Positions 1 to 64,000 of a stretch of DNA of 64,000 nt are shown here, piece after piece. Location of the stretch: the NCBI GenBank assembly GCA_037443005.1, contig JBBIPE010000001.1, positions 1,634 through 65,633 of the forward strand. Reading direction: 5' to 3'. A program made the translations under genes and the position numbers. Positions within the stretch are counted from its first letter, which is position 1; each line of letters begins with the position of its first letter. The notes beneath the pieces are model-generated. The model was given only the letters and a program-made list of their open reading frames with translations, was not told where the DNA came from and searched no databases. The DNA is from an archaeon (GTDB lineage: Archaea > Nanobdellota > Nanobdellia > Parvarchaeales > Parvarchaeaceae).

Positions 1-2
1 TT

Positions 3-341
3 CAGGAGAAAGTAGAATCTCCAGAAGTTTCACCATTTGAAGAGATTTCATTTGAGAAGCAGTTCAGTCCGCAGTCGGATTTACAGAAAAAAATGTTTGA
101 AACGGTTAATCCTAATCTTGAAGCGGATCAGGCCGCAGAAGAGGGTGATGAAATCATCAATAATCCAATAAATCTTTTACTGAAATTAGTTAAGGAAAAA
201 CGTGCAGTGACACTACCTCAGGCCGCACAAACTTTAAATGTAAGTAAAGACTTAATAGACACATGGGCTAAGATATTAAGCCAAAGCTCTCTTATAAGGA
301 TAAGATACCAGCTTATGGGAGACACGATACTTGAAGCATGA
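3..341 (+). CDS. C-terminal part of a protein that runs off the window start; helical, HTH-like tail; family not recognised
   Basis: Reading frame is open from nt 3 with no stop; ends TGA 339-341 overlapping the next gene start (ATGA). Confidence 0.35.
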   Translation, partial: QEKVESPEVSPFEEISFEKQFSPQSDLQKKMFETVNPNLEADQAAEEGDEIINNPINLLLKLVKEKRAVTLPQAAQTLNVSKDLIDTWAKILSQSSLIRIRYQLMGDTILEA

Positions 342-1054
342 AAATGGAAAAAAACTCAGATATCAAAGTGGAAAGAGAAACGACAGGCATACCTGGTTTA
401 GATGAGGCACTTAATGGTGGATTCCCTAAGAACAGTGTAATTCTCCTGACGGGAACACCTGGGGCCGGCAAGACAACTTTTTCTATGCAATTCCTAGTAG
501 ATGGCGCAAAAAAAGGGGAAAAATGCCTTTATTTTACGTTGGAAGAAAGCGCTGATGATATAATTGAGCAATTTCAGCTTTTCGATCCAAAGTTAAAGGA
601 GTACATTGAGAATGGGTTAATAAAGATAGTTACAATACCTCTGGTGGATTACGATTCATTAAAGGAAGTTGTTTCATCCGAGCTTGACGCTATGGGAGCG
701 CAGAGATTAGTAATAGACTCCGTTACATACCTACAGATGTTCTTTTCTGATGTGATGTCGATAAGAAAGGCGATAATAGAGCTTTCGACCATAATAAAGG
801 CAAGGAACTGTACTTCAATATTCATAGGGGAGATGCCTTACGGGGAAAACAAGCTTTCTTCCTTCGGTGTTGAGGAATTCGCGTCAGATGGAGTTATTGC
901 CGTGTATATGGTAGAGAAGCAGGGTTCTTTTATAAGAGCTTTAAGAATAGTAAAAATGAGGCTTACAGACCACTTGACTAAATTTATACCTCTTGATATA
1001 AAGCCCACAGGCGTAGTTGTTTATCCTTCTGCAGAGCTCTTCGCAGAGATTTGA
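338..1054 (+). CDS. KaiC-like RecA-superfamily ATPase (single KaiC domain)
   Basis: Walker A GTPGAGKTT; Walker B RLVIDSV; KaiC-type YFTLEES motif; 238 aa. Confidence 0.7.
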   Translation: MKMEKNSDIKVERETTGIPGLDEALNGGFPKNSVILLTGTPGAGKTTFSMQFLVDGAKKGEKCLYFTLEESADDIIEQFQLFDPKLKEYIENGLIKIVTIPLVDYDSLKEVVSSELDAMGAQRLVIDSVTYLQMFFSDVMSIRKAIIELSTIIKARNCTSIFIGEMPYGENKLSSFGVEEFASDGVIAVYMVEKQGSFIRALRIVKMRLTDHLTKFIPLDIKPTGVVVYPSAELFAEI

Positions 1055-1055
1055 T

Positions 1056-1997
1056 ATGGCTCTCTGGATTGAAAAATACAGGCCGCAGTCTTTTGATGAG
1101 ATAATAGGACAAAAAGAGATTATTGAAAAATTAAAAGCAATGGCTGATAAAAAGGAGATACAGCACATGATACTTTCTGGTCCACCTGGTGTAGGCAAAA
1201 CAACCTGTGCCGTTGTTCTCGCGAAGGAAGTCTTTGGAAATACTTGGAACCAGAATTTCATAGAATTAAACGCATCAGACGATAGAAAGCTTAGTGTTAT
1301 ACAAGGCAAAGTAAAGGAATTTGCAAGGACAAAACCAATAGACTCTCCGTTTAAGATTATACTTTTCGATGAAGCCGACTCTTTGACGCAGGAGGCGCAG
1401 CAGGCATTAAGAAGGATGATGGAGGAGTACAGCGCAACATGCAGATTTCTTTTCAGTGTTAACTACCAAAGCAATATAATAGAGCCTTTGCAGTCAAGGT
1501 GCGCAATATTGAGGTTCCAGCCACTTTCAAAGGCTGATGTAAACAAATTTATAGACAGAATAGCCAAAAGCGAGAAACTTGAAGTTGATACTGAAGCCAA
1601 GGATGCATTAGAATATGTTTCAAGAGGAGATTTAAGAACGCTTGTGAATTTGATACAGTCACTTGCCAATGTATCAAATAAGATAGATGCAAAGGCCATT
1701 TTGCAGAGCAGCGGGCTTATGGACGTCTCTAAAACTATAGATGGTCTTAAGGCTGCATTATCTGGTGACTTCAAAAAATCAAGGGAGATATTCTCAACAA
1801 TACTTGAAAGTGGAATAAACATGAAAGAGCTCCTTATATCCATATTCAATATAATCTCAACAACCGATATAGTAAACGATAAAGTCAAGAATTATGTATT
1901 TGAAAAGCTGGCTGAAACGGATTATAGGATAGTTGAGGGAGCAACGCCCTTTATACAGTTTCAGGCTTTTTTAGCTTTTCTATCAAGCTTAAAGTAG
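1056..1997 (+). CDS. rfcS: Replication factor C small subunit
   Basis: MALWIEKYRPQSFDEIIGQ, GPPGVGKTT, DEAD box, SRC motif; start taken at ATG 1056 just after KaiC stop. Confidence 0.9.
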   Translation: MALWIEKYRPQSFDEIIGQKEIIEKLKAMADKKEIQHMILSGPPGVGKTTCAVVLAKEVFGNTWNQNFIELNASDDRKLSVIQGKVKEFARTKPIDSPFKIILFDEADSLTQEAQQALRRMMEEYSATCRFLFSVNYQSNIIEPLQSRCAILRFQPLSKADVNKFIDRIAKSEKLEVDTEAKDALEYVSRGDLRTLVNLIQSLANVSNKIDAKAILQSSGLMDVSKTIDGLKAALSGDFKKSREIFSTILESGINMKELLISIFNIISTTDIVNDKVKNYVFEKLAETDYRIVEGATPFIQFQAFLAFLSSLK

Positions 1998-2000
1998 TGT

Positions 2001-2978
2001 ATGCTGTCTCTTTTTAAACCGGAAATTAGAATGTTTGCTGAGAATTACTCAAATAGTATATCCTCAAAAGTTCTATCTCTCGTAAAATCCGGCAAATCTA
2101 GGATAATATTTAACGGGCCTGCAGGAACTGGCAAGAATTTTTTAGCTGAGGCAATTGCCAATCAGATTGGCGCATCATTTGAAATCATAAATCTCTATGA
2201 GCTTTACGATGATACACAGAGCGTGGGCTCTCTTATCCGAGATAGCATAAAAAAATCAGCAGTCTCGAAATCTCTTTTTCAGTCAAATAGAAAAGTGATA
2301 TATATAGAGGATATGGAAAAGCTACTTTCTGTAGATCCATCAATAGCTGCTTCTCTGAATTCTCCTATTGGTGATTCCATTATAATATTTGAATCGGAAA
2401 GCGGTGATATATTTCGTAGCAAATACAAAAGGTACCTTTCAGGCTATGATATAGTAAAGTTCTACAAAATAAATAGCAGAGTATTAAAGGTTTTTGCCAC
2501 AAAGCTTGCAATATATAATAAATTAGCTATAGACGATTCAATTATTGACAGCATAGTAAGGAATTCAAATGGGAATATATCAAGCATAATAACAGATTTA
2601 AACACAATTGCGATAGCAGGGACTGAATACAGCGAGGCATTCCGCAATTCAGAGGATTCAATATTTGAAAAGCTGAATGCCGTATTCTCTGGCAAAGTAG
2701 AAAATATAGATATCTATTTTTCATCAGACATGGAAGCCAAGAACTTTGAGATATGGCTTGCTGATAAGGCCCCTCAGGTACTTAAAAGAGAGCAGCTTTA
2801 TCATTTTTTTGAGTCTTTATCCTCCGCGGATATAGTTTTAAACAAGATACGGAAACAAAACTGGAGTTTATTGAAGTACACTAGGAACATAATGGCCTAC
2901 AGCTGCTATGCATTTAAAGTTCAATCACCAAAAATAGACTTTTACGCCCCAAGATGGGATCTATACTACTCAAATTGA
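2001..2978 (+). CDS. rfcL: Replication factor C large subunit-like AAA+ protein (short, divergent, P-loop GKN)
   Basis: 3-bp gap after rfcS; AAA+ fold NGPAGTGKNF, Walker B VIYIED; only 325 aa. Confidence 0.55.
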   Translation: MLSLFKPEIRMFAENYSNSISSKVLSLVKSGKSRIIFNGPAGTGKNFLAEAIANQIGASFEIINLYELYDDTQSVGSLIRDSIKKSAVSKSLFQSNRKVIYIEDMEKLLSVDPSIAASLNSPIGDSIIIFESESGDIFRSKYKRYLSGYDIVKFYKINSRVLKVFATKLAIYNKLAIDDSIIDSIVRNSNGNISSIITDLNTIAIAGTEYSEAFRNSEDSIFEKLNAVFSGKVENIDIYFSSDMEAKNFEIWLADKAPQVLKREQLYHFFESLSSADIVLNKIRKQNWSLLKYTRNIMAYSCYAFKVQSPKIDFYAPRWDLYYSN

Positions 2979-3131
2979 TTTTATACTCCTGCTCTCAATT
3001 AGATTAAAAATTACAATTTATTCGATAATACTGATAAACTATATTTTTCAAGCTTTGTAGAAGGAGTCCAAATTAACTAGTATTAATCATGAATTAAAAT
3101 CATTTTTCTCTTTGTTTGAATCATTATTCAA

Positions 3132-3920
3132 TCAATCTTTTTTTATCTTTATATCAAAACAGACTCTCTCAAGATATGGTGCAACTTCTCCCGCATTTAC
3201 AGGCTTTATGTTTATCACTTTAAATCCCTGGTTTAAGCTTTTATTTATTCTTTTTATTATCTCTTCTCTTCCGCTTTCAGCGTCTGTTTTTATAAATGAA
3301 TAAAGGTGTATAGTACATTTTTTATTTGCTGCATAAAGCGCGGAATCAAGAAATTTATAAGCATAAAGCGGAAAATTCATTATTATTCTGTCAAATCCTC
3401 CACCTAACTTTTTCACTATTTTTTTTGAATCACCGCGGTAATAGTTTATGTTGTCTGTTTTGTTAAGTTTTATGTTCTTTTCGAGAAGTTTTATGGCCGT
3501 TTCATTTATATCCATTGCCGTTACATGCTTGCATTTTTTTGCAATTGGTACAGCGAATGGCCCAACTCCACAGAACATATCAAGTACACTCTCTTCTCTT
3601 CCTACTAGATTTGTTACCCTAAGTCTTTCATTTGACATTCTCGGGGAGAAATAGACTTTTTTTACGTCTACATAAAATAACGCTTTGTTCTCCTTATATA
3701 ATGTTAAACTCCCCTTGCCGATAAGTTGCCTTAGTTTCGGGAGTCTTTCCTCTCCGCTTATCATCCCTACTTTTTCGAAAACTCTCTTCACGCTTTTGTT
3801 TTTGGAAAGCAGCTCATTCAACTCTCTTATTTTTTCCTCTTTCTTCAACCTGCCTTCAAACTTGACTATAGCAATATCCCCTATTATATCAAAACCTTTT
3901 TTTATTTTTCCTTTTTCCAT
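3132..3920 (-). CDS. Trm5/Taw2-family (Met-10+ like) class I SAM-dependent tRNA methyltransferase
   Basis: VLDMFCGVGPFAVPIAKK SAM motif; Met-10+ architecture; start trimmed to MEKGKIKK. Confidence 0.7.
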   Translation of the reverse strand: MEKGKIKKGFDIIGDIAIVKFEGRLKKEEKIRELNELLSKNKSVKRVFEKVGMISGEERLPKLRQLIGKGSLTLYKENKALFYVDVKKVYFSPRMSNERLRVTNLVGREESVLDMFCGVGPFAVPIAKKCKHVTAMDINETAIKLLEKNIKLNKTDNINYYRGDSKKIVKKLGGGFDRIIMNFPLYAYKFLDSALYAANKKCTIHLYSFIKTDAESGREEIIKRINKSLNQGFKVINIKPVNAGEVAPYLERVCFDIKIKKD

Positions 3921-4049
3921 GTAAATTACTAAACAATCCAAAGAAGGGCAAGAATAAAAACAGTATAAACACGAAGATGTGGAAAACAAATATAAGTATA
4001 AGGCTTACTCCCAAAGTAAGTAAACTTATTGCAATCATATATTTGTTTT

Positions 4050-6779
4050 TCATTTTATGATAAGCATCGGTTTACCTGGCATGGCCTTGTCTTCTTTGCT
4101 TTCCTCTATTTTTATCTTAGATCCCAAATTCTTTTCGATTATTGTCTTTATCTCCTCAAATACTCTTATTTCTTTATCTCTGTCAAGTTTTTTATCCGGC
4201 AGTCTTTTCGGGTTTTTAAGCAGTCTGTTTACAAAGTCGTTTACGGGCAGGCCTTTCCTTAATTCGGAAGGATTTCTGTCTATACTCGCCTTTTCTCTTA
4301 TTTTATTGTATATATCAAACTTTTCCTCAGTTGCTATACCTATTATAATCTCTTTTGGATTACTTTTTGTTATTTTTATCAGACTGTTTATGTCATCGAT
4401 TGTTTTATTTGCAGTATCAAATTCGTTTTCTACTATCTCATTATCATACTCTTTTTTAGTCTCTGGCCAGCTTTTCTGTCTTTCCAGCAATTCTCCCCCA
4501 TTTATTACACTATTAATTTCCTCAGTTACGAATGGGAATATAGGGTGGTTTAGCTTTGAGAAGATAATAAGCGCGTATTTTATCGTTTCTTTGTTGTTTC
4601 CGCCGTAGTTTATATACTGCTTTATATCCTCTGTAAACTCGAAAAACGAGTAATTCACCGCATTTTTATATTTCATGTTCTCATATTCTTTTTCCGTATT
4701 CTTTATAAGGCGGTTTATTTTGGAAAGAAGGAATTCGTCTATAAGCTTTCTTTCTCCCTGAAAGCTTTCAATTATCTCTGTAAGATCCAATATGAACACT
4801 ATTTTCTGTTTAAAGCCGTTTATGTTGTCTAAATCCCAATCTGCATCATCCATACCGTTTGATGCGGATGCTATGAGCCTGGCAGAATCAGCACCGTATT
4901 CATTTACAACATAGTCTATAGTCATAGTGTTGCCCTTTGACTTGCTCATCTTCTGCTTGTTTACTGTCAACCAGCCGTTTATGCTTATCCCTCTTGGAAG
5001 TTTATCCTTGCTGAATATTGCTATATGGTTCATTATAAAGAAAGCTATATGATTTGTTATTAGCTCCTTTGCTGTAACTCTCAAGTCTAGAGGATACCAA
5101 TACTCGAATTCCTTTTTCATTTTCTCTATTTTTTCATCGAATTTCTTCCCGTTTTCCTTTCCAAGTAGGATATAATCGAAAATTTCATCTGTTATCTCTT
5201 CCTCCTTTATATCCTTTATTATATGGGAAAAAGTATAATACGCCATATATATTGTTGAATCACTTAAAGGCTCTATTAGCCAGTTATTATCCCATGGAAG
5301 AGGAGTTCCAAGGCCGCCTTTTCTTGTAGCAGCTTTATCCTCTAGATTATAAACTGCATTTGTAAGCTGGGCCCTTGCTTCTTCAGGCATTATGTTCATT
5401 TTTCCTATCCAATCAAGAGCTTTCTCCTTTAATTCTTTATCAGAATATCTTATGAACCATTGGTTTTCAACCAGCTTTACGACACCCTTTGCACCACATC
5501 TGCATATTACTTCTTTAGAGGGTTCATAGAATCTGTCATATGCGTTCTTTTTCTTTATTAATTCTATAGCACTTTCTTTCGCTTCTTTGACTGGCTTTCC
5601 ACTTAATTCGCCGTTTTTATCGTTTAATCTACCGTAATTAAACTCTGTTTTGTATACATATTTTGTAGCTTCCTGCAGTCCCTTTTCATCCTTTCCGAAC
5701 TTGTTAATAGCATTTTCAATAATGTTTTGATCTTTATCTACTTCTACTATCTTTATCGGATTATTTAGTTTCATATCCTTATTTATCTGATTATAGTAAT
5801 AATAATCCAGCGGAGCATGCATAGGTACGCTCATCACTATCCCTGTGTTTATATCGGTTTTTACAAATTTTCCATTTAGTACTGGAATGCTTTCTCCATT
5901 AATTGGGTTAGCTGCGCTTCTTCCTAAAATACTCTTTATATCAAAATCCTCTATTCTAATTGCATTTTTGCTCTGGTATCCCAGCTTTTCCGTAAACTCC
6001 TTTGAAACTATCCATTCTTCATTGTTTGACAGGTGTATTTTTTTGTAATCTCCATCCTGATTTATCCAGATATTGCTTACGCCGTATATTGTCTCAGGTC
6101 TAAGAGTTGCGGCAGGCAGGACTATATCACCAAGTTTAAACTTTATTATTGTAAATTCCACTGGGCTTTCCCCTTCTCCTTCTGCTCTGTCATGGTCACC
6201 TAGAGCAGTATCCTCATTCGGGCACCAGATTACAGGGTGGCTTCCTTGTTTTATATATCCGAGTTTTTTAAGTGTTCTGAATTGCCACTCAACGAATTTC
6301 GAGTATTGTTTTGTATACGAAAGTATAAAATTTCTCCTCCAATCGATTGAAGCGCCGATTAAATTGAAGTCGCTTTTATAAGTTTTGCCGAAAAACAACC
6401 CTAATTCAAGCGGGCTGCTTGCAAATCTTTCTATATCTGCATCTGTTGCACCTTGCCTTTTCATTAAGTCTATTGCCTTTTGATCCTTATTTTTCAGCCT
6501 CAATGACATGCCTGCCATAGGACCGCCTGTCATATGAAATCCCTGCGGGAAAAGAACATTCTTTCCTCTCATTTTCTGGAATCTAGCGAATATATCGGCC
6601 CTCACCCAAGTGTACATATGGCCTGTGTGCAGTCTTCCATCCGGGTACATTACCGGAACGGTTATGAAGAATTTTTCCTTATTCTCGTCAATATCTGCTT
6701 CATAAAGCTTTTTTTCATTGTATATCCTCCTCCATTTCTCTTCTATTTCCTTAGGCTCATATTTTGGCATATTCAACAA
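4050..6779 (-). CDS. leuS: Leucyl-tRNA synthetase, archaeal type
   Basis: HTGH (HIGH) and KMSKS motifs; 909 aa class I aaRS. Confidence 0.95.
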   Translation of the reverse strand: MLNMPKYEPKEIEEKWRRIYNEKKLYEADIDENKEKFFITVPVMYPDGRLHTGHMYTWVRADIFARFQKMRGKNVLFPQGFHMTGGPMAGMSLRLKNKDQKAIDLMKRQGATDADIERFASSPLELGLFFGKTYKSDFNLIGASIDWRRNFILSYTKQYSKFVEWQFRTLKKLGYIKQGSHPVIWCPNEDTALGDHDRAEGEGESPVEFTIIKFKLGDIVLPAATLRPETIYGVSNIWINQDGDYKKIHLSNNEEWIVSKEFTEKLGYQSKNAIRIEDFDIKSILGRSAANPINGESIPVLNGKFVKTDINTGIVMSVPMHAPLDYYYYNQINKDMKLNNPIKIVEVDKDQNIIENAINKFGKDEKGLQEATKYVYKTEFNYGRLNDKNGELSGKPVKEAKESAIELIKKKNAYDRFYEPSKEVICRCGAKGVVKLVENQWFIRYSDKELKEKALDWIGKMNIMPEEARAQLTNAVYNLEDKAATRKGGLGTPLPWDNNWLIEPLSDSTIYMAYYTFSHIIKDIKEEEITDEIFDYILLGKENGKKFDEKIEKMKKEFEYWYPLDLRVTAKELITNHIAFFIMNHIAIFSKDKLPRGISINGWLTVNKQKMSKSKGNTMTIDYVVNEYGADSARLIASASNGMDDADWDLDNINGFKQKIVFILDLTEIIESFQGERKLIDEFLLSKINRLIKNTEKEYENMKYKNAVNYSFFEFTEDIKQYINYGGNNKETIKYALIIFSKLNHPIFPFVTEEINSVINGGELLERQKSWPETKKEYDNEIVENEFDTANKTIDDINSLIKITKSNPKEIIIGIATEEKFDIYNKIREKASIDRNPSELRKGLPVNDFVNRLLKNPKRLPDKKLDRDKEIRVFEEIKTIIEKNLGSKIKIEESKEDKAMPGKPMLIIK

Positions 6780-6971
6780 AATACGTGCTAATTTTTATAC
6801 TTTAAGTTTATATAAATTTCTAAAATGCAGGCTTGCTGTCTTAATGTTTAAAAATAGCTGTAACTTACTATCTTTGTAATCTTTAAACTAATTTTTAGTT
6901 TAATTTCGAGCTATTTCAATGCAAAATTTTTGACATAAAACTTTATTAATTAAAATTCATTTTAAAGGATA
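6780..6971. promoter_or_regulatory. Divergent promoter region between leuS and proS, with several TATA-like TTTATATA boxes
   Basis: AT-rich 190-bp gap between divergent essential genes; palindromic TATA-like boxes. Confidence 0.4.
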
Positions 6972-8405
6972 ATGGTTGATGGGATAGAAGCAAAAAAAGA
7001 AGCGGATATAATGGCCTGGTACAATCAGGTCGTTCTAAAATCCGAAATGGTTGACTTTTCTATAATAAAGGGGTTTGCAGTTTATAGGCCATACGGTTAC
7101 CAAATGTGGGAAATGAGTGTATCATACCTTGATTCAAATTTTAAGTCTATGGGAGTAAAAAACGCTTACTTTCCTTTGTTGATACCGGAAAGCATACTAT
7201 CCAAGGAGAAGGAACACGTAAAAGGATTCAATCCAGAAGTTGCATGGGTTACTATGGGTGGTGATACAGAATTGGAGGAGAGGTTGGCTATACGGCCGAC
7301 ATCTGAAACCATAATGTATGACAGTTATTCAAAATGGATAAAAAGCTATAGAGATCTTCCGCTTCTTATAAACCAGTGGAATTCAATGGTAAGGTGGGAA
7401 ACCAAGGAGACTCGGCTTTTATTAAGGGGCAGAGAAGTTCTATGGCAAGAAGGCCATTGCGTATTCAGAACAGAGAAAGAGGCCGATGAAAATGCTAGGA
7501 AAATAATAGGAATATACAAACAATTTATGGAAGAAATGCTGGCTGTGCCAGTTCTTTTGGGTAGGAAAAGCGAGAGCGAGAAGTTTGCGGGGGCAGTCTC
7601 TACATATACAATAGAAGCGGTTCTTTCAAATAATTTTATGTCGCAGGCAGGCACTTCTCATTATCTTGGTCAGAATTTTTCAAAGTCATTTGATATAAAA
7701 TTCTTGGATGAAAACAATGAGCTAAAATATCCCTTTCAGACTTCATGGGGTATATCTATGCGTTCCTTAGGCGTAATGGTTTTAGTTCATGGTGACAATA
7801 ATGGTTTGGTTCTTTCACCTCATATAGCTCCTTACCAGTGCGCAATAATACCGATAATGAAGGAAGAAAAGGAAAAGGTGATCCAATACTCAAAGGAAGT
7901 AGAAAAAAGACTTAATGAGCTTGGTATAAGGACACTGCTGCTTGATAGGGAGGATGTTTCACCGGGATGGAAGCTAAATGAAAGTGATATGAAGGGCATA
8001 CCATTAAAAATACAGATAGGGAAAAAAGAGATTGAATCAAAATCTATCTTTGTGAAGACAAGGATAAACAGGGAGCAGTTTTCTGTTGATTTTAAAGATT
8101 TAAACAAAATAAAAGACAAACTTGAGGATATACATGGATTTATGCTTTCTAATGCAAGAAAACAATTAGAAGAGAAGATAAAGGTGGAAAACTCTAAAGA
8201 GAATATGATAAACGAGGTAAAGAATAATCTGTTTATAGTAAAAGCTTCATGGTGTGGAAGCCCAGAATGTGAGGAGAATATAAAGAATGAGACAGGGGCA
8301 ACCTCACGTTTAATACCTTTGGAGAAGGAGGAATTAATAAGCAAAGAATGCATATTCTGTGGTAAGCCAGCCATTTTCAATGCATACTTTGCAAAATCTT
8401 ACTGA
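6972..8405 (+). CDS. proS: Prolyl-tRNA synthetase, archaeal/eukaryotic type
   Basis: Class II core plus C-terminal Zn-binding domain CGSPECEEN...CIFCGKPA. Confidence 0.9.
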   Translation: MVDGIEAKKEADIMAWYNQVVLKSEMVDFSIIKGFAVYRPYGYQMWEMSVSYLDSNFKSMGVKNAYFPLLIPESILSKEKEHVKGFNPEVAWVTMGGDTELEERLAIRPTSETIMYDSYSKWIKSYRDLPLLINQWNSMVRWETKETRLLLRGREVLWQEGHCVFRTEKEADENARKIIGIYKQFMEEMLAVPVLLGRKSESEKFAGAVSTYTIEAVLSNNFMSQAGTSHYLGQNFSKSFDIKFLDENNELKYPFQTSWGISMRSLGVMVLVHGDNNGLVLSPHIAPYQCAIIPIMKEEKEKVIQYSKEVEKRLNELGIRTLLLDREDVSPGWKLNESDMKGIPLKIQIGKKEIESKSIFVKTRINREQFSVDFKDLNKIKDKLEDIHGFMLSNARKQLEEKIKVENSKENMINEVKNNLFIVKASWCGSPECEENIKNETGATSRLIPLEKEELISKECIFCGKPAIFNAYFAKSY

Positions 8406-8896
8406 TGGACTCTATAATATATTATGATGCAATAAAGAGCAGTTATGACAAGCTTTACTTTGAGGAGCAGATAAAGAAGATACGTTTTCTGCTTTCAAAA
8501 TTTGAAATACCAAAATCCGCGGAAATACTTGATGTTGGAGCAGGTTCAGGTATACTTGAAACCGTACTTACAGATAATAAGATAACTGCAGTTGAGCCTT
8601 CCGATATGTCAGAGATTATCGTACAAAGAAAACTTAAGAACGTTTCGCTTATAAGGAAGAAGATAGAGGATTTCAATACAGATGAAAAATTTGATTTTGT
8701 TTTTTGTATTACTGTTCTGCAGGATATAAAGGAGGAGGAGCGTGAAAATATTATAGAAAAGATGTTTTCCCTGGCTAAGGAGGGCGGTTTCATTGTAATC
8801 TCTGTTTTAAAAGCCTCAGGTATAGATCTTTCAGTTTTAAATCCCATTGAAACAGGCGAAATAGAAAATGACAGTTATTTCATATTCAAGAGATAG
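8405..8896 (+). CDS. Class I SAM-dependent methyltransferase
   Basis: ILDVGAGSGILE motif I; start overlaps proS stop (TGATG). Confidence 0.7.
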   Translation: MDSIIYYDAIKSSYDKLYFEEQIKKIRFLLSKFEIPKSAEILDVGAGSGILETVLTDNKITAVEPSDMSEIIVQRKLKNVSLIRKKIEDFNTDEKFDFVFCITVLQDIKEEERENIIEKMFSLAKEGGFIVISVLKASGIDLSVLNPIETGEIENDSYFIFKR

Positions 8897-9007
8897 AAAA
8901 AGAGCTTATAAATCCTTTATTTATTCCCATAAGTAAAGCTTTTTAAGTTTCAATTTCTACATCTATATTAAAGGTGAATCTTATTTAGGTTTATAAGGAG
9001 GTTGATT

Positions 9008-9280
9008 ATGACAGGAGTAACTAAGGGCGAAAAAATAGATGCGAAGACTATTGTTGGCAAAACCGTTGTCGGAAAAAGCGGTAAGAAAATAGGTGTGGTT
9101 CAGGATCTTATATATGAGGTTAGAACAGGTGAACTCGTTTATCTGTCAATAAAGAATGCTACTTCATATGCTAATACATTCCAGTTTGAAAAGGATGAAA
9201 GTGGCTATGAGGAAATCCCGTACAGTGCAGTTATCTCAATCGGAGATTTTGTAGTAGTTGCGGAAGAAGACATAATTTGA
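9008..9280 (+). CDS. PRC-barrel domain protein
   Basis: Strong SD AAGGAGG 6 nt upstream of ATG 9008; PRC-barrel-like small beta protein. Confidence 0.5.
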   Translation: MTGVTKGEKIDAKTIVGKTVVGKSGKKIGVVQDLIYEVRTGELVYLSIKNATSYANTFQFEKDESGYEEIPYSAVISIGDFVVVAEEDII

Positions 9281-9594
9281 ATGATGCCTTAGTTTTCTGT
9301 CGAATTAAGGGATGGTTTAATCATTATTCTAATATTTTATACTTTAAATTGTTCCTCTTTAAACAGGCGTATTTATTGTATACTGCAGTAAAAGATTCTT
9401 ATCGAGCAGATTGATAACTGGAGCAGCAAGCTTATAGAGAATAGCTGGAACTCTCAAAATATGTATACAATTATATTTGATGCATTTGATCTTCTGAAAT
9501 ATGAAATAGTTGGTTGATTTTGATAGCTCAAATCTATCTTTTGTAGACCTTGATAAATTATCTGGCTGCAGTTGATTTTTAATAAATATAAATT

Positions 9595-10380
9595 CTATTT
9601 TTTAAGCAAAGAACTGAAGGATATGGATATTACGAAACCGCTGTAAGTTACTTTTATATTGCCGTAAACTGGCAAACCAAGCGATTCTGATACACATATA
9701 TCCCCGTTTAAGCTTAGTCCTCCACTGTTTTTTGTGAACGAAGCTGTAGAGTTCATATCCATATAACCGCATTTTTCCCCATTGTAATCCTGAGTATATT
9801 TATAGGAAAATACAAAGTCATTAGTGTTGTTTATAGTGTAATTCTCCGACATAATCTTTAAATAAGGGCTGAAGAGGAAATTCTTATTTAACATGCCTGA
9901 AATGGCAGATGCTATCTCTGTTGAAAAATTATCATCTTGAGCTGCCTTTTTGTATACGCATTTTGTATTACCAGAAGTGCATAGAACAAAACCGGAGCCG
10001 TTGTATAAAGAGGTTGAATTGAATGTTTCATTTACAGAGGATTGCCCTATCAACTCCGCAAGGTTTTCAGTTACAAATGACATCCTGATAATGCTGCCGT
10101 TCCTGTAGATATCCATGCTGGCGGTATATACCACTGGTATCGGAACTGCAAGTTTAGCCTCCGCTGAATACTCTAGGTAGAATTTAGAATGGTTTTCAAC
10201 CCCTTTCTGCACTGCTTGCATTAGTCCAGTGCTGTTTTTTATGGAAGTAACATTTATTATCGGTTGGAATATATTCACAGGGTGATATCCGGTCAAATAA
10301 ATAAAAAATATGATTATAATTACAACCGACAATGGTATTATAACAAATTTAGCATTAATCTTGTATATTCTCATATACAA
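9595..10380 (-). CDS. Membrane-anchored extracellular protein with many N-glycosylation sequons
   Basis: N-terminal signal anchor; at least 10 NxS/T sequons; no family recognised. Confidence 0.5.
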   Translation of the reverse strand: MYMRIYKINAKFVIIPLSVVIIIIFFIYLTGYHPVNIFQPIINVTSIKNSTGLMQAVQKGVENHSKFYLEYSAEAKLAVPIPVVYTASMDIYRNGSIIRMSFVTENLAELIGQSSVNETFNSTSLYNGSGFVLCTSGNTKCVYKKAAQDDNFSTEIASAISGMLNKNFLFSPYLKIMSENYTINNTNDFVFSYKYTQDYNGEKCGYMDMNSTASFTKNSGGLSLNGDICVSESLGLPVYGNIKVTYSGFVISISFSSLLKK

Positions 10381-10649
10381 TCTCTACAAGCTAATACTAA
10401 AAATAGTTTCTTAATAGATAGTATAGCTAAATGTGTAAAAACGCCAATGAACTCTGCAAACTTTAAGCAGTAAGCCTTTAAAGGCATTCTACAAGAGTCA
10501 ACCGCCTACACTCACACTATCGAAGTTTTTAGAAATGCCAACAGTATATTCACCTTAAATCAATACAAACAACTGCCTTTTGTTGATGAACTTCTACGAA
10601 ACCAGCGGCGGGGATAAGTTTATATAGTATATAATTCTATATAATAGTC

Positions 10650-10922
10650 ATGATAAACACTAAAACGAAGCCGATTCACTACCCAAGACTTGATACGGTA
10701 TTGATGGTAGAAGACGCGATAAGAACAGCGAAGGAGTATCCATCGAAAAGACAGCTATGGCTATCGCTGAAGAAAAAAGTTATGTATCAGACATTTAATA
10801 TAATAATAGAATATCTTGAAGAGGCTAACAAGATTATAATAGATAGAGACGGTACCATAGTTTGGATTTGGAATCCTAAATTAGTAAAAAGATACGATAA
10901 AAAAGAGCTGCTTATAAGATGA
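10650..10922 (+). CDS. Putative antitoxin / small DNA-binding protein upstream of a RelE-like toxin
   Basis: 90-aa ORF 21 bp upstream of RelE/ParE-like ORF; TATA-like box upstream. Confidence 0.35.
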   Translation: MINTKTKPIHYPRLDTVLMVEDAIRTAKEYPSKRQLWLSLKKKVMYQTFNIIIEYLEEANKIIIDRDGTIVWIWNPKLVKRYDKKELLIR

Positions 10923-10943
10923 AAACAAATAAAGAGATTAAAC

Positions 10944-11255
10944 TTGTTTTTGCGGAAGAGTCGACTTGAAAAAGAACTTGAAAATGTTAAGAGTGAAAAT
11001 CCAAATTTGTATAAGTCTATAGGAAAGGCATTTTATGACATAAGAAAAAATCCAGAGTGCGGTATTCGCATACCAAACAGGCTTATACCAAAGATATATA
11101 TGGAAAAATATGGCATAGACAACTTAAGAAAATATAATCTTAGTGGCGCTTGGAGACTGCTGTATTCTATTGCCGCAAATGAAGTAGAAGTTCTAACAAT
11201 AGTACTTGAATGGCTACCACATAAAGAATATGAAAGAAGGTTCGGATATAGATAA
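10944..11255 (+). CDS. RelE/ParE-family type II toxin-like protein
   Basis: Pattern NPECGIRIP...LSGAWRLLYSI..VEVLTIVLEWLPHKEY matches RelE/ParE consensus (G-x-x-L, RllY, v-L-i-HR/Kxx-Y). Confidence 0.5.
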   Translation: MFLRKSRLEKELENVKSENPNLYKSIGKAFYDIRKNPECGIRIPNRLIPKIYMEKYGIDNLRKYNLSGAWRLLYSIAANEVEVLTIVLEWLPHKEYERRFGYR

Positions 11256-11629
11256 AGGCAAAATTGTCTTAATTTGATTTCTATATTTCGTGCTTTCAGT
11301 AATCTTATATAATTTCTGGGTGTTGATAAATTCGCTTGTGATTCTAAGTTTGGCCCTAAAGAGCACCAAGCCGATTGTATCGTCGAAGACGCTGGATGCG
11401 ATTTTATACAGCGTGAAGCTATTGGGCGTTACTTGATTTTTCTTATAAAATTATCTAAGCGCCATAGCCGTAAGTAGAGCAATTTCTTCGTTTTCTCGTA
11501 GAAAAGGTTAATGCGGTCGATTATACTGTATAACATACGATACAGAAACCGTAAAAAGTTGAGGTTTAAGTGATAATATGTCACATGGCTTTATTTCAAC
11601 TTAGCACTTTTCGCTCTACTGGAAGATTA

Positions 11630-11701
11630 AGCCTAGGGCGAGAATCGGACTCGCGATCTTCTCCTTACCAAGGAGACGCTTTGCCACTGAGCCACCTAGG
11701 C
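11630..11701 (-). tRNA. tRNA-Thr (anticodon GGU)
   Basis: Manual cloverleaf: 7-bp acceptor GCCTAGG/CCTAGGC, anticodon loop TTGGTAA, T-arm GCGAG-TCCGATT-CTCGC. Confidence 0.85.
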
Positions 11702-11790
11702 ATATAAATTAATTTTAAATTGCTCTTATATTTAACTTTGCTGATAAATATGGATGTTGGTTAAAGTTGTAAAAATACCCAAAATGAAAA

Positions 11791-11800
11791 TATTTAAATA
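11791..11800 (+). promoter_or_regulatory. TATA box for leaderless rps17e transcript
   Basis: TATTTAAATA centred about 26 nt upstream of ATG 11822. Confidence 0.35.
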
Positions 11801-11821
11801 TGCTATATACTATAATAACGG

Positions 11822-12040
11822 ATGGGAAGAATAAGGGGAAAAGAGATAAGGAACGCTACTTTAGAGGTACTGAGAGACTACAAAAATCTTTTCACTGATG
11901 ATTTTGAAAGCAACAAACTTGCATTGAACAAAGTGGTTTCAGCACAGAAGAGAAGCAGGAACAAAGTTGCTGGTTTTATAACAAAGCTTGCTAAGAAGAA
12001 AGCCATAGAAGAGTTTATAATAGAACATTCATCAAAATAA
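11822..12040 (+). CDS. rps17e: Ribosomal protein S17e
   Basis: MGRIRGKEIRNATLEVLRDY...RNKVAGFITKL matches eS17 family. Confidence 0.85.
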   Translation: MGRIRGKEIRNATLEVLRDYKNLFTDDFESNKLALNKVVSAQKRSRNKVAGFITKLAKKKAIEEFIIEHSSK

Positions 12041-13795
12041 TTTGACTTTTTCTATAAATGATTTGCCCTGTGGCATTAATCTATCTATATAATCTGCGTT
12101 GACTTCAAAATTATATTTCTGTGAAAGTGATCTATTAATCTTTCTTATTATCTCATCTCTTCTTTTGCTTCCCGGCCTAAGGAAGAAAAAAGGTTTGTCA
12201 GGATCATAAGGCGTTACATTTATACGCACCGATTCCTCATCAAAGTCAAATGATATATACACGCCTAGCTGTGTATTCTTTATATAATCTCTTTTTCCAT
12301 CTATGTAGAATGCTCCTTTTTTGAGGGATTCTCCCGAAGGAGGGTTTTTAGTAACCTGTTCTGGCTTAATAAAGTAGACATCAAGATTTGCAGCACCTGT
12401 TCTCCATGCAGATGAGTATGAGGCTATCATAGAGGCCATCTCTTCAATCTCCTTTTTCTCTATCTCTTTATTGTTTGATTTTATCACTCCAAACGGACTG
12501 CCGAATATATCTGCATGGCCGACAATATCCCCTTTTTCAGTATGTTTTTGGATTAGCGCTTCATTCTGATTTAAGTCTTTACCGATTACTCCTAGTTTAC
12601 CCCTTGAAGTCTTGAAATATCTGAACTTAGAGTACCAGTCATTGCCTGTGATAACCTTTAACCTTCTTACAGTGTTTACTTTGTTTTTTATCTTTTCTAT
12701 GTCTATCTTTTTCAGTCTTTTTGCCTTATCATAAAGCCCAGAAAGTATATACCTCAGGTCTTTTGTGATATCAATCTGCAATTGCGGCATTTCTGTAGAT
12801 ATGATGTTTTTGCCGTTTATCTCAAAACCTGCCTCTTTGAGTTTAATTTTTCTTTCCTCTAGAGTTTTGGATGAATCCCTTATAAGAGTTATGGCGTTTT
12901 GAAGCTTTTCGTAATTATCGTTTATGTAATCTATAGTTTTCTGGTAATCCTCAAGCTTCTCCTTTGCCCTGCCAATCTCGGCTTTTATAGGGTTGTAACT
13001 GTTTTTGATTTCATCTCTTTTTTCAAATAACCTACTTACAGCTTCATTTATACTTCCAAAGTACTCTCTATCTCCGCTCAAATGCCTAAGCTCTATGACC
13101 GAAAAAATTCTTCCGTCGATTATGTTTGGTTTCTTTTCATCTAAAATCTCTGCAAACGCTTTTTTTAGTCTTGACACATCTTCTTCTGTTAAGTCAGCTA
13201 GTTTTTTCGATTTTTCTGTTTCAGATCTGAAACACACTTCCTCGGCATATTCTCCTCCTAAAGAAAAATCTATAGCAAGACATTTTACCGTGCTTTCCTT
13301 GTCCGAGGAATACAAAATATCAGAAAATGTATTTAGCATTTCTGAGAAGCTGTGTTTTCCTCCTGGAGGATAGATGTATTCGCTGCCGCTTTTTATTGTC
13401 CTGCTTTCAAAGCTTCTCTGAAAAAGGGCTCTTTCAATCTTACCAGCGGTTACAAGTATTACGTTTCCTCTTGAGAACATCTCTATTATGAGCGTATTTT
13501 TATCAGTTTTTATCTCAAGGATCCTATCTGAATTGTGCATTGAAAAAGCCATTTTTTTGCCTTTGAGTGCGTTTTTCAATGTAACAGTAAACCCAAAATC
13601 AATGGTTTCTTCTGGCTTTGAATCCACTATACAAAGATAGCTTCCCGGTACTATTTTTAACCAATATTCCTTTCCTCTATAAATGAGAAAATAGATCTCA
13701 TTCTTACCGCTTTTTATGTTTCTTATAAAGCCGTTGTTTATGTAGGAAATCTCATCAAGAAGATTCTTTATATCCAGTGAGACAAGGCTTTGCAT
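12032..13795 (-). CDS. NFACT-family protein (FbpA/Tae2/NEMF homologue, RqcH-like)
   Basis: NFACT-N and NFACT-R (DUF814) blocks; 587 aa typical archaeal length. Confidence 0.75.
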   Translation of the reverse strand: MQSLVSLDIKNLLDEISYINNGFIRNIKSGKNEIYFLIYRGKEYWLKIVPGSYLCIVDSKPEETIDFGFTVTLKNALKGKKMAFSMHNSDRILEIKTDKNTLIIEMFSRGNVILVTAGKIERALFQRSFESRTIKSGSEYIYPPGGKHSFSEMLNTFSDILYSSDKESTVKCLAIDFSLGGEYAEEVCFRSETEKSKKLADLTEEDVSRLKKAFAEILDEKKPNIIDGRIFSVIELRHLSGDREYFGSINEAVSRLFEKRDEIKNSYNPIKAEIGRAKEKLEDYQKTIDYINDNYEKLQNAITLIRDSSKTLEERKIKLKEAGFEINGKNIISTEMPQLQIDITKDLRYILSGLYDKAKRLKKIDIEKIKNKVNTVRRLKVITGNDWYSKFRYFKTSRGKLGVIGKDLNQNEALIQKHTEKGDIVGHADIFGSPFGVIKSNNKEIEKKEIEEMASMIASYSSAWRTGAANLDVYFIKPEQVTKNPPSGESLKKGAFYIDGKRDYIKNTQLGVYISFDFDEESVRINVTPYDPDKPFFFLRPGSKRRDEIIRKINRSLSQKYNFEVNADYIDRLMPQGKSFIEKVKLF

Positions 13796-13797
13796 GA

Positions 13798-14268
13798 TTA
13801 CTGGTTGAAATTTGACTGGATTGAGCTTTTTATGCTTTCAATGTCGCTTTCAAATGCTGTTTTTCTCTGTGTCAGGACTTCTTCATTCATCTTATCATAA
13901 AGCGGCCTTACGAGCTTTGATACACCCTTTGTCCATTTGTTCAAATAGTCAACAAGTATATCCGCTACAAGCTGTACCTGAACCGTTCCAGTTTTGGCTT
14001 TTACCTGCTTGCCGTCTTTCGTTGCCATGATTTCCTGTATATTCCTGTAATCCAGGTTGACTGTTATCCTGTATGCCATGTAGTCATCTATAACCTTCAT
14101 AGCTATCCATTTTATAACATAATTTGCACCAGAAAACTGAACATAATTTGTTTCCTTTACAGAGTATCCTGCCGAAATAAACAGATCTTTAAGAAAATTA
14201 TAGAACTTCTGATCGTCAAGTATGCCCTCATACTGGACAGTAGTGTTTCCCATCGGTATTATTTCCAT
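13798..14268 (-). CDS. Hypothetical protein
   Basis: 156-aa ORF with 3-bp gap to downstream gene; no family recognised. Confidence 0.45.
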   Translation of the reverse strand: MEIIPMGNTTVQYEGILDDQKFYNFLKDLFISAGYSVKETNYVQFSGANYVIKWIAMKVIDDYMAYRITVNLDYRNIQEIMATKDGKQVKAKTGTVQVQLVADILVDYLNKWTKGVSKLVRPLYDKMNEEVLTQRKTAFESDIESIKSSIQSNFNQ

Positions 14269-14306
14269 ATCTTTTTTAGATTATTGCTAAATTTAACTCT
14301 TTCCAG

Positions 14307-15350
14307 TTAAGCTCCCCAGAAAACAAATAAACCTATAATGGCTATAAAAATCTCGATTAATGTTAGGAAAAATGAAATCTGCCATTCTTTGTATTTTCCG
14401 GTTCTCAGGAAAATATGTGTGAGAGAGTATATATTTCTACCATAAGATGACTTCAACCTGCCATCCTTCTGTATTAATCCCCAGGAACTTGCATGGAACC
14501 TCTTTCTTGCTTTAAGGAAAAATTCTATAATCCAAGGTATCAAAAGAACTAGGGCGAATACTTGCATGTTACCTATTATTGCAACTGCTGCTACAGCTCC
14601 TCCAATAAGGTATGTAAGGCTGTCTCCAGGTATTATTTTTGCAGGGTATTTACCGTAATACATGTACCCTGCAAGCACTGCGAACATGATGACAGAAAGA
14701 GCAAATCCATTGTAGTTTTGTGTATGGTAAGCCATTATTGAGAAGGCAGCGAAAACCACTAAACCCATTTGAACAGCAATGCCATTCAACCCTTCAAGCA
14801 TGTTGTATGCATTTGAAGCAAATACAACTGCGATAGGTATTAAAAATACTATATATATAGTAGGATTTATTGTGAAGTTTCCTATAAATGGAATATAAAC
14901 CGTGCTTCCTAAGAAAAATACCATAAGTGGTATTGCGCCTATTAGTGTAAGTATTGGCTTCTGCCATTGTCTTATCCCTCCATTAAATAAAGAGTAATTT
15001 TTTGCCATTCTTTTTATATCGGCCATTGAAGTCCTTATTTTTCCGCCGGATATATCATCCACAAACCCTATAAGGGAAATTATTATTATTGAGGATAGAC
15101 CAAGCAGAAGAATTTCCGGGTTAAAATCTGCTTTTATTATATAATTAAAGGCAGCAATCAACGACATTATGCCGCCAAATAATCCTATAATCAAAAGAAA
15201 TCCTCCGCTTGCCGGTAAAATAGGCCGTTTAATCTTGTTTATATCCTGTGCTACAAGGCCTGCCCTTACAAGCAATGGGATTATGAATCTTCCGCTTATC
15301 AAAGTCGCTGCAAATGCTATTACTGCAGAGAGCAATATTTCTAATAACAT
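14307..15350 (-). CDS. UDP-GlcNAc:dolichyl-phosphate GlcNAc-1-P transferase-like (MraY/WecA/GPT family, AglH-like)
   Basis: NAYNMLEGLNGIAVQ motif; about 10 TM helices. Confidence 0.8.
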   Translation of the reverse strand: MLLEILLSAVIAFAATLISGRFIIPLLVRAGLVAQDINKIKRPILPASGGFLLIIGLFGGIMSLIAAFNYIIKADFNPEILLLGLSSIIIISLIGFVDDISGGKIRTSMADIKRMAKNYSLFNGGIRQWQKPILTLIGAIPLMVFFLGSTVYIPFIGNFTINPTIYIVFLIPIAVVFASNAYNMLEGLNGIAVQMGLVVFAAFSIMAYHTQNYNGFALSVIMFAVLAGYMYYGKYPAKIIPGDSLTYLIGGAVAAVAIIGNMQVFALVLLIPWIIEFFLKARKRFHASSWGLIQKDGRLKSSYGRNIYSLTHIFLRTGKYKEWQISFFLTLIEIFIAIIGLFVFWGA

Positions 15351-15421
15351 TTAAATGCTTGCGTTTCAATCTATTTAAGTTTTATATTTGCGCCGTATAT
15401 AACTTGTATTGTGCCTGTTAA

Positions 15422-15494
15422 AGCCCTGTAGTGTAGCGGCCAAGCACGAGGGCCTTTGGAGCCCTAGACACCGGTTCAAATCCGGTCAGGGCTA
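15422..15494 (+). tRNA. tRNA-Gln (anticodon UUG)
   Basis: Manual cloverleaf: A1-U72 acceptor typical of archaeal tRNA-Gln, anticodon loop CTTTGGA, T-arm CCGG-TTCAAAT-CCGG, discriminator A; TATA-like box about 30 nt upstream. Confidence 0.85.
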
Positions 15495-15632
15495 TATTAT
15501 AAATGGGATAATGATATCTTCCAGAAATTGGACTAATTTATTAGTCTAAATCCTAACGGGTCTAGTTTTTAGTAAGTATAATAGGATTTTCAGGAAATTA
15601 TACTAACTAACTCTTTAACTTTTTTAACGGCA

Positions 15633-15697
15633 GGCGTCTTCCCGGCGTCAAAACATTTAAATAAAAAAAAACATAGAATGTGCATGGGAAGACGTCC
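15633..15697 (+). promoter_or_regulatory. Inverted repeat GGCGTCTTCCC / GGGAAGACGTCC bracketing the TATA-like box and 5' end of the pilin gene
   Basis: 10/11-bp inverted repeat separated by 42 nt; encloses TTTAAATAAAAAAAAA and the first ATG. Confidence 0.35.
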
Positions 15698-16868
15698 TAA
15701 GCATGCCATCATGCGCAATCAGATGACTGGTATAAGGAAGTCTCAGTCTGCTTTAGAGTATATGATGACCTATGGCTGGGCTATACTAATAATAGTCATC
15801 GTAGCCGTTATTCTTTACTCTTTTGGGATATTCAATCCCTCATCAAGTATCTCTACAACGATAACAGGATTCTCTGGTTTGGGCAGCGTGACAGCACAGT
15901 GTATGATGAACAGCGGATTGAGAATTGAACTTGGAGATAATCTAGGCTATACAATTAATATAACGGAGATAAATATTACATCCAATGGAGCCATTCAAAT
16001 AATTCATCCAAATAAGATTATTACTCCCCAAGGAACATACATCTTTTATATTCCAAATGTATGTACTGGGGGCGCAGGTTCAAGATTTTCTATTAAATCT
16101 ACAGTATACTACACAGAGCCTACGCAGGTATTAGAAGGGCCTTATACTTCTACAGGGACGATAACCGGAACGGTCTCATCTAATATTATTCCTTATCAGG
16201 GAGTTTCTTCCATTAATTACAGCTCTTATGTATCTTTTTCAAATATTCCAATAAATGCAAATCAGACCTCCTTTACAGTCCTTTTGTGGATTAAAGCGAA
16301 TACCAACAGCGATGGTAATGACTTTGCTTGGGGCACAACTGGTTGTACTGATGGGGTCTATATGGCTGGCGGTACAAATTCCATAGGCTTTGTGGGTCTT
16401 GGCTGGACGCTGACAAATGTAAGCGGTAGTTTTGCATGTCAAAATGTTGTTGGATCAGCTTTCTCACAACAAAGCCACGATCAATACACGTGGGCTTTTT
16501 ATACGATAGATTATAACGCTCCTTCTAAGACATTTAATTTTTATGTGGATGCACAAAATATTGGAACTCAAGTCTTGACAAGCACACAGTTTCCCGAGAA
16601 TGATTTTAGTTTTAGTGAGTTATTCTGGACTGAAGGGGGCTGTACATCACCAGGCTGTTGGTTTAACGGGCAAATATCCGACTTTCAAATTTATAACACT
16701 TCGCTTTCACAGACACAGATAAATGAGATATACCTAAGCCCAACTTTCTCTCCGCTGCCTTCAAACAACCTAGTAGCTTATTACCCATTAAATGGAACGG
16801 CTAAGGATTTTAGTGGACATAACTTAAACGGTAATCCACATGATGTAAATTTTGGAGTTATTAGCTGA
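15678..16868 (+). CDS. Archaeal type IV pilin-like protein (class III signal peptide) with C-terminal LamG/concanavalin-like domain
   Basis: QSALEYMMTYGWAILIIVIV class III signal/TM; LamG-like C-terminal domain; true start may be ATG 15723 (MTGIRKS). Confidence 0.7.
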   Translation: MCMGRRPKHAIMRNQMTGIRKSQSALEYMMTYGWAILIIVIVAVILYSFGIFNPSSSISTTITGFSGLGSVTAQCMMNSGLRIELGDNLGYTINITEINITSNGAIQIIHPNKIITPQGTYIFYIPNVCTGGAGSRFSIKSTVYYTEPTQVLEGPYTSTGTITGTVSSNIIPYQGVSSINYSSYVSFSNIPINANQTSFTVLLWIKANTNSDGNDFAWGTTGCTDGVYMAGGTNSIGFVGLGWTLTNVSGSFACQNVVGSAFSQQSHDQYTWAFYTIDYNAPSKTFNFYVDAQNIGTQVLTSTQFPENDFSFSELFWTEGGCTSPGCWFNGQISDFQIYNTSLSQTQINEIYLSPTFSPLPSNNLVAYYPLNGTAKDFSGHNLNGNPHDVNFGVIS

Positions 16869-16915
16869 TTATTTTATACCATAAATTTGAAATTTTCTCT
16901 AATCTGTCGTCTGAC

Positions 16916-17101
16916 TTAATTGCGTTTTTTTGCTATTCTTCTCAGATATACCCAGTCAAAGAAGTTTCTTATCTTCCTGATAATATAATCTATCCCTAGT
17001 ATATACAAGACGAACAGCGCTATAGATGCTATCAATGGGATATAAATCCAAGGTATAAACAAAGCGCCGTAGTAAAATATCGCAGATGTAATTGCGGTCA
17101 A
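16916..17101 (-). CDS. Small predicted membrane protein
   Basis: 61 aa, two hydrophobic helices; no family recognised. Confidence 0.3.
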   Translation of the reverse strand: MTAITSAIFYYGALFIPWIYIPLIASIALFVLYILGIDYIIRKIRNFFDWVYLRRIAKKRN

Positions 17102-17228
17102 TGCCAGACCTATCTCGACCCGCTAACTTGTGAAAGGGGTATATGATGTCTCATTCTTAAACGGACTCCTGCCTACCCAGATCCCAAAGAAAAGCCTAAT
17201 CCCTGCCTAAGCTGTGGCCCAAGCATGC

Positions 17229-17283
17229 GGGGGTAATGCGGGAGTCATTTGGGAGTAGAGTGGGAGTAATCTGGGAATCATCT
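17229..17283. repeat. Five tandem 11-bp units GGGRGTNNNNN (GGGGGTAATGC, GGGAGTCATTT, GGGAGTAGAGT, GGGAGTAATCT, GGGAATCATCT)
   Basis: Direct inspection; one helical turn periodicity, GC-rich island in AT-rich non-coding DNA. Confidence 0.7.
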
Positions 17284-17414
17284 ACCACAGAATGATTATG
17301 ATACTATTAAGACGCTAAAAAAGATTAAAATGTTAAAATAAATTGACTACTTTAGCCTTTTCTATGTTGTAGTACTCAAGCGGTTACAAGTTATATATTT
17401 TATACCGAAGTTAT

Positions 17415-17446
17415 ATTTATATATAACATCAGTATATAACACTGAT
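17415..17446 (+). promoter_or_regulatory. TATA box plus perfect palindrome ATCAGT-atataac-ACTGAT abutting the ATG of the AbiEii-like gene
   Basis: TTTATATATAAC then ATCAGTATATAACACTGAT immediately before ATG 17447. Confidence 0.5.
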
Positions 17447-18097
17447 ATGACAGCTTTGCCGATAACTAACAGGCTAAGGATAGCCAGACACAGAAAGGTG
17501 GCGGTAGCACAGGATATTCTTGTTGTATCGCTGTATGCACATTTTCCAAATGCGGTTATACACGGTGGCACTGCCCTTTGGAGATGCTACGGTGGAAATA
17601 GGTTCTCGGAGGACATTGATGTTTATCTGGATCCAGATGATAAGAACGCCAATTTTGGTGTGTTTGTTCATGAACTTGAAACACGTGGATTAGAAAAAAT
17701 AAAATTCAAAAAATCAAAGACTTCCATCTTCTCAGCCTTCGCATATGATAGAGAGCATGTTGCTTTCGAGGCCGTATTCAAGCATGTAGTGGGAACGCCT
17801 GTGAAATATGAGATGAGCGATGGGACGTTTATCTTTGTACGCACGCTTACTCCAAAAGAGCTCATGCTTGAAAAGATTGTCACTTATCTTGACAGAAAGA
17901 AAATCAGGGACCTTTATGATATGTATTTTCTATCTAGTATAGCGGATGCGGACGAATCTCTGCGGAGACATATAAATCCACTCACCTCAAGATTTATCAT
18001 GCCAGTCGATACTGATACATTGTCTTCATTAGTACTTACTGGTGCTGTGCCGACCGTGGATGAGATGGTAGGAAGATTGAAATTATGGGCAAAATAG
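17447..18097 (+). CDS. AbiEii/DUF1814-family nucleotidyltransferase (type IV TA toxin-like)
   Basis: GGTALWRCYGGNRFSEDIDV matches AbiEii GGTAL...RFSEDIDF signature; C-terminal RDLYDM. Confidence 0.75.
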   Translation: MTALPITNRLRIARHRKVAVAQDILVVSLYAHFPNAVIHGGTALWRCYGGNRFSEDIDVYLDPDDKNANFGVFVHELETRGLEKIKFKKSKTSIFSAFAYDREHVAFEAVFKHVVGTPVKYEMSDGTFIFVRTLTPKELMLEKIVTYLDRKKIRDLYDMYFLSSIADADESLRRHINPLTSRFIMPVDTDTLSSLVLTGAVPTVDEMVGRLKLWAK

Positions 18098-18660
18098 TAC
18101 ATATCAAAGAACTAAGAGAATTTTTTTCTAGTACGCCGGTTTTTAGCACCAGGGACGTGGAAACTGTCGCAGGCAGTGGCTATAGCAGACTTATGCTTCA
18201 TAATCTCACGAAAAGAGGCGAAATAAAGAGATTAGTGCGAGGTTATTACACCAAACTGGATGACCCGATGATTTCAGTATTCTGTTTCAGACCTGCTTAC
18301 TTGGGTCTTTATACCGCCCTCAGTTTACACAACTTATGGGAGCAGGAAACTAATGTTAATATAATCACATCCAGGAATGTTCGTATTGGTATGAGAAAAA
18401 TACTGGAAAGCAATGTGAATATACGCAGGATTAACAGCAGATACATGTTTGGCTTCGATTTAATCAAGTATGAAAATATATACTTGCCTGTTTCTGATGT
18501 GGAAAAAACTATATTGGATTTCAAGTATTTTGGTCTTAAACTAGACAGAGATATACTGAAGAATGCGGCAGAAAGGATAGATAAAAAGAAACTGGCAGCC
18601 TATTCTGCTAAATTTGATAAGGATACTGCAGAAACTGTTTTTACTTCATTAAAAGCTTAG
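18085..18660 (+). CDS. AbiEi-like wHTH protein (type IV TA antitoxin/regulator-like)
   Basis: N-terminal FSTRDVETVAGSGYSRLMLHNLTKRGEIKRLVRGYY matches AbiEi_4 domain; overlaps upstream gene by 13 nt. Confidence 0.6.
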   Translation: MGKIVHIKELREFFSSTPVFSTRDVETVAGSGYSRLMLHNLTKRGEIKRLVRGYYTKLDDPMISVFCFRPAYLGLYTALSLHNLWEQETNVNIITSRNVRIGMRKILESNVNIRRINSRYMFGFDLIKYENIYLPVSDVEKTILDFKYFGLKLDRDILKNAAERIDKKKLAAYSAKFDKDTAETVFTSLKA

Positions 18661-18919
18661 ACAGAACATATAATACGTATTTATACTTCAAGAATAAGAC
18701 AACTATTCTTTCATATTAAATCAATGATAATCTAAAGACTATGGAAGAATAGTATCAACGGACTTATTGCAAATGCTATATTTAGTACGACCCATACTAG
18801 CTGCAATTTTATGCGATAAAAAAAGAACGCTGTCGCCGAGTATATGACTATAGCTATAGCTCCAAAACCCAATGCCGCACCGGTAATCAATGGATTTGAG
18901 CCAGTATTGAACGAAAGTC

Positions 18920-19285
18920 CTATGCTAATAGGATGAAACCGAAACTACCTATGGTGCCGATTGGCTCCTTTTTATAGTGCTCTATCGAAAACAGATAAAT
19001 TACCATCAATACAGCGATAAACAGCATTATTATGAGTGCGTAGACTGGTTGCAGCTGTAAAAATCCAACTGCCGCGCCGGCTACCACTACAAATTGAAGG
19101 GCCATTAAAACCTTTTGGATGCTTATCACAGCAACTAGGAAAAGCACGAAAGCTCCCAGGAGTATACTAGATTTCTGTAGGATTGAGCCGAAACTAATGA
19201 ATGAGATAGCGTATACCAGCAACAACATTGCAGCTACCGCGGTGTATAGAAGTGCACTGCTTTCTTTCTTCGACCGTTTGACCAT
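18920..19285 (-). CDS. Predicted membrane protein
   Basis: 121 aa with 3-4 TM helices; preferred over overlapping plus-strand ORF. Confidence 0.4.
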   Translation of the reverse strand: MVKRSKKESSALLYTAVAAMLLLVYAISFISFGSILQKSSILLGAFVLFLVAVISIQKVLMALQFVVVAGAAVGFLQLQPVYALIIMLFIAVLMVIYLFSIEHYKKEPIGTIGSFGFILLA

Positions 19286-19401
19286 TGTAAAACTAATATA
19301 CTATACTATTTAAAGAAATTATCCCAAATCGGGGTTACAGACTGCTGCCTTTTCAAGGCGCATGAATTTATCGTTTAGTTGTCATTCAAATTCTTATTGC
19401 T

Positions 19402-19800
19402 CTAGCTTATCTTCTTGAGCATTTCATCAATGTTAGAATTATTTCTATGGTCACCGTGGAACCATAGATCTAAACCGTCATTTTCATGTCTCGGAATTAT
19501 GTGGAGATGAAAATGAAAGACGCTCTGTTGCGCACTTCTGCCGGAAGCATTTAGCAGGTTTACAGCATCAATTCCCAGTGAATTATTGTATATCTTTGTT
19601 ATTTTCTTGGTTACAGCAGCTATCCTTTCGATGGTTTTTGTGTCTATACCGAAAATGTCTTCATAATGCTTTTTTGGTATAACTAATGTATGCCCATCGC
19701 TGACCGGATTCGCATCAAGAAAAGCAATAACAGCGTCATCTTCATATATAATCTTAGCTTCTGCGTTGTGGCTGGCTATCATGCAAAAAATGCATTCCAT
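19402..19800 (-). CDS. HIT-family (Hint-like) nucleotide hydrolase
   Basis: Canonical HFHLHIIPR histidine triad; start trimmed to MECIFC. Confidence 0.8.
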   Translation of the reverse strand: MECIFCMIASHNAEAKIIYEDDAVIAFLDANPVSDGHTLVIPKKHYEDIFGIDTKTIERIAAVTKKITKIYNNSLGIDAVNLLNASGRSAQQSVFHFHLHIIPRHENDGLDLWFHGDHRNNSNIDEMLKKIS

Positions 19801-19893
19801 AATATAAGTGTATGCTAACAATATTTAAAATAATGCCATCTTTTAGTTAACATCATCCAGATATATATAAATGATTATCTCTTTCTATAATTA

Positions 19894-20358
19894 ATGAAAG
19901 GGGAAAATGTTATAGGTTATATAGATAATCTGACTTCTTTCGGTATAATAGCACCGAAAAGAAAAAGCATCGTTTTTACTGACAAAAGGACATTTATACT
20001 TGATGCGAGCAGTATGTCGTCAACTGCGGTGTCTGTCGGGTTTTCTTATGTTTTCGGAGCTTTCGGGAGAAAAGCGGCGAATAAAATCTCAAAGGAGGAC
20101 ATTGAAGAGACAACAAAGAAGTTAGCAGAATCTGATCTTGATTCTTTAATAGCCCAAAAACCTGATAATGTGGTTCTGGGTAATGCCAGCGTAGAATCCG
20201 TAATAATAGACAGAAAACAGATAGTTCTGAAATCTGGTGGGAAGTCCTTCAAATATAAGCTGGCGAATCCAGAGGTCAAGAAAAAGAAGCTTGATACCTA
20301 CCAGAGGTACGTGGGTATATTGACAACGGCATTCGGAAATAAAGTCAAAGCAAAATGA
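19894..20358 (+). CDS. Hypothetical protein
   Basis: 154-aa ORF; no family recognised. Confidence 0.45.
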   Translation: MKGENVIGYIDNLTSFGIIAPKRKSIVFTDKRTFILDASSMSSTAVSVGFSYVFGAFGRKAANKISKEDIEETTKKLAESDLDSLIAQKPDNVVLGNASVESVIIDRKQIVLKSGGKSFKYKLANPEVKKKKLDTYQRYVGILTTAFGNKVKAK

Positions 20359-20531
20359 CTGTGGGATCTCCAGATTCAGTAATTAGAGTCAGGGCCAGTC
20401 CTCTTTGGATTTTCATATCCGCAGTACCATTTTTTGTAGGTACTTTAATAGCGGTTTTGTATACTCTTACTTTGAAGGATGAAAATAAAGCATACTCTCT
20501 TCTGATGTTGATCCCTTTCATCGGCCAATAG
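20355..20531 (+). CDS. Small (58 aa) single-TM membrane protein, 4-bp coupled (ATGA) to upstream ORF
   Basis: Below ORF-track threshold; MTVGSPDSVIRVRASPLWIFISAVPFFVGTLIAVLYTLTL. Confidence 0.3.
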   Translation: MTVGSPDSVIRVRASPLWIFISAVPFFVGTLIAVLYTLTLKDENKAYSLLMLIPFIGQ

Positions 20532-20682
20532 TAACATTCGTTCTTATGTCATCAAAGGACAGATATATCTCCACTATGGCAAGTTTGGTTTTTTTTAGGT
20601 CAGATACTTGAATCTGTAGTGTCCTCACTTATATTATATTTTATCTGAAATCAGCCTGCAGAGCAGAGGAATACTGTGATGT

Positions 20683-21881
20683 CTATTTCTTTCTTTCTTC
20701 CAGTGGCTTTATTTTCCTGAAACTTAGAAAGATAAGGACATCATAAAATAGCTTTATCGAGCCGGATAGAAAGAACGGGAGAGCATACTGAAAAGTCCCT
20801 ATAAAATAACTTGAAATAGCAGGACTTATGCCCTGGGCTATGCTTCTCGGCGTGTTTGTTATACCTGCAGTTGCGGTCCTTTCATTGGGCTTTACTATCG
20901 CCATAGTGTATGATTGCCTTGTGGGCACATCCATCTGTGACAGGCTCTGTCTTAAGAATAGAAAACCAACTGCGTAAAAAAGGGAAGGCGCAAGCGGTAT
21001 TATTATCAGTGCAACATTTGATATCATGTGGGTAAATACCATGGTTTTCAAAAGACCTATTCTTTTCGCGACGTAAGGTGCGAGAAGAATCGATATTGCA
21101 GTTATAATATTAGTTGTAAGGAAAAGCAAGGCCAGAGAATTCAGGTTAAGGCCGTATCTGGAATTGAACCACAGGGTAAGCAGGCTTTGAAGTATGAAAC
21201 CGCCACCGAAGGCATCGATTGAAAACAGCGCTGATAATTTGATTATTGTCTTTCTTGTTTCCCTTGATATTTTGATATTTACCGCTTTTTTCGGAGTCTC
21301 TATGGTTTTGCTTAGCGGCATATAAACTAAGATCAATGCGATTGATATGGCAAAGTAAATATAAAGTGCAATGTGGTATCCAAATAGCGGATTTTTAAAC
21401 AAGGTGGGGACTGCGCTGAACAGCGCACCTACAGCAGCCGCAGAGTAACCCAGGAAGTTGTAAATCCCATATGCCTTTGTCCTTTTTTCTCATCAACTTG
21501 AGTAGCTATGGAGGACTGTTCTATTGCCAGGAAAGGTCCTGTTTCCGTTCCCGTAACGCTTACAGATCCGATGAACGCTGCAAGTATGAAGAGAGCAACA
21601 TCAATATCTGCTACCATTAACAGCGCAGAAACGGCCATAAGTGCTGATAACAATATCAAAAATCTCCTTTTTCCGAAAGAATCCGAAAATTTGCTTATTA
21701 TCAAATTAAATGACACGCTGCCTAAAACTGCAGATGAAAGGACTATACCAATTATTAAGGCAGAATATCCGAGATGCAGCATGTATAACGGAAGGATTAT
21801 GCTCAGAAAACCGAATCCGAAGACCCTCAATGATTTTGCCAGAAAAAGCAGCCTATTATTTTTTGATAACCACTCTAACAT
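20683..21881 (-). pseudogene. MFS transporter split by a frameshift in an A/T homopolymer (two ORFs, 21429-21881 and 20683-21402)
   Basis: N-terminal 150 aa and C-terminal 239 aa halves rejoin across the T6 run at 21483-21488 in another frame (…DEKKRTKAYGIYNFLGYSAAAVGALF…). Confidence 0.6.
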
Positions 21882-22014
21882 TATTTTTTGAATATAGCAT
21901 CCAATTTAAGCCTTAACAAAGTAAATTAGAGATCCCATATCCTGAGCTAAATAGCTTCATCGCATTGTATGATGGAACAAAATAGCCTAGTCTCTTTAAT
22001 TGAAATTTATACTA

Positions 22015-23937
22015 TTATTTGTTTTTAGCGTATATATTGCCAGTGTTTTTTCGTTCTATCTTAAACGGCCTGAACATGTTACCATTCCCTTCGTAGAACT
22101 TTGAAAAGAACTCTACATAAATAAGCCTTGCGCCCTGTATACCTCCTTCAAATAAGGCTATTACAATGTTGAACAGCTGTCCAAACACCAGTATAACAAC
22201 CCCGCCGATTATGAAAGGTATCGAACCGCTTAAACTTGATACAAATATCAAGTTTATCACCTGTGCAAGTATAACGGAAGCCAAAAGTATGCCGACAAGC
22301 CTTGTATATGATAGTATATGGCTTATTACAGAAGGTATCTCCATCAAAGACTGCACACCCTCAGATCTAAGTACCAATACTATCCCTATTATTATTGAGA
22401 TGTAACTACCTACTGCTTCAAGATTTGAAAGTCCTATACTCTCCTTGTGAAGCACGGCCAAACCAACTATCACTATGCCCCATGCTACAAGAAGCCAGCC
22501 TATCCTTCCCACAGCCTTTTTCAGATTTTTGTTGTATATGTGGTTTATAGCACCGAGAACAAAGCCAAAGGAAACCATCCCCACACCTATCCATCCTGAT
22601 ATCAGAAGGAGTGTTGCAACGCTTTTTGTGACGCTGAAAATAGGGGTGTATGGAAGGGCGAATCCGAAATATTCGTTGAATATAATACCCAATGCTATTG
22701 CGATTATCGATCCAGGGATTATAGCTTTCATTATCATCATCAGGCTGTTCTTACTGATTATTGTCCTGACAAATTTCGCAAGTTTTCTGGGTATATGGCT
22801 TTTTTTAGGAGGGTGATTTGTTCTGTGTATAATCCATAAGCTAAGAATAAGAAAAGTCGCACCGTAACCTGCATCTCCCACCATCAGGCCGAAGAATATA
22901 GGAAAGGCTATTCCGAAGAATATTGTAGGGTCTATCTCGCTGCTTTTAGGAATGGAATAAAAGCGTATGAAAAATTCGTATAGCTTGAAGGAAACGGGGT
23001 TTTCCATCTTTGTAGGAGGTTCCTCTTTTGTTTTTATGTTCTCAAGAACGAAGTTTCCATTGCTTATTCGGTCAAGTTCCGCTTCTGCTTCTGTTACTCT
23101 TTTATTCTCTATCCACCCTTCTATTACAACAGTGTAATTTGTTGATCCTACCTTTGGTATAATACTCGCTTTTTTCATTTCTATATCCAGATATTCCTTA
23201 AGTGCTGCAACCATTTTATAATGTGCTTTTGAGATCTTGTCCAGTCTTTCATTTATTTTTCCAAGTTTTTCCAGAGCCTCTTTTACTGTCTTTTTCTCTT
23301 TTTCCTTTATCTCTACAGGTTTTCCGTTTAAATCAGGCACTTTTATAAGGCTTACACCTATTTTCTTTGCGATGGCAGCTATCTTTTCTCTGTCATGTTT
23401 TTCTATCGTTACTATGAATGATTTTGACAACTCCGATAACTCACATTCCACATCGTTCTTTAATATTTCAATGAAAGAATTGTCCTTTTTCTTTGCTATA
23501 ATAAAGGATTCAAGCCGGTTTCCGTTTAGTATTTTTAAATCTTTGTTGAAATCCTCTATCATCTCTATGATAGAGAGTATTGAATCGCTTGCGTTTATCT
23601 CCACGTTTATTTTTTCTTCCTCTTTTTTAATCTCGTTTACTTCATCGTATATCTTTATTTTGTCCGCCTCACGGAAAATTTCATCTATACTGTCTAATTT
23701 TATGTTTCCCGCGCTTTTCTTTATAAGGCTTCCTTCAAGGCTTTTTATTTTCTGTGCGTATTTGTTTATCCTGTCATAATCAAGCTCTTTGTAATCATTT
23801 AATATTTTTTTGCTCTCATTTTCAAGTATTTCTATCTGAAGGAATCCCAATTCTCCGAGTAAAGTAACTACGGCATCATAATACTTTTTTGAGATCAATA
23901 TCCTTATCTTTTCTATTTTACTTGGAAGAAACATCAC
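22015..23937 (-). CDS. atpI: A-type ATP synthase subunit I
   Basis: 640 aa, N-terminal soluble domain plus C-terminal multi-TM domain. Confidence 0.85.
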   Translation of the reverse strand: MMFLPSKIEKIRILISKKYYDAVVTLLGELGFLQIEILENESKKILNDYKELDYDRINKYAQKIKSLEGSLIKKSAGNIKLDSIDEIFREADKIKIYDEVNEIKKEEEKINVEINASDSILSIIEMIEDFNKDLKILNGNRLESFIIAKKKDNSFIEILKNDVECELSELSKSFIVTIEKHDREKIAAIAKKIGVSLIKVPDLNGKPVEIKEKEKKTVKEALEKLGKINERLDKISKAHYKMVAALKEYLDIEMKKASIIPKVGSTNYTVVIEGWIENKRVTEAEAELDRISNGNFVLENIKTKEEPPTKMENPVSFKLYEFFIRFYSIPKSSEIDPTIFFGIAFPIFFGLMVGDAGYGATFLILSLWIIHRTNHPPKKSHIPRKLAKFVRTIISKNSLMMIMKAIIPGSIIAIALGIIFNEYFGFALPYTPIFSVTKSVATLLLISGWIGVGMVSFGFVLGAINHIYNKNLKKAVGRIGWLLVAWGIVIVGLAVLHKESIGLSNLEAVGSYISIIIGIVLVLRSEGVQSLMEIPSVISHILSYTRLVGILLASVILAQVINLIFVSSLSGSIPFIIGGVVILVFGQLFNIVIALFEGGIQGARLIYVEFFSKFYEGNGNMFRPFKIERKNTGNIYAKNK

Positions 23938-24251
23938 AGATCAAAGGCCTCCTTTAGTATTTCATTGAATATCTCAAGCATTTCATCTTTTTCTAGCGGC
24001 TTTATCTTCTCCGCTTTTTTCTTTGCTTCTGCTATCTCAGTCTCTCTTTCATTTAATGCCGCCTTTTCCTCTTTCTCTACTTTATTATTTATAATATCCT
24101 TTGCCTCTTTCTCTGTATCTCTTATCTTTTTCTGGCTTTTATCAAGGCTTTCTTTTATTATCTCTGCAGCTTTGTCTTCGGCCTGTTTTACCTTCTTTTC
24201 CGAATTTTCCTCTAATTCCTTTATCCTTTGCAGAGTTTCTATAGATTCCAT
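23934..24251 (-). CDS. atpH: A-type ATP synthase subunit H (peripheral stalk)
   Basis: 105-aa E/K-rich coiled coil between atpD and atpI. Confidence 0.65.
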   Translation of the reverse strand: MESIETLQRIKELEENSEKKVKQAEDKAAEIIKESLDKSQKKIRDTEKEAKDIINNKVEKEEKAALNERETEIAEAKKKAEKIKPLEKDEMLEIFNEILKEAFDL

Positions 24252-24252
24252 A

Positions 24253-24864
24253 TCAGCTGTGAATCTTCTTGATAAATTTTATGGACACTAATCTATCTCT
24301 TTCCATATCATCAAGACTTTGTTTTATGTATTTTATCTTTTCCTGCCATCTTGGTATTATGACATTCTCTAGCGAGTTTGTCCTTCTATTAAGCTTGTAG
24401 ACTTCATTTAGCAGTTTTCGCATTGCAGTTTCTTTCTCAGCTATCTCTATAAGCATTGACAGGAATTGAGAGTAAAGGCTCTTTGCGTCATATACTGGTG
24501 TTGGTATAGTAATACTGTCATTTTTATTAAGTATATCCATATTTTCATTCATGCTTATATTAGGTATAATCAATCCCATAACATTTCTAGCCTTGAGGTT
24601 TGCCATTTTTTCGCTCTGTTCCTGTGCAACTCTTTCTATGGTTATCCTACCACTAAGTGCATCTGCTATCTCTATGCTTTCCCTGCTTTTTGCCTGCAAT
24701 CCATTTAGATCCATTTTCATGCTTTGGACCTGTTTTGCAAGCTCGAAGAACTCAAGTATAAGCGATGATCTCTTCATTTTCAGCAACTGAAGTCCACGAT
24801 CCGCCATTTTAATCTTGCGCTTTGTCTCTATTAACTCCCTTCTGGTAACCTTTATTGTTTCCAT
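24253..24864 (-). CDS. atpD: A-type ATP synthase subunit D
   Basis: 203 aa, family match. Confidence 0.85.
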
Positions 24865-26231
24865 TTTCCGTATTTCTCGATGAATTCTGGCTTTAATCTT
24901 TTCATTTCGGATTTATCTATAGAGCTTAGAAGTTCCCACCCTAAATTAAGGGTCTCTTCTATGCTCCTGTCTTCGTTGAAATCCTGTCTTATGAATCTAT
25001 TTTCAAATTCATCGGCAAAATGAAGATACTGTTTGTCTATAGTACTAAGTGCATCCTCTCCCACTATTTCAGTAAGGCTTCTAAGCTCTTTTCCTCTTGC
25101 GTAGGCAGCATACATCTGGTCGGAAACATTCTTGTGGTCTTCCCTTGTAGAATCTTTTCCTATGCCCTGATTCATAAGTCTTGAAAGCGAAAGCAGCACA
25201 TCAACTCCAGGGTATATTCCGCTCTTATCAAGGGATCTGCTGAGAACTATCTGGCCTTCTGTAATGTAGCCTGTTAAATCTGGTATAGGGTGCGTTATAT
25301 CATCACTTGGCATTGTAAGTATAGGCAGCTGTGTAACAGAACCTTCTTTTCCCTTTACTTTACCCGCTCTTTCAAACAGGCTTGCAAGGTCCGTATACAT
25401 GTACCCTGGATAGCCTCTTCTTCCCGGGACTTCATCTCTTGCTGCGGATATCTCACGCAGTGCTTCTGCGTAATTTGTCATATCAGTAAGTATAACAATT
25501 ACATGCGCATTTTTTTCATAAGCAAGATATTCTGCAGTGGTAAGTGCAAGTCTCGGAAGGATTACTCTCTCCATAGACGGTTCAGCTGCAAGGTTGAGAA
25601 ATATAACAGATTTTTCAAGTGCTCCGCTGTTTTGAAATTCATCCATAAAAAAGTTTGCATCCTCACTGTTTATTCCTATTCCTCCAAAAACAACATAGAA
25701 TCCGCTTTTTTCTGTAAGTATCTTTGCCTGCTTTACTATCTGAGCAGCTAGTTTGTTGTGTGGCAATCCGGATCCGGAGAATATTGGTAATTTCTGCCCT
25801 CTTACAAGCGTATTCATACAGTCTATGGAAGATATACCTGTCTGGACGAATTCCGAAGGTTCCTCTCTTGCATAAGGGTTTATAGGGCTGCCATTTATGT
25901 CTATTTTCTCATCACTGAATATTGGAATACCGCCATCTCTTGGCCTTCCCAGACCATCAAATACCCTTCCAACCATATCCATGCTTACTGGCATCTTGAA
26001 AGTGGTTCCTTTAAATCTAACTTTTGTATCCTGAGTATTCATACCAGTGGTTTCACCGAAGACTTGGACTATTGTAACTTCTTCATTTGTAGCCAAAACC
26101 TGTCCGCTTACCTTCTTGCCGTTGTCTAGCTCTATCTCCACCTGCTCATTGTACGCTGCATTCTTTACTCCTTGTACAAAAAGCAGCACGTTTGTTACCT
26201 TTTCTATCGTTTTATATTCTACTTCTTCCAT
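24852..26231 (-). CDS. atpB: A-type ATP synthase subunit B
   Basis: 459 aa regulatory subunit. Confidence 0.95.
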
Positions 26232-26232
26232 A

Positions 26233-27984
26233 TCATTTCTCCCCGTTTAGCTTCTTTATATCCTCCATATCTTTTTCTATCTCCTTTATCTTATCATCAA
26301 TTTCCTCTTCCTTTGTATATCTCAATCTGGATATTTTTGGTTTTATTGGTATCTCTTGTATCTTTTGGATAGGAACGTTTCTTTTTAGGGCTTCCTGCTC
26401 ATAATCAAATACTTTATTTATAAGTTTTAGCATCTTGTACTGCTTTTGCATTGATGCGTAAGTGTCTATGTCATCAAATGCATTCTGCTGCAGGTAATCT
26501 TCCCTTAGCATTCTCGCTATATCAAGTATAAGTTTGTCGCTTTCAGGAAGTGCATCATACCCGACAAGTTGTACTATCTCGTTTATGTCTGCTTCTTTTT
26601 GCAGAGTAGCAAGCGCCCAGTTTCTAAGTTCCGGCCAGTCTTCCGCTACGTTTTTCCTGTACCAATTATCCAATTCATCATTGTAAAGCGAATAGCTGTT
26701 AAGCCAGTTTATTGAGGGAAAATGTCTTGCGTTTGCCAGCGAAGCATCAAGCGCCCAGAATACTCTTGTAACTCTTAATGTATTCTGTGAAACAGGCTCC
26801 GATATATCTCCACCAGGTGGGGAAACTGCTCCAACTAAAGTTGCAGCTCCAATCTTTCCATTTAATAGTCTCGCTCTCCCAGCTCTCTCATAAAATTCTC
26901 CTATCCTTCTTCCTAAATATGCAGGATATCCTTCTTCACCTGGCATTTCTTCAAGTCTACCGGAAAGCTCTCTCAGAGCTTCAGCCCATCTTGAAGTACT
27001 GTCGGCCATTACAGCCACGCTGTATCCCATATCTCTGTAATATTCTGCAAGTGTTATCCCTGTGTAAATGCTTGCTTCCCTTGCGGCAACAGGCATGTTT
27101 GAAGTGTTTGCGATAAGTATTGTTCTGTCCATAAGCGGTTTGCCGCTCTTTGGATCCTTTAGCTCTGGGAATGTAGTCAGTATCTCTGTCATCTCGTTTC
27201 CTCTTTCCCCGCAACCAACGTAAACTATAACATCGGCATCTGACCACTTCGCAAGCTGATGCTGAATTACTGTTTTTCCCGACCCGAACGGCCCTGGCAC
27301 TGCAGCTGTTCCCCCCATTGCGATTGGGAACATTGTGTCTATTACTCTCTGGCCTGTTAACAAAGGAATGTTTGGTGCAAGTTTTTCTTTTACGGGTCTC
27401 TGTGTTCTGACAGGCCACTTTGTCATCATCTTTATTTCTTCTTTTTTGTTTTCATTCTCAATAACCGCTATTGTTTCATCTATTGTATACTCTCCTTCTT
27501 CAACTATGCTTTTAATGGTTCCTTTTTTATTTACAGGCACGAGTATTTTATGTTTTATAAGAGAGGTCTCCTTTACTTCCCCGAGTTCTTCTCCCGGCAT
27601 AACTTCCTTTCCTACTTCAGCCTTTGGCTTGAAATGCCATTTCTTTTCTCTGTCAAGTGAATCAACCTTTACTCCGCTTCCTATAAACGTGCCTTCCTTG
27701 TTGAGTATCTTGTCAAGCGGCCTCTGTATACCGTCAAATATCGAACCTATAAGTCCTGGGCCAAGTTCAACAGAAAGAGGCTCTCCTGTGTCTTCTGCTG
27801 TTTCCCCGACTTTTAATCCGCTAGTATCCTCATATACCTGCACTATTGCATTGCTTTCTTCTATTTTTACAATTTCACCAACAAGATTGTTCTTCCCTAT
27901 AAAAACGATGTCATTCATCTTTGGCTTATCAAGATTTGTAACAGTCACAACAGAACCAGATATTCCTATAACTTTTCCTTCCAT
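26233..27984 (-). CDS. atpA: A-type ATP synthase catalytic subunit A (no intein)
   Basis: [10 protein letters not shown]-loop, 583 aa. Confidence 0.95.
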
Positions 27985-27985
27985 T

Positions 27986-28309
27986 TTATTTTAATTTGGT
28001 TATATCCACCCCCAATACTCTTTTTGCTAGACTTTCCAAAGATTCACTTCCCTCCAAAACTTCCTTTGAAGGTATTAGCAGTACAAGCGGGTCAACGCTG
28101 GTGTTTATCAGGTTGATCTCATTCTGATCTGCATATTCCTTTATGCTTTCTTCTGCTATTATAAGATTATACTCTTTGTTTTTTATTAATTTAATTACTT
28201 CATTTAGGGCTTCTTTTCCAGAAAGTGACAGTGTTTTGTCTATACCTGCCAATTGAAGCCCCAGCGCATCCTGTCTTTCCCCTATGAAAACGATCTTTTT
28301 AAATTCCAT
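27986..28309 (-). CDS. atpF: A-type ATP synthase subunit F
   Basis: 107 aa. Confidence 0.8.
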   Translation of the reverse strand: MEFKKIVFIGERQDALGLQLAGIDKTLSLSGKEALNEVIKLIKNKEYNLIIAEESIKEYADQNEINLINTSVDPLVLLIPSKEVLEGSESLESLAKRVLGVDITKLK

Positions 28310-29339
28310 ATCCTATATCTATAATCCTTTTTTCAATTCCATAATATTTTTTAAACCAGCTTAACCTTATTATATCTCTTTCTATTTCTGCGCTTATTAT
28401 AAATGAAAGCACTGCGCCAATAGACAAGGAGTTTGCCCTGAAAACTGTGAGATACTTGTCGTGTATGATCCTCTTTAATTCTACTTCAAAGTTTGATATC
28501 AATCTGTCCTCATTGTAAAGTTTGTTTGCTTCCTCTAGATCATATGGTATATTTTTTATCATATCCTCAATATTCATCTTTGAAAGATCCGAAAATTTTT
28601 CCAGAGATATTGTTCCCCCTTTCACAAGCAGTTCATTTGACGGCTTTTTCAATTCTATCTCCTTTATAACAGTCATTATGTTTCTGAGGTCTATAAGCGA
28701 CTGGATAAATCGAAGTACCGGTCCTTCATCTCCATTGTAAAATTTAAAGTTTTTCAGTAATTCATTATAATACTCTATATCAAGAGCAAGCGACATGCCG
28801 GATACATTTCTGCTAAGCTCAGCCGAAACCGAGAAGGGAAGCAGAATAGTTCCGTAAGGGTATCTTGTAAGATAGTTTATTGTCTCTACTATGTCTTTCT
28901 GTGCGATTATATTAGCATAATCCTCTTTGCTTATTAACGGACTTGATAATCCTGCAGGGAATCCTCTCCCTACAGTTAGCATGTTTTCTGTTAATTCAAT
29001 TTCCTTTCCTATAAGCTTTGCCGCTAGTATCAACTTTATGTTCTGTATATCTATTTTTGACAGGTAGCTTCTTACTAGATTTTTGCCGGTTGCAGGAAGT
29101 AGTGTCAGAGCGTTGTTGCAGTTCTTTATAAAATGTGTGTTTACCACTATATCAACTATATCAGGCTCCTTAAATCGGTTATAAAATAGATCTATCTCAT
29201 TTTTGTATGTCGTGGAGGAAAGCGTGGATATAAAATCTTCTTTCTTGCTTTCCTTTATTCTATCTATATCATCTTTTTTCAGTAAGTCTAGATAAAGCGC
29301 TTTTATATGGCCGTAAGACCCAGCATATGTCGAATCCAT
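28299..29339 (-). CDS. atpC: A-type ATP synthase subunit C
   Basis: 346 aa, position between E and F. Confidence 0.75.
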   Translation of the reverse strand: MDSTYAGSYGHIKALYLDLLKKDDIDRIKESKKEDFISTLSSTTYKNEIDLFYNRFKEPDIVDIVVNTHFIKNCNNALTLLPATGKNLVRSYLSKIDIQNIKLILAAKLIGKEIELTENMLTVGRGFPAGLSSPLISKEDYANIIAQKDIVETINYLTRYPYGTILLPFSVSAELSRNVSGMSLALDIEYYNELLKNFKFYNGDEGPVLRFIQSLIDLRNIMTVIKEIELKKPSNELLVKGGTISLEKFSDLSKMNIEDMIKNIPYDLEEANKLYNEDRLISNFEVELKRIIHDKYLTVFRANSLSIGAVLSFIISAEIERDIIRLSWFKKYYGIEKRIIDIGYGI

Positions 29340-29900
29340 TTATTTCTCCAGCCTATCTATAACCCTTTGAGCTATTTTATCTTCCATTTCTTGTATTAAT
29401 CTGCTTATAGACATATCAATTGAAAGCTTTCCGTCATTTGATTCAGCGTAAACGCCAAAAATTTTCTTTTTATAGATTTTTAAGTTCTTTTCCTTCTTTC
29501 CGAATTTCTCTAAGTCCTCTTTGTTCACGTATATTACCGCATCGTCTCCCAGTGATTTTTTTGCTTCTTTTATCAGCAATGGCATAAGCTTATCATATTC
29601 CTTGGTTTTGCTGAATTTGTCCTCAGATTTGTACAGGCTGTTTATGCTCTCTTTAAAAGCTTCACTGACTGCGGTTTTTATTATCTTCATTTTCTCCACA
29701 TTTGTTTTCGCTTTTTCTATATTGGTCTTTTCCGCTGCAAGAACAACTGCCTTTTCCCCCGCTTCTTTCATTATTAAATCTGCTGCTGCATTTGCGGATT
29801 TTATTTCCTGATTTGCCTTTACCTGCGCTTCAAGGATTATTCTTTTTATCTTTGTATCTGTCTCTTTCTCTATGTGCTCGGCTATCTTTTCAAGGCCCAT
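29340..29900 (-). CDS. atpE: A-type ATP synthase subunit E
   Basis: 186 aa. Confidence 0.8.
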   Translation of the reverse strand: MGLEKIAEHIEKETDTKIKRIILEAQVKANQEIKSANAAADLIMKEAGEKAVVLAAEKTNIEKAKTNVEKMKIIKTAVSEAFKESINSLYKSEDKFSKTKEYDKLMPLLIKEAKKSLGDDAVIYVNKEDLEKFGKKEKNLKIYKKKIFGVYAESNDGKLSIDMSISRLIQEMEDKIAQRVIDRLEK

Positions 29901-29912
29901 ATACTAATTTCC

Positions 29913-30146
29913 TCACAATATCTGCAGTAGCAATATTAATCCTAAAACGAATCCTATTATCCACAGTGTCTCTGGTATTACAAAGAAGAAAAGAACCTGT
30001 CCAAACTTCTCAGGTTTTTCTGCAATTATTCCCATACCAGCAGCACCTATTCCCTGCTGTGCCATTCCGGTACCTATTAATCCACCTGCTATTGCTATTG
30101 CTGCGGCTATAGCATATAAAGCACCTGCATCTGTCGCAATTACCAT
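29913..30146 (-). CDS. atpK: A-type ATP synthase proteolipid subunit K (c)
   Basis: 77 aa two-helix hairpin with conserved Glu (VIPETL). Confidence 0.85.
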   Translation of the reverse strand: MVIATDAGALYAIAAAIAIAGGLIGTGMAQQGIGAAGMGIIAEKPEKFGQVLFFFVIPETLWIIGFVLGLILLLQIL

Positions 30147-30349
30147 AGCACCTTTATCTTTTTTGTATTTTTAAGCTTTGCTATCTTGAATTTTTTTGAT
30201 ATATCTCCTATTTTAAAGCAAAATTTTATTAATGTTTAATGACTATAAAATAATAGCCTATTCATAAACAGAATAGTATAAAATTCAAGCAAGAACATTG
30301 AACCGAAAAGTATTTATATTAGTTTTTTCATACGGTTTATCGTAAACAT

Positions 30350-30835
30350 ATGGAAATAAACGAAATACCTGAGGAAGTAATCGACTGCCTTTTCGATGCA
30401 ATTGAGAAGGACAATAAGCTTTATGTTGTGCTCAAAGAGGACAACGCTGAAAATGAAAACAGGATAGAAAAGTTTTTTGGAAATGATGTTACATTTCTGG
30501 ACATGATGGAAATAATACAACGGAAAATGCTTTCGGATCTTATGGATGCGGTGAGTGTATTTGATAATGAGCCGTTTTTGAATAAACTTGGCTTTAATCA
30601 GATAACTGAGATATTTTATGATCTTACAAAGCTTCCACAGAGCAAAAAGATGCTCTTTAATTACGCTTTTTTGGGCAGAAGAGGCAAAGAAGGACTGCTT
30701 CAGAATATAGGCGGCGGAAGACTGACAAAGAGTGCGATATTTGTGCCTTCGTCAAAAGAGAAGGAGGTAGAAAATTTCATAAAAAAATGGAACGTAGACT
30801 ACTCTAAAAAGAGGGTTTTCGTTTTAGGAGGTTAA
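30350..30835 (+). CDS. Hypothetical protein, first gene of the cdc48-scpA-scpB operon
   Basis: 161-aa ORF ending 3 nt before cdc48 SD/ATG; no family recognised. Confidence 0.5.
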   Translation: MEINEIPEEVIDCLFDAIEKDNKLYVVLKEDNAENENRIEKFFGNDVTFLDMMEIIQRKMLSDLMDAVSVFDNEPFLNKLGFNQITEIFYDLTKLPQSKKMLFNYAFLGRRGKEGLLQNIGGGRLTKSAIFVPSSKEKEVENFIKKWNVDYSKKRVFVLGG

Positions 30836-30838
30836 AGT

Positions 30839-33124
30839 ATGGAAGATGACAATAGAATTGAAATAAGTCTGAAGGTTGCTGAAGCACAACAGGATGATAT
30901 AGGGCAGAATTCGGTAAGAATAGGCACGGCATGGATGAAACAGATAGGTGTCAGGCCTGGAGAATTCGTTGAAATAGAGGGAAACAGGAAAACCGTTGCA
31001 AAGGTTGATAGAGCCCACCCAGGTGATTTAGGTTTAAATATAATAAGAATGGATGGAACCACAAGAAAGAATGCTAAAGCTGCTATAGGTGAAAACGTAA
31101 TAGTAAGAAAAGCGGAAGTTTACGAGGCAGATTCTGTAAATCTATCACCACTTTCAAGCACGCAGCTTAGAGGCGCAGAGGAATTAATAGGCAGGATGCT
31201 TCTTGAAAGGGCCGTTTCAAAAGGGGATATAATAACACTTGGAAGCGGAGGAAGAACTTCATTTGCCTCTTTTTTCGGTGATGATATAATGAGGAACATA
31301 TTCGACAGTACCTCCTTTCCGTCATTCCAGTTTGGCTTTTCCGAGCTTCGCTTTCTCGTAACTTCAACTGGACCAAAGGGTTTTGTTATAATAACCGAAA
31401 ATACAGACATAAATGTTTCTCCTGAACCTGTAAAGCTTTCAGAGGAAGCGAGAGTAAAGCATGTAAGCTATGAAGATGTTGGAGGGTTATCAGATGAGGT
31501 TTCAAAGATAAGAGAAATGGTTGAGATACCATTAAAGCATCCCGAAATATTCATGCGTTTAGGCGTAACTCCTCCAAGAGGAGTTCTGCTTTACGGCCCA
31601 CCTGGAACTGGTAAGACTCTTCTTGCCAGAGCTGTTGCAGATGAAAGTGATGCGCATTTTATAACCATAAACGGTCCGGAAGTCATGAGCAAGTGGGTTG
31701 GTGATGCGGAAAAGAAACTTAGGGAGATATTTGATGATGCAGAAAAGAATGCTCCTACTATAATATTCATAGATGAAATAGATGCAATAGCAACCAAAAG
31801 AGAAGAAAGCATAGGGGAGGTAGAGCACCGTGTTGTTTCGCAGCTTCTTACATTAATGGATGGTTTGAAGAGTCGCGGAAAGGTAATAGTTATAGCCGCA
31901 ACTAACAGGCCAAATGCTATAGATCCAGCTTTACGTAGACCTGGAAGATTTGACAGGGAAATAATGTTCGGCGTTCCTAATGAGAACGGCAGAAAAGAGA
32001 TATTGAATATACATACAAGAAACATGCCAATGGATAAGGTAGACTTGCCTTACATATCGAAGATAACGCATGGGTTCGTAGGTGCGGATATTGAGTCTCT
32101 AATAAAAGAGGCAGCGATGAACGTTATAAGAAGAAATATAAATGAACTTAATGTAAAGGAGGGAGAAAACATACCTAAGGCAGTTCTTGAGAAACTTACG
32201 GTTACAATGGATGATTTCAGGGAAGCTCTGAGATTTGTCAGACCCAGTGCAATGCGTGAGGTTTTAGTTGAGAGGCCGAGTGTAGGATGGGCTGATGTAG
32301 GTGGATTAGACGAAGTGAAGACACAACTTAAAGAGGCTATAGAATGGCCTTTAAAGTACCCTGATTCATTCAGGAAGATAGGTATAACACCCCCTAAAGG
32401 CATACTTCTTTACGGCCCACCTGGAACTGGTAAGACTCTCCTTGCCAGAGCTGTTGCGCATGAGACGGAATCTAACTTTATTGCGATAAAAGGGCCTGAA
32501 ATATACAACAAGTATGTCGGAGAAAGTGAGAAGAGAGTAAGAGATATATTTGATAAGGCAAGGCAGGTTTCTCCATCGATAATCTTTATAGATGAGCTGG
32601 ACAGCATAGCATCATCAAGGTCTAACTATGAGGGCAATAACTCGACTGAACAGGTCGTGAACCAGTTGCTTACTGAGTTAGATGGTATAGAACCGCTTAA
32701 AAATGTAATAGTGATAGGTGCAACAAACAGGATAGATAAGGTTGACTCTGCAATACTTAGAACTGGCAGATTTGACAATATTGTCTTTGTTCCTCCACCG
32801 GATGAGAGCGGGAGGAAGGAAATCCTGAAAGTCTACATTGATAAAATGCCGATAGAAGGCAATAAAGAGGAGCTGATAGAGTATCTTATAAAGAAAACCG
32901 AAGGATATGTCGGATCCGACATAGAAAGGCTTACAAAAGAAGCGGGCATGAACGCCCTAAGGAGCAACATTTCCTCCACTAAGGTGACAAGGGATGACTT
33001 TGAAAGAGCGCTTGAGCTTGTAAGACCAAGTTTGAGTCCGGAAGACTCAAAGAAGTATGAGGAGATGGCAAAGAAGCTTTACAGTAAAAAGGAAAAGGCG
33101 AAGGAGCTAAACTACTTCGGTTGA
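30839..33124 (+). CDS. cdc48: Cdc48/VCP-like AAA+ ATPase (VAT)
   Basis: N domain plus two AAA modules (GPPGTGKT twice); SD GGAGG upstream. Confidence 0.95.
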
Positions 33125-33125
33125 A

Positions 33126-33788
33126 ATGGATCACGAGGACATATATAAGCTTATACTGAACGATGAGCTGGGCTGGGAGCATCTGATAACTACCATTATA
33201 AGAGATGAAGGAATGGACCCAATGGATATCGATCTAGTAAAGATAGCCGATAGGTTTGCTTCTCTTATATCGAAAATAAATCAAGTTGATTTCCGTTTTG
33301 GAGGCAAGTTTGTCTATACTGCAGCAATCCTTCTGAAAATGAAATCGGATACTATAATAGAGCAGATGCTGGAGTTGAACAGGAAAAAGGAGCATGAAAG
33401 CCAGCAAAAATACATAAAAGCAGTTCCTTTCAATATTGCAGTGACATCAAAGCTTTTCCTTTCAAGGAGCAGAAGGATAACTCTTACTGAGCTTATAAAC
33501 ACTATAAGAGAGTCGATGCGCTACAGCAGTAAACAGAAGATAAACTTTGAGCTTAAGTTAAAGGAGATAAAGATAGAGGACAGGATAAGGTTTTTACTGG
33601 AAAAGCTCTCCAAGCTTTTCGGGGTAAAGCAGACAGTTCTTTTCTCCGAGTTAATAACAAAGAAAAATGACAGGAAAGAGATAATTTATACTCTTCTGCC
33701 GCTGCTTTTTATATCAAACATGAATAAAGTGGAGATCTCACAGGACGAGCCTTTCAAGGAGATTTACATAATGAGTAAGGTTAAATAA
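33126..33788 (+). CDS. scpA: Segregation and condensation protein A (kleisin)
   Basis: 220 aa; 1-nt gap after cdc48; paired with scpB. Confidence 0.7.
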   Translation: MDHEDIYKLILNDELGWEHLITTIIRDEGMDPMDIDLVKIADRFASLISKINQVDFRFGGKFVYTAAILLKMKSDTIIEQMLELNRKKEHESQQKYIKAVPFNIAVTSKLFLSRSRRITLTELINTIRESMRYSSKQKINFELKLKEIKIEDRIRFLLEKLSKLFGVKQTVLFSELITKKNDRKEIIYTLLPLLFISNMNKVEISQDEPFKEIYIMSKVK

Positions 33789-33820
33789 GTTAATATTATC
33801 TGGCATGCTTTAATCTTATT

Positions 33821-34354
33821 ATGGCAAAGATAGCGGAATATGTAGAAGCTTTAATCTTTTCATTCGGTGATGGTATCACGCTGGAAGAGCTTTCAAAACG
33901 CACAAAATCGGATCCTCTTATAATAAAAAAAGCGATAGACTCACTTAATAGAGAATACAGTGAGAGAAAAAGCGCTTTTTACATACTAACAGAAGGAAAT
34001 ATCTATCGTATGAGGCTCAGAAGCGATCTTCTTTTCCTAGTTAATGACACGCTAAAAACCGATATGAGCAGAGGGGTGCTTATGACTTTAAGCTTAATAG
34101 CTATGAGCGGAAAGATGTTTCAGTCCGATATAGTAAAAAGACGCGGAAGTGTGTCATACCAGCACATAAAGGAGTTACAATCCAAGGGGCTGGTTTCAAC
34201 TGTGATTGAAAACGGGAAAAAAGTAGTCAGGGTAACTCCATTGTTCTATGATTACTTTGATGTTGATAAGAAGGAATTCAAGGAGATAAAGGACACTATA
34301 AAGGAAGAGATAAATAAGGAAAATGACAGTACCGTTGAATATCGCGGAAACTAA
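33821..34354 (+). CDS. scpB: Segregation and condensation protein B
   Basis: EALIFSFGDGITLEELSK ScpB wHTH signature. Confidence 0.8.
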   Translation: MAKIAEYVEALIFSFGDGITLEELSKRTKSDPLIIKKAIDSLNREYSERKSAFYILTEGNIYRMRLRSDLLFLVNDTLKTDMSRGVLMTLSLIAMSGKMFQSDIVKRRGSVSYQHIKELQSKGLVSTVIENGKKVVRVTPLFYDYFDVDKKEFKEIKDTIKEEINKENDSTVEYRGN

Positions 34355-34899
34355 AAAACCACTACCTTCTTTTTTATATCTATCTGTGGCGATGTTTCTT
34401 CAGTTTTTTTTGGTTCTTCAGTTTTTTTAATCTCCTGTACGGGCTCAGGGGTATGTTTTTCCATTTCGGATCCTTTTACTTTTTCTATTGCTGATTTTAT
34501 TGAGTTTCCTATAGCTATAAAATCGTTTTCCTCCATTTTTTGCGGCTGCCAAATGTGGTTTATAGTATCGTCCCCATATCTTGGTATCAAGTGTATTATC
34601 GCGTGTGGTGTTACATTCCCTTTAGTCAATTCCTTTGTATAAATCATCTCTACGTTGTTTGGTGCGAGGGCCAGCATTATCGCATAACCCACAGCTCTGG
34701 ATACGCTGACATACTGAAGGAATTCATCCTGCGGTATCTCATAGATATTGCTGTAGTGTTTTTTTGGTATCATTATTACATGCCCTTTCGACGCAGGGTT
34801 TATATCCAGCACTCCTATCATTGACTGGTCATTATAAACCTCCTTTGACGGGATTTTACCACTTACTATCATGCAGAAAACGCATTTTTCATCTTCCAT
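34351..34899 (-). CDS. HIT-like protein with degenerate triad (PHAIIHLIPR) and Lys/Glu-rich C-terminal tail
   Basis: HIT fold (CVFCMIVSG..., GHVIMIPKKH) but the middle His of HxHxH is Ile; about 40-aa low-complexity tail. Confidence 0.65.
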   Translation of the reverse strand: MEDEKCVFCMIVSGKIPSKEVYNDQSMIGVLDINPASKGHVIMIPKKHYSNIYEIPQDEFLQYVSVSRAVGYAIMLALAPNNVEMIYTKELTKGNVTPHAIIHLIPRYGDDTINHIWQPQKMEENDFIAIGNSIKSAIEKVKGSEMEKHTPEPVQEIKKTEEPKKTEETSPQIDIKKKVVVF

Positions 34900-34993
34900 A
34901 TTGATTATATCTGTTTAAAGTATTTATTGTTAAGTAATATCTCTCTATTTTGTATGTAAAAAGGTTTTTAAACATGGGTGTTATAAGTTATTT

Positions 34994-35254
34994 ATGAAAG
35001 CAAAAGTTGATACAAAGTTTGCCGTCGAGGAGAAGAGGATGGTGGATGCGGCACTCGGACTTATACTATTCACTTTTGGTGTAGTCCTTATAGTGATGGG
35101 CTTGTTATCCGTCGTTTCAACGGCAGTTCTGAGTGGTTATTTCTATAAAACCATTACAACTGCTCCCTCGCAATACATATACCCTTTGTTTGAGGTTATA
35201 TTAGGTATAATAGTGCTATCATTTGGAATGTGGGCACTAAGAGCAAGGGTATAA
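34994..35254 (+). CDS. Small membrane protein
   Basis: 86 aa, 2 TM. Confidence 0.4.
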   Translation: MKAKVDTKFAVEEKRMVDAALGLILFTFGVVLIVMGLLSVVSTAVLSGYFYKTITTAPSQYIYPLFEVILGIIVLSFGMWALRARV

Positions 35255-35344
35255 AGGATAATTATAATTTTTTTATTTTTTTTACTTTTATTTCTGGTGA
35301 AAAAGAAAGATTTATATACTTGTTTATGGCTTATTAATTGGTAG

Positions 35345-36151
35345 GTGATTAAAATGGTATTATCATTCAGTGAAGATTATATAGCGAAGATAAGGAGGAC
35401 TTTTGGCCTTAATCTTTATGAAGCTAAAGTGTGGCTTGCGCTTCTTTCGCAGGGAAAATCAACATCCGGTAAGCTTAGTGAGATAGCAAATATCCCAAAG
35501 TCAAGGGCCTATGACATTCTTGTTTCACTTGAAAATGGCGGTTTTATATTGAGAGACTTAAGCAAGCCTATAAGCTACACTGCTATCCCTCCAGAGGAGT
35601 TAATAGAAAAATTAGAGGAAAAAGCCCAGGAGTCCTTAACTCAGAAGCTAGATAAGCTAAGTAAACTTAAAGGAAGCACGGTTTTAGCAGATCTTCAAAA
35701 TCTTTACAATAAAGGAATAAAGTATGTTGATGAAGGGAAAGTCGCGAATGCTTATCAAGGGCTGGACAATATATACTTCAGAATAAAGAAAAGTATAGGA
35801 TCGGCAAAGAGTGAAATAGTTGTCGTTACAACCGAAAAATCTCTTGAGAAGAAGGTTTATGCGCTAAGTAGGGCCCTAAAAAAGGCCAAGGCTAATAATG
35901 TTACAGTGCATTTATACGCTCCAGTAAAGGATGTAAATGAGACTATAGCAAATGAGATAAAGCAGTTTGGAAAGCTTAACAAGACAAATCTGGACATAGG
36001 CAGATTTGTTATAGTTGACGGCAATGAGATATTTATATTCACAGAGAACGAGGAAGAAACACATCCAAGCAATGAAGTGGTTTTGCACATACGCGGTAAA
36101 TACCTGCCAGAAAAGATAAAAAAGCTTGTGTCATCGCATGTTGTTCCATGA
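35345..36151 (+). CDS. TrmB-family transcriptional regulator
   Basis: N-terminal wHTH LYEAKVWLALLSQGKSTSGKLSEIANIPKSRAYDILVSLE. Confidence 0.75.
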   Translation: MIKMVLSFSEDYIAKIRRTFGLNLYEAKVWLALLSQGKSTSGKLSEIANIPKSRAYDILVSLENGGFILRDLSKPISYTAIPPEELIEKLEEKAQESLTQKLDKLSKLKGSTVLADLQNLYNKGIKYVDEGKVANAYQGLDNIYFRIKKSIGSAKSEIVVVTTEKSLEKKVYALSRALKKAKANNVTVHLYAPVKDVNETIANEIKQFGKLNKTNLDIGRFVIVDGNEIFIFTENEEETHPSNEVVLHIRGKYLPEKIKKLVSSHVVP

Positions 36152-36175
36152 ATGACAGAGTAGTTAGCGTTTAAC

Positions 36176-36523
36176 AATGTGAGCGGGAAATCCCACATCC
36201 TTTAGGTGGGATGAAAGCGAATCCAAGAAAAGAATATAACAACGAAATGACAAAATAAAATTATGGAAGTAAGAAGAGCCTACAAATTCAGAATCTATCC
36301 GCTATCTGAAAGAGTATACTACTGCAATAGATGCGGATTGCAGATAGATAGAGACACAAACGCAGCAATAAACATACTCAAAAGAGCTATCTTTGGACAA
36401 AGTAGAAGTAACGCTCAGGGAGATTCAGTAAGACCTCAAAAAGAGGCAGGAATCAAAGAACCGAGAACATATCCTGCAATAGCATGGGAAGCCCACACGC
36501 TTTGGCGGTTTGGAGGACGTCAC
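36176..36523 (+). mobile_element. Miniature IS200/IS605-family element (copy 1): LE hairpin, in-frame TnpB N/C remnant, omega-RNA-like 3' region, RE ending GGAGGACGTCAC; inserted 3' of TTAAC
   Basis: Shares LE and 3' blocks with copies at 45198, 52500 and 57288; MEVRRAYKFRIYP plus CNRCG...DRDTNAAINILKRA TnpB remnants. Confidence 0.8.
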
Positions 36524-36529
36524 TATTAA
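36263..36529 (+). pseudogene. tnpB: tnpB remnant: in-frame fusion of TnpB N-terminus to C-terminal Zn-finger and RuvC-III motif
   Basis: MEVRRAYKFRIYP ... YYCNRCGLQIDRDTNAAINILKRA; 88 aa versus about 400 aa for intact TnpB. Confidence 0.75.
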
Positions 36530-36549
36530 TAATATTTTTAGTAGTTATT

Positions 36550-39500
36550 ATGACCTACATAAAGCAGATAGAGCTTGAGAATTTCAAATCCTTTGCAGGC
36601 CATGCAAAATTCTCATTTGTAAACGGTTTTAATGCGATAGCCGGCGCAAACGGTTCAGGCAAAAGCAACATAATAGATGCGCTACTTTTTGTGTTTGGCG
36701 GCTCGTCGAAAAAAGAGATGAGAAGCGATCTTCTTACTGATCTTATATTCAATGGTGGTAAAAAAAATAGGCCTGCAGATTTTGCCAAGGTAAATGTCAT
36801 ACTAGATAATTTGAAAAAGGAGTTCAAGAGCGCAAACGGCGATGAAATATCGATAAGTAGAAAAGTTGACAAAAGCGGAAAAAGCATGTATAGAATAGAC
36901 GGAAAAGCATCAACAAGAGAGGAAGTATTAAACGTCCTTGCAATGGTGAAATTCCGGCAGGATGGCTTCAATATAATCCCACAGGGAAGAATACTGGAGA
37001 TTATAGGGTCAACTGGGGATGAAAGACTTAATCTCATAAATGATATCTCTGGCATAAGCATATTTGAAGACAAGAAAAGCAAGGCAATGAATGAAATGAA
37101 GAAAGTTGAAGACAATATATCCAAGATAGAGACTGTTCTGAACGAGAAGAAAAAATTAATGGACCAGCTAGATAAAGAAAAAACTAGAGCGATTGAATTC
37201 CAGGAACTTAAATTAAAGCAGGCCTCAAATCTTTCAAAGCAGACATTCTTTAAGAGGGATTTGGCATACAAGGACTTAAGTTCTATACAGGAAAAGTTGA
37301 AGGATATAGAGAAAAACAATCAGGAATTATCTTCGGAAATAGATAGTATAAATTTAAGGTACAAGCGGATAAACGAAGAATTAGATAACATAAACACAAA
37401 GGCAGAAGCGGAGGGCGAGAAGGATATATCCGAGGCAGAGAAAAGGACAAAGGAGTTTGATTCAGAGCTTGCCAGGCTGAATGCAGTTCTTAAAAACGAC
37501 AATGAGCAGTTAAAAAGTATACTCTCTTCCATAGAGGATCTTTCAAAATCACAGGAAGACATCCGCCAACAGGTTAAGAAAGAAGAGGAGGAAAAAAAGA
37601 AGTTTGAAGAGAAGATGGAGCAGATAAACTCCAGAAAATTCATTCTCATAGAAGCGGATTCAAAGGCTCAGAATTACCTTAAAAGCAGGGAAACTCTCGA
37701 GAAGAGGCTATATGAAAATGAGAAAAAAATATATGATCTAAAGATAATACTTACAAATTATCCAAAAGTTGCGGATCTTGAGGATCAAATAACCAAGTTA
37801 AGGGAAACTAAATCCGAAACCGAAAAGAAGCTAAAGGACATCACATTGTCCTTTTCTGCACTTAAGCCTGAGATAGATAAGCTAAAAATACAGTCTAAAC
37901 GCGAGGGAGACTCAATTTATCTTTTCAGGGAGCAGTTGCTTAACCAGAGAAATATTCTTTCATCTCAGAGTAAGGTGATAGATGTTGTCAACAAGCTAAA
38001 AAAGGAGATAAAAGGGGTTCATGGTTCAGTATCGGAGCTTTTTTCATTAAAGGATGAAAAATTCAATGTACCAGTTATAAGAGCTATAGGCAGGAGGAGC
38101 GATTTTATAATTGTTGATGACGAAAACGTAGCAAGGCAGTGCATAGAAAAGCTTAGGGAGGAAAAGCTTGGCTTTTATACATTTATCCCGATGACAACTG
38201 TAAAAACAGTATACAATCTGGAGAAGATAAATCAAGAAGGTGTAATTGACTATATAATAAATCTTGTCACTTTCAGTGATTCTTATTCAAATGCAATGAG
38301 ATTCGTATTTGGTGATACCATACTTGTTGATAACTTTGAATCTGCAAGAAAATTTATAAACAGATACCGGATGATCCTTTCCGATGGAACAGTATTTGAA
38401 AAAACCGGAACAGTTTCCGGTGGACATTTTGAAATACCTAATATCCTGAATATAAACCGCAGAATATCTGATATAAACAAGGAGATAGAGGAACATTCAA
38501 AAATAAAGGAAAAATTAGATGAAGAGATAATAGAGAAGGAAGCCACGCTGAATTCAAGCATGTCCGAAATAAAATTACTGCAGAATGCAATAAACGAGGC
38601 AAATGTAAATCTTGATAAGGTAATAAAGGAAAGATCCAAATTCACCGGAACTGAATCAGAGGTTTCAGAGAAAATAAGGAATCTTGAGAATGAGGTACTT
38701 GAAATAAAACCAAAACTTTCTGATCTTGAACAGGGTAAACCTGAAATTTCTGATCATAAAAAAGAGATAGAATCTCTGGATAGGGAAGTAAACGATTTAC
38801 AAGTAAAAATAGCGACTTCTGGCGGCAGGCTTTCAACTATTTTTATGTCAGAGCTGTCAAATCTTGAGAAAAGGTTCACTCAGTTAACAAAGGAGAAGGA
38901 CAGGTTTGAAAAAGATATAGAAGATGTTGAAGATGCAATAAATGATACCAGAGAAAATTATGAAAAGGCGAGAAAGGAGCTGTCAAGCAAATCCGATAAT
39001 CTTACAATGTTAAGGAAGAGGAGAAATGAGCTTATAAATTCTCTTTCAGCATTACAGAAGGAAAAGGATGAGTTGCTTTCAAAGTCACAGAAAGTGGGCA
39101 ATGAGCTGAATTCGCTAAAAGTAAAGGAAGCAGAGCTGAAGGTAAAGTTTGACACTGCTGATGATGAGTTCAAAAAATACAGAGTAAATGGCGCGGAACC
39201 TGCAGAGGGAGAGACACTGGAAAAAGTTACAAAGGACCTTAACATAATAATAGCCAAAATAAATTCATTCGGGCCTATTAATGAGCTTGCCCTTAATACT
39301 TTTGTTGAAACACAAAAACAGTACGAGGATTTCTCTGGCAAGCTTTCCAGCCTTAACGAGGAAAAGGAAAGGATAATTGCCGTTATAACGGACATAGAAA
39401 ACAAGAAACTAGAGTCATTCAATAAAACGCTTTCGGATATAAATTCAATATTTACAAAGGTCTTTAATTCAATAACTGGTGGGAGTGCGGAATTTGTACC

Positions 39501-39870
39501 GGAGAATCCACAGGATCTGTTTTCTGCAGGGCTGGATATAGCAGTTGATCTGCCAAACAAGAAAGTAAAGAATGTCCGCGGGCTAAGCGGCGGAGAGCTA
39601 TCAGTTCTTGCAATTTCACTTATAATGGCACTTTCAAAGTACACTGATGCCATATTCTACGTTCTTGATGAAGTAGATGCAGCATTGGACTCCATAAATG
39701 CTGGCAATTTTTCTGCATTGGTCAAAGCCTACTCTGCAACTTCCCAGTTTATAATAATATCACATAATGAGACTACACTGATAAATGCTGATGTTATATA
39801 TGGTGTTACTATGAATAATGAGGGTCTAAGCAGGGTAGTTAGTGTAAAAATGCCGGAGCAGGCCAAATAA
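36550..39870 (+). CDS. smc: Chromosome segregation protein SMC
   Basis: N-terminal GANGSGKSN Walker A, long coiled coils, hinge, C-terminal LSGGE signature; start at MTYIKQIELENFKSF (upstream in-ORF residues are transposon-derived). Confidence 0.95.
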   Translation: MTYIKQIELENFKSFAGHAKFSFVNGFNAIAGANGSGKSNIIDALLFVFGGSSKKEMRSDLLTDLIFNGGKKNRPADFAKVNVILDNLKKEFKSANGDEISISRKVDKSGKSMYRIDGKASTREEVLNVLAMVKFRQDGFNIIPQGRILEIIGSTGDERLNLINDISGISIFEDKKSKAMNEMKKVEDNISKIETVLNEKKKLMDQLDKEKTRAIEFQELKLKQASNLSKQTFFKRDLAYKDLSSIQEKLKDIEKNNQELSSEIDSINLRYKRINEELDNINTKAEAEGEKDISEAEKRTKEFDSELARLNAVLKNDNEQLKSILSSIEDLSKSQEDIRQQVKKEEEEKKKFEEKMEQINSRKFILIEADSKAQNYLKSRETLEKRLYENEKKIYDLKIILTNYPKVADLEDQITKLRETKSETEKKLKDITLSFSALKPEIDKLKIQSKREGDSIYLFREQLLNQRNILSSQSKVIDVVNKLKKEIKGVHGSVSELFSLKDEKFNVPVIRAIGRRSDFIIVDDENVARQCIEKLREEKLGFYTFIPMTTVKTVYNLEKINQEGVIDYIINLVTFSDSYSNAMRFVFGDTILVDNFESARKFINRYRMILSDGTVFEKTGTVSGGHFEIPNILNINRRISDINKEIEEHSKIKEKLDEEIIEKEATLNSSMSEIKLLQNAINEANVNLDKVIKERSKFTGTESEVSEKIRNLENEVLEIKPKLSDLEQGKPEISDHKKEIESLDREVNDLQVKIATSGGRLSTIFMSELSNLEKRFTQLTKEKDRFEKDIEDVEDAINDTRENYEKARKELSSKSDNLTMLRKRRNELINSLSALQKEKDELLSKSQKVGNELNSLKVKEAELKVKFDTADDEFKKYRVNGAEPAEGETLEKVTKDLNIIIAKINSFGPINELALNTFVETQKQYEDFSGKLSSLNEEKERIIAVITDIENKKLESFNKTLSDINSIFTKVFNSITGGSAEFVPENPQDLFSAGLDIAVDLPNKKVKNVRGLSGGELSVLAISLIMALSKYTDAIFYVLDEVDAALDSINAGNFSALVKAYSATSQFIIISHNETTLINADVIYGVTMNNEGLSRVVSVKMPEQAK

Positions 39871-40659
39871 CTATTTGAAGTAATCTATAACCTTTTTAAT
39901 TTCTTCTAAATTCATGCCTTTGACCTGTACATTCTCCATATTTTTAATCTCATCCCCAATTTCAGAAAAAGACTCTTTGCCCTGCCTTTTTGTCTTTTTT
40001 TCTACGGCAATTAGCGCGTTTATTATCGCATTTTTAAGTGTCATCTCTCTTCTTCTGAAAATCTCCTGCAGTATATCATTATCCTTCTTCTTGAGTCTTA
40101 CCATAAGGCTTGTTACTCTCGGTTCCGGATAAAAGACTTCCTTTGGCACCGGCATTATATCTGAAAATTCGATAAATATTTTCTGAACTGAGGAAAATGC
40201 AGTTTTATTATCTTTCTCACAAAGCTGTTCCGCGATTGTTTTTGGTAATATCATCACGCCGGATTTAAAGCTGTAACTAGCCAGTTTTTCTATTATTCTA
40301 TCTGCTATGTTATACGGTGGATTTGATATAATTTTTGTGAACTTTGGGTATATGATATCAAGTGCATCAGCGTTTATTATCTGCACGTTTGGGTCTATTT
40401 CATATTTGTCTACAAGGTATGAATAACATTTTATTTCTTTTTCTATAGCTATAACCTTGCATATATTTCTGGCTTCTATCTCGATACTGCCGAATCCCGC
40501 GCCTATATCAAGGACCACATCACTATTTTCAAGCTCAGCTTCTGCTATTTCTCTTTTTAATATTTCCTCATCAACAAGGAAATTCTGTCCATTTTCATTG
40601 TCACTTTTTATGTTAAAGTCTTTTACAAGTTTTTTAATTGTGTCATTTAAAAGATTCAT
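39871..40659 (-). CDS. ksgA: 16S rRNA (adenine-N6,N6)-dimethyltransferase KsgA/Dim1
   Basis: GQNFLVDEEI, DIGAGFGSIE, NPPYNI motifs. Confidence 0.9.
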   Translation of the reverse strand: MNLLNDTIKKLVKDFNIKSDNENGQNFLVDEEILKREIAEAELENSDVVLDIGAGFGSIEIEARNICKVIAIEKEIKCYSYLVDKYEIDPNVQIINADALDIIYPKFTKIISNPPYNIADRIIEKLASYSFKSGVMILPKTIAEQLCEKDNKTAFSSVQKIFIEFSDIMPVPKEVFYPEPRVTSLMVRLKKKDNDILQEIFRRREMTLKNAIINALIAVEKKTKRQGKESFSEIGDEIKNMENVQVKGMNLEEIKKVIDYFK

Positions 40660-40660
40660 A

Positions 40661-40939
40661 TTATTTTCCCCTTCCGCGAGGGGGTTTAAGTCTTTCTATG
40701 TAATATTCTTGGTTGCAGTACTTGCAGCTGAAAACGTATGCCTCTTTTGATTTTCCGTTTAGTTTCCTTTTTTCAGTGGTTAGTTTACTAGAAAATTCAT
40801 TGTGCTTTCCGCATTTTGGACAATCAAACATGAAGTGAAACTCTTCTTCTCCTTGCTCTCTGTATATAATTACCTTTTCCAGTTTTCCTTCATAATCTAT
40901 AAATGATTTTTTTATAAAATTCACTTTGTTTATATCCAT
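40661..40939 (-). CDS. Zinc-ribbon protein (two CxxC pairs), co-operonic with ksgA
   Basis: CPKCG ... CKYCN; 1-bp gap to ksgA. Confidence 0.5.
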   Translation of the reverse strand: MDINKVNFIKKSFIDYEGKLEKVIIYREQGEEEFHFMFDCPKCGKHNEFSSKLTTEKRKLNGKSKEAYVFSCKYCNQEYYIERLKPPRGRGK

Positions 40940-40969
40940 ATAAAAAATAGCTTTTTCTGTTTTATATAT

Positions 40970-41620
40970 CTATTTAACTTTAATCTTGTTTAATTCATTG
41001 CTTTCTTTTATCCATATTGCCCAGCAAAACTGTGTGCGGCTTATATTCATTTTATCTGCGATATACTTTCCATATTCAATACATTCCTCAGAATTTTTTA
41101 CATAACGAAAGTTTTTGATAATCCATTTCTTTATTACCTTATCCGGCATTATCACATCCATGCCGCTTTGCATTCTTAAGTACTGGAAAGTGCTTATTCC
41201 AATCCCTTTTATGCTGCCAATCGGATCCTTTTGTATTTTTGAGGGATCGGCATTTTTCGCCCATTCTCTTAATTTATTAAATTCCTGTTTTTCGGTCATA
41301 GAAGACAGAAAACTGCAGATTCTGGACATTGCATTCCATACTCTTCTATTTCTAAAAAGGTAAATAAGCTCGCTTCTCTTTATTTTACTAAAATCTCTGC
41401 ATCTTTCCGCAATGCCGGTTTCAACGTATTTTTCTTCAAATTTTATTACCTTCGGCATAACTACTGTGAAATAGTTTAACCCAGAACTGTCAAGGCAGCT
41501 GTCAAGTACTATTAGAATTGGCTTTCCATTCCATCTTTTCCCCTTTGCGCATAAGCTTGAAAATTCCCCTGCTTCTGCCAATATCTCCTTTCCGAAAAGC
41601 TTTAATGCGTTATATTTCAT
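40970..41620 (-). CDS. HhH-motif protein, possibly the DUF655-type conserved neighbour of ksgA
   Basis: DPIGSIKGIGISTFQYL helix-hairpin-helix; gene neighbourhood. Confidence 0.4.
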   Translation of the reverse strand: MKYNALKLFGKEILAEAGEFSSLCAKGKRWNGKPILIVLDSCLDSSGLNYFTVVMPKVIKFEEKYVETGIAERCRDFSKIKRSELIYLFRNRRVWNAMSRICSFLSSMTEKQEFNKLREWAKNADPSKIQKDPIGSIKGIGISTFQYLRMQSGMDVIMPDKVIKKWIIKNFRYVKNSEECIEYGKYIADKMNISRTQFCWAIWIKESNELNKIKVK

Positions 41621-41719
41621 ATTTATGAATAGGCTTTAGATATTAATTATATCTTGTTATAAGCGCTATAAAAATATATTTAAAGCTGAAAAACATAAGT
41701 AGTGTATAATTTTGATAGT

Positions 41720-42421
41720 ATGAAAGTACCAAGGTCTAGGAGAAGAGGAAAAAGTAGGGTCTTTAGATTTGATGATTTCAAGGCCATAGCCGAAGTCAAG
41801 CTTCCAAGGCTTCAGGATCCTATGAATGCGAGAATCATGAAGATAATACATGATCCGTATAGGACGGCTCCTTTAATGCAGTTAAAATTTGAAAATGGAG
41901 TTACTGCTTTTATACCTGCGTTTACTGGCGCTTATGAAGGCATGTTAGTAACTTATATGAAAAGCGATTCCGCAAAAAATGGGTCTATGCTTAAGTTGGG
42001 AGATATACCAACTGGAACAAATGTTTATAATATAGAGATTAAGCCTGGTGATGGAGGCAAGCTTTCCAGGGCCGGCGGAAACAGCGCAAAGGTTACAGAG
42101 AACACTGGGAATGAAGTTGCATTGTCACTGTCAAGCGGAAGGGTGATAAGACTAAATCCTAAATGCAGGGCAATTATTGGCAGGGTAGCAAATGCCGGCC
42201 GTAAAGAAAAGCCATTCTATAAGGCGGGTAACAAGTTTCATCTTATAAAAGCTAGAAGCAAATACTGGCCTATGAATGCCGCAGTGGCAATGAACGCTTA
42301 CGAGCATAAATTCGGCGGGAAGAGAAGGAGTACGCAGCACAAGTCGAAGAGTTCTGCAAGGAATTCGCCTCCTGGTGCAAAGGTCGGATCGATTGCTCCT
42401 AAGAGAACAGGTGTAAGATAA
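41720..42421 (+). CDS. rpl2: Ribosomal protein L2
   Basis: HDPYRTAPL, PTGTNVYNIE, RAGG blocks; start taken at MKVPRSRRRGKS. Confidence 0.9.
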   Translation: MKVPRSRRRGKSRVFRFDDFKAIAEVKLPRLQDPMNARIMKIIHDPYRTAPLMQLKFENGVTAFIPAFTGAYEGMLVTYMKSDSAKNGSMLKLGDIPTGTNVYNIEIKPGDGGKLSRAGGNSAKVTENTGNEVALSLSSGRVIRLNPKCRAIIGRVANAGRKEKPFYKAGNKFHLIKARSKYWPMNAAVAMNAYEHKFGGKRRSTQHKSKSSARNSPPGAKVGSIAPKRTGVR

Positions 42422-42807
42422 TGGAAGAGTATAAATTCAGAGGAAAAAGCATTGAAGAGCTTAAAAAAATGTCGAATGAGGAGCTGTCAAAAATAGCAAA
42501 TGCCGATTTTAGAAGAGTAATAAAAAGAGGATTTTCCCCAGAAGAAAAGATTTTCCTTTCAAATATGAAAAAGAAGGCTATAAAGTCCAAGCCCATCAAA
42601 ACACATATGAGAGAGATGTTTATACTTCCGGATTTTGTGGGTCTTACAATACATGTTTATAACGGAAAGGAATTTGTGCCTTTGGAGATAAAGCCACAGA
42701 TGGTTTTTCATAGATTGGGAGAGTTTGCGCTTTCAACAAAGCAAGTCAAGCATGGCTCGCCAGGTATGAAAGCTACACGTTCAAGCGGGTTCGTCCCTAT
42801 TAAGTAG
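42421..42807 (+). CDS. rps19: Ribosomal protein S19
   Basis: YNGKEFVPLEIKPQMVFHRLGEFA; 1-nt overlap TAATG. Confidence 0.9.
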   Translation: MEEYKFRGKSIEELKKMSNEELSKIANADFRRVIKRGFSPEEKIFLSNMKKKAIKSKPIKTHMREMFILPDFVGLTIHVYNGKEFVPLEIKPQMVFHRLGEFALSTKQVKHGSPGMKATRSSGFVPIK

Positions 42808-42809
42808 AT

Positions 42810-43457
42810 ATGGCAGAAAAAACAATTACAAAAAGCAAGGAGGTAGCTGTTAAGAGTGTAAAAGCCGCAAGGCAGATTACACGGCTTCAAGTGAAAAGAG
42901 AAGGCATGCCTATCTCCCTTAAGCACACTCACGAAATAATAGAAGCTGTAAAAGGAAAGGATATTACAAAGGCAGTGAATCTGCTTAAAAAAGTACTTCT
43001 AAAGGAGGCTTATATACCTTTCAGAAAATATCCGAGCAAAGGACATAAACATGGTGTTCCATCAGGATTTCCGCAGAAAGCCACTAAACAGGTAATAGAA
43101 ATGCTTGAAGAACTAAAGAGCGATGCCAAGAATATGGGATTTGATGAATCAAAGATAACTATAAGCGGTTATTCCTTGGGGAGAGGTGGATACCCACGTT
43201 TTTCAGGTGGCAATATTTATAGACACGGGAAAAGAACCAATCTTGTAATTTATTCATTTATTGATCAGGAGAGAAAAGTGGTTGAGAAAAAGACCGAAAA
43301 GTCTGAAAAAACTGAAAAGCCCGAAGATACAGCTGGAAAGAATGAAGAAAAAGCAGAAGAAAATATTGAATCGTCAGAGGAAACAGTCAAAGAAGAGGGA
43401 GCTGTACAAGAAAAGAATAAAAGCGAAGATAACAATGATTTAAAGGCGGAGAAGTGA
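42810..43457 (+). CDS. rpl22: Ribosomal protein L22 with about 60-aa acidic/Lys-rich C-terminal extension
   Basis: uL22 core in first 150 aa; tail EKKTEKSEKTEKPEDTAGKNEEKAEEN... Confidence 0.85.
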   Translation: MAEKTITKSKEVAVKSVKAARQITRLQVKREGMPISLKHTHEIIEAVKGKDITKAVNLLKKVLLKEAYIPFRKYPSKGHKHGVPSGFPQKATKQVIEMLEELKSDAKNMGFDESKITISGYSLGRGGYPRFSGGNIYRHGKRTNLVIYSFIDQERKVVEKKTEKSEKTEKPEDTAGKNEEKAEENIESSEETVKEEGAVQEKNKSEDNNDLKAEK

Positions 43458-43458
43458 T

Positions 43459-44130
43459 ATGCTACCAAAGAAAATAATATCAAATAAAGTGAGTGAAGAA
43501 GCTGCTAGAGAGTATCTTTTCAAGAAATTCAGCAGATTTGGGATAAGTGATATAAAAATAGAAAAGACTCCTCTTGGGATGAAGATAGTGATAAAGACCC
43601 CTAAGCCTGGGACAATAATCACAAGAGCTAATCAGGTTCTAAAGGAGAGTTCGAAGGATTTAGGAGAGTATTTCAATCAGGAATCACCTAGAATAGAAGT
43701 AGAGAACTCCTCAAATCCTAATTTAGATCCTGCGATAGTAGCGGATTCAATAGCTTTTAAGATAGCAAAATACGGACCAATGAAATATAAGGTCGTCGCG
43801 CATAAGGCTATGGATGCAATTATGGGAGCAGGGGCCAAGGGCGTTGAAATAGAAGTAGGTGGAGTAATCAAGGAAAGAGCTGCACATTTTAAATTCAGGC
43901 CGATTGGTAGCGTGATGCCTAAAACCGGTCAGGTGGAACTTTTTGGGGTGAGAACTGCTAAGAAGCAGCTTGTCCTTAAAAGGGGATCTATAGGCATAAA
44001 AGTTACAATAGTCGTGCCGACTGAAACAATAGGAGGTATAAAAATAAATGGCGGAAGAGAATCTGAAGGATCTGGAGATGGAGCTCCTGAAAATGAACAT
44101 AAAGAAGACGCAAGGGCTACAGCCAGCTGA
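43459..44130 (+). CDS. rps3: Ribosomal protein S3
   Basis: KH domain; conserved position after L22. Confidence 0.9.
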   Translation: MLPKKIISNKVSEEAAREYLFKKFSRFGISDIKIEKTPLGMKIVIKTPKPGTIITRANQVLKESSKDLGEYFNQESPRIEVENSSNPNLDPAIVADSIAFKIAKYGPMKYKVVAHKAMDAIMGAGAKGVEIEVGGVIKERAAHFKFRPIGSVMPKTGQVELFGVRTAKKQLVLKRGSIGIKVTIVVPTETIGGIKINGGRESEGSGDGAPENEHKEDARATAS

Positions 44131-44218
44131 TGCTGGCAAATACAGACACCTTAAAAAGAAAGTTGCACAGCTTAAGAACGAACTTAGACAGAAAGAGTTG
44201 TCTCCTACTAAGAAGTAG
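44048..44218 (+). CDS. rpl29: Ribosomal protein L29 (56 aa), overlapping the rps3 3' end in another frame
   Basis: MAEENLKDLEMELLKMNIKKTQGLQPADAGKYRHLKKKVAQLKNELRQKE matches uL29; below the ORF-track size cut-off. Confidence 0.7.
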   Translation: MAEENLKDLEMELLKMNIKKTQGLQPADAGKYRHLKKKVAQLKNELRQKELSPTKK

Positions 44219-44266
44219 GCTAATGAACATTCAAAAAAGTTTTATTTTAATAGGTTCTTCTTAGGA

Positions 44267-45151
44267 TTATCCATTTATTAAGTCAAAGAGCGTATCTAAC
44301 TGCTGCCTTTTTGCCTCTATCTGTATCTTCATCTTCTTGTACTCATCTTCGCTTATTTTCCCTGCGGCAAAGTTCTTTTCAAGGTCCGCTGATTCTTTTT
44401 CTATATCCCTAAGCTTGTTGTTCAATTTCGTAGAACCCTGCGGTCCTATCGAAAGATTACTTGAAACAGCGTTTGCAAGCTGTCTTTTGTCAAGCTTGTT
44501 GCCGTACTTCCTAGATAATTCACTGTACATCTCTGTCATATCTCCTTCAAGTTTTGAATATGAATCCTTATCCTTGAATTTGCAGTCACCGGCCAGAACT
44601 ACCCTTACGTTTGCGGACTGTTCTGTAGGGTCATAGACACCTACCACTTTGGCCCATAAAAATATCGGAACTATCTTTTTTATCTCTAGAAACACTACAG
44701 TCAATATAAAAAACATTATCATACCGTATAAAATAAGTGCAGATGGAGAATAACTAAAATGAGTTATATTAGTGTATATATCTGAGCGGTAGGAGACAGC
44801 TAATAGCACTGCAAGTATTATACCTATTATAAGGCAGGCTTTCCATGCAATAGGGTATTTTGATCCTTTTTTGTTGTCTTTTGCGCTTTTTATAAGCGCT
44901 CGTATAGGCTTTGCATTACCACCGCGGAATGTTTCCTCAAGTTCATTATCCTCAAATTTTGAGAGTTCATTAAGAAGTATCTTGTAATCCATGTCCGTCA
45001 TATACTCGGAAATCTGGCTCCTAAGAATCTGCGGATCGTCGCTTTTTATGTAAAGATCATAGAAAACATGCTTCTTTTCAAGCTCAGAAGTGTCAAATTC
45101 CCTTTCATAATTCTTTATACTGAAACCTAACATAAAGATATATGATTTCAT
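44267..45151 (-). CDS. Membrane protein (2 TM) with C-terminal SHOCT-like motif
   Basis: Central TM pair; C-terminal AGKISEDEYKKMKIQIEAK resembles SHOCT. Confidence 0.45.
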   Translation of the reverse strand: MKSYIFMLGFSIKNYEREFDTSELEKKHVFYDLYIKSDDPQILRSQISEYMTDMDYKILLNELSKFEDNELEETFRGGNAKPIRALIKSAKDNKKGSKYPIAWKACLIIGIILAVLLAVSYRSDIYTNITHFSYSPSALILYGMIMFFILTVVFLEIKKIVPIFLWAKVVGVYDPTEQSANVRVVLAGDCKFKDKDSYSKLEGDMTEMYSELSRKYGNKLDKRQLANAVSSNLSIGPQGSTKLNNKLRDIEKESADLEKNFAAGKISEDEYKKMKIQIEAKRQQLDTLFDLING

Positions 45152-45197
45152 TTAAATAAATATGTATTATCGCAGTTTTTAGGCGCTGTGGATTAAC

Positions 45198-45497
45198 AAA
45201 GATAGTGGAAAATCTCACAGTCTTTAGAAGTGGGATGAAAGCGAACCGAAAAAACTATATAACAATAAAATACAATATTAAAAATATGGAGACAGTAAGA
45301 GCCTACAAATTCAGGATTTATCCGAGAGATGTAAACGCAGGAATAAACATACTCAAAAGAGCTACCTTCGGACAGAGGGGAAGTCACGCTCTACGAGATT
45401 CTATAAGACCTCAGGTTGTGGCAGGAATCAAAGAACTGAGAACATGCTCTGCAATAGAGGAGGGATCCACACGATTTGGCGGTTGGGAGGTTGTCAC
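45198..45497 (+). mobile_element. Miniature IS200/IS605-family element (copy 2), inserted 3' of TTAAC; RE GGAGGTTGTCAC ends 3 nt before the nuoJ ATG
   Basis: LE hairpin ATCTCAC-loop-GTGGGAT; METVRAYKFRIYP...RDVNAGINILKRA remnant; conserved 3' blocks. Confidence 0.8.
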
Positions 45498-45501
45498 TTA
45501 A
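45286..45501 (+). pseudogene. tnpB: tnpB remnant (N-terminus fused to RuvC-III motif remnant); stop TAA overlaps nuoJ ATG
   Basis: METVRAYKFRIYPRDVNAGINILKRA; TAATG junction at 45499-45503. Confidence 0.7.
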
Positions 45502-45977
45502 TGGATATAGGCAGCATAGGTTTCATTATAATCTCGTTAATGCTTATTATCACTGCATTGCTCATGGTTGCTACGAGAAACATGATACATTCTCTTCTCT
45601 ATATGTTCATGTTTATTATCTCTGTAACGGCTATGATCCTTTACCTTAATGCAGTTTTTTTAGGGGTAGCAGAGCTTATAATATACAATGGCGGTATAGT
45701 CCTGCTTCTAGCGATAGGTATCAGTTCAATGCCGGAAGGAAAAATAAACAGACTTAATTCAAAGCTTGCTTATGCTCTACCTGTTGTCTTTCTTGGAGTG
45801 ATATCTTTTCTGCTTCTTAAAATGCCGTCATCATCGTATGGCAATACACTTAATTACTCTACCTTTGGAGTATACTTTTTTCAGAATTATGGTGGTTTGC
45901 TGGTTGTGCTTGCATTTACAGCGATAGCCAGCGTATTCTCTACAATATATATAATCAGTAGGGGTGATAAGCTATGA
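45501..45977 (+). CDS. nuoJ: NADH-quinone oxidoreductase subunit J
   Basis: MDIGSIGFIIISLMLIITALLMV... NuoJ TM pattern; upstream in-ORF residues are element-derived. Confidence 0.8.
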   Translation: MDIGSIGFIIISLMLIITALLMVATRNMIHSLLYMFMFIISVTAMILYLNAVFLGVAELIIYNGGIVLLLAIGISSMPEGKINRLNSKLAYALPVVFLGVISFLLLKMPSSSYGNTLNYSTFGVYFFQNYGGLLVVLAFTAIASVFSTIYIISRGDKL

Positions 45978-46276
45978 TACCGGAATCTTATTTTTTACTG
46001 CTTACCACGGTTCTTTTTGCTATAGGCTTATATGGTATACTATCTAGAAGAGAAGGCATATCTATTATAATATCATCCGAGATAATCGTGAATGCTGCAC
46101 TGATAAACTTTGTATCCGCTGCAAACTTTTATTCGAAATTAAACGGGATAAGCTATGCGTTAATCACGCTTATAATGGTTGTATTTGAAACTGTCGTTTT
46201 CATAGCCTTGATAGTGGTATTCTCAAGGAGAACCAATTCGTTATCGATATCGAAACTTAGGAGGTATAAGGGGTAG
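45974..46276 (+). CDS. nuoK: NADH-quinone oxidoreductase subunit K
   Basis: 100 aa, 3 TM, NuoK-like. Confidence 0.8.
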   Translation: MIPESYFLLLTTVLFAIGLYGILSRREGISIIISSEIIVNAALINFVSAANFYSKLNGISYALITLIMVVFETVVFIALIVVFSRRTNSLSISKLRRYKG

Positions 46277-46277
46277 T

Positions 46278-48026
46278 ATGCTTTACTTTATAGTTATACC
46301 AATGCTTGTGTCGGCGGTTATTATTGCACTGCTCGGCGAGAAAAAGAGTTTGAGCTGGCTTATAGCGGTAACCGGCTCGGCTGTTTCATTTGTAATCTCT
46401 GCGGCCATGTTCCTGTTATATTTCAATAAAAATATTATAGAGAGTTATAACTGGTTTTCGGTTTCAGGCTTGAACTTCTCAGTTTCGTTTATAGGGAATA
46501 ACCTCACGCTTTTTATGGCCCTTCTTGTTTCATTTATATCCTTTATGGTGCTTATATTCGCTGGTTTTTACATGCGGAAGGAGAAACAGTCAAGATTCTA
46601 TTCAGAGATGTCATTTTTTATATTTTCAATGCTAGGCTTGGTTATCTCAAACAGCCTTCTACTGTTTTTTATATTCTGGGAGTTTGTTGGTGTGACCTCA
46701 TATCTCTTAATAGGCTTCTGGTATGATAGAGAAGGGCCAGCAGTTTCAAGCAAAAAGGCGCTGCTTATAACAAGAATAGGGGATCTTTCATTTCTCGCTG
46801 CAATAATTATACTTTTCTCCTCTTTTCACACTTTCTCAATATCAAATATACTTGGATCTTTATCCATTGTGCCGAATTATGTGGTAATACTTGCAGGATC
46901 TCTTCTTACGATTGCTGCGTTTTCGAAGGCTGCACAGTTCCCATTTTATACCTGGCTTATTGATGCAATGGAAGGCCCTACACCGGTAAGTGCGCTTCTC
47001 CATTCAGCAACAATGGTAGCAGCGGGTGCATATCTCCTTATAAGGGTCCTTCCCTTAATCTCAGCTGCAGGTATATCTGATTTTATAGTTGTGATGGCAT
47101 TCATAACTGCATTTATAGCGGCTCTTCTCGGACTTAAAGAAAGGCATTTCAAGAAGATACTTGCATACTCTACAATAGAAAGTCTTGCCTTTATGTTCAT
47201 AGCAATAGGAACATTGAATGCCGGCGGCGCTCTTTTCTATCTTTTCACACATGCAGTTTTCAAGTCTATGCTTTTCTTCATAAGCGGGGTTTTGGCTGTA
47301 ATGTTCGGTACATATGACATATACCAGCTTAGAAGCAAAGGAACTGGAAAGACCTGGGTGATAATACCTGCAATAATAGGTTTTGCCTCAATATCAGCAA
47401 TTCCACCATTTATGAGCTTTTTTGCGCACTCTGCGCTTACATACAATTTTAATGTGTACGAGAATATAGCATTCGTTTTTGTTTCCTTCTTTACAGCTTT
47501 GTTTTCCTTCAGAGCATTATTTGTAATATTTGGAAAGCCGGCCAAAAAACCACTTAAAAAAGAGTTCAATACTATCTTTCCGATAATCACTCTTGCGGTT
47601 ATATCAACTATTGGTGGAGTTTTGCTGTATTTCTTCAGCGGTATAATATACACTCCGCATTCATTCGATTATTTCTCATTTATATCCCTTGCGGCTGCGT
47701 TTCTTGGTGCTTTCGTTTCCTATGCTGTATTCTATAAAGGCAGGGCGGTTTATTATTCATCAAAATTACATGATATCTCAGTTAAGCTTGAAGATTACAG
47801 GTACGAAAGATTTATTATATTCCTTGGCAATGCAGTTTCCTTTTTTGGAGATTATACCGCAAGATTTGACAGTGTGCTTGCAAATTCGGCATCAGCAGCC
47901 GCGGAATCTACATTTCGTCTCTCATCAATGACAAGGGAGATCGAAAATGGAGATGCGTTCAGATACTTAACCGCAGTCATTATAGGGCTTATAGTGGTTA
48001 TAGTATTGGCGGTGATATTTATATGA
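46278..48026 (+). CDS. nuoL: NADH-quinone oxidoreductase subunit L
   Basis: WEFVGVTSYLLIGFWYDR antiporter-like motif; 582 aa. Confidence 0.9.
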   Translation: MLYFIVIPMLVSAVIIALLGEKKSLSWLIAVTGSAVSFVISAAMFLLYFNKNIIESYNWFSVSGLNFSVSFIGNNLTLFMALLVSFISFMVLIFAGFYMRKEKQSRFYSEMSFFIFSMLGLVISNSLLLFFIFWEFVGVTSYLLIGFWYDREGPAVSSKKALLITRIGDLSFLAAIIILFSSFHTFSISNILGSLSIVPNYVVILAGSLLTIAAFSKAAQFPFYTWLIDAMEGPTPVSALLHSATMVAAGAYLLIRVLPLISAAGISDFIVVMAFITAFIAALLGLKERHFKKILAYSTIESLAFMFIAIGTLNAGGALFYLFTHAVFKSMLFFISGVLAVMFGTYDIYQLRSKGTGKTWVIIPAIIGFASISAIPPFMSFFAHSALTYNFNVYENIAFVFVSFFTALFSFRALFVIFGKPAKKPLKKEFNTIFPIITLAVISTIGGVLLYFFSGIIYTPHSFDYFSFISLAAAFLGAFVSYAVFYKGRAVYYSSKLHDISVKLEDYRYERFIIFLGNAVSFFGDYTARFDSVLANSASAAAESTFRLSSMTREIENGDAFRYLTAVIIGLIVVIVLAVIFI

Positions 48027-49435
48027 TAAGCTTTGTTTTTCTCCTTTTAATCCCGTTTTTAGGCATACTGATTATACTGCTAAGGAATAGTATAAACAAA
48101 AAGATATCCGCAGAATTAGTTGCATTTTGCACTATGGTTGTCACGGCGGTAATTTTCGCAGCAGGCCTTGTTTTAGGCTTTACGTCTGTAAACTTTTCTA
48201 TAACTCCTGCAATAGACTTTTACTTCTCTCTAGGCTCCAATTTTATAACTATACCTTTTCTTATTTTGGCGACTTTACTGCCTATCCCCATTCTATTCTT
48301 TGCAAATAGAGAAATAAGACAGAATGGTGGGTTGTTCTATGTTTTTTATCTGCTGATCTATCTCTCTGTTATAGGAGTATTTATCTCTTCGAATCTTATA
48401 CTATTTTTTCTCTTCTGGGAGCTTGCGGTTCTATCACTTTTCTTCCTTACGAGTTTCTGGGGCAGCCGTAAAACCTCTAGAAAATCCGGCATGAAATTTC
48501 TTGTATTCACGCAGTTCGGGAGTCTTACTCTGCTTGCGGTGTTTATACTCCTTTTTGTATACACTGGCAGTTTTAATCTCTCTTCCATAGAGGCGCATAT
48601 GTCAGCAGTCCCTGCTTATATCGAGTATATCTCCTTTTTCCTTCTTCTTATAACAGTTATGATAAAGATGCCTGTTTTTCCGCTGCATGAATGGCTTCCA
48701 GATTCATACTATGACTCTCCAATGTCCGGCACTATGCTTCTTTCAGGTATTCTGTCGAAGCTCGGCGGATTCGCTTTTATATTATTCGGATTCGGCCTTT
48801 TCAGGAACGTCCTTATAAATCTCAGAATACCTTTGGTAGCACTGGGGGTTTTCACTGCTGTTTACATAGCCTTCACAGCTTCGGGACAGAGGGACTTAAA
48901 AATGCTTCTTTCATACTCAAGCATGTTTTATATGGCCCTGGTTTTCATTGGTATATCTTCAGGCATAACTACAGCTATAACAGGTTCGGTTATACTTATG
49001 GTAAGCCACGGATTTATAATAACAATGCTGTTCGGTATATCATACTTGCTTTTCCAGAAGACTGGAACTTATAAAACATCAGAAATGTCAGGCTTGATGT
49101 CAAGAATGCCCCTTCTGGCCTTTTTCCTTATATTTGGGGTTTTTGCAAGCTTAGGTGTGCCAGGACTCTCAAACTTTCCAGGAGAACTTTTGATATTCAT
49201 AGGCAGTTATTCCGTGGCAGGGATATCTCTTATAGCAATATTCGGCATAATGCTTTCTACAAACTATTATCTCAGGGTTATAAAGGAGGCTCTGTTCGGC
49301 CAGATTCAGAAAAAATTCTCAGGAATAAAGGATATAAACAAAATAGAATTAGTGGTCTTTTCATTTCTGTCTTTTTTCATCCTTCTTATAGGACTTTTCC
49401 CTTCACTGCTTATAAATGTTCTTGGGGGGCTTTAA
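48023..49435 (+). CDS. nuoM: NADH-quinone oxidoreductase subunit M
   Basis: Antiporter-like 14-TM; 470 aa. Confidence 0.85.
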   Translation: MISFVFLLLIPFLGILIILLRNSINKKISAELVAFCTMVVTAVIFAAGLVLGFTSVNFSITPAIDFYFSLGSNFITIPFLILATLLPIPILFFANREIRQNGGLFYVFYLLIYLSVIGVFISSNLILFFLFWELAVLSLFFLTSFWGSRKTSRKSGMKFLVFTQFGSLTLLAVFILLFVYTGSFNLSSIEAHMSAVPAYIEYISFFLLLITVMIKMPVFPLHEWLPDSYYDSPMSGTMLLSGILSKLGGFAFILFGFGLFRNVLINLRIPLVALGVFTAVYIAFTASGQRDLKMLLSYSSMFYMALVFIGISSGITTAITGSVILMVSHGFIITMLFGISYLLFQKTGTYKTSEMSGLMSRMPLLAFFLIFGVFASLGVPGLSNFPGELLIFIGSYSVAGISLIAIFGIMLSTNYYLRVIKEALFGQIQKKFSGIKDINKIELVVFSFLSFFILLIGLFPSLLINVLGGL

Positions 49436-49436
49436 A

Positions 49437-50789
49437 ATGGAATATTTAAATCCAGAATATGTGATCTTCGCAGGCATTCTCCTAGTTATAATACTTGATT
49501 TTATTAGACACAGCCTCGGCTCAAGTAAAAAGTATTTTATACATTATATTACTGTCTTTATACTAGGTTTAGCTCTTGTATCTGTGGTTCTCTACGGCAA
49601 CATGAACATAAGTATGTTCTCAGAGACACAGTATTCGCAATTTATAACTGGCTTCATGCTTTTCATATCCCTGTTTGTATATCTGTTTATTCTCTCCGAA
49701 AGAACAGAGCATAGTGCAGTACTTGACATATCATATCTTTCGTCGGTACTTGGGGCCATACTCGTAGTTATATCTAGTAATTTCATTTCATTATTCCTTT
49801 CAATAGAGCTTCTTTCGATATCATCATATTCCCTTGTCTATATGTACAAGTCGAATAATGCCCTGGAGGGGGCGGTAAAATATCTTTCAACAGGTATAGT
49901 TTCGATGGTTATACTTATCTTCGGTATATCAGTCATATATGCAGGCGCAGGAACACTGTCATTTTCTTCACTGCATTCAATTTCTTATATACCGTTCATT
50001 GCAGGAGTTGCGATAGTGATTGCAGGGCTTGGCTTTAAATCTACTCTTGTTCCGTTTCATATGTGGGCTCCAGATACTTATGAGGCTTCAAATAGCTCTG
50101 TTACAGCGTTTATATCCTCTGTTTCAAAGGCAGCTGGACTGGTTGCAATGATTAGGGTATTTTTCTTCGCTTTGCCAGTTTCATCCGGATTTGTTACGGC
50201 TTTATTCCTTTCAATAGCACTTATAACTATATTTCTCAGTGCATTTTTGGCATCTGTTCAAGACAGGGTTAAAAGACTTTTGGCTTATTCAAGCATATCC
50301 CAGGCAGGGTTTGCCTTTATAAGCCTTGCAGTATTGACAACCAAGGGAGTCAATGCGGCGGTCTTCTATATCTTTGCATTTGCTGTTGCTGATGCCATAG
50401 TTTTTCTTGCGTATAGCCTATTCGAGAGCAAAAAGATAATCTATAAAAAGGATATTGGAAAGATGTACGAAGTGTCTAAAGTAGGTGCGATCGCATTTTT
50501 CATAGGGATATTATCATTGGCTGGGTTTCCGCCTACAATAGGATTTTTCGGTAAGCTTCTCATATTCTATGCGCTTTTAAGCAGTGGTTATACTCCTATA
50601 GTAATCCTTCTGTTCTTCTCCCTTTTAGTTTCCACTTTTTATTACTTCAATCTGCTTGCAGGTATGCAGTTTATAAAAGGTATGGCTAAAAGCGGTTCAA
50701 AACAGAAAATAAACCGCGAGCAGAGAATAAAAGAAGTAATCCTTATAATACTTACTGTGTCGTTGTTTGTAGGGGTCATTTTTGCATAG
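49437..50789 (+). CDS. nuoN: NADH-quinone oxidoreductase subunit N
   Basis: Antiporter-like; start at MEYLNPEY just after nuoM stop. Confidence 0.8.
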   Translation: MEYLNPEYVIFAGILLVIILDFIRHSLGSSKKYFIHYITVFILGLALVSVVLYGNMNISMFSETQYSQFITGFMLFISLFVYLFILSERTEHSAVLDISYLSSVLGAILVVISSNFISLFLSIELLSISSYSLVYMYKSNNALEGAVKYLSTGIVSMVILIFGISVIYAGAGTLSFSSLHSISYIPFIAGVAIVIAGLGFKSTLVPFHMWAPDTYEASNSSVTAFISSVSKAAGLVAMIRVFFFALPVSSGFVTALFLSIALITIFLSAFLASVQDRVKRLLAYSSISQAGFAFISLAVLTTKGVNAAVFYIFAFAVADAIVFLAYSLFESKKIIYKKDIGKMYEVSKVGAIAFFIGILSLAGFPPTIGFFGKLLIFYALLSSGYTPIVILLFFSLLVSTFYYFNLLAGMQFIKGMAKSGSKQKINREQRIKEVILIILTVSLFVGVIFA

Positions 50790-50829
50790 GTATCCAAAGC
50801 AATATAATTGATGTTTACTCATTTATTTT

Positions 50830-51525
50830 ATGGATATAGATACTCTGCCATTTAGTTTCAAGAGGGGCTTCAGAGCGGTGTTCTTCGGAGAATACGCAGT
50901 TATTGGAGACATACATCTTGGTTTTGAAGAGGAGATAAACAGCAGGGGTTACAATGTATGGGAGAAAACCGATGAGATATCCCAGAATATACTCTCTCTG
51001 AAGACAAAAAAACTTATTTTACTCGGAGATATACGCAAGGAATATACCTATATAAAACCGAATGAAGGCGGAGTTCTGATTAAATTTTTTTCAAGGCTTT
51101 CAGATCATTTTGATGAAATAGTAATAACAAAGGGAAATCACGATGGCGGTATAGAGAAGATAACCTCAAGGTTCAGTAACATAACTCTCAAAAGTGAATT
51201 TTTATGTAATGGCGTCGGATTTATGCATGGGCATGCATTGCCATCAAAGGAGTTATCGGTTAAATCAAATATTATATGTATAAGCCACTTGCACCCGTTT
51301 GTTTTGATGAGGGACTCAAACGGAGTATCCTACAAGAAAGACTGTTTTTTCTTCTTTAATCTAAGTCTCCCTGAAAAATCTTATCCGAACTCAAAATTAA
51401 CTAAAGGTATAGTGATTCCAACGTTTAACCAATATATAGGTGGCTCAGCCGATTTTGAGTCAAGAGGGCTTATGCGCTACGCAACGTTGGAGGCCCGTAT
51501 GACAATAGATCTTGAAATATTATAG
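50830..51525 (+). CDS. Calcineurin-like metallophosphoesterase
   Basis: GDIHLG, GDIRKE, GNHD, HGH motifs. Confidence 0.7.
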   Translation: MDIDTLPFSFKRGFRAVFFGEYAVIGDIHLGFEEEINSRGYNVWEKTDEISQNILSLKTKKLILLGDIRKEYTYIKPNEGGVLIKFFSRLSDHFDEIVITKGNHDGGIEKITSRFSNITLKSEFLCNGVGFMHGHALPSKELSVKSNIICISHLHPFVLMRDSNGVSYKKDCFFFFNLSLPEKSYPNSKLTKGIVIPTFNQYIGGSADFESRGLMRYATLEARMTIDLEIL

Positions 51526-51565
51526 ATGGGAATCGTTATAAATCCAAACTATCATAAGTAATATT

Positions 51566-52498
51566 ATGAGTCCAGAAGAATTTTGGGGTTTTATAATTGG
51601 GGTTATAGCTCTTGTTTTATTGTTAGCATCCAGCATTTTCTTTTCGGCATTGTTTTATCTGTTTATAGCAATCTTTATAGTACTTCTTGGCAGCATCTTT
51701 TTCATCGTTTTCGTGAAGAAATACAGCCAGTTTGAAAGAGGAATAATATTCAGATTGGGTAAGTTCAACAGGATAACAGGACCGGGTTGGGCGGTAGTAA
51801 TTCCTTTCTTTGAACAAGAATACAAAAAGGTGGATGTACGTGTAAAGATGATGGATTTAAGTTCACAGAATATATTCACTGCAGACGACCTTAAACTCTC
51901 GATTGATGGTACTATATATTATCAGATAGTAGATCCGGAAAAAGCTACTTTACAGATTGATAATTATGGTCAGGGCCTTTCAAACCTTGTTCAGTCCGCA
52001 GTCAGGAATTCAATAGCTTCGCTTACAATGAGACAGGTTTTCAGTAGTCTTGACAGGCTGAATGATATACTTGCAGACGCTATAAGGCATATGACCTGGA
52101 AATGGGGGATAGATGTACCTTCTGTACAGATAAGGAGCGTTTCTCCATCCAATGAAGTTATACAGGCCATGCAGCAGCCTGAAATAGCTGCAAATCTTTT
52201 GCAGGCGCAGAGATTCAAGGCTGAAGCCCAAAAGATAGTAATAGAAGCCATAGGAGAAGGAGGTAAATCGCTTGATGACAAATCTATAATGTATCTTTAC
52301 CTACAGGCTTTGAAGCAAGTTGGGGAATCCAGCTCCTCAAAGATAGTGCTGCCTATGCAGTTCATGCAGGGTGCCGGAAATATGTTAGGAGGTATAGCAG
52401 GCCTTTCTGCAACGGCTTTAGCTTCTCTTGGAGGACAGGAAAACGTCCAGAACGTAATAGACAAGATAAAGGAAAAAATATCGCGCGCTGGCGGTTAA
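51566..52498 (+). CDS. SPFH/band-7 (stomatin/prohibitin-like) membrane protein
   Basis: N-terminal TM hairpin plus SPFH core. Confidence 0.8.
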   Translation: MSPEEFWGFIIGVIALVLLLASSIFFSALFYLFIAIFIVLLGSIFFIVFVKKYSQFERGIIFRLGKFNRITGPGWAVVIPFFEQEYKKVDVRVKMMDLSSQNIFTADDLKLSIDGTIYYQIVDPEKATLQIDNYGQGLSNLVQSAVRNSIASLTMRQVFSSLDRLNDILADAIRHMTWKWGIDVPSVQIRSVSPSNEVIQAMQQPEIAANLLQAQRFKAEAQKIVIEAIGEGGKSLDDKSIMYLYLQALKQVGESSSSKIVLPMQFMQGAGNMLGGIAGLSATALASLGGQENVQNVIDKIKEKISRAGG

Positions 52499-52499
52499 A

Positions 52500-52985
52500 A
52501 ATGTGAGCGGGAAATCTCACAGTCTTTAGAAGTGGGATGAAAACGAAATTCGGATAAAATATATATTAGCATGTTATTAGCATGTAAAACAACATAAAAG
52601 ATATGGAGGTAATAAGATCCTATAAATTCAGGATCTATCCAGACATAAAGAGACAGTCGGAAATAGACAATATGCTCGTTCTTGCGCAAAGGCTTTACAA
52701 CAAACTACTTGAGAAATCAATTCAGTCATACAAGAACGGAAATAGTAAAATCTCCATGTCGCAGTTCAATGAATTCGAGAAAGAGACAGATACAAATATA
52801 TCAGTAAATATACTCAGAATAGCTACCATCGGACAAAGTAGAAGTAACATTCAGGGAGATTCTGTTAGACTTCAAAAGGAGGCGGGAATCAAAGAACTGA
52901 GAACCGGTAAAACATATCCTTTGCATAATGCGGTAAACACATGAAACAAAGGAAGCCCATGGAATTTATTCGTGGGAGGATTCAC
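52500..52985 (+). mobile_element. Miniature IS200/IS605-family element (copy 3), inserted 3' of TTAAA (which contains the SPFH stop); RE GGAGGATTCAC contains the stop codon of the convergent HAD gene
   Basis: LE identical to copy 1 over AATGTGAGCGGGAAATC; longest TnpB N-terminal remnant; RE of copy-4 type. Confidence 0.8.
52603..52944 (+). pseudogene. tnpB: tnpB remnant retaining about 45 aa of the TnpB N-terminal region fused to the RuvC-III motif remnant
   Basis: MEVIRSYKFRIYPDIKRQSEIDNMLVLAQRLYNKLLEK ... TDTNISVNILRIA. Confidence 0.7.
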
Positions 52986-53701
52986 TTTTCCAGGTTAAGT
53001 GCTGTGTAAAGCTCCTTTATATCCTCTATGATATAATCTGGCTCGGATTTCTCCTTTCTCTTTTTATCTTTGTTGTATCTATCAAAAAGCACAGTAAGCA
53101 TACCTGCTTCCTTTGCATTGTCTATATCAACCTCCGGCATATCTCCAATGAATATAATCTCCTCAGGTCTTAAGCCGAGAAGTTTTGCCGTTTTTATGAA
53201 TGCATTTACCTCTTTTTTGCTTTCTTCTATACTTTCCATTGCTATAACAGTCAAGTCGAAATTTTTCATGAATGGCAGATTTTTAATTGTATTGGATTTG
53301 CTCCCTGGATACATCCCCTCACCGGTCAGTAAACCTATCTTTAATCCGTTATCCTTTAGTTTTTTTATCACCTCTTCAACGCCTTCGGAGAATTCTATCC
53401 TTCTGAAAAGGTACTCCTCAAAAATATCAGAATACTTGTCTAAATGGTCTTTTTTGAATTCAAAGCCAGATACCTTTCCAAAAAGCTCATAGAAAAGAGT
53501 CCTGTTCCTTTCCTTATAAGGCGTATTCTTGAATTCCTTATTTACTCTGTGATTGATTTCATTGAAAAGCTCTTTATTAAGGTCTTTAAAGTCTTTTTTC
53601 ATCTCATTTAAAACGGCTTCATCGGCCTTTTCTATTGTGCTGGATGCGTCTATTAGAGTGTTATCAAGATCGAATAGCACTCCTTTTATTTCTTTTTTCA
53701 T
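52982..53701 (-). CDS. HAD-superfamily hydrolase
   Basis: VLFDLDNTLID motif I; start trimmed to MKKEIKG (longer ORF would run through the tRNA); stop codon lies inside the element RE. Confidence 0.75.
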   Translation of the reverse strand: MKKEIKGVLFDLDNTLIDASSTIEKADEAVLNEMKKDFKDLNKELFNEINHRVNKEFKNTPYKERNRTLFYELFGKVSGFEFKKDHLDKYSDIFEEYLFRRIEFSEGVEEVIKKLKDNGLKIGLLTGEGMYPGSKSNTIKNLPFMKNFDLTVIAMESIEESKKEVNAFIKTAKLLGLRPEEIIFIGDMPEVDIDNAKEAGMLTVLFDRYNKDKKRKEKSEPDYIIEDIKELYTALNLEK

Positions 53702-53712
53702 AAAAAACAAAA

Positions 53713-53784
53713 AGCCTCCGACGGGTGCTGGCCCCGTGACCTTCTGCTTACAAGGCAGACGCTCTGCCGCTGAGCTACGGAGGC
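53713..53784 (-). tRNA. tRNA-Thr (anticodon UGU) with non-canonical T-loop GCCAGCA
   Basis: Manual cloverleaf: perfect 7-bp acceptor GCCTCCG/CGGAGGC, anticodon loop CTTGTAA, T-stem ACGGG/CCCGT. Confidence 0.65.
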
Positions 53785-53853
53785 TTATTAAATCCTTGAA
53801 TACCCTATTAACTTTTGATAAACTTATATATTTTATGTTTGAGTTATTTAACA

Positions 53854-54471
53854 ATGGAAGAATATGAAGTTATAGAGCATCTTAAATCCGGTGCAGAAGT
53901 GGATAATAAGTTTTTAATAGTTGCCCTAAATTACAAGATACCAACATATATAAAATTTGAAAGTATACTGGATTTTAAGGTGTGGGACAAAGTAAATTTG
54001 GATAAAAATGATGTGTTCTATAATAATTCAAAAGTTGGTGAGGTAAAGACCTTCAAAAGCGCAGACGATGTAAAAATAGATACAAGGTTTGATATAAAAT
54101 ACACCGGTGGTTACTCCCTTGACGGCAATAAAGTATACCTGGATGAGCATTTTCCAAAGGATATAATAGTTGACGGCAAGCCAGTAGATACAATTGAAAG
54201 TATAGACAGGCATCATGAAGTTACCGAAAAATGGCTTATAGACGATGCATATGAATATGCATATGCACATGAAGTTGCAACTAAGATTGAAAGAGAATAT
54301 ATAGAATCCATTGGAATAAACTGGGATAATTACTGTAAGGAAGTCAACAAGAACCTGCATGAGGTTTACAATACAAAGGCGGAAAAAACACCTAAAGACC
54401 TCGATCTAGCGCCGTATTTCTATTCCAAGGACGAGGAAGCGCTAAAAGAGATACGGGAAACAAAGCAATAA
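53854..54471 (+). CDS. Hypothetical protein
   Basis: ORF 53815-54471; start probably MEEYEV; no family recognised. Confidence 0.4.
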   Translation: MEEYEVIEHLKSGAEVDNKFLIVALNYKIPTYIKFESILDFKVWDKVNLDKNDVFYNNSKVGEVKTFKSADDVKIDTRFDIKYTGGYSLDGNKVYLDEHFPKDIIVDGKPVDTIESIDRHHEVTEKWLIDDAYEYAYAHEVATKIEREYIESIGINWDNYCKEVNKNLHEVYNTKAEKTPKDLDLAPYFYSKDEEALKEIRETKQ

Positions 54472-54480
54472 TCTATCTGA

Positions 54481-55230
54481 ATGGAAGTAAAATTTATCGA
54501 TGTACACGCACATCTATGCGATTCATTGTTTTTAAATAATATAAAAGAAATTGCCAGCAGGCTAAGCAGAGATTATATTGTTCTCAATACAGGTGAAAAC
54601 TCGCTTCAGAATACCGAGATACTCGAATGCTCAACGGTATACCCGTTTATTATGCCCTGCATAGGCCTGCACCCGAATGAGATCGCAAAAATGAGCTATG
54701 ACATGGCAATGAAGGAGCTGGAATACCTATCAGATAACGTTTCAAAGGCGTATGCAATCTCGGAGGTTGGTCTGGATTATAAAGGAAAAGATATATACCA
54801 GATTGAGCAGGAAAAGGAATTTTTATATAAAATATTTGAAATCGCACAGAAAAATAAGAAAGTATGCATAATTCACAGCCGCAAGTCAATTGAAGATGTA
54901 TTTGAGATGTTATCAAGCTTTGATATTAAAGTTATAACCCACAATTTTGAGGGTAACTTAAGGCAGTTAAGGCATGCACAGGATATCGGGTTAAATATAA
55001 GCATATCCACCGGATTTATGCGCTTTAAAAAGGATAATATAATAAGGAACGTAGAACTCGAGAAGCTTTTTACGGAAACAGATTCTCCTGTCTTAAGCCC
55101 GGATGACAAAACAAATACTCCGTTGAATATCCCAAAGCTTTTAAATTATATAGCAAGTCTAAGGGATATGAATATTGAAGAATTAAAGTCCGTAGTATAT
55201 TCGAACTTAAGGAGGGTATTTAATGATTGA
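54481..55230 (+). CDS. tatD: TatD-family metal-dependent hydrolase
   Basis: IDVHAHL, SEVGLDY motifs. Confidence 0.8.
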   Translation: MEVKFIDVHAHLCDSLFLNNIKEIASRLSRDYIVLNTGENSLQNTEILECSTVYPFIMPCIGLHPNEIAKMSYDMAMKELEYLSDNVSKAYAISEVGLDYKGKDIYQIEQEKEFLYKIFEIAQKNKKVCIIHSRKSIEDVFEMLSSFDIKVITHNFEGNLRQLRHAQDIGLNISISTGFMRFKKDNIIRNVELEKLFTETDSPVLSPDDKTNTPLNIPKLLNYIASLRDMNIEELKSVVYSNLRRVFND

Positions 55231-56137
55231 TACTGTTTTTCTTGGTACTTCTTCTGCCTTTCCGACTGTAAAGAGAAATCATCCTGCTGTGTACATCTCT
55301 TTAAACGGGGATAGGATGCTTTTTGACTGCGGTGAAGGGACTCAGAGGCAGATAAGAAAAGCTGGATTAAGTCCGTCCATAGATTTTATCTTTATAACCC
55401 ACTGGCATGGCGATCATTCGCTGGGAGTAGGAGGGATTATACAAAGTCTTAATATGCTGAAAAGCGACAAACCTCTTCATATTTTCGGACCGCAGGGCAC
55501 GCGGGAAAGCGTTGATAACATAATAAATTCCTATAAATTTTACAACAAAGTACTAGTTAAGAAATCACCAATAAATGCGGTGAAGGAAAGAACTATTCTT
55601 GATGGAAAAAGTTACTATATATCTGCATTAAATGTCAAACATTCTGTAAAATGTCTTTCATACAAGATAAAAGAAAAGGACAGTAGAAATATACTAGTTC
55701 AAAAATTGCCAGAGCTGGGCCTAAAGCCGGGAAAGCTTCTAAGCAAGCTTAAGGAGGGTAAAGATATCATTTATAACGGGAAAAAACTGAAATATAAGGA
55801 TTTGACGTATGTAAAGAAGGGAAAAGCGCTTGCTTATGTAACAGATTTAAGGTATGAAAAGTCTATACTTCAATTTGTTAAAGGAGTGGATACACTTATA
55901 ATAGAAAGCACTTTTGCAGCCGACTTCAAAAAATCCTATGATTTCTTTCATCTTAATATAATTGAAGCAATGAAAATTGCAAAATATTCAGGTGCGAAAA
56001 ACGTTTACTTTGTCCATACTAGCCAAAGATATGAGAATACGGACACATTAGAAAAAGACGCAGACAAGGTATTTAAGACGCTTGGCTGCAAATTTAATTA
56101 CTTTTTTCCAAATGATCTTGACAGGATAACTATCTAA
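55223..56137 (+). CDS. rnz: Ribonuclease Z (tRNA 3' processing, MBL fold)
   Basis: HWHGDHSLGVGG motif; 304 aa. Confidence 0.85.
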   Translation: MIDTVFLGTSSAFPTVKRNHPAVYISLNGDRMLFDCGEGTQRQIRKAGLSPSIDFIFITHWHGDHSLGVGGIIQSLNMLKSDKPLHIFGPQGTRESVDNIINSYKFYNKVLVKKSPINAVKERTILDGKSYYISALNVKHSVKCLSYKIKEKDSRNILVQKLPELGLKPGKLLSKLKEGKDIIYNGKKLKYKDLTYVKKGKALAYVTDLRYEKSILQFVKGVDTLIIESTFAADFKKSYDFFHLNIIEAMKIAKYSGAKNVYFVHTSQRYENTDTLEKDADKVFKTLGCKFNYFFPNDLDRITI

Positions 56138-56186
56138 TAACTTGAATAGAAATATATTTAAATGTCTTACTCTTTATTAAAGAAAT

Positions 56187-57218
56187 ATGAATTCAATTAC
56201 TGTAAGCGTGATAGGCCCATATAGATCCGGAAAATCTACTCTTGTAAACAAGCTACAACAGAGAAAGGGTATAGAAGAGGATGTTTCCTTCTTTTTCTTT
56301 AAATATGGAGGAAAGAATGTAACTCTTATAGATACTCCTGGAGACATGGATAATCCTACATTACTGGCGTCTGTTCTTACAGTTTCAGATGCAATAATAT
56401 TCTGTGTTTCAACTGAGAACGGTGTAAATCCACAGGTAGGTGAGCAGATAATTATGGCCAACACTGCAGGGATAAAGCACGGCATGTTCTGTGTAACAAA
56501 AGCGGATATATCAACTGCGGATGAGATAGATCAGCTTAAAAACAATCTTTCTGCGATAATAAAAAATACAAATTTGCAGAGTTTTGAGATAGTCATTATA
56601 GACATAAACAATGACCAGAGCATAGCCGATATAAGAGCGAAGATATCGGCTTTTCCTTATTACCAAGAGAATATAAGCAAGCCTTTTAAGATTCTAATAG
56701 ACCACGCATTTGAATCAAAAGGGATGTCAGTTGCAGTGGGAATCATGCCTTCTGGAAAGATAAGCATTCATTCGGATGGAATTATAACACCGGAGCCTTT
56801 TACAAAGGAGATTTCAATAAATTCAATCCAAATCAATCAAGAAGATATAAATTCTGCGGAGGCAGGCGACAGAGTCGGAGTTTCAATAAAAGGAATATGG
56901 CCCTGGGATCTTCCGAGAGGAGTTGAGATTAGGACAAAGAATTCCTACAAAGACATCAAAGAAGGAAACATGTCAATAGATCTTATACCTCTGTACAAGC
57001 AGGAGATAAAAGATGATACTAAACTTATCTTAGTCTGTAATTGGCAGAATGCCGTTATAACATTAAGCGATGTAAAACATGAAAACAATAGGATAACTGC
57101 CCACTTTACCTCTGATAAAAATGTATGTTTTGATGAAAATGATAGGATGCTTTTGATAAACAAAGACCTACCTATAAGATTTCTAAGGGTAGTGGGAAAG
57201 CCAGTAATAAGCGATTGA
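56187..57218 (+). CDS. Divergent EF-Tu/SelB-like GTP-binding protein (G domain plus beta-barrel domain II), 343 aa
   Basis: G1 GPYRSGKST, G3 DTPG, G4 TKAD; domain II GDRVGVSIKG. Confidence 0.55.
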   Translation: MNSITVSVIGPYRSGKSTLVNKLQQRKGIEEDVSFFFFKYGGKNVTLIDTPGDMDNPTLLASVLTVSDAIIFCVSTENGVNPQVGEQIIMANTAGIKHGMFCVTKADISTADEIDQLKNNLSAIIKNTNLQSFEIVIIDINNDQSIADIRAKISAFPYYQENISKPFKILIDHAFESKGMSVAVGIMPSGKISIHSDGIITPEPFTKEISINSIQINQEDINSAEAGDRVGVSIKGIWPWDLPRGVEIRTKNSYKDIKEGNMSIDLIPLYKQEIKDDTKLILVCNWQNAVITLSDVKHENNRITAHFTSDKNVCFDENDRMLLINKDLPIRFLRVVGKPVISD

Positions 57219-57287
57219 ATAATCTGAAATGATTATTAAAAAAGGACAATACAATAATATTCTGAAAAGTTATATTAAAAATTTAAG

Positions 57288-57452
57288 TTGGAAATCTTTC
57301 ATCCTTTAGAAGTGAGCTGAAGGCGAACTTCTAACAAATAAAATCTCCAAAATTATCGGCTTGTCAGTCTCGCTGGGAATGCACATTGTGTTTGTGGTAT
57401 CATTCATCATCAAACATGAAGCCCATAGAATTTATTCGTGAGAGGATGTCAC
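57288..57452 (+). mobile_element. Minimal (165 bp) IS200/IS605-derived element (copy 4): degenerate LE plus copy-3-type RE GAGGATGTCAC, no ORF; 3' of TTAAG
   Basis: LE core TTTCATCCTTTAGAAGTGAGCTGAAGGCGAAC and last 45 nt align to the other copies. Confidence 0.7.
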
Positions 57453-57529
57453 TTAATCGGCGTTTGTTTTAATATAAGTATCTCTTAAAACCTGCTTAAA
57501 TGTTAATCCGCTAAATTTTTAATACATTC

Positions 57530-58537
57530 TTGTTTTATACTATCATGGCTGAAAAACTTAGAAACAATGAAATAAGAGTTGATTACAGGACGGGAATAGA
57601 GATACTATTTTCAAGTATAAGAAATGATAGGCCCGCAGATTTTTATAAAGTAAATAATGAATGGAAATCAGATCCCTCAAAATGTCCTTTTGAGTATGGA
57701 AAGGAAGCCTTAAACAAAACAATAAAACTTGTCGGAGGAGATGAGCATTCATGGAAACTTAAGGTAATAGAAAATAAATTTCCCATAGTCTCCCCAAATT
57801 TTGATTTTACGGCTTCAGATAGTTTCTTAATAGAAAAACCGGCTTTTGGTTACAGCGAAGTTATATTTGAGACTCCTATACACAATTTAAGATTTTCGGA
57901 GCTGAAAAAAGAGGATTACTTGAGATGGCTGGACATAATTATAGAAAGGGAAAAATACTTATACTCAAAGGATAGGGTAAAATACGTTTACATCTTCAAA
58001 AATGAAGGCCCAAGAAGCGGAGCAAGCCTTTCTCATACCCACAGTCAGATAATAGCTTTTGAGGAAGTGCCAGAGAGGATTAAAACCGAACAGAAAAATA
58101 TAAATTATTTCTTAAAATCAAAAAATCAATGTCTTTATGAATATGCACTAAATTATGAACAAGACAGGGTTCTTGTTGAAAATAGTACATTCATAGCATT
58201 TGCGCCTTTTGGATCTACTATGACAGCAGAATCAGTAATTATGCCTAAAAGACATATTAATTATATAGGTATGCTTTCACAGCAGGAAAAGATTGACTTT
58301 GTGGATGTACTTTCAAAAGTTATTAAAACGAATGAAACATTGTTTGGAAAATTGTCTTATAATATACTTTTTCACGAACTGAAATCCGATAGTAACTTCC
58401 ATTTTCATGTTGAAATCTATCCAAGAGTGATAACATTCGCAGCGGCCGAATTTGCAGGTTTTAATACCAATCAACTTTTTCCTGAAAAATACACTGACAT
58501 GTTTGTAAACGCTGATAAAGAAAGAGAAATAAATTAA
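57530..58537 (+). CDS. GalT-like nucleotidyltransferase (HIT superfamily, HxHxQ branch)
   Basis: SHTHSQIIAF motif; about 335 aa. Confidence 0.65.
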   Translation: MFYTIMAEKLRNNEIRVDYRTGIEILFSSIRNDRPADFYKVNNEWKSDPSKCPFEYGKEALNKTIKLVGGDEHSWKLKVIENKFPIVSPNFDFTASDSFLIEKPAFGYSEVIFETPIHNLRFSELKKEDYLRWLDIIIEREKYLYSKDRVKYVYIFKNEGPRSGASLSHTHSQIIAFEEVPERIKTEQKNINYFLKSKNQCLYEYALNYEQDRVLVENSTFIAFAPFGSTMTAESVIMPKRHINYIGMLSQQEKIDFVDVLSKVIKTNETLFGKLSYNILFHELKSDSNFHFHVEIYPRVITFAAAEFAGFNTNQLFPEKYTDMFVNADKEREIN

Positions 58538-59475
58538 AGATTCTTCTCCAGATACTTCGATATCTTTGGATATATAACTTCTAATAGTTCCGGCGGATAA
58601 CTTTTTATAGCGGTCATAAATTTATCACGGTTTTCTTTTGTTAGATTAGCTTTAAGCCAATTCTCTATATTTCCAAAGTCAAGCGTTTCATATTTATTTT
58701 TATCTATATCTAAACCATAGGCATTCCTTTTTTCTTCTTTTATTTGCAGGTTAATTGCGTCCACAATGTGTTTCTCATTATTTGCTCCAGCAGGTGATTT
58801 TATTATGTAATCCATACTTTTTTCATTTAAAGCGTATAATCCACCATAAGTCACAGCATATTTTTCATGTTTTCCAAAGTATTTTTCAAGGTCATCTGAC
58901 GAAGGCTTTTCCTTTAATTCTGATATTTCAAGCATATCATCTAATTTTCTGTGTTTAAAGACTCCACATTTTAACGCTTCATCCTTATCCACTTTAGTCG
59001 TTGAAAACATTACTTCTCCATTGAATTTTTCTATGAAGTAAGAAAGAAAATTTCTGTCTGTATTTTTTTCTATTATTATATTGTCTCCGTTTATAACCAG
59101 GTATTTTTTCCCAATAAGTTTGTCTTTTGCCGCTGCAAGAGCATCTGCTGGGCCTCTTGGCTTATTAATAGAACTGTCTACGTTTTGATAAACAAGCTTT
59201 ATACTTATATTTTTGTCATATTGTTTTAGTTCTTTTTCTAGGCCCTTGACGTAATCATTTTGTACTTTAAAACAGTAATTGTTATCTTCATCTTTTCTGC
59301 TAATAATTATTATATCTTTTATGCCGTTATCAATTAGATTTTTTATGTGGTGATATAATATCGGTTTATCCTTATATAGAACCATTGTTTTTGGTATGAA
59401 GTTGGTGACAGGTTGTAGACGGCTACCGTTTCCAGCAGCTAAAATTACTGCACTTTCTAATTTTATGTACGGCAT
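58534..59475 (-). CDS. Sugar-phosphate nucleotidyltransferase
   Basis: AVILAAGNGSRLQPVT signature. Confidence 0.7.
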   Translation of the reverse strand: MPYIKLESAVILAAGNGSRLQPVTNFIPKTMVLYKDKPILYHHIKNLIDNGIKDIIIISRKDEDNNYCFKVQNDYVKGLEKELKQYDKNISIKLVYQNVDSSINKPRGPADALAAAKDKLIGKKYLVINGDNIIIEKNTDRNFLSYFIEKFNGEVMFSTTKVDKDEALKCGVFKHRKLDDMLEISELKEKPSSDDLEKYFGKHEKYAVTYGGLYALNEKSMDYIIKSPAGANNEKHIVDAINLQIKEEKRNAYGLDIDKNKYETLDFGNIENWLKANLTKENRDKFMTAIKSYPPELLEVIYPKISKYLEKNL

Positions 59476-59529
59476 AATCTACAATAATAGATACAAGAAT
59501 ACATCTACTATTAATACTTATTTTTAGTT

Positions 59530-60180
59530 TCAGCCTAGAAGTATATTCTCTGTTATCAATGCAGGGATCGTTTTTATCTTCTCTATATCAAAGTCTGTTT
59601 CCTTTAAAAGCAATTCAAGTAAAATCTTCTCGGCTTCCTCTTTCTTTATATTACCATCTGATAAGTCTTTACTTATTTCTCTATATCTTACTGAGTCTAT
59701 CATTGGAAAATTCTCATATTTTTTAATGTAGTCGTTAATTTCTTTGGAATAATCCTTTTTCTCATCTATATTCAACATCTCTTTCCAGAGACTAACTTCT
59801 TTCTCTCCAGTTTCCTTGCTGTCTGATGCATGTACTAGGTTTATCCCTTTTGTAGTTCCATACCTCCCTCTTATAGATAAGGGATCAGCTTTTTCACAGA
59901 TTGTTTTACCCAAAAGATTTCTTACTTTTTCCGTTACATTATCCCCAGCTGCTATTATTACTGCAAGTTCTGTGGAGCTCATGAAGTTTACTAGATTATC
60001 ATAAAAAAATTTGCCCTTATGTTCTCCATAGTGTTTATCCGCAAGAAAGCTTTTTTCTGGTTTAAGTACGTTGAAGAATTTTATTTCTACACCTAATCCC
60101 ATTATACTTTTAAGGGCCCTTGCACCCGAGTATCTTCTTATAATTCCATCTGGCTTAAGCAGTATTAGCATTTCTTCCAT
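59530..60180 (-). CDS. ndk: Nucleoside diphosphate kinase with about 70-aa C-terminal extension
   Basis: NLVHASDS active-site region; 216 aa versus about 150 typical. Confidence 0.85.
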   Translation of the reverse strand: MEEMLILLKPDGIIRRYSGARALKSIMGLGVEIKFFNVLKPEKSFLADKHYGEHKGKFFYDNLVNFMSSTELAVIIAAGDNVTEKVRNLLGKTICEKADPLSIRGRYGTTKGINLVHASDSKETGEKEVSLWKEMLNIDEKKDYSKEINDYIKKYENFPMIDSVRYREISKDLSDGNIKKEEAEKILLELLLKETDFDIEKIKTIPALITENILLG

Positions 60181-60308
60181 TATCTTTTTTATCTATGATA
60201 TAATATAAATCTTCTCTTAAATTATAAACAAAAGTATTTTATAACGAAAGATTACAAAACCTTATAATGTATGTGCCCTTATAATCTATAAAAAAGGGAG
60301 TAAAATTT

Positions 60309-62021
60309 ATGAGATCACCTATCTGTGCTTTTTTAGGGCATGTTGACGCTGGGAAAACCAGTATAATGGATTCGATAAGGAATACAATGTCAGCTTATAA
60401 GGAAAGCGGCGGCCTTACTCAGAACATTGGCGTTACTGAAGTACCGACTGACAGGATAAACCAGATAGCAGAGGATTTACTTAGAAAATTCAATATAGAC
60501 ATAAAAGTGCCAAGCATACTTTTTATAGACTCTCCAGGCCATGAAGCTTTTGTTACATTAAGAGAAAGAGGGGCTTCTATAGCAGACATAGCAATACTAA
60601 CAATAGATGTAATGGAAGGAATACAGAATCAGACAATAGAGTCAATAGAGATTCTTAAATCCTATAAAACTCCATTCATAATTGCACTTACAAAAATAGA
60701 TACTATAAGAGGATTCTTTAATATGGAAGGTTCATCTTTTCTTGAGTTTATAGCAAAGCAGCCGCAAAGTTATATAGAGCTTATAGATGAGAAGATTTAC
60801 AAGCTTATTACTGACCTTTCAATTTATAATTTTCAGGCCGAAAGATACGACAGAGTAAAGGATTTCACAAAAGAGGTTGCGATAGTCCCTTTATCCTCTG
60901 TAAAAGAGATAGGTATAAAAGACTTAATTGTAATGTTGATCGGGCTCAGCCAGAGGTATATAGGACTGGATAAGCAGGAAAGAAGCAGTGCCGCTGTGCT
61001 GGAAGAGAAAAATGTAAAGGGATTAGGAAAGGTTTATGATGCGATAGTATATGCAGGTGTACTTAAAGTAGGTGATAAAGTTATTGCAAATACAGTTGAT
61101 GGGCCTATAGAAAACAAGGTTAAAGGAATAATGCGCTTGGTACCACTTGAAGAGAGTAGGGAGAACTTTGGGAAATATGAAAGTCTTCAGGAAGTTAACG
61201 CAACTACCCCTATACGGCTTATCCTGCAGGAACCGAATGTTATGCTTGGAACATCAATAACAGTCTTTTCAAATGAGGAGGAAAAGCAGGATTTGATACA
61301 GAAGATAAAGGAGACTGTAGGATACACAGGTGATGATAGTAAAGGGTTAGTCATATGTGCCGATTCTTTGGGAAGTATAGATGCGATAAGGAAGATTGCA
61401 ACTTCACAGGGTATAGAGATTGGTAAATCAAAGGTGGGAGAACCATCAAAAAATGATATAACTACAGCAAGTTTAAATGGCGGCGCCATTCTGTGCTTTA
61501 ATGTTCCTGTTTCAAAGCAGACGGCTTCTATAGGTGATGAATATTCTGTAAGGATAATAAACTCAAATTCAATTTACACACTTTTTGATATGTACAACCA
61601 GTTCCAGCAGGAGTCTAAAAATATGAGCTTGGAGAATAGGAAAAGCAAGCTAAGGCTGCCTTCAAAGTTTACTTTCCTTAAGGGTAATATTTTTCGCAGA
61701 TCAGACCCCTGTGTTTTCGGAGCCGAAATTCTACTCGGAGAATTACGGCCAAATTACCATATTATAAATTCAAAAGGCCAAAGAATCGGCCAAATAAAGG
61801 ATATTCAGTCGGATAAGATTAAACTTTTAAGTGCAGTCAAAGGTGATAAAGTGGCAGTAAGCATAGACAATGCAGTTTATGGCAGAACCATCTTCGAGGG
61901 AGATATACTGTATACTGATATGGAGCTTTCTGATATAATGAAGTTCGATGACATTGCTAAGGATTTGCCGATGGATTATTCAGAAGCTCTATCTGATATA
62001 AGAAAAATAAAAATGCTTTAA
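60309..62021 (+). CDS. infB: Translation initiation factor aIF5B (IF-2 homologue), no intein
   Basis: GHVDAGKTSIMDSIR G1, DSPGH G3; 570 aa; SD GGGAG. Confidence 0.9.
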   Translation: MRSPICAFLGHVDAGKTSIMDSIRNTMSAYKESGGLTQNIGVTEVPTDRINQIAEDLLRKFNIDIKVPSILFIDSPGHEAFVTLRERGASIADIAILTIDVMEGIQNQTIESIEILKSYKTPFIIALTKIDTIRGFFNMEGSSFLEFIAKQPQSYIELIDEKIYKLITDLSIYNFQAERYDRVKDFTKEVAIVPLSSVKEIGIKDLIVMLIGLSQRYIGLDKQERSSAAVLEEKNVKGLGKVYDAIVYAGVLKVGDKVIANTVDGPIENKVKGIMRLVPLEESRENFGKYESLQEVNATTPIRLILQEPNVMLGTSITVFSNEEEKQDLIQKIKETVGYTGDDSKGLVICADSLGSIDAIRKIATSQGIEIGKSKVGEPSKNDITTASLNGGAILCFNVPVSKQTASIGDEYSVRIINSNSIYTLFDMYNQFQQESKNMSLENRKSKLRLPSKFTFLKGNIFRRSDPCVFGAEILLGELRPNYHIINSKGQRIGQIKDIQSDKIKLLSAVKGDKVAVSIDNAVYGRTIFEGDILYTDMELSDIMKFDDIAKDLPMDYSEALSDIRKIKML

Positions 62022-62839
62022 GGCCAATTCTTTATTGCCTTCTCATAAAGATTCATATTATCACAGGGAAACCATTTCCCAGAATATATGAATCCGTCTA
62101 TGACTCTTTTTTCCGCAACCTTTTCAAATATTTCCGATATATTGGATTCGCCAGACGGTATAAGACTCACAAACGAAGGATTCAAAACATATATGCCCGC
62201 ATTTACTAAATGTGAGACCTGTTCTGTCTTCGGCTTTTCAATGAATTTAACTATTTTATTCCCTTCCATCTCAACTACTCCAAACTGTGATACATCGTCC
62301 TGCGATACCAATGCTATTGTTGCAAGTGATTTGTCTTTCTTGTGGAATTCAAAGATCTTATTTAGGTCAAAATCAAACAGATTGTCACCATTTAATACTA
62401 TGAAATCATCATGGAACATGTTCTGGTTCTTTTTTACCGCACCGCCTGTCCCCATTGGTCTGGTCTCTTCCGAGTATTCTATTCTTACTCCGAATTTGCT
62501 TCCATCGCCGAAATACTCGTGTATCTTGCTACCAAGATATCCTACCGATATTATTATGTCCAGAAAATCCGCTTTTTTAAGCTGTTCTATTACATGTTCG
62601 AGTATAGGCCGGCCATTTACTGGCATCATTGGTTTTGGTATTTCATAAGTAAGCGGTCTCAATCTTGTTCCAGATCCTCCTGCAAGTATAAATGCTATTT
62701 TGCTTTTCACAGGCTCAAAATGATCTTTTATTATCCTTTCTATTGCTATTGACCTGTTTGGTATGTTTATACCATCTATTGTTTTATCTATTTTTTCAAG
62801 GGTTTTTTTATTTATTGTTATGGTTATCCTATCCTTCAT
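62018..62839 (-). CDS. Sugar nucleotidyltransferase with N-terminal ribbon-helix-helix-like domain
   Basis: N-terminal RITITINKKTLEKIDKTIDGINIPNRSIAIERIIKDHF then ILAGGSGTRLRPLT. Confidence 0.7.
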   Translation of the reverse strand: MKDRITITINKKTLEKIDKTIDGINIPNRSIAIERIIKDHFEPVKSKIAFILAGGSGTRLRPLTYEIPKPMMPVNGRPILEHVIEQLKKADFLDIIISVGYLGSKIHEYFGDGSKFGVRIEYSEETRPMGTGGAVKKNQNMFHDDFIVLNGDNLFDFDLNKIFEFHKKDKSLATIALVSQDDVSQFGVVEMEGNKIVKFIEKPKTEQVSHLVNAGIYVLNPSFVSLIPSGESNISEIFEKVAEKRVIDGFIYSGKWFPCDNMNLYEKAIKNWP

Positions 62840-62880
62840 ATTAATTCATACAAAGTATTATTTATAAGCTTTATTATGCG

Positions 62881-64000
62881 TCAATTTTTAAGTATCTTTG
62901 AAATTGCTTTGTTGAAGTTGTTCATAAATCTTTTTTCGTCGTGTCTTTTTGATTTTCTAGCGCCTGCAGCAAGCCTAGAATAAAATTTATTGTTGGTTAC
63001 GCTTTTCAATGCCGTGGCTATGCTATCCTCATCAGCATTTACAAGCAGGCCATTTTTTCCGTTATTTATAAATTCAGTAGGTCCTCCTTCATTTACCGAT
63101 ATTACAGGTTTGCCGTAAGCAAGAGATTCCAGCGGTGTTAATCCAGTATCCTCATTTATGGCCAAAAAGATAGTCGCATAGCAGCTGCTGTACAACCTGC
63201 TTATTTCATCTTCTGAAAGATTTTCTTTTACTATTATATTGCTGTTTTCCATTGACTTTATATATTGGAAATACTTTCTATCCTCCGGAAAACCGGCTAT
63301 CACAAGCTTAAAACCTTGTTTTGCTATCTCAGAAACGTTAAAAGCCCTTACTGCCAAATCCTGGCGTTTATATTTTATAAACCTACTCGGGTAAAATATG
63401 ATTTTCTCCGTTTTAATAGCCTTCTTTTTTGTTTTTGGATAATCTGCATATGGGCCAATGTCAAGTATTTTTTCTCTTTTTAGAAGGCCATAGTCAGTTA
63501 TCCTTTTTTCTACTTCTCTGCTAAGTACAATGGAGTAATCTAACTTTCTCCAGCTTTTCCTTTCAAGTAATCTATACACCGGTACTGCCAATGGTAAAAT
63601 TATTTTGTTTCTAAGGCTTTGATTTCTGTAATAATCATACATTGTATGAGCAACTCTTAAAGGAGTATGACATATCGCAACAGTTCTTTTATGTTTGTTT
63701 CTAAAAGTTATAAACTCGGCTATTCCTGCAGTTGATATCATAAATATATCATAATCCCCTAAGTCATTTATTTTGGTAAATATCAATCGCAGGAAAAGTC
63801 CTGCCCCTCTCCCGATAAATCCTTTCGGTTCGGAATCTCCAAGTACTTTTATTCTGCATTTTTTAAACTCCTGAAATGTTTTTTCTTTATCATAAAAAAA
63901 AGTGTAGATATCACATTTGTATTTTTGATTTTTTGCTATGGATAATACAATTCTTTCAACACCGCCCTTACTTTTTATCCATGGTATAAACAATGCTATC
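62881..64000 (-). CDS. GT4-family glycosyltransferase, 5' end truncated by window edge
   Basis: EGGPTEFINNGKNGLL C-terminal GT4 motif; reading frame open to window end. Confidence 0.75.
   Translation of the reverse strand, partial: IALFIPWIKSKGGVERIVLSIAKNQKYKCDIYTFFYDKEKTFQEFKKCRIKVLGDSEPKGFIGRGAGLFLRLIFTKINDLGDYDIFMISTAGIAEFITFRNKHKRTVAICHTPLRVAHTMYDYYRNQSLRNKIILPLAVPVYRLLERKSWRKLDYSIVLSREVEKRITDYGLLKREKILDIGPYADYPKTKKKAIKTEKIIFYPSRFIKYKRQDLAVRAFNVSEIAKQGFKLVIAGFPEDRKYFQYIKSMENSNIIVKENLSEDEISRLYSSCYATIFLAINEDTGLTPLESLAYGKPVISVNEGGPTEFINNGKNGLLVNADEDSIATALKSVTNNKFYSRLAAGARKSKRHDEKRFMNNFNKAISKILKN

Follow-up and report, generated by a model that had tools for sequence, protein, structure and literature searches.

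The AbiE systems of S. agalactiae and Lactococcus lactis have been described as type IV toxin-antitoxin (TA) modules, and a 2026 preprint proposes that they belong to type VII. According to Dy et al. (2014), the regulator/antitoxin gene stands before the nucleotidyltransferase gene "in each case", a rule from which the gene pair presented here departs. In the S. agalactiae toxin AbiEii, a GG motif, a DxD motif, and a C-terminal K and D are mutationally essential, and a phospho-acceptor lies two residues before DxD, at T65 in AbiEii, S78 in MenT3 and T39 in MenT1. The S. agalactiae system gave no protection against 32 coliphages (bioRxiv 10.64898/2026.01.19.700257). The same preprint summarizes three experimentally validated DUF1814-containing TA pairs from Sberro et al. 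(2013), RlegTA, SanaTA and SdenTA; in that summary, RlegA is a member of COG5340, SdenTA is a COG2253-COG5340 pair, and SanaA is only distantly related to the superfamily. AbiE has also been reported as enriched in DPANN archaea; the toxin-first lineage described below appears to have no characterized member so far.

Gene pair and gene order

Within the window, the whole 64,000-nt stretch of archaeal DNA analyzed here, the first-pass annotation had recognized an AbiEii-like toxin gene followed by an AbiEi-like antitoxin gene. Both open reading frames and their 13-nt overlap were confirmed in the sequence, and both identifications were borne out by profile searches with Pfam PF08843 and PF13338, by PADLOC and by predicted fold. 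The features of the pair are as follows:

17447 to 18097, plus strand: abiEii-like toxin gene, 216 aa, a DUF1814 nucleotidyltransferase with Pfam and PADLOC matches.
18085 to 18097, plus strand: overlap ATGGGCAAAATAG, 13 nt, which the toxin frame reads as W-A-K-stop and the antitoxin frame as M-G-K-I; a putative translational-coupling junction.
18085 to 18660, plus strand: abiEi-like antitoxin/repressor gene, 191 aa, assigned by Pfam, PADLOC and predicted fold.

The toxin, whose residues 40-59 read GGTALWRCYGGNRFSEDIDV, matched the Pfam AbiEii profile with an E-value of 3.5e-20 and 73.4 bits (cut-off 22.5), together with 27 PADLOC AbiEii models, the best at 2.5e-18. Across 25 diverse homologues, including the window protein, the residues G40, G41, T42, N51, R52, F53, S54, E55, D56 and D58 are invariant, as are K143, R150, D155 and D158; the catalytic motifs (GG, DxD, and the C-terminal K and D) are intact. 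Matched by motif pattern only, G40/G41, D56/D58 and the other catalytic positions correspond to G49/G50, D67/D69 and D192 of S. agalactiae AbiEii. The invariant S54 lies two residues ahead of DxD, within R52-F53-S54-E55-D56-I57-D58, at the motif position of R63-S64-T65 in S. agalactiae AbiEii, where T65 is the phospho-acceptor. When the AlphaFold2 model (pLDDT 94) was searched with Foldseek, it retrieved JHP933 (4O8S, 2.9e-8), MenT4 (6Y56, 7.6e-7) and MenT1 (8AN4, 6.7e-5). We infer from these data an active-site-intact nucleotidyltransferase which, by homology, would be toxic and subject to neutralization.

The antitoxin begins with MGKIVHIKELREF and matched Pfam AbiEi_4 (E-value 4.2e-8, 33.6 bits, cut-off 25) as well as PADLOC AbiEi models, nearly full length and down to 1.3e-20. 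[quoted passage not shown] Neither single-sequence nor profile searches of the PDB with this protein gave a meaningful match, and only the fold search succeeded: the AlphaFold2 model (pLDDT 89.8) retrieved S. agalactiae AbiEi (6Y8Q, 2.4e-9, TM 0.62) and Rv2827c (1ZEL, 1.9e-4) with Foldseek. NCBIfam holds a model for neither the toxin nor the antitoxin. The two genes lie side by side on one strand and overlap, in support of the bicistronic TA/Abi-type module proposed at first reading, with presumed co-transcription; no TATA-like element that could serve as an internal antitoxin promoter was found about 26 nt upstream of 18085.

The first-pass annotation had called the reversed gene order atypical. 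A survey of related loci indicates instead that it is the rule of the subfamily: by an automatic rule, the toxin comes first in 88 of 91 loci, and of the three exceptions one lies at the end of a contig and two are due to ORF-calling artefacts. In 80 species-level genomes (mostly of DPANN archaea) and 10 metagenome loci, the toxin is first in every case with DNA available downstream, and both this order and the tight junction are kept even in outliers of 30% identity (L173 and L174). The departure from the characterized systems stands, but within this group it is nothing unusual: toxin-first pairs are common among archaeal relatives and have a bacterial precedent in RlegA, which on the first-pass annotation's own terms counts partly against its reading. 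Our literature searches on reversed AbiE gene order returned no explicit description of it. Long AbiEii genes on plasmids are antitoxin-first, and gene order plays no part in the PADLOC and Pfam family definitions. The window pair is an intact, ordinary copy of a widespread archaeal toxin-first AbiE branch.

The overlap is likewise typical. The commonest junction in the family is the 13-nt form, ATGGGnAAr. An overlap of 13 nt occurs in 42 of 81 distinct junctions, 13 others overlap by 22 nt, and in the remainder the genes either overlap or abut (-2 to +4 nt). Sequence conservation at the junction is explained by the dual coding of W-A-K-stop and M-G-K-I. Fusion of the two proteins by -1 slippage at GCA-AAA-TAG was considered and rejected, as many members carry AAG or other non-slippery variants.

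Upstream dyad and residue 35 of AbiEi

Four elements upstream of the toxin gene bear on the regulation of the pair:

17391 to 17404, plus strand: a second, upstream TATA-like stretch, TTATATATTTTATA, with an additional half-site core, AAGTTATAT, at 17388-17396.
17401 to 17436, unstranded: conserved 36-bp dyad and candidate AbiEi operator, with left arm TATACCGAAGTTATAT (17401-17416), spacer TTAT and right arm ATATAACATCAGTATA (17421-17436).
17414 to 17426, plus strand: AT-rich, TATA-like core TATTTATATATA, located centrally in the dyad and about 28 nt ahead of the ATG.
17428 to 17446, unstranded: palindrome ATCAGT-ATATAAC-ACTGAT, specific to the window, with a second ATATAAC half-site copy at 17434-17440.

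The operator had first been placed at the palindrome, whose perfect arms, ATCAGT (17428-17433) and ACTGAT (17441-17446), are preceded by TTTATATATAAC and abut the ATG at 17447 exactly as described. An AbiEi operator here would lie downstream of the TATA box and ahead of the start site, from where an archaeal repressor could prevent the recruitment of polymerase, and the repeat contains a copy of the half-site core. We nevertheless regard this assignment as improbable. The palindrome is absent from the relatives L001, L005 and L008, at 67-74% identity, in which the sequence between the conserved right arm of the 36-bp dyad and the ATG is unrelated, and its class of repeat (perfect 6-nt arms, spacer of at most 10 nt) occurs in the window at a chance rate, with 275 instances against 283 +/- 21 in Markov simulations. 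Its ATCAGT is merely the distal right end of the 36-bp dyad, and it is this larger upstream element that is conserved and co-varies in the family.

The dyad, with two mismatches in its 16-nt arms, is the sole inverted repeat in the window with arms of 16 nt and at most two mismatches. Of 76 distinct upstream regions, 71 contain the homologous block without gaps, and most of the remaining ones show a copy that is truncated or displaced. Across the family, symmetric positions form Watson-Crick pairs in 74% of cases, against 20-34% in shifted registers, and the arms co-vary with a mutual information of 0.144, against a null maximum of 0.076. The right arm in the window carries two mismatches, and its relatives have one fewer.

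The position of the dyad relative to the toxin gene fits the leaderless promoter, with an operator over the core promoter, that the first-pass annotation had proposed. Across the family, dyad centre and ATG are most often 27 nt apart, and 26-29 nt apart in 33 of 76 loci, which is the usual archaeal spacing from TATA box to transcription start; on this basis the toxin mRNA would be leaderless. No TATA-like element other than the dyad-centre core was found in the window's closest relatives, and the upstream TATA-like stretch of the window is absent from L001, L005 and L008. A canonical TTTATAA box nevertheless lies immediately 5' of the dyad in 28 of 71 family loci, where it could be the real promoter, giving a leader of about 22 nt. 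In bacterial members, the same dyad is found inside a TTGACA-N16/17-TATAAT/TATACT promoter, and therefore travels with the gene pair and not with the archaeal basal promoter.

Base pair 10/27 of the dyad tracks residue 35 in the recognition helix of AbiEi, which is R35 in the window: K or R accompanies G:C, mostly Y or H accompanies C:G, and mostly L or M accompanies A:T. Over all columns of both proteins, residue 35 is the most informative for this operator base (1.32 bits). K or R is present in 27 of 27 G:C loci, and among the 39 other loci K occurs only in L079, whose right half-site still has C. In a tree built without the helix, residue and base pair switch together three independent times, and the rule had one out-of-sample success (L174). 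Since only three switches are independent, the covariation is partly confounded by phylogeny.

These observations also bear on whether the dyad might be no more than a symmetric basal promoter (BRE-TATA-BRE') or an RNA/DNA hairpin, with AbiEi not regulating the operon, an explanation to which we give little credence. Its AT-rich, TATA-like centre, its left arm where a BRE would be, and the abundance of palindromes in AT-rich DNA (0-4 long dyads per window in Markov simulations) would suit it. A basal element, however, would account neither for the conservation of the outer ACC/GGT positions and the right arm, which lie outside any such element, nor for the retention of the dyad in bacterial members using a sigma-70 promoter, nor for the tracking of base pair 10/27 by a recognition-helix residue. 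There is also no conserved divergent gene, given that neighbourhoods differ between loci, and an RNA hairpin is unlikely because a start 26-28 nt downstream of the dyad-centre TATA would leave the dyad upstream of the transcript.

Proposed operation and genomic setting

With the dyad as the candidate operator, we consider it likely that the locus is a two-gene TA module of the AbiE family (DUF1814 / COG5340), belonging to a distinct short-toxin-first lineage common in DPANN and other archaea, and organized as a leaderless, translationally coupled, antitoxin-repressed operon. Judging from the promoter geometry, transcription would start about 27-28 nt downstream of the dyad-centre TATA-like core and yield a leaderless toxin mRNA, and the conservation of the 13-nt overlap suggests that translation of the antitoxin is coupled through it. 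The recognition helix of AbiEi would then bind the half-sites ACCGAAGTTATA and TATAACATCAGT, with R35 reading the G at 10/27, and would occlude the TATA box and the transcription-factor-B site, thereby repressing the operon; this step is proposed because the dyad is conserved and co-varies with the protein. By analogy with MenT and AbiEii, the toxin is expected to modify the 3' ends of tRNA and so to block translation, and the C-terminal domain of AbiEi would neutralize it, probably through insertion of the W85-N90 loop and induced auto-phosphorylation of S54. A role in defence is not assured, since the S. agalactiae system did not protect against coliphages.

Several aspects of the genomic setting concern mobility. 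The tRNA-Gln gene placed ahead of the pair in the first-pass annotation was located at 15422-15494, about 2 kb away, and as regards a genomic island, a search of 15300-24000 revealed neither an att-like repeat nor a direct repeat of the 3' end of tRNA-Gln. The window neighbours are not defence genes and encode a pilin-like Laminin_G_3 protein, small membrane proteins and a HIT protein. In close relatives, the module occupies differing neighbourhoods and adjoins HepT/MNT pairs, a setting that would be expected for a mobile TA element, and its distribution is patchy across phyla and domains. A Thermoplasmatales host, suggested by the thermopsin neighbour in the relative L003, was rejected, as the A-type ATPase B subunit shares 93% identity with proteins of Ca. 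Parvarchaeum and places the host among the DPANN archaea. A metagenome scan for synteny via the HIT gene returned only relatives of at most 61% identity and was uninformative. A tblastn search of PLSDB plasmids with the window toxin gave no match, and no relative of the subfamily was found among IMG/VR viral contigs.

That the pair is instead a domesticated regulator and nucleotidyltransferase with a non-toxic cellular role (e.g. RNA/tRNA end modification) is very unlikely: an orphan relative (L171) that lacks AbiEi and lies between the genes for MCM and SRP54, the absence of the subfamily from the viral contigs and plasmids searched, and the housekeeping or membrane genes around the window pair would agree with it, but the strict overlapping two-gene linkage, patchy distribution, varied neighbourhoods and HepT/MNT adjacency fit a mobile TA module, and the residues needed for toxicity in characterized AbiEii and MenT are all invariant.

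The module, which had looked like an odd defence system, proves to be a standard representative of an AbiE lineage common in archaea, and its likely operator is reassigned to the larger dyad. This leaves the basic picture of AbiE biology unchanged. The TATA-centred dyad and the covariation of one residue with one base nevertheless provide a testable model of AbiE autoregulation in archaea, and the variants of dyad and residue 35 may amount to a small, naturally occurring set of repressor-operator pairs that are orthogonal to one another. More tentatively, the short toxin-first lineage may form a separate, DPANN-centred AbiE branch with its operator on the TATA box, whose specificity has co-diversified with a single recognition-helix residue; we put this forward as a reasonable possibility. 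If true, such modules would be mutually orthogonal self-repressing circuits, several AbiE copies could coexist without cross-talk, and the family would supply a naturally readable winged-helix recognition rule for its archaeal repressors and operators. Two loci, L034 and L174, each contain two adjacent pairs.

Comparison with characterized systems

[quoted passage not shown] Their promoters contain inverted repeats bound by AbiEi, for which the window dyad is the candidate counterpart. They differ from the window in placing the antitoxin first, with a 4-nt overlap, and in using a sigma-70 promoter with a 26-nt leader and two repeats, IR1 and IR2, whereas the window has a single dyad on a TATA-like core and is apparently leaderless. 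The window toxin is also shorter (216 aa) than their AbiEii, with similarity at profile or fold level only.

The toxin-first order has its described counterpart in RlegTA, as RlegA is encoded downstream of RlegT (bioRxiv 10.64898/2026.01.19.700257), a likeness drawn from that description. Unlike the window pair, RlegTA, SanaTA and SdenTA are bacterial (Rhizobium, Shewanella), and the preprint's summary of them describes no TATA-centred dyad.

PygAT (PYCH_15320/15330), from the genomic island PYG1 of Pyrococcus yayanosii, was the one archaeal AbiE pair for which our literature search found a discussion of function. Like the window pair, it lies near a tRNA-Gln gene, adjoining it in PygAT as against about 2 kb in the window. 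In contrast, it has the canonical order, AbiEi (208 aa) before AbiEii (253 aa), and belongs to a demonstrable island equipped with an integrase and att repeats, whereas no att-like repeat matching the 3' end of tRNA-Gln was found in the window.

The MenAT systems of M. tuberculosis resemble the window pair in toxin fold, through MenT4 (6Y56, 7.6e-7) and MenT1 (8AN4), in antitoxin fold, through Rv2827c of MenA4-MenT4 (Rv2827c-Rv2826c; 1ZEL, 1.9e-4), and in the conserved Ser/Thr phospho-acceptor two residues ahead of DxD. In Rv2827c-Rv2826c, unlike the window, the antitoxin is upstream, as the pair is named, and Rv2827c is larger (293 aa). The tRNA-modifying activity of MenAT is documented, whereas that of the window toxin would follow by homology. 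Finally, the solved structure closest to the window toxin is JHP933 of Helicobacter pylori (4O8S, 4OK0; profile 1e-8, fold 2.9e-8, TM up to 0.67), which was deposited as a putative nucleotidyltransferase and shares with it the NRFSEDxD motif.

AbiE-type gene pair and its lineage

The locus is an intact AbiE-type module, made up of two ORFs that have 13 nt in common.

17447-18097, + strand: AbiEii-like nucleotidyltransferase (toxin), 216 aa
18085-18660, + strand: AbiEi-like winged-HTH protein (antitoxin), 191 aa

The ORF coordinates, overlap and peptide signatures quoted in the first-pass annotation are all present, and Pfam searches recovered AbiEii/DUF1814 in the toxin (E 3.5e-20; 73.4 bits, with the cut-off at 22.5) and AbiEi_4 at the N-terminus of the antitoxin (E 4.2e-8; 33.6 bits, with the cut-off at 25). 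The AbiEii and AbiEi models of PADLOC also match the pair, AbiEi over nearly its full length (1.3e-20); NCBIfam yielded no model for either protein. Confident AlphaFold2 models built from 25-sequence alignments (pLDDT 94.0 for the toxin, 89.8 for the antitoxin) matched JHP933 (4O8S, 2.9e-8), MenT4 (6Y56, 7.6e-7) and MenT1 (8AN4) in the case of the toxin, and S. agalactiae AbiEi (6Y8Q, 2.4e-9, TM 0.62) and Rv2827c (1ZEL) in that of the antitoxin.

Toxin residues invariant in the family include G40-G41-T42, N51-R52-F53-S54-E55-D56-x-D58, K143, R150, D155 and D158, with S54 corresponding by motif position to T65, the phospho-acceptor of S. agalactiae AbiEii (R63-S64-T65, D67, D69). In the antitoxin, the invariant loop W85-E-Q-E-T-N90 matches the essential D85-E86-I87 loop of S. 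agalactiae AbiEi in position only, not residue by residue. From homology and comparative patterns, we infer that the toxin would be toxic and neutralised through induced phosphorylation; repression and any antiviral role are predicted on the same grounds.

The first-pass annotation had called the toxin-first order atypical, which overstated its oddity: the module is an ordinary representative of a toxin-first lineage that is widespread. In acid-mine-type metagenomes, all the homologues that are 67-74% identical are toxin-first with the identical 13-nt overlap, in surroundings unrelated to one another. Several adjoin HepT/MNT pairs (HEPN toxin/nucleotidyltransferase antitoxin), which in two of these relatives lie 1-3 kb from the AbiE pair (L005, 424-1370; L008, 1541-3361) and look like parts of small TA clusters, absent from the window.

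Scanning by pattern, with each GTDB species represented by one genome, gave 513 stretches that encode relatives. The best 80 of these comprised 47 from DPANN (Woese-, Aenigm-, Nano-, Pace- and Parvarchaeota), 9 from Nitrososphaerota, 4 each from Hadarchaeota and Methanosarcinales, 2 from Bathyarchaeia, 1 from Thermoproteota, 9 from unclassified archaea, 3 from Saccharibacteria and 1 from another bacterium. By an automatic rule, AbiEi lies directly downstream of the toxin in 88 of 91 loci, the three exceptions being L019, where the contig ends, and L027 and L070, both artefacts of ORF calling. In 42 of 81 distinct junctions, the overlap is the 13-nt ATGGGnAArATAr, which codes for W-A-K-stop and M-G-K-I; a 22-nt overlap occurs in 13, and nearly all others overlap or abut (-2 to +4 nt). 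Even the outliers L173 and L174, at about 30% identity, are toxin-first.

In two unrelated contigs, a canonical AbiEi-then-long-AbiEii pair adjoins the short toxin-first pair, so that two lineages coexist side by side.

L034: 3001-3642 and 5102-6543, adjacent short toxin-first and canonical long-AbiEii pairs
L174: 703-1940 and 2407-3350, adjacent pairs of the same two types

In plasmids of Rhizobium and Halococcus, the annotation puts the antitoxin gene ahead of long AbiEii genes; on an Enterobacter plasmid, the gene that overlaps a long AbiEii gene from upstream is labelled just as hypothetical. Thus, short pairs are toxin-first and long pairs antitoxin-first: two lineages, each with a fixed order. 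Among 1.84 billion 50%-identity representatives, the short lineage accounts for 19 clusters at E <= 1e-30, rising to 126 at E <= 1e-10; no subfamily member was found in IMG/VR, nor in PLSDB by tblastn. In an archaeal MAG, an orphan AbiEii homologue (L171, 2501-3247; 248 aa, 32% identity), with no AbiEi neighbour, is flanked by MCM and SRP54/prefoldin genes.

Surroundings of the pair

The window, with its ATPase and Cdc48 genes, is chromosomal. Its A-ATPase B subunit is 93% identical to that of Ca. Parvarchaeum, which identifies the host as a Ca. Parvarchaeum-like DPANN archaeon. There is no sign of an island in the form of an integrase, a composition shift or, within 15300-24000, an att-like repeat. 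The tRNA-Gln lies upstream of the pair, where the first reading had placed it.

15422-15494: tRNA-Gln
15678-16868: 396-aa Laminin_G_3 protein, between tRNA-Gln and the pair
20683-21402 and 21429-21881, - strand: adjacent ORFs of 239 and 150 aa, hydrophobic and membrane-protein-like, 26 nt apart
53713-53784, - strand: third tRNA (Rfam, 57.5 bits), missed by ARAGORN

By eye, the N-terminus of the Laminin_G_3 protein looks pilin-like, and the two hydrophobic ORFs resemble halves of a single transporter gene that a frameshift or stop has divided. A Laminin_G_3 protein of about 390 aa occurs near the AbiE pair in the window, L001 (7786-8651) and L002, on differing sides and at differing distances. 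The 345-nt spacer that precedes the toxin promoter contains, at 17224-17278, four overlapping G-rich units such as CATGCGGGGGTAATGCGGGAGT, repeating every 11 nt and all including GGGAGT; the L001 upstream region does not contain them.

A conserved dyad and AbiEi residue 35

Alignment of 76 distinct upstream regions, made without regard to symmetry, revealed an ungapped block common to 71 of them (consensus approximately tAACCaAAcTTATAtatatATATAAgTTtGGTTAa). It forms a dyad, in which 74% of cells show Watson-Crick complementarity between mirror positions, compared with 20-34% at register shifts of 1-3, and the mean mutual information of its pairs is 0.144, whereas permutations reached at most 0.076. 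At mirror positions 10 and 27 (pair 10/27), distinct sequences carry G:C in 26 cases, C:G in 26 and A:T in 6, with double changes also at pairs 14/23, 7/30 and 5/32. The window copy is the only repeat with 16-nt arms and at most two mismatches in the 64 kb.

17401-17436: window dyad, TATACCGAAGTTATAT-ttat-ATATAACATCAGTATA

Archaeal TATA boxes have their centre about 26-27 nt before the transcription start, so that a box at this distance from the start codon implies a leaderless mRNA. The dyad centre is TATA-like, and its distance to the ATG has a mode of 27 nt (26-29 nt in 33 of 76 loci); the 28 nt in the window fit the leaderless start proposed earlier. A canonical TTTATAA box, absent from the window's relatives, stands just 5' of the dyad in 28 of 71 loci, mostly from Woese-, Pace- and Nanoarchaeota, and would move the start site into the dyad itself. 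Of the four bacterial loci, three have the dyad overlapping the -10 of a TTGACA-N16/17-TATAAT/TATACT-type promoter, which suggests that DPANN archaea and CPR bacteria exchanged the pair and that its promoter was then refitted. These loci (L017, L018 and L057, from CPR/Saccharibacteria and another bacterium) thus keep the dyad within a sigma-70 promoter; in L017, the ATG falls within the right arm. The dyad covers core promoter elements in every configuration, which is the position of a repressor.

The first-pass annotation had the genes and the general regulatory scheme right, though it picked the wrong palindrome as operator. That palindrome, ATCAGT (17428-33)-ATATAAC-ACTGAT (17441-46), is indeed perfect, abuts the ATG at 17447 and is preceded by TTTATATATAAC. 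It is not conserved, however: in L001, L005 and L008, the promoter ACCGAAGTTATATTTATATATAACATCGGT is nearly identical to that of the window but the stretch from there to the ATG is unrelated. Inverted repeats of this class number 275 in the window against 283 +/- 21 simulated. Its ATCAGT is the distal right end of the larger dyad. There are two direct copies of the half-site core AAGTTATAT and two of its complement ATATAAC (17388-17396, 17408-17416, 17421-17427, 17434-17440). The outer copies, which are window-specific and together with ACTGAT generate the palindrome, may have arisen by local duplication or may serve as a secondary binding site.

Across all alignment columns of both proteins, the best predictor of pair 10/27 is AbiEi residue 35 (1.32 bits; next AbiEi column 0.82, best toxin column 1.01). 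It is the second residue of helix 34-43, the third winged-HTH helix in the model and the predicted recognition helix. K or R occupies this position in 27 of 27 G:C loci, mostly Y or H accompanies C:G, and mostly L or M accompanies A:T; the sole K outside the G:C group (L079) still has C in its right half-site. On a neighbour-joining tree built from both proteins with residues 30-46 removed, residue 35 and pair 10/27 each switch three times, in the same lineages: the large K clade; L090, where both reverted (K to L, G to A); and the clade of the window, in which R35 and G:C are nested among non-K relatives. The outlier L174 (30% identity), outside this analysis, combines K with a GTTATA...TATAAC dyad. 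Although three switches are few, this covariation is good comparative evidence that AbiEi would read the dyad.

Comparison with described AbiE systems

Dy et al. 2014 described the regulator gene upstream of the nucleotidyltransferase gene in each case. In a 2026 preprint (bioRxiv 10.64898/2026.01.19.700257) that places RlegTA, SanaTA and SdenTA with AbiE, the groups of Blower, Genevaux and Fineran report the validated antitoxin RlegA as 'encoded downstream from' the DUF1814 toxin RlegT, so that the superfamily already had an example of toxin-first order. We found no description of it in archaea in the literature. AbiE is reportedly enriched in DPANN archaea, and the only archaeal pair that we found discussed functionally, in the PYG1 island of P. 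yayanosii, has the canonical order, unlike the window pair, and is likewise located near a tRNA-Gln, which it adjoins directly.

Follow-up and report, generated by a model that had tools for sequence, protein, structure and literature searches.

The window, i.e., the whole 64-kb stretch of DNA that was analysed, carries four related sequences (c1 to c4), all on the plus strand, and no further copy was found in it by blastn. All four lie between genes: c1 between a trmB-like gene and smc, c2 between an unknown gene and nuoJ, c3 between the genes of a Band-7 protein and a HAD hydrolase, and c4 between a GTPase gene and a galT-like gene. The copies and the features recognised within them are given below; R1 denotes a covariance model of the 3' region that is described further on.

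36171..36175, plus strand: TTAAC, target / transposon-adjacent motif of c1, 17 nt before the AAATC motif
36176..36523, plus strand: c1, a deletion derivative of 348 nt with TnpB residues 1-13 and ~336-403 (blastn, protein alignment; Pfam Cas12f1-like_TNB, 1.3e-7)
36190..36212, plus strand: left-end hairpin of c1, ATCCCAC-loop-GTGGGAT, the minimum-energy DNA fold (-6.2 kcal/mol), with the distal 3-bp stem lost
36263..36529, plus strand: in-frame mini-ORF of c1, a tnpB remnant of 88 aa (translation)
36383..36523, plus strand: omegaRNA-like scaffold and right-end hairpin of c1, ending in GTCAC (R1)
45193..45197, plus strand: TTAAC, target / transposon-adjacent motif of c2, at the canonical spacing
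45198..45497, plus strand: c2, a deletion derivative of 300 nt with TnpB residues 1-13 and ~351-403 (blastn, protein alignment)
45286..45501, plus strand: in-frame mini-ORF of c2, 71 aa, its TAA stop overlapping the ATG of nuoJ (TAATG)
45358..45497, plus strand: omegaRNA-like scaffold and decayed right-end hairpin of c2 (R1)
52495..52499, plus strand: TTAAA, target / transposon-adjacent motif of c3, which includes the TAA stop of the upstream Band-7 gene
52500..52985, plus strand: c3, a deletion derivative of 486 nt with TnpB residues 1-58 and ~349-403 (blastn, alignment; Pfam HTH_OrfB_IS605, 1.6e-7)
52603-52944, plus strand: in-frame mini-ORF of c3, 113 aa
52819..52985, plus strand: omegaRNA-like scaffold (long variant) and intact right-end hairpin of c3 (R1)
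57275..57279, plus strand: TTAAA, target / transposon-adjacent motif of c4 in the corrected register, with the canonical 17-nt spacing to AAATC at 57292
57280..57452, plus strand: c4, a minimal remnant of 173 nt consisting of a degenerate left end and the last ~100 nt (blastn)

An earlier note on this DNA had reported four related sequences, and their presence was borne out by blastn and alignment; R1 matches all four. In pairwise blastn comparisons the copies matched each other with E-values from 1e-43 to 2e-4 and with 69-86% identity. Aligned with one another, c1-c4 have in common a left-end block, a block of the DRDTNAAINILKRA type and the right end ..GGAGGnnGTCAC. The shared ends described previously (a left-end block, N- and C-terminal motifs of TnpB, and a right end GGAGG-NN-(G/T)TCAC) were recovered as well, except that the right end of c3 (GGAGGATTCAC) is one base below the consensus length. 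A conserved TATA-like box (..GAATATAAC.. or similar; 36232-36240 in c1, ~45262-45270 in c2) comes directly after the left end in c1-c3 and precedes the tnpB ATG, as in tnpB-only relatives (start codons in the window copies: MEVRRAYKFRIYP and variants). The tail that has been kept amounts to the last 170-225 nt in c1-c3 and to ~100 nt in c4, where the right end and only the 3' portion of the omegaRNA region survive, without a coding remnant. With the TnpB of a full-length relative (L070) as the query, tblastn recovered c3 (5.8e-22), c1 (1e-17) and c2 (7e-12), and together with Pfam and the alignment to TnpB residues 1-13 or 1-58 plus ~336-403 this confirmed that the ORFs hold the N- and C-termini of TnpB, as had been claimed. 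No intact tnpA or tnpB was found by tblastn within the 64-kb window, again in agreement with the earlier note, and neither TnpA nor further TnpB sequence was detected there. The deletion junctions differ among the window copies and no two copies have the same architecture; two subfamilies can be told apart by how the 3' region is shaped, a 'short' one (c1, c2) and a 'long' one (c3, c4). At 173-486 nt the copies are too short for a transposase and both ends are retained, as in palindrome-associated transposable elements (PATEs). A weak 24-nt match of c3 at 29847-29870 was discarded as chance purine-rich similarity, and R1 has no match there.

All four window copies start directly 3' of a TTAAN motif that begins 17 nt ahead of the AAATC motif, as do 82 of the 118 family copies listed. 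Among the matches listed, 106 of the 118 family left ends follow TTAAC, 6 follow TTAAA and 2 follow TTAAT, nearly all with the same spacing. Insertion after TTAAN, as formerly proposed, is upheld for all four copies, with a correction for c4: it had been placed after TTAAG with a start at 57288, and the in-register motif is TTAAA with the start 8 nt earlier, at 57280, where a manual base-by-base comparison of 57280-57296 with the consensus AATGTGAGCGGGAAATC gave 13 matching positions out of 17. Terminal inverted repeats, flanking direct repeats or a target duplication were not found around the four copies. TTAAT follows the right end directly in c2 and c4 and after an extra TA in c1 (chance p ~3e-5), as had been noticed before; it is absent from ~29 relatives, so that it is not a feature of the family. 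Depletion of TTAAC in the window is not notable (37 vs 52 expected on the plus strand, 57 vs 54 expected on the minus strand). The GC-rich 12-14 nt ahead of the target motif are similar in c2 and c3.

The pattern AAATCYCAC-N8-13-GTGGGATGAAARCGAA was scanned in one genome per archaeal and bacterial species. The left-end motif was present in at least 116 archaeal DNA stretches (118 copies), mostly of Micrarchaeota and Thermoplasmata, and also in assemblies of Bathyarchaeota, Thaumarchaeota, Marsarchaeota and Aenigmatarchaeota. In the relatives the left end is followed either by an ORF of 400-434 aa that starts with MELTRAYKFRIYPD.. or by a 132-aa ORF and then such an ORF, and in a third class the right end (GGAAGCCCACnCCGTTTACGGGTGGGAGGATGTCAC) comes only 200-540 nt after the left end. 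Full-length relatives with the same ends measure 1355-1449 bp (tnpB alone) and 1716-1772 bp (tnpA+tnpB). Pfam identified the 132-aa ORF between left end and tnpB (L070, L117 and L027) as Y1_Tnp (1.6e-36) and found Cas12f1-like_TNB (1.2e-26), OrfB_IS605 (1.7e-22) and HTH_OrfB_IS605 in the long ORF. The sequence 3' of GTCAC is unrelated from element to element (~29 elements). One metagenome-assembled genome contains identical 313-nt elements with different flanks (L002, L035 and L057).

Membership of the family in IS200/IS605 is shown by its ends, its target motif and the Y1 TnpA of relatives; the IS200/IS605 signature invoked in the earlier note thus stands, with covarying subterminal hairpins (below) and no inverted repeats or duplications. 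The lineage with the TTAAC target, the GTCAC right end and CCCAC/GTGGG hairpins is apparently previously undescribed. TnpB is also found in IS607 elements, and c2 and c4 are flanked by TTAA left and right, which might suggest that the repeats belong to the IS607 family, to a terminal-inverted-repeat MITE or to a TTAA-duplicating element, or else that their similarity is due to chance. No serine recombinase was seen among the tnpA genes of the family; those between the ends encode Y1_Tnp. TTAA-duplicating insertion was rejected because relatives lack the double TTAA of c2 and c4 (~29 of them carry neither TTAA nor TTAAT after the right end), and chance is contradicted by E-values reaching 1e-43 for the similarity and 1e-32 for the covariance model. 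The Y1 TnpA, the lack of terminal inverted repeats and these E-values refute such readings, to which we attach a practically negligible probability.

The left- and right-end hairpins of the family follow one design: CCCAC, a 1-nt bulge, a variable stem of 3 bp, a TTTA loop, and GTGGG. The distal stem of the left end covaries, with 84 of 90 cells paired among 30 distinct sequences (shuffled controls: mean 56, maximum 68), and double changes occur in 5 of the 7 pairs of the right-end hairpin. The left end repeats the hairpin halves of the right end in direct orientation. Folded as single-stranded DNA, the ends of the full-length relative L066 adopt the canonical structures (-9.4 and -6.8 kcal/mol). 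Among the eight ends in the window, only the left end of c1 and the right end of c3 have the hairpin as their minimum-energy fold; none of the four copies has it at both ends, c4 has it at neither, and the right end of c2 does not have it. The 7-bp subterminal hairpin formerly ascribed to the shared left end therefore holds as a minimum-energy fold for the left end of c1, with its equivalent in the right end of c3, and the other ends have decayed. In the family, TCAC together with GAAG 5' of the right-end hairpin recalls TCAA and GAAT of IS608, which we take to be the cleavage-site / 'DNA guide' pair of that element.

TnpB guide RNAs (omegaRNA or reRNA) are encoded over the 3' end of tnpB, with the flank serving as guide, as has been established for ISDra2 and others. 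For archaea, SisTnpB1 of Sulfolobus islandicus, a TnpB of tested activity, takes its guide RNA from the right end (10.1101/2023.03.06.531077). The last 215 nt of 22 relatives were aligned with those of c1-c3 and analysed by RNAalifold, which returned six helices with 27 pairs, compensatory double changes being seen in 24 of them. Cells were paired in 89.1%, vs 70.4% in column shuffles (0 of 500 shuffles reached the observed value) and 32-55% when the partners were slid by 1-3 columns; the covariation score of the structure was 0.50 vs 0.19. The structure sits inside the 3' coding region of tnpB, in the last ~170 nt before GTCAC, and ends at the right-end boundary. Because this is where TnpB guide RNAs lie, the structure reads as the putative scaffold of such an omegaRNA. 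The earlier note did not recognise the retained 3' block as an omegaRNA scaffold.

Full-length tnpB-only relatives keep 24-27 of the 27 pairs and the two tnpA+tnpB elements in the alignment 18-19, and in the window 23 pairs are kept in c1, 24 in c2 and 23 in c3. The window copies display a compensatory pair, GATTC/GAATC, where relatives carry GAGAG/TTCTC. Helix 1 is broken in c3 (1 of 5 pairs) and most of helix 3 is lost in c2, while c4 is without helices 1-5. The scaffold is not complete in every deletion derivative among the relatives either, helix 1 being absent from L039 and L041. The covariance model R1 was built from 16 relatives from other genomes and no window sequence. It matched c3 with 127 bits (E 1.7e-32), c1 with 103 bits (E 4.6e-26) and c2 with 82 bits (E 2.2e-20), and in c4 only positions 57349-57452 (30 bits, E 1.5e-6); no further match of R1 was found in the window (next best E=0.18). 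Searches against Rfam release 15, of the window at gathering thresholds and of the c1 region at E<=10, gave only tRNAs and no omegaRNA family. The 3' deletion breakpoints of c1-c3 cluster in a stretch of ~50 nt that lies immediately upstream of the scaffold, which fits either a deletion hot spot or selection to keep the scaffold.

The window copies are core-deletion derivatives. The junction of c1 lies between two imperfect direct repeats that are present in full-length relatives, ATTCAGAATCTATCC (codons 9-13) and ATTCAGGATATGCC (~codons 330-335), and that of c3 at an AGAGA microhomology; repeat-mediated core deletion of IS605-type elements is known in haloarchaea (PMC3119063). Since the left end abuts the tnpB start in c1-c3, their parents were tnpB-only and hence already non-autonomous. 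A metagenome contig (L118) is syntenic with positions 37382-52482 of the window at ~70-78% identity. Before nuoJ it has an unrelated AT-rich spacer of 150 nt and no c2 element, and no c3 element follows its Band-7 gene, whose last bases are ..cacTTAAAccagc; as in the window, TTAAA there encloses the TAA stop. Relative to the L118 lineage, c2 and c3 are therefore insertions, c3 exactly 3' of TTAAA.

The proteins closest to the mini-ORFs among 5.8 billion sequences searched are all fragments (66-196 aa). One short relative (P0018) represents a fifth copy on the same contig outside the window. Another (P0016), on a different contig, is 99% identical to the c1 ORF and shares its junction; this may be a second copy of recent origin and not the c1 locus of a sister genome. 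A third (P0017), also on a different contig and with 85% identity to the c1 ORF, matches its IYP|LSERVYY junction and has a tail like the smc-side flank of c1, which suggests the same locus and vertical inheritance. The deletion junction of c3 is shared by P0007, likewise on a contig other than that of the window. The identity of 69-82%, the four architectures, the decayed hairpins and the fragment-only relatives indicate old, largely vertically inherited, decaying remnants. The copies are thus most likely immobile fossils rather than a miniature family that is currently amplifying. Near-identical copies at different sites were not found within the window, where all four differ, in contrast to the clear amplification in L002, L035 and L057.

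We consider it likely (probability about 0.85) that tnpB-only (IS1341-group) members of IS200/IS605 gave rise to the four repeats, which would be old, non-autonomous remnants that have undergone deletion and are most probably immobile. If the copies followed the established IS200/IS605 pathway (Meers et al. 2023), a Y1 TnpA provided in trans would have excised their parents in single-stranded form and inserted them ('peel and paste'), placing the element immediately 3' of TTAAC or TTAAA. The core of tnpB would then have been lost by deletion between short repeats or microhomologies. Such a remnant would be moved solely by TnpA made elsewhere and kept from loss solely by TnpB made elsewhere that carries the omegaRNA of the remnant itself. 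Guided by the 3' flank in this RNA, TnpB would cut the emptied donor site (TTAAC plus flank) and recombination would restore the element. Elements of this kind 'often encode omegaRNAs' on which TnpB must act in trans (Meers et al. 2023, 10.1101/2023.03.14.532601).

An alternative is that c1-c4 are active PATEs, for which a TnpA gene at another place in the genome would supply the mobility and a resident TnpB would use their omegaRNAs in trans to restore them after excision. The amplified, identical 313-nt miniature elements of relatives speak for such activity, as do the junctions of c3 in P0007 and of c1 in P0016 and P0017, the TATA-like box kept upstream of the scaffold in c1-c3, and the clustering of their 3' breakpoints within ~50 nt upstream of it. 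However, the window copies share no architecture, their identity is only 69-82%, in none of them do both ends fold into the hairpin at minimum energy, the tail of P0017 points to the same locus as c1, and the close protein relatives are all fragments, so that we regard ongoing activity as unlikely. The previous proposal of non-autonomous elements mobilised in trans is accordingly retained in its first part, as tnpB-only parents need TnpA in trans; the decayed hairpins and different junctions make present-day mobility of the copies, like miniature-element amplification in this window, doubtful. The reading as fossil remnants accounts neither for the frame kept in c1-c3 nor for the recurrence of TTAAT.

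The position of c2 deserves a separate consideration. The start of nuoJ is supported by a called gene in L001 and a conserved N-terminus in L118; c2 ends 3 nt upstream of this ATG, and besides c2 the intergenic DNA comprises only ~40 nt. The transcript of nuoJKLMN must therefore begin within c2 or run through it, and this forced read-through from c2 into nuoJKLMN (a respiratory complex) is the only locally notable consequence of the insertions, and a mildly notable one. It might be that the host has taken over at least some of the remnants, with c2 driving and translationally coupling nuoJKLMN and c1 and c4 acting as upstream modules of smc and the galT-like gene. The stop of the c2 ORF overlaps the nuoJ ATG (TAATG) and the GGAGG of the right end lies ~10 nt upstream of it, L118 has its own 150-nt AT-rich region in place of c2, and three of the four copies point into the downstream gene. 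Read-through of c2, however, follows from its position alone and is not evidence of selection, and c3 faces a convergent gene. The shared orientation of the four copies, in a region of positive GC skew, has a chance of 1/8 and matches the local gene and GC-skew direction (the skew tracks gene orientation and is thus uninformative on the direction of replication). A takeover by the host is rather doubtful on this evidence. We see a slim chance for a more elaborate version, in which c2 would have taken the place of the original promoter region of nuoJKLMN and would provide the TATA-like box of tnpB, a structured 5' leader derived from the omegaRNA, a Shine-Dalgarno-like GGAGG from the right end and a coupled leader ORF (TAATG), the remnants being domesticated with TTAAT and the kept frames under selection, or their omegaRNAs being used in trans by TnpB or by a nuclease-dead TnpB relative as a regulator.

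The frame is kept in all three deletions (1/27 if independent), and the ORFs are still open in P0016, P0017 and P0007. The mini-ORFs (71-113 aa) could accordingly encode small functional proteins, i.e., regulators or inhibitors in which an N-terminal TnpB segment (13-58 aa) is fused to the RuvC-III/C-terminal segment; Pfam finds HTH_OrfB_IS605 in c3, the only copy that keeps the whole region. The figure of 1/27 is weakened if c1 and c2 share ancestry, as they may, and by our own estimate the chance of meeting no stop, given the divergence, is ~0.25. Furthermore, the RuvC-I and RuvC-II motifs and the zinc-finger half are missing, the 3' part is the RNA scaffold, and the 'protein' tail crosses the right-end hairpin, continues into flanking DNA and has a different end in every copy. 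A protein function for these ORFs appears very improbable to us.

The window elements match PATEs already described in archaea and bacteria. Like the PATEs or core-deleted IS605-type elements of Haloquadratum walsbyi and other haloarchaea (Dyall-Smith et al. 2011, PMC3119063), they are too short for a transposase, carry near-terminal palindromes, are devoid of terminal inverted repeats or target duplications, and are inserted after a motif of 4-5 nt. They differ in the host lineage and in the ends (TTAAC ... GTCAC, CCCAC/GTGGG hairpins), and they are heterogeneous and decayed, whereas the haloarchaeal PATEs are of a homogeneous, amplified type; the 2011 study is older than the omegaRNA concept. 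The protein-free, PATE-like elements of Geobacillus stearothermophilus (ISGst families; Meers et al. 2023) resemble them in both ends, the omegaRNA, a guide formed by the 3' flank, the need for TnpA and TnpB in trans, a target motif on the left and a short motif where the right end is cleaved. Those elements are bacterial, and their excision and RNA-guided cleavage have been demonstrated, whereas the activity of the window copies is inferred and they look inactive.

With the IS1341 group (tnpB-only) and the IS605 group (e.g., IS608 and ISDra2), the family shares a Y1 TnpA in autonomous relatives, imperfect subterminal hairpins in direct orientation, insertion 3' of a short motif without duplication, a TnpB with RuvC motifs, and a structured RNA that overlaps the 3' end of its gene and stops at the right-end boundary. 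Unlike IS608 and ISDra2, the window copies contain no complete gene; the motif is TTAAC vs TTAC (IS608) and TTGAT (ISDra2), and the RNA differs from those systems in that no Rfam family matches it. SisTnpB1 of S. islandicus is likewise an archaeal IS200/IS605 TnpB with a right-end guide RNA and an AT-rich motif, TTTAA, that is similar to TTAAC; it belongs to another lineage and is a full-length, active nuclease, in contrast to the remnants of the window. The biology of the window elements repeats what is established for PATEs and for omegaRNA-bearing non-autonomous elements.

Among the loci compared, most of which were from Micrarchaeota, ORFs of the window matched Micrarchaeota contigs only (33-51% aa identity), which tentatively suggests a Micrarchaeota-type host. 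For annotation, the four repeats and the small ORFs in them (e.g., 52603-52944) are to be taken as transposon debris and not as genes. The family as a whole spans Micrarchaeota, Thermoplasmata and other archaea, many of them from what look like acid-mine-type samples, and its full-length sets of TnpB and omegaRNA may interest those who mine for compact RNA-guided nucleases. It may also help to trace gene flow between symbionts and their hosts.

The remnant c2, like the other three core-deleted tnpB remnants (c1, c3 and c4) on the + strand, is intergenic, and its right end, GGGAGGTTGTCAC, ends 3 nt upstream of the ATG of nuoJ. The same ATG is overlapped by the stop of the mini-ORF (the in-frame tnpB remnant) of c2, in the string TAATG, and a GGAGG that resembles a ribosome-binding site lies ~10 nt upstream. 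In L118, a syntenic relative without c2 and c3, the position upstream of nuoJ is taken by a 150-nt spacer unrelated to c2. Because c2 abuts the nuoJ ATG, transcription of nuoJKLMN must start in the c2 remnant or cross it.

Features at and around the remnants (window coordinates unless a contig is named)
36524-36530: TTAAT after the c1 right end, with TA between
45180-45197: GC-rich 5' flank of c2
45454-45503: junction of the c2 right end with nuoJ (ATG at 45501)
45498-45502: TTAAT directly after the c2 right end
52482-52499: GC-rich 5' flank of c3
52495-52499: TTAAA target motif of c3
52564-52585: tandem duplication in c3
52982-52985: end of c3, with its terminal TCA
52982-53854: mechanically listed ORF
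53713-53784, - strand: tRNA gene
57270-57280: left arm of the inverted repeat flanking c4
57453-57457: TTAAT directly after the c4 right end
57467-57477: right arm of the same repeat
L118 15500-15525: counterpart of the c3 5' flank, at the end of the Band-7 gene
L002 5031-5094: inverted omegaRNA-helix-like piece (element positions 127-190)

Convergent genes lie on both sides of c3: the Band-7 gene has its TAA stop within the target motif, and the HAD-hydrolase gene (- strand) takes its TGA stop from the terminal TCA of the remnant. The tRNA gene falls within the mechanically listed ORF, and the true HAD-hydrolase gene must start downstream of it; Pfam coverage of this gene runs from ~53710. 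In c3, TATTAGCATGT is perfectly duplicated in tandem in the stretch from the left-end hairpin to the tnpB start, which makes the promoter-like spacer longer than in c1 and c2.

The recurrence of TTAAT 3' of the right ends of c1, c2 and c4 has a chance probability of ~3e-5, and TTAAT follows the right end in 0 of ~29 relatives. A target duplication was rejected; the elements may have inserted into tandem TTAA or TATA-like promoter DNA. The 12-14 nt 5' of the target motif are GC-rich and alike in c3 (GCGCGCTGGCGG) and c2 (GGCGCTGTGGA). At the corresponding place in L118, the Band-7 gene ends in four codons entirely different from those in the window, at equal length, and the likeness could be due to chance or to a 5' flank that moved with the element. 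Around c4 there is a perfect 11-nt inverted repeat (TTATATTAAAA / TTTTAATATAA), and part of the target motif is shared with its left arm. Either a palindrome split by the insertion or a pair of TATA-like boxes at the site may account for this repeat.

A contig from a separate assembly of this organism (Logan SRR11582165, contig L001, 7193 bp) matches the window from 45349, starts inside c2 and, if colinear, ends at ~52541, within the left end of c3. Short-read assemblies are interrupted at the repeats, which implies that additional copies exist in the SRR11582165 sample. P0018, a 76-aa ORF with ..DTNAAINILKRAT..SRSNAQGDS.. on a 95,734-bp NCBI contig taken to be that of the window, is not encoded within the 64 kb and is at least a fifth copy, and a more decayed one.

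Micrarchaeota relatives carry amplified miniature elements of 313-342 nt (L002, L035, L057, L061, L099), with the left end reduced to ~60 nt, the right end to ~36 nt, and an internal segment that corresponds, in inverted orientation, to the helix region of the omegaRNA. Among the matches listed (L002-L117), the same 36-nt left-end motif occurs in assemblies of Micrarchaeota, Thermoplasmata, Bathyarchaeota, Thaumarchaeota (Nitrosotalea, Nitrosopumilus), Marsarchaeota and Aenigmatarchaeota, often from one sample series, which suggests that the element has been exchanged across phyla.

Follow-up and report, generated by a model that had tools for sequence, protein, structure and literature searches.

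The window, i.e. the whole 64-kb stretch of DNA that was analysed, has a GC content of 36.6% and an archaeal gene content (archaeal-type LeuRS, RqcH, A-type ATPase A/B/I, aIF5B and CDC48). Four IS200/IS605 (TnpB-type) elements carrying an internal deletion, hereafter c1 to c4, were located in it, all on the plus strand (Table 1). Each element is preceded by TTAA[C/A/G] and has a (G/T)TCAC right end, while the flank following TCAC is different in every copy. In c1, c2 and c3 the parts come in the same order: first the hairpin of the left end (GGGAAATCCCAC...GTGGGATGAAAGCGAA), then a TATA-like box rich in A/T, the ATG that opens the N-terminus of TnpB, the internal deletion and finally the end of TnpB. 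In c1 the matches to the profiles of the left and right ends lie 352 bp apart, and its TATA-like box is a putative tnpB promoter.

The open reading frames of the three larger elements are remnants of TnpB, in which the N-terminal segment MEVRRAYKFRIYP is joined to the zinc-finger/RuvC-III region DRDTNAAINILKRA, and the 88-, 71- and 113-aa ORFs of c1, c2 and c3 should be annotated accordingly as tnpB remnants. Comparison with full-length relatives by tblastn showed that c1 retains TnpB residues ~1-13 and ~342 to the end, c2 residues ~1-13 and 359 to the end, and c3 residues ~1-67 and 356 to the end. The part retained after the deletion is the zinc-finger and RuvC-III region in c1, and begins within or just after RuvC-III in c2 and c3; the reading frame is intact in all three remnants. 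A previous sequence-only reading had noticed that about 140 nt running from the RuvC-III remnant to TCAC are kept in c1-c3, and this was borne out by the homologous 3' sequences, which measure 137 nt in c1, 136 nt in c2 and 163 nt in c3 and extend to the (G/T)TCAC right end. Within them the block GCRGGAATCAAAGAACYGAGAAC occurs three times in the window against 0.01 expected, while GGAGGNNGTCAC by itself, with three matches against 1.04 expected, has no significance. Homology of c4 to c3 is limited to the last ~45 nt.

No tnpB gene was found in the 64-kb window by tblastn with full-length relatives, and a search with TnpA was likewise negative. The four elements show the traits of MITE/PATE-like sequences: they are 165-486 bp long, match both end profiles, contain TnpB fragments only and no TnpA, and are present as four copies at different sites bearing the target motif of the family.

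Table 1. Coordinates of the elements c1 to c4 and of their parts within the window.
Feature	Position	Strand	Description
c1 element	36176..36523	+	348 bp; internally deleted TnpB-only IS200/IS605
c1 target/transposon-adjacent motif TTTAAC	36170..36175	+	left flank; family consensus (T)TTAAC
c1 left-end subterminal hairpin ATCCCAC...GTGGGAT	36190..36212	+	assigned from sequence
c1 TATA-like box AAGAATATAAC	36230..36240	+	putative tnpB promoter; ~25 nt upstream of ATG; position conserved across elements
c1 remnant ORF	36263..36529	+	88 aa; N-terminal 13 aa joined in frame to zinc-finger/RuvC-III region and tail; runs past right end
c1 omega-RNA scaffold module (very probable)	36387..36523	+	28.7-31.3 bits, E ~1e-4 (covariance model without window sequences); aligns with intact-TnpB-linked modules
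c1 helix P1 UCUUU/AAGUA, loop GGACA	36390..36404	+	4/5 pairs, one C.U mismatch
c1 helix P2	36414..36465	+	P2a, P2b and apex
c1 P2a CUCAG/CCGAG	36414-36418 / 36461-36465	+	4/5 pairs, A.C mismatch
c1 P2b GAUUC/GAAUC	36422-36426 / 36450-36454	+	
c1 apex CCUC/GAGG	36434-36437 / 36443-36446	+	
c1 helix P4 UCCUGC-AAUA-GCAUGG	36472..36487	+	short form, C.U mismatch; c1/c3 subtype only
c1 helix P3	36491..36516	+	right-end subterminal hairpin; 7/8 pairs
c1 putative guide, flank TATTAATAATATTTTTAG	36524..36541	+	placed by the S. islandicus TnpB7 rule (guide directly after UUCAC)
c2 element	45198..45497	+	300 bp; internally deleted; left flank TTAAC at 45193-45197
c2 remnant ORF	45286..45501	+	71 aa
c2 scaffold module (very probable)	45362..45497	+	28.5-29.4 bits; P1 5/5, P2a 3/5, apex 3/4, P3 7/8
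c3 element	52500..52985	+	486 bp; internally deleted; left flank GTTAAA
c3 remnant ORF	52603..52944	+	113 aa; stop is the natural tnpB stop; tail homologous to the C-terminus of L057 TnpB
c3 scaffold module (very probable)	52823..52985	+	long-P4 subtype; 18.2 bits, E 0.03-0.07; right end TTCAC
c4 element	57288..57452	+	165 bp; degenerate left-end hairpin; P3 hairpin and tail (~45 nt) at right

Protein searches with the remnant ORFs returned 14 relatives, all of them fragments of 66-196 aa. The deletion junction of c1 is shared by P0001, which is 99% identical and lies on another contig, and by P0002 (85%), while that of c3 is shared by P0004. Since these fragments have the same junctions as the window copies, the deletion derivatives represent established multi-copy lineages. 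The family to which they belong was recovered by scanning metagenomes with the left-end hairpin pattern GCGGGAAATCYCAC-N-GTGGGATGA alone, which returned 120 loci of the same family (L numbers below). Three other searches were uninformative: the tail-peptide alignment matched nothing in metagenomes, a scan of genome contigs with GGAATCAAAGAACNGAGAAC gave four bacterial matches only, which is about the chance number, and no plasmid was matched by distant blastn. The 114 distinct left flanks showed the consensus (T)TTAAC immediately before the left end and random sequence further upstream, in agreement with the TTAAN flank motif proposed in the sequence-only reading, TTAAC being the target motif of the left flank; the flanks downstream of CAC are mutually unrelated among the family loci. 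The family is an archaeal IS200/IS605 family that inserts after TTAAC and ends with (G/T)TCAC.

The loci with paired ends fall into three size classes, consisting of short derivatives (144-490 bp), tnpB-only elements (~1150-1480 bp) and tnpA+tnpB elements (~1535-1730 bp); L030, a tnpA-only IS200-type element of 606 bp with the same ends, and L076 (~1074 bp) lie outside them. When the full-length TnpB of L022, a family member, was used as query, 3961 homologues were retrieved with E<=1e-20; those bearing a name belong to Candidatus Micrarchaeota/Micrarchaeales, to Marsarchaeota and to Ca. Mancarchaeum. Modules of the c1/c3 type were found directly 3' of intact TnpB genes of 403-420 aa, on Micrarchaeales-type and other archaeal contigs, and at seven loci (L022, L057, L081, L126, L127, L130 and L138) a module follows or overlaps an intact tnpB of 403-435 aa. 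In these intact relatives the module overlaps the last 30-100+ nt of the tnpB frame and continues to the right end. The proposed homology of the retained 3' module to the 3'-terminal region of complete tnpB genes was supported. Four family members (L031, L052, L063 and L069) carry a Sulfolobus-type tail (TPVE...EAGSP) together with a TTCAC end.

In order to define the structure of the module, nhmmer was iterated from c1-c3, yielding 57 matches, about 31 of which are distinct sequences spanning the whole module. Ten short-form modules, none of them from the window, were submitted to RNAalifold; the resulting consensus contains 27 pairs, and compensatory changes among these ten sequences support 16. 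The consensus consists, in order, of helix P1 (5 bp, loop GGRCA), the linker GAAGUAACGC, helix P2a (5 bp), a conserved internal loop whose two strands read GGAGA and GUCnnnGAA, helix P2b, helix P3 and a tail ending in GUCAC. A covariance model (R1) was built from the same ten sequences and the whole window was scanned with filters off. The three modules ranked at the top, with c1 first (28.7 bits), c2 second (28.5 bits) and c3 third (18.2 bits); the best of the remaining hits had 10 bits, while c4 reached 7.4 bits. Over 40 model hits, 91.1% of the cells were paired, compared with 66.3% in shuffled alignments (0/500 reaching the observed value) and 36-46% when the structure was slid along the alignment; changes on both sides were present in 26/27 pairs, including all five pairs of P1, and the covariation score was 0.519 against 0.157. 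The conserved structure proposed in the sequence-only reading was thus supported, with abundant compensatory changes in the family.

A second alignment, made of 13 c1-type modules aligned by MAFFT without fitting to the structure and including c1-c3, gave a similar picture, with 89% of the cells paired compared with 73.5% after shuffling (0/500) and 36-46% after sliding, changes on both sides in 20/38 pairs and a covariation score of 0.433 against 0.178. It also supported two hairpins specific to the subtype, an apex on P2b and a further helix, P4, located between P2a and P3. The apex occurs in the variants CCUC/GAGG, CCCUG/CGGGG, CAUUCC/GGAAUG and CGAUAC/GUAUCG, and the long form of P4, with 7/7 and 5/5 pairs, is present in L013, L057, L126, L127 and L130. 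A possible pseudoknot pairing the CCUC of the apex with the GGAGG of the 3' tail was set aside, since short-form members have no apex. G.U combinations (102 of 830 paired cells) far exceed A.C ones (14 cells), and the structure was therefore assigned to the tnpB-sense strand. Since single-sequence folds of c1-c3 are inconsistent and carry no energy signal, this structure could be obtained only from the relatives. Rfam searches gave no match at the gathering threshold in the window and no match at E<=10 for the region 36150-36560 or for the L037 module, the single L037 match, elsewhere in that sequence, being a chance glutamine-riboswitch hit.

These data demonstrated the homology of the window modules to the scaffolds linked to intact TnpB, together with their boundaries, target motif and covarying structure. 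On the grounds of descent and architecture, the segments 36387-36523, 45362-45497 and 52823-52985 can be identified with high confidence as omega-RNA (reRNA) scaffolds, an assignment based on position, structure and analogy to the TnpB7 system of S. islandicus rather than on a curated RNA family. The regions flagged by the sequence-only reading should be annotated correspondingly as omega-RNA scaffolds, possibly pseudogenised.

Two other origins of the conservation were considered. The whole ~140 nt might be a DNA-level transposition signal, with hairpins of single-stranded DNA kept for TnpA and no RNA made. P3 is indeed a classical subterminal right-end hairpin resembling the left-end hairpin, and the right-end profile cross-matches left ends; moreover, covariation by itself cannot tell ssDNA from RNA, because the transposed strand and the RNA share their sequence. 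However, a class of mini-elements of 376-391 bp (class B) carries P3 and the tail only and occupies four TTAAC sites (L026, L039, L053 and L099), and the tnpA-only L030 has the ends of the family with neither P1 nor P2, showing that P1, P2 and P4 are unnecessary for transposition. In addition, G.U pairs, which are weak in DNA, are frequent in the helices, and the RNA-guided activity of S. islandicus TnpB7 requires a coding-derived region of ~113 nt (PMC11043419). A purely DNA-level role for the entire module is thus very improbable, while P3 has a dual role, as the recognition hairpin for TnpA in ssDNA and as the last stem of the scaffold. An even smaller probability was assigned to the possibility that the conservation is simply left over from coding of the TnpB C-terminal tail, with no structured RNA involved. 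The frame is kept in all three remnants and the tails of c1 and c3 differ, over 20 codons, by five synonymous and three non-synonymous changes, as a coding origin would predict. This reading is nevertheless already contradicted by the way in which the same nucleotides are used across the family. Different full-length tnpB genes translate the linker GAAGUAACGC in all three codon phases, phase 1 (GSNAxGD) corresponding to the window subtype, phase 0 (E-V/L/S-T-P-V/L-E) to Sulfolobus-like members and phase 2 to L052. The position of the tnpB stop codon varies as well, the nearest lying 29 nt past the linker and the farthest outside the right end. The tail peptides (GSNAxGD, EVTPVE and KSSLSE) are not conserved between subfamilies, and 26/27 helix pairs show changes on both sides.

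We then evaluated the state of the three window scaffolds by a core-pair score covering 33 pairs, i.e. P1, P2a, P2b, the apex, P4 and P3. All 33 pairs are formed in L057, which has an intact TnpB, 32 in L127, whose module follows an intact tnpB, and 31 in both L126 and L130 (intact TnpB); 32/33 was also scored by L094, in which tnpB is frameshifted, and by L013, for which the left end was not found. Scores of the window copies were lower. c1 forms 28/33 pairs, with a C.U in P1, an A.C in P2a, two breaks in P4 and a C.U in P3, and c2 forms 25/33, with two breaks in P2a, a U.U in the apex, a register shift in P4, which is displaced by one base to give 4 bp (CUCU/AGAG), and one break in P3. In c3 (28/33) P1 is destroyed, only 1/5 pairs being left, whereas P2a (5/5), the apex (4/4), P4 (6/7), P4b (4/5) and P3 (8/8) are largely preserved. 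The 5-8 broken core pairs of c1-c3 exceed those of every intact-TnpB-linked module scored (31-33 formed). The folding z-scores pointed in the same direction, being +0.77 for c1, -0.08 for c2 and -1.55 for c3, indistinguishable from shuffled sequence, while seven of eight other family members gave values from -2.4 to -4.3 and the eighth, L078, gave -1.19; the minimum-energy fold corresponds to the consensus in most of the other members, with L087 as an exception.

These alignments also clarified the differences among the window copies that had been read as compensatory. The change from CCTC-AAAAA-GAGG to CCTC-AGGTT-GTGG is not of this kind, as the A-to-T substitution turns a U-A pair into U.U, and the AGG-to-TAC replacement breaks two P2a pairs in the family register, a shifted and bulged register restoring one A-U only. 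As for c4, the sequence-only reading was right that the last ~45 nt are retained, but its suggestion of a guide-RNA derivative did not hold: the nhmmer alignment is limited to profile positions 79-137 and, as in the covariance scan, no scaffold was detected, so that c4, which keeps the terminal hairpin only, cannot supply one.

The layout of the module was compared with that of known systems. TnpB7 of S. islandicus REY15A, an IS605-type protein, recognizes the TAM TTTAA and tolerates NTTAA; its element has a TTCAC right end, the guide begins directly after UUCAC, and its reRNA overlaps the 3' coding part of tnpB, ~113 nt of coding-derived sequence and the 38/39-nt right end being needed, and is active when supplied in trans (PMC11043419). 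The window family resembles it in the archaeal host, the TTAA-type motif, the TCAC end with the flank as putative guide and the overlap with the 3' end of tnpB. The window copies, however, belong to another subfamily, with the GSNAxGD phase, P4 and an apex hairpin as extra helices and, in most cases, GTCAC as the right end, and have no attached tnpB; the likeness is one of layout. ISDra2 TnpB of Deinococcus radiodurans uses an omega RNA that runs from the 3' end of tnpB through the right end, with the flank as guide (PMC8612924). This layout is the same, and the TAM is likewise the target motif of the left flank, but ISDra2 resides in a bacterium, uses TTGAT as its TAM and has an unrelated scaffold sequence. 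Haloarchaeal sotRNAs (RF02656 and RF02657), which according to the account of Gomes-Filho et al. 2015 given in PMC12558985 are transcripts overlapping, in sense orientation, the 3' part of tnpB genes of the IS1341 type, are now regarded as omega RNAs; neither c1 nor a canonical member of the family matched them at E<=10.

Miniature elements are also known to carry such RNAs. PATE-like mini IS200/IS605 elements with omega RNAs were described in Geobacillus stearothermophilus by Meers et al. (PMC10055086), the term PATE (palindrome-associated transposable element) coming from Haloquadratum (PMC3119063). Like the window copies, they are non-autonomous, have both ends and contain no nuclease or transposase gene, and they often keep the omega RNA for a TnpB made elsewhere. 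They differ in that they belong to bacteria or haloarchaea and have ends and TAMs of their own, and c1-c3, unlike gene-free PATEs, hold in-frame tnpB remnants and partly eroded scaffolds. TnpB omega RNAs, mini-elements retaining them and the use of guide-only elements in trans (PMC10055086) are therefore already known. The present analysis adds an omega-RNA model (P1-P2-[P4]-P3), supported by structure, that applies to a large IS200/IS605 family of archaea outside Rfam, a scaffold that is overprinted by tnpB in all three phases, and the distinction between the part required for transposition (P3) and the part retained as RNA (P1/P2).

By comparison with these systems, transcription of the scaffolds, their processing, TnpB binding and use in trans can be predicted. 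The element would be transcribed from the TATA-type tnpB promoter retained in the left end, and TnpB would trim the transcript to the scaffold followed by ~16-20 nt of the right flank. The complex so formed might cut the "empty site", made of TTAAC plus the flank, that is left by TnpA excision, and recombination after the cut would restore the element. The four flanks after TCAC that had been quoted as guides in the sequence-only reading were found to be correct as sequence, and by analogy with TnpB7 the c1 flank might act as a guide. Other TTAA-adjacent targets of the four putative guides were absent from the window, where the best guide match, at 42922 on the minus strand, has two mismatches and no TAM.

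The explanation we favour, considered as a whole, is that the segments are omega-RNA scaffolds eroding within miniature elements gutted of tnpB, and we regard it as reasonably probable. As to their present state, the window scaffolds are probably relics, none of which is currently used, because they are eroded, no partner is visible and all the close relatives are fragmentary. Some observations temper this conclusion: the covariance model still gives 28-31 bits to c1 and c2, in which P2b, the apex and P3 persist, and the AT-rich host might depress the z-scores with no loss of function. Real omega RNAs tolerate some mismatches. Moreover, the recurrence of the c1 junction in P0001 and P0002 indicates that this mini-element lineage was propagated and persisted, which fits continued maintenance, and an intact TnpB could be encoded outside the 64-kb window, which belongs to a contig of ~95.7 kb. 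It is accordingly conceivable, albeit rather unlikely, that c1 and/or c2, and perhaps c3, are working guide-RNA-only genes, expressed from the retained promoter, loaded in trans by an intact TnpB from another locus of the genome and protecting the element from loss after TnpA excision. Such a role would be in line with the frequent occurrence of omega RNAs needing trans action in PATE-like elements (PMC10055086) and with the activity of S. islandicus TnpB7 with an RNA from another location (PMC11043419). The putative promoter, the scaffold and the correct boundaries are all kept in the window copies, identical deletion junctions occur on several contigs, mini-elements at several sites outside the window have fully intact helices (P1 5/5 and P2 10-12/12 pairs), and the complete module is retained in 11 of ~17 independent short lineages. 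This possibility is, however, opposed by the broken core pairs of c1-c3 and the loss of P1 in c3, by folding energies at the level of shuffled sequence, by the lack of tnpB and tnpA within the window, by close relatives that are TnpB fragments only, and by c4, which lacks any scaffold. The reading of the window copies as eroding relics hence remains the preferred one.

At the level of the family, we tentatively suggest that true "guide-only" selfish elements of 190-350 bp may exist, consisting of the left end, the promoter and the scaffold, borrowing TnpA to move and TnpB for restoration, and that the c1/c2 lineage may still be maintained in this way. If so, the TnpB homing system would have hyperparasites of its own, which would be abundant in the archaeal lineages from which related TnpBs are annotated (Micrarchaeota and Marsarchaeota) and would carry an omega-RNA family that Rfam still lacks. 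Minimal "promoter plus scaffold" transposons, made up of the left-end hairpin, the TATA box, ~25 nt and the module, were documented as elements of 190-198 bp at three sites (L087, L088 and L041) and of 207-212 bp at four sites (L009, L038, L089 and L111). Given the usual archaeal spacing between TATA box and start, transcripts of these minimal elements would be predicted to start close to the 5' edge of P1.

The reading frame is kept across the deletion junction in all three remnant ORFs, the in-frame leftovers of tnpB in c1-c3, which together with c4 are internally deleted TnpB-type IS200/IS605 elements. The 5' junction after YKFRIYP is common to c1 and c2, and c2 looks like c1 minus a further 48 nt, deleted in frame. 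The same junctions as in these ORFs were found in proteins from other contigs, namely fragments P0001 and P0002 (c1 junction) and P0004 (c3 junction).

Coordinates of the elements, remnant ORFs, neighbouring genes and related metagenome loci
Feature	Location	Remark
c1	36176-36523	remnant ORF 36263-36529
c2	45198-45497	remnant ORF 45286-45501
c3	52500-52985	remnant ORF 52603-52944
c4	57288-57452	left-end hairpin 57288-57330
NuoJ-like membrane protein gene	45501-45977	first gene of nuoJ-K-L cluster
376-391-bp element	L053:1013-1388	family left and right ends
376-391-bp element	L099:5289-5664	family left and right ends
376-391-bp element	L039:2729-3105	family left and right ends
376-391-bp element	L026:2374-2764	family left and right ends
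tnpA-only (IS200-type) element, 607 bp	L030:1542-2148	left-end and right-end hairpins same as family
Paired insertions	L100:290-604, L058:7170-7534	one site, two samples

The likely smc start (ATGACCTACATAAAG) lies at 36552, with the c1 right end (36523) 28 nt upstream (region 36523-36555). Since the reconstructed empty site, TTTAAC+TATTAATAATA, looks to be the smc TATA region, c1 may have been inserted into the smc promoter, and read-out from c1 could now contribute to smc transcription. The ATG of the NuoJ-like gene stands 3 nt past the c2 right end. The remnant ORF of c2 ends in a stop codon that overlaps this gene start as TAATG (45499-45503), an arrangement that looks like translational coupling. 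The start codon would also fall inside the putative c2 guide, the flank directly following the right end.

All four elements share one orientation within 21 kb (36176-57452), in keeping with the strand bias that IS200/IS605 insertion is known to show relative to replication. In several copies the right flank contains TTAA or ATTAA in its first 6 nt (c2, 45498; c4, 57453; c1, 36524; L126:11286; L130:4131); the family may prefer TTAA-rich targets, or the intergenic sequence may simply be rich in A and T. In c4 the hairpin of the left end has degenerated (TCTTTCA ... TGAGCTGA versus TCCCAC ... GTGGGA), and c4 has therefore probably lost its mobility.

Among the metagenome loci of the family, the 376-391-bp element has in its interior an unrelated stretch of about 290 nt that is conserved, and it occupies four different TTAAC sites. 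The tnpA-only element is a candidate transposase source for moving non-autonomous members in its community. Identical TnpB elements at L130, L132, L134 and L135, which lie in no fewer than two distinct gene neighbourhoods, have in common the 20-nt right flank TTAATTATAGTGGGAATCTA (L130:4131-4150, L132:1798-1817); because this flank resembles a TTAA target followed by a left-end start, they may represent tandem or nested insertions. Finally, the L100 and L058 insertions have both flanks identical and different internal sequence, the 5' strand of P1, the first helix of the omega-RNA scaffold, being replaced in L058; the pair is a within-locus variant of a mini-element.

Follow-up and report, generated by a model that had tools for sequence, protein, structure and literature searches.

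The locus analysed here raises the question of how a respiratory operon is transcribed and translated when a mobile-element remnant ends almost at its first start codon. The window, i.e., the whole stretch of DNA analysed (64,000 nt), belongs to a genome of Candidatus Parvarchaeota, a tiny acid-mine archaeon, and carries three copies of the element, of which copy 2 precedes nuoJ and copy 1 precedes smc. We favor, with moderate confidence, a combined reading in which the repeat derives from an IS200/IS605-type element, its placement follows from TTAA targets, short spacers and the survival of tolerated insertions, nuoJ is expressed by read-through from the tnpB promoter of the element, and smc is expressed from its own box.

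Composition and family of the element

Copy 2 (45197..45497, + strand; 301 nt) lies where a cdvA-like gene and nuoJ diverge, in the short spacer that separates them. It is preceded by the TTAA target, or transposon-adjacent motif (45193..45196, +), possibly TTAAC extending to 45197, and the left boundary is thus defined to within one base, being 45197 if the target is TTAA and 45198 if it is TTAAC. The copy ends with ...GGAGGTTGTCAC (final base 45497), and the right junction reads ...cggttgGGAGGttGTCAC (C = 45497), tta and the nuoJ ATG (45501-45503), leaving a gap of 3 nt. Tblastn comparison with the full-length TnpB P0080 (418 aa) recovered residues 1-13 and 357-417. As judged by this homology, copy 2 retains the left end, the tnpB promoter, the first 13 codons, the last ~57 codons and the right end. 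The remnant tnpB ORF (45286..45501, +; 71 aa; METVRAYKFRIYP|RDVNAGINILKRA...WEVVT*) joins codons 1-13 in-frame with the last ~57 and stops at TAA 45499-45501; the native tnpB frame runs through the right end (..WEVVT, compare ..LEDVTR in P0080 and ..WEDVT in P0045). A TATA-like box, aCTATATAA (45254..45262, +), centred ~27-28 nt upstream of the remnant ATG, was found where a search for such a motif had been suggested (near 45230-45280).

The left-end subterminal palindrome of copy 2 (45212..45236, +), ATCTCAC(11 nt)GTGGGAT, has one T:G mismatch relative to the family sequence ATCCCAC; the box is common to the relatives L133, L136, and L139, and in L139 it lies directly upstream of Y1 tnpA. Near the right end, a Shine-Dalgarno-like GGAGG conserved in the family (45486..45490, +) occupies positions -15..-11 of the nuoJ ATG. 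Copy 2 keeps both ends with their subterminal palindromes, on which mobility depends in cis, as well as the parts required for guide-RNA production: the tnpB promoter with the first codons and the 3' ~165 nt scaffold. Both end palindromes carry mismatches, and copy 2 may be a decaying fossil with a weakened promoter as well.

Copy 1 (36175..36523, +) is a 349-nt deletion derivative, 80% identical to copy 2 over ~300 nt, comprising TnpB residues 1-13 and about 346-410. It lies in the trmB-smc spacer after TTAA (36171-36174) and ends in GTCAC, with 26 nt between its last base (36523) and the smc ATG (36550). These ends and start codons are as given in the original prediction. The 88-aa remnant ORF of copy 1 contains the Pfam domains Cas12f1-like_TNB and HTH_OrfB_IS605, and the counterpart of the TATA-like box is AATATAAC at 36233-36240. 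Copy 3 (52499..52985, +), a 487-nt derivative with TnpB residues 1-62 and 356-399, was inserted at a TTAA in which the stop codons of the convergent Band_7 and HAD genes had overlapped; the HAD gene now has its stop at TCA (52982-52984) within the right end. All three copies were recovered by tblastn against full-length TnpBs as residues 1-13 or 1-62 followed by about 340-417. Tblastn over the 64-kb window detected neither TnpA nor an intact TnpB, returning just 71-113-aa remnants without the RuvC core.

The left end is preceded by TTAA in six of six family members (copies 1-3, L133, L136, and L139), and the right end is always ..GGAGGnnGTCAC. The end patterns are CTTTAG(N0-2)GTGGGATGAAAGCGAA on the left and GGAGGNNGTCAC on the right. 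L133 and L136 encode a 407-423-aa TnpB between the same ends, the full-length L133 protein having all three TnpB Pfam domains, and L139 has a Y1_Tnp gene (Y1 TnpA) after the same left end. Family elements insert 3' of TTAA without target duplication and lack terminal inverted repeats. Their palindromes are ATCCCAC..GTGGGAT at the left end and CCCACnCCG..CGGnTGGG at the right end, where the stem covaries (helix 7 of the alignment described below). In copies 1 and 2 the end palindromes have 1-2 mismatches, and single-sequence DNA folds are no better than those of shuffled sequences. Among 35 database relatives (E <= 0.001), 34 are 64-181-aa remnants with varied breakpoints (33 without the three remnants of this contig); the match of the 35th, P0077 (73 aa, E 1.1e-5, query coverage 12%), is too weak for classing. 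P0044 and P0045, located on other contigs, share the junction IYP|LSERVYY with copy 1. An exact look-up of P0044, P0045 and the cdvA-like protein matched no contigs, the 17-nt GGCRGGAATCAAAGAAC searched in genome contigs gave chance matches in unrelated bacteria only, and a 24-nt search of metagenome contigs gave no match. A metagenome protein-profile search returned mostly unrelated TnpBs, with L132-L139 alone close enough for use.

The sites of copies 1, 2, and 3 are all empty in syntenic relatives, the closest of which have a NuoJ identity of 85-87% only. The copy 2 site lacks the element in L129, L010, and L130. For site 1 the reconstructed empty site is exactly that of L129 and L130, the alignment fitting TTAA|element|T; in these empty sites the two flanks adjoin directly, without any duplication. 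At the copy 3 site, empty in L129 and L130, the Band_7 and HAD genes overlap. Insertion of copy 2 at a TTAA overlapping the nuoJ ATG was ruled out, as the right flank would then be TGG and not TTAATGG. TnpB/omega-RNA-bearing PATEs are thereby documented in Parvarchaeota, and the empty sites establish TTAA as the target and GTCAC as the right end of the copies.

By its homology and ends, the repeat is recognized as a non-autonomous, internally deleted element of the IS200/IS605 family (TnpA/TnpB type), PATE/MITE-like. PATEs, which in archaea originate by core deletion of IS605-type elements, were first described in Haloquadratum walsbyi (PMC3119063) and are also noted in Geobacillus; they often encode omega-RNAs used in trans (PMC10055086). 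The copies described here share with PATEs subterminal palindromes, imperfect in copies 1 and 2, the absence of inverted terminal repeats and of target duplication, insertion beside a 4-5 nt target, origin from a tnpB-carrying element that lost its interior at several breakpoints per family, and an omega-RNA part that may serve TnpB in trans. They differ in their DPANN (Parvarchaeota) host and in the position of one copy 3 nt from an operon start codon and, unlike ends-only PATEs, retain an in-frame mini-ORF and the tnpB promoter. With IS608 and ISDra2 of the IS200/IS605 family they share the order of left end, (tnpA), tnpB, and omega-RNA over the tnpB 3' end up to the right end, a guide formed by the flank, a target motif 5' of the left end, and, in L139, the Y1 TnpA beside the same left end. 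In contrast to IS608 and ISDra2, tnpB is gutted and tnpA is absent in the copies, and the tnpB frame of the family continues past the right end into the flank.

The omega-RNA-like scaffold and its guide

The 3' part of copy 2 (45334..45497, +; the 5' limit is approximate and the 3' limit is the right end) is an omega-RNA-like structured RNA by prediction, overlapping the tnpB 3' end up to the right end. The evidence comes from a nine-sequence alignment, A4, whose consensus has 36 pairs, 19 of them with compensatory changes; 91% of the cells pair, vs. 41-51% with the partners slid, and none of 500 shuffles reached the observed values. Copy 2 retains 32 of the 36 consensus pairs. Single-sequence folds of this region are no better than shuffles, so that comparative analysis alone is informative. 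The TnpB homology and the covarying scaffold support the original prediction, according to which the element is left over from a TnpB unit and is omega-RNA-like toward its 3' end. In the consensus fold, GGAGG pairs with ACUC ~170 nt upstream, in a helix without compensatory changes.

A search of the scaffold against Rfam gave nothing, either at the gathering threshold or with E <= 10; the models RF02656 and RF02657 are haloarchaeal. Unlike the archaeal sotRNAs that these models describe, the family analysed here gives no Rfam match and has the motif TTAA(C). Omega-RNA is processed from the tnpB mRNA (PMC10278001). The predicted guide segment of copy 2 (45498..45517, +) was assigned by its position immediately beyond the right end; it consists of native flank, the nuoJ start codon included. 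In an off-target search, a second target for the guide in the window was at chance level, and no second genomic target was found.

Expression of nuoJKLMN and smc

The gene nuoJ (45501..45977, +; 158 aa; Pfam Oxidored_q3) is the first of nuoJKLMN, and its synteny is kept in relatives. Although its reading frame extends back to 45444, homology places the true start of nuoJ at 45501, since each of the 21 close full-length homologues (E <= 1e-64) has 158 aa and Oxidored_q3 starts at residue 19. ORFs open from 45444 and, upstream of smc, from 36484 are artefacts of the open frame of the element, a caution for annotation. The last A of TAA 45499-45501 is the first base of the nuoJ ATG (TAATG). This overlap had been noted correctly, but the stop codon is not a feature of the element: relatives read gacTAATG and agtTAATG, the TAA is native nuoJ flank outside copy 2, and an element-borne stop was ruled out.

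In three relatives a ATTATTTATTT box lies 20-21 nt upstream of the nuoJ ATG; it is absent in the window. The proposed comparison with orthologous loci lacking the insertion has two outcomes, TAATG being the same in relatives while the upstream box is missing here. No native nuoJ promoter is left between copy 2 and the ATG; ~30 nt of native promoter may have been deleted, or may never have been present in this lineage. With just 3 nt between the right end and the ATG, and with the proximal TATA box missing, the nuoJKLMN mRNA must start in the element or run through it.

The situation of smc is different. The 26 nt between copy 1 and its ATG (36524..36549, +) are a native leader with a promoter remnant, containing a TATA-like TATTAATA (36524-36531) centred at -22.5 and a T5 run (36535-36539), and the protein starts with MTYIKQIELENFKSF, as in relatives. 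Because TATTAATA is kept, a donated promoter is not required, and smc probably still uses its own TATA-like box 3' of the copy 1 right end. The original claim that the native promoters of both genes lie within or beyond the elements holds for nuoJ, with its 3-nt flank, and is not supported for smc; likewise, an element-donated promoter is plausible for nuoJ, given an internal TATA box at canonical distance, and unnecessary for smc.

According to the mechanism proposed for nuoJ, transcription would start from the tnpB promoter of the element, whose TATA box is ~27 nt upstream of the remnant ATG, and would read through the omega-RNA region, where an oligo-T terminator is absent. nuoJ would then be translated like an internal operon gene, by means of the TAATG overlap with the 71-codon remnant ORF and the right-end GGAGG 10 nt upstream. 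In the window, first genes have a TATA box centred at -24..-28 from the ATG, a leaderless geometry, and internal operon genes have GGAGG or AGGTG starting at -12..-10, with Shine-Dalgarno motifs accompanied by overlaps such as TAATG. The TATA box of the element is centred at -27.5 from the remnant ATG, and no T5 run occurs in 45181-45654. Against the mechanism, the GGAGG of copy 2 (-15..-11) stands 3 nt beyond the usual Shine-Dalgarno position of this genome and is base-paired in the consensus fold. Element-driven transcription with translational coupling of nuoJ is plausible on these features, and coupling to the remnant ORF, as originally suggested, is consistent with the TAATG overlap and GGAGG. 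A scan with bacterial sigma-70 promoter and terminator models showed nothing; these models are not applicable to an archaeon.

In both bacteria and archaea, outward or hybrid promoters of IS elements drive adjacent genes. The nuoJ locus shares with such cases a mobile element just upstream of a co-oriented host gene as the probable source of transcription. It differs from usual IS-driven expression in that the proposed promoter is that of tnpB and omega-RNA, reading through the guide, and in that translation is proposed to depend on a stop/start overlap with the remnant ORF. Nothing relevant was found in the literature on transcripts that run from an omega-RNA into a host gene. The nuoJKLMN cluster would be a respiratory operon without its own core promoter, apparently relying on what remains of a transposon to initiate transcription and translation; if confirmed by transcript data, it would show a mobile element exapted in an archaeal genome that is very reduced.

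Two other sources of the nuoJ transcript were considered. The element could be transcriptionally passive, with nuoJKLMN driven from native sequences of the divergent promoter region that precedes the left end, either by the perfect TATA consensus TTTAAATA (45151-45158), 40 nt upstream of that end, or by a T-rich box (45173-45183); the 301 nt would then form a long 5' leader, and nuoJ would be translated from GGAGG. An insertion of the family in L213, with the native TATA box of the downstream gene (TTATTATT) just 5' of the left end, indicates that the family does insert between TATA and ATG. However, the divergent 288-aa gene starts 20-25 nt from TTTAAATA in relatives, and the box fits the leaderless promoter of that gene; on the + strand it is followed by a T5 run, which signals termination in archaea (45176-45180), and copy 2 has its own TATA box at canonical spacing, so we regard a passive element as unlikely. 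A new promoter inside the omega-RNA region of copy 2, ATTCTATA (45398-45405), with a ~70-nt leader carrying GGAGG, is quite unlikely. ATTCTATA scores 6/8 against the TATA consensus and arose by a G-to-A change unique to copy 2 (TCTATAAG, vs. TCAGTAAG in copy 1 and TCTGTTAG in copy 3); the site is TGTAAG in L132, L133, L134, and L137, while L135 and L136 diverge. Nevertheless, this is a single substitution giving a weak match with no conservation for testing, it falls in a scaffold loop, and it could equally be neutral.

Read-through from the tnpB promoter also has to be weighed against silencing of nuoJKLMN by the insertion, with the cluster heading to pseudogenes in a reduced genome. DPANN archaea have reduced metabolisms, and the proximal nuoJ promoter is lost. 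Yet the lengths of nuoJ, K, L, and M products (158, 100, 582, and 470 aa) are exactly those of relatives, without frameshifts or stops, NuoN is 457 aa in its longest ORF vs. 450 aa as called in relatives, and copy 2 is already ~20% diverged from its sister copy while the nuo genes stay intact; silencing is accordingly very unlikely. It is barely credible that the copies are guide-RNA genes steering TnpB, or a nuclease-dead TnpB-like repressor, to the nuoJ and smc starts, although the scaffold looks intact, gene starts lie directly 3' of it, and domesticated TnpB repressors (TldR) have been described, in which a TnpB-type guide RNA scaffold likewise stands beside a match to a host promoter or start region (PMC10705468). 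The suggested match of guides to essential-gene starts does not point to gene targeting: for every IS200/IS605 omega-RNA the guide is flank by construction, that of copy 3 being the 3' end of a convergent gene. In contrast to TldR systems, no TnpB or TldR-like ORF is present in the window, and the guide matches its own flank only, where the DNA in the occupied locus is preceded by GTCAC and not by TTAA. The copies are not members of a TldR system.

Placement beside start codons

The repeat itself is clearly beyond chance; its closeness to start codons and co-orientation with the downstream genes need not be. The window is ~83% coding, with spacers of tens of nucleotides, and the + strand carries most of the genes from 30 to 58 kb. 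That copies lie so near gene ends is largely a consequence of TTAA targets occurring in AT-rich TATA boxes and TAA stop codons, of the very short spacers, and of survivor bias, since only insertions that leave neighboring genes working survive. We infer that these three ordinary causes suffice for the placement. Insertion of IS200/IS605 elements is strand-specific. The co-orientation pointed out originally is real, copies 1 and 2 and their downstream genes all being on the + strand, but is expected from local strand bias combined with strand-specific insertion.

Across relatives, however, none of five insertions falls 4-25 nt before an ATG, although 19 of the 30 TTAA sites that could have been used do (P about 0.007 in a post hoc comparison with small n). 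In L213 the stop of an intact tnpB overlaps the ATG (ATGA) of a co-oriented NT5C gene, 3 nt past the right end, and in L136 the ATG of a Pro_dh gene directly adjoins the right end (0 nt). Together with nuoJ, this right-end-to-ATG geometry occurs at three unrelated genes in three genomes, a hint at a viability rule by which insertions before leaderless archaeal genes are tolerated 5' of the TATA box or right at the ATG.

At the right end of the family, the tnpB frame is open past the end, GGAGG lies 7 nt from it, and no terminator follows. These properties are the basis of a further idea, rather unlikely in our view, that the right end is pre-adapted for landing before leaderless genes and that TnpB acting in trans, by binding or cleaving the chimeric mRNA, ties host-gene expression to transposon activity. 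If this were so, an insertion 0-3 nt before an ATG would place the host gene as second cistron behind tnpB, or behind its remnant, in one operon, the scaffold and guide would overlap its ribosome-binding site and first codons, and nuoJKLMN, along with Pro_dh and NT5C in relatives, would be coupled to transposon activity.

Identity of the repeats

Three repeat copies are present in the window: copy 1 (36175-36523) before smc, copy 2 (45197-45497) before nuoJ, 80% identical to copy 1, and a third (52499-52985) absent from the original prediction. The remnant ORF of copy 1, the in-frame remainder of a deleted tnpB, matches Pfam Cas12f1-like_TNB and, weakly, HTH_OrfB_IS605. A profile search (E <= 0.001) recovered 35 relatives of the remnants, three of them this contig's own, from Parvarchaeota-type contigs and Mancarchaeum. 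All are short (64-181 aa), and all except the weak 73-aa match P0077 are themselves remnants, with an N-terminal M..RAYKFRIYP fused at varied breakpoints to a C-terminal DRDxNAxINILKRA...ELRT... segment. Full-length TnpBs of 411-437 aa (database proteins P0080, P0082-84 and P0092) were found by an exhaustive HMMER search. According to tblastn against P0080, copy 1 keeps TnpB residues 1-13 and about 346-410 (segments 1-17 and 340-410), copy 2 residues 1-13 and 357-417, and copy 3 residues 1-62 and 356-399.

The metagenomic contig L133 carries a complete element, comprising TTAA/C, the left end GTGAGCGGGAAATCCCAC..GTGGGATGAAAGCGAA, TnpB and the right end ..GGGAGGATGTCAC; its left end is the same as in the window copies, and its 407-aa TnpB carries all three Pfam domains. 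A second full-length metagenomic copy is located on contig L136, and on L139 the same left end is followed by a Y1 (IS200-type) TnpA. Because of these complete relatives, the family of the window copies is a genuine IS200/IS605 element. The copies themselves are internally deleted, non-autonomous IS200/IS605 derivatives. Archaeal palindrome-associated transposable elements (PATEs) arise through core deletion of IS605-type transposons (PMC3119063); the element is an omega-RNA-bearing PATE of an IS200/IS605 family, an already known type. No TnpB gene was found within the 64-kb window. Proteins P0044 and P0045, encoded on other contigs, share the exact copy 1 junction IYP/LSERVYY, which suggests that the deleted form may itself have moved. 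P0072, a 76-aa protein sharing 57% identity with copy 1, is a fourth and more divergent TnpB remnant, sited on the same 95.7-kb contig, outside the window.

Insertion sites and host start codons

Contigs L129 and L130/L131 of relatives keep synteny with the window over the full 20 kb, with each of the three insertion sites empty. At the smc site the joined window flanks, gtagttagcgtTTAA/TATTAATAAT, align gap-free to the relatives' gtagttagcgtTTAATATTAAAA and ..TATCAAAA; this points to a precise insertion 3' of TTAA that caused no duplication, and the reconstructed right end is ...GTCAC. TTAA lies 5' of all six known left ends, as TTAAC in five of them. At the third site the convergent Band_7 and HAD genes of relatives overlap in one TTAA that gives both stop codons. 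Copy 3 occupies this TTAA (52495-52498); Band_7 retains its TAA stop, while the window HAD stop is TCA (TGA on the - strand) within the copy 3 right end, at 52982-52984. One C-terminal residue of HAD is altered through this stop supplied by the element (52982-52986). Close to the HAD gene on its upstream side, Rfam calls a tRNA at 53713-53784 (-) with 57.5 bits that is missing from the ARAGORN output; the longest HAD ORF (290 aa, starting at TTG) extends too far, across this tRNA, and HAD proteins of relatives have 239-241 aa.

The junctions with nuoJ and smc are as originally described. Copy 2 terminates in ...GGAGGTTGTCAC at 45497, followed by TTA and the nuoJ ATG at 45501-45503, which is overlapped by the TAA stop (45499-45501) of the remnant ORF (45286-45501). 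Copy 1 ends in GTCAC at 36523, with 26 nt between it and the smc ATG at 36550. NuoJ is 158 aa long in 21 of 21 full-length close homologues, the Pfam Oxidored_q3 match begins at its residue 19, and the SMC N-terminus, MTYIKQIELENFKSF, is the same in relatives. The ATGs at 45501 (nuoJ) and 36550 (smc) are the true starts; the longer ORFs open from 45444 and 36484 are artefactual, a product of the open frame that the element carries. NuoJ shares 87% identity with the NuoJ of Candidatus Parvarchaeum acidophilus, and its other named homologues belong to Parvarchaeota. Contig L001 (positions 1-152; Logan SRR11582165), assembled independently from the same population, begins inside copy 2 at the equivalent of 45349, a break expected for a multi-copy repeat, and its sequence confirms the junction of the right end with nuoJ.

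Expression signals of nuoJ and smc

Pattern counts on predicted ORFs, rather than mapped start sites, indicate that first genes in the window typically carry a TATA-like box whose centre lies 24-28 nt before the ATG, a leaderless geometry, and that internal genes carry GGAGG or AGGTG starting at -12..-10, together with overlapping stop and start codons, as in the TAATG between L2 and S19. The native promoters of nuoJ and smc had been predicted to lie within or beyond the elements. Comparison with the orthologous loci, where the sites are empty, upholds this for nuoJ: in three relatives ATTATTTATTT lies 20-21 nt before its ATG, again a leaderless geometry, and the window lacks both this box and about 30-60 nt of the relatives' spacer, leaving only TTA between right end and ATG. 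The element may have inserted at a distal TTAA(T), about 30 nt beside its right end being lost afterwards. Alternatively, the spacer of this lineage may have been short and the insertion may have gone into a TTAA at -7..-4 before nuoJ; this matches the relative contig L213, in which a native TTATTATT box is now found immediately 5' of the left end. Since only TTA is left, transcription of nuoJ must begin inside the element or pass through it, whichever history holds.

Candidate nuoJ promoters, all on the + strand, are the element's own CTATATAA, the copy-2-specific ATTCTATA (45398-45405) and the native TTTAAATA (45151-45158), which fits the divergent gene in relatives and is followed by a T5 run. 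The proposed search for a TATA box inside the element yields a candidate in CTATATAA, whose centre lies 27.5 nt ahead of the remnant ATG. The interval 45181-45654 is free of T5 runs. From its own ATG the remnant ORF reads in frame to the TAA overlapping the nuoJ ATG, and GGAGG lies at -15..-11, 3 nt more distal than usual, so the junction resembles a native internal operon junction. Read-through from the element's own promoter, with coupled or SD-led translation initiation, is the most likely mode of nuoJ expression, and nuoJKLMN is likely to take its expression signals from the remnant. The lengths of NuoJ, K, L and M agree exactly with those in relatives, and no frameshift or stop interrupts the cluster; for NuoN the longest ORF here gives 457 aa vs 450 aa as called in relatives. 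That the nuo genes are intact while the element has diverged by ~20% from copy 1 argues that the operon is still in use.

The spacer upstream of nuoJ is apparently a hot spot for insertions. In Parvarchaeum acidophilus-like relatives (L002/L130) it spans 409 nt, vs 88-117 nt in others, and on L002 (2620-3000) it holds an insert of no recognised type at the same TTAAT, with the internal direct repeat TTAATTAGCTT...GGAGTTATT present twice. The divergent neighbour of nuoJ (44267-45151, -) has a CdvA-like coiled-coil match (E 0.0045), below the Pfam cut-off, and by comparison with 288-aa relatives probably starts at 45133 rather than 45151. Within 41702-50789, nuoJKLMN follows a ribosomal-protein cluster (L2, S19, L22, S3) and this divergent gene; nuoA-I are not adjacent to nuoJKLMN in the window or in any syntenic relative.

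For smc a donated promoter is not required, and here the predicted displacement fails. The 26 nt after the copy 1 right end open with the TATA-like TATTAATA, centred at -22.5 from the ATG, which is the 3' part of an ancestral TTTAA/TATTAAT box split by the insertion. Thus smc may retain a working core promoter; it could also be co-transcribed with trmB.

Omega-RNA region, guide and distance to gene starts

The 3' regions of nine members, namely the three window copies and six relatives (two full-length), were aligned (A4). RNAalifold predicted 36 pairs, 19 with compensatory changes; 30-32 of these pairs are preserved in the window copies. With the structure fixed, 91% of cells pair vs 41-51% with partners slid 1-3 columns, a comparison biased toward the structure because it was derived from the same alignment; none of 500 shuffles attained the observed pairing values. 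A putative long-range helix that includes the GGAG close to the right end shows conservation but zero compensatory changes. Single-sequence folding was uninformative, and an Rfam search of the omega-RNA region gave no match; curated sotRNA families are haloarchaeal (PMC12558985). The tnpB frame of this family is open through the right end (...LEDVTR-stop in P0080, ...WEVVT-stop in copy 2), and the stop codon therefore comes from the flank.

That the guide matches the nuoJ start, as suggested, is no evidence of gene targeting, since an IS200/IS605 guide is the DNA beside the right end and the match is automatic. Omega-RNA guides correspond to the unoccupied site, target motif and flank together, and serve transposon retention (PMC10055086); at the occupied nuoJ locus GTCAC rather than TTAA stands before the guide match, and no second guide target was found. 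A regulatory reading modelled on TldR, a domesticated nuclease-dead TnpB repressor (PMC10705468), lacks its defining feature, as no TnpB-derived protein gene accompanies the copies in the window. Because omega-RNA is excised from tnpB mRNA (PMC10278001), TnpB acting in trans could, speculatively, bind scaffold and guide in the chimeric nuoJ mRNA and affect its translation.

Co-orientation with the downstream gene, claimed for both insertions, is true, and expected, as most genes at 30-58 kb lie on the + strand; IS200/IS605 insertion is strand-specific relative to replication. Closeness to gene ends is likewise expected in a window that is 83% coding. The distance from right end to co-oriented ATG is 0 nt for Pro_dh (L136), 3 nt for nuoJ (copy 2), 3 nt for NT5C (L213, where the stop of an intact tnpB overlaps the ATG as ATGA), 26 nt for smc (copy 1), 28 nt for a PALP enzyme (L133) and 181 nt for a gene without assigned identity (L135). 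Copy 3 and the insertions on L134 and L137 adjoin or overlap convergent genes at their 3' ends, and the right-end flank of L132 has no convincing gene start. None of the distances falls at 4-25 nt, yet 19 of 30 TTAA sites <=35 nt upstream of window genes do; the chance of this gap is (11/30)^5 = about 0.007, calculated post hoc for five events in different genomes with approximate gene starts. The pattern fits selection that would spare insertions lying either 5' of the TATA box or directly at the ATG, and none between the two. At the ATG, the right end's GGAGG and open frame could take over initiation of the host gene, a geometry that likely recurs as a rule across the family. On L213 (2739-2757) and L136 (1386-1408), both full-length elements, an intact tnpB ORF exits the right end and overlaps the co-oriented host gene, with GGAGG at -15..-11 and -12..-8, respectively; on L136 this ORF ends 10 nt inside Pro_dh, whose start adjoins the right end.
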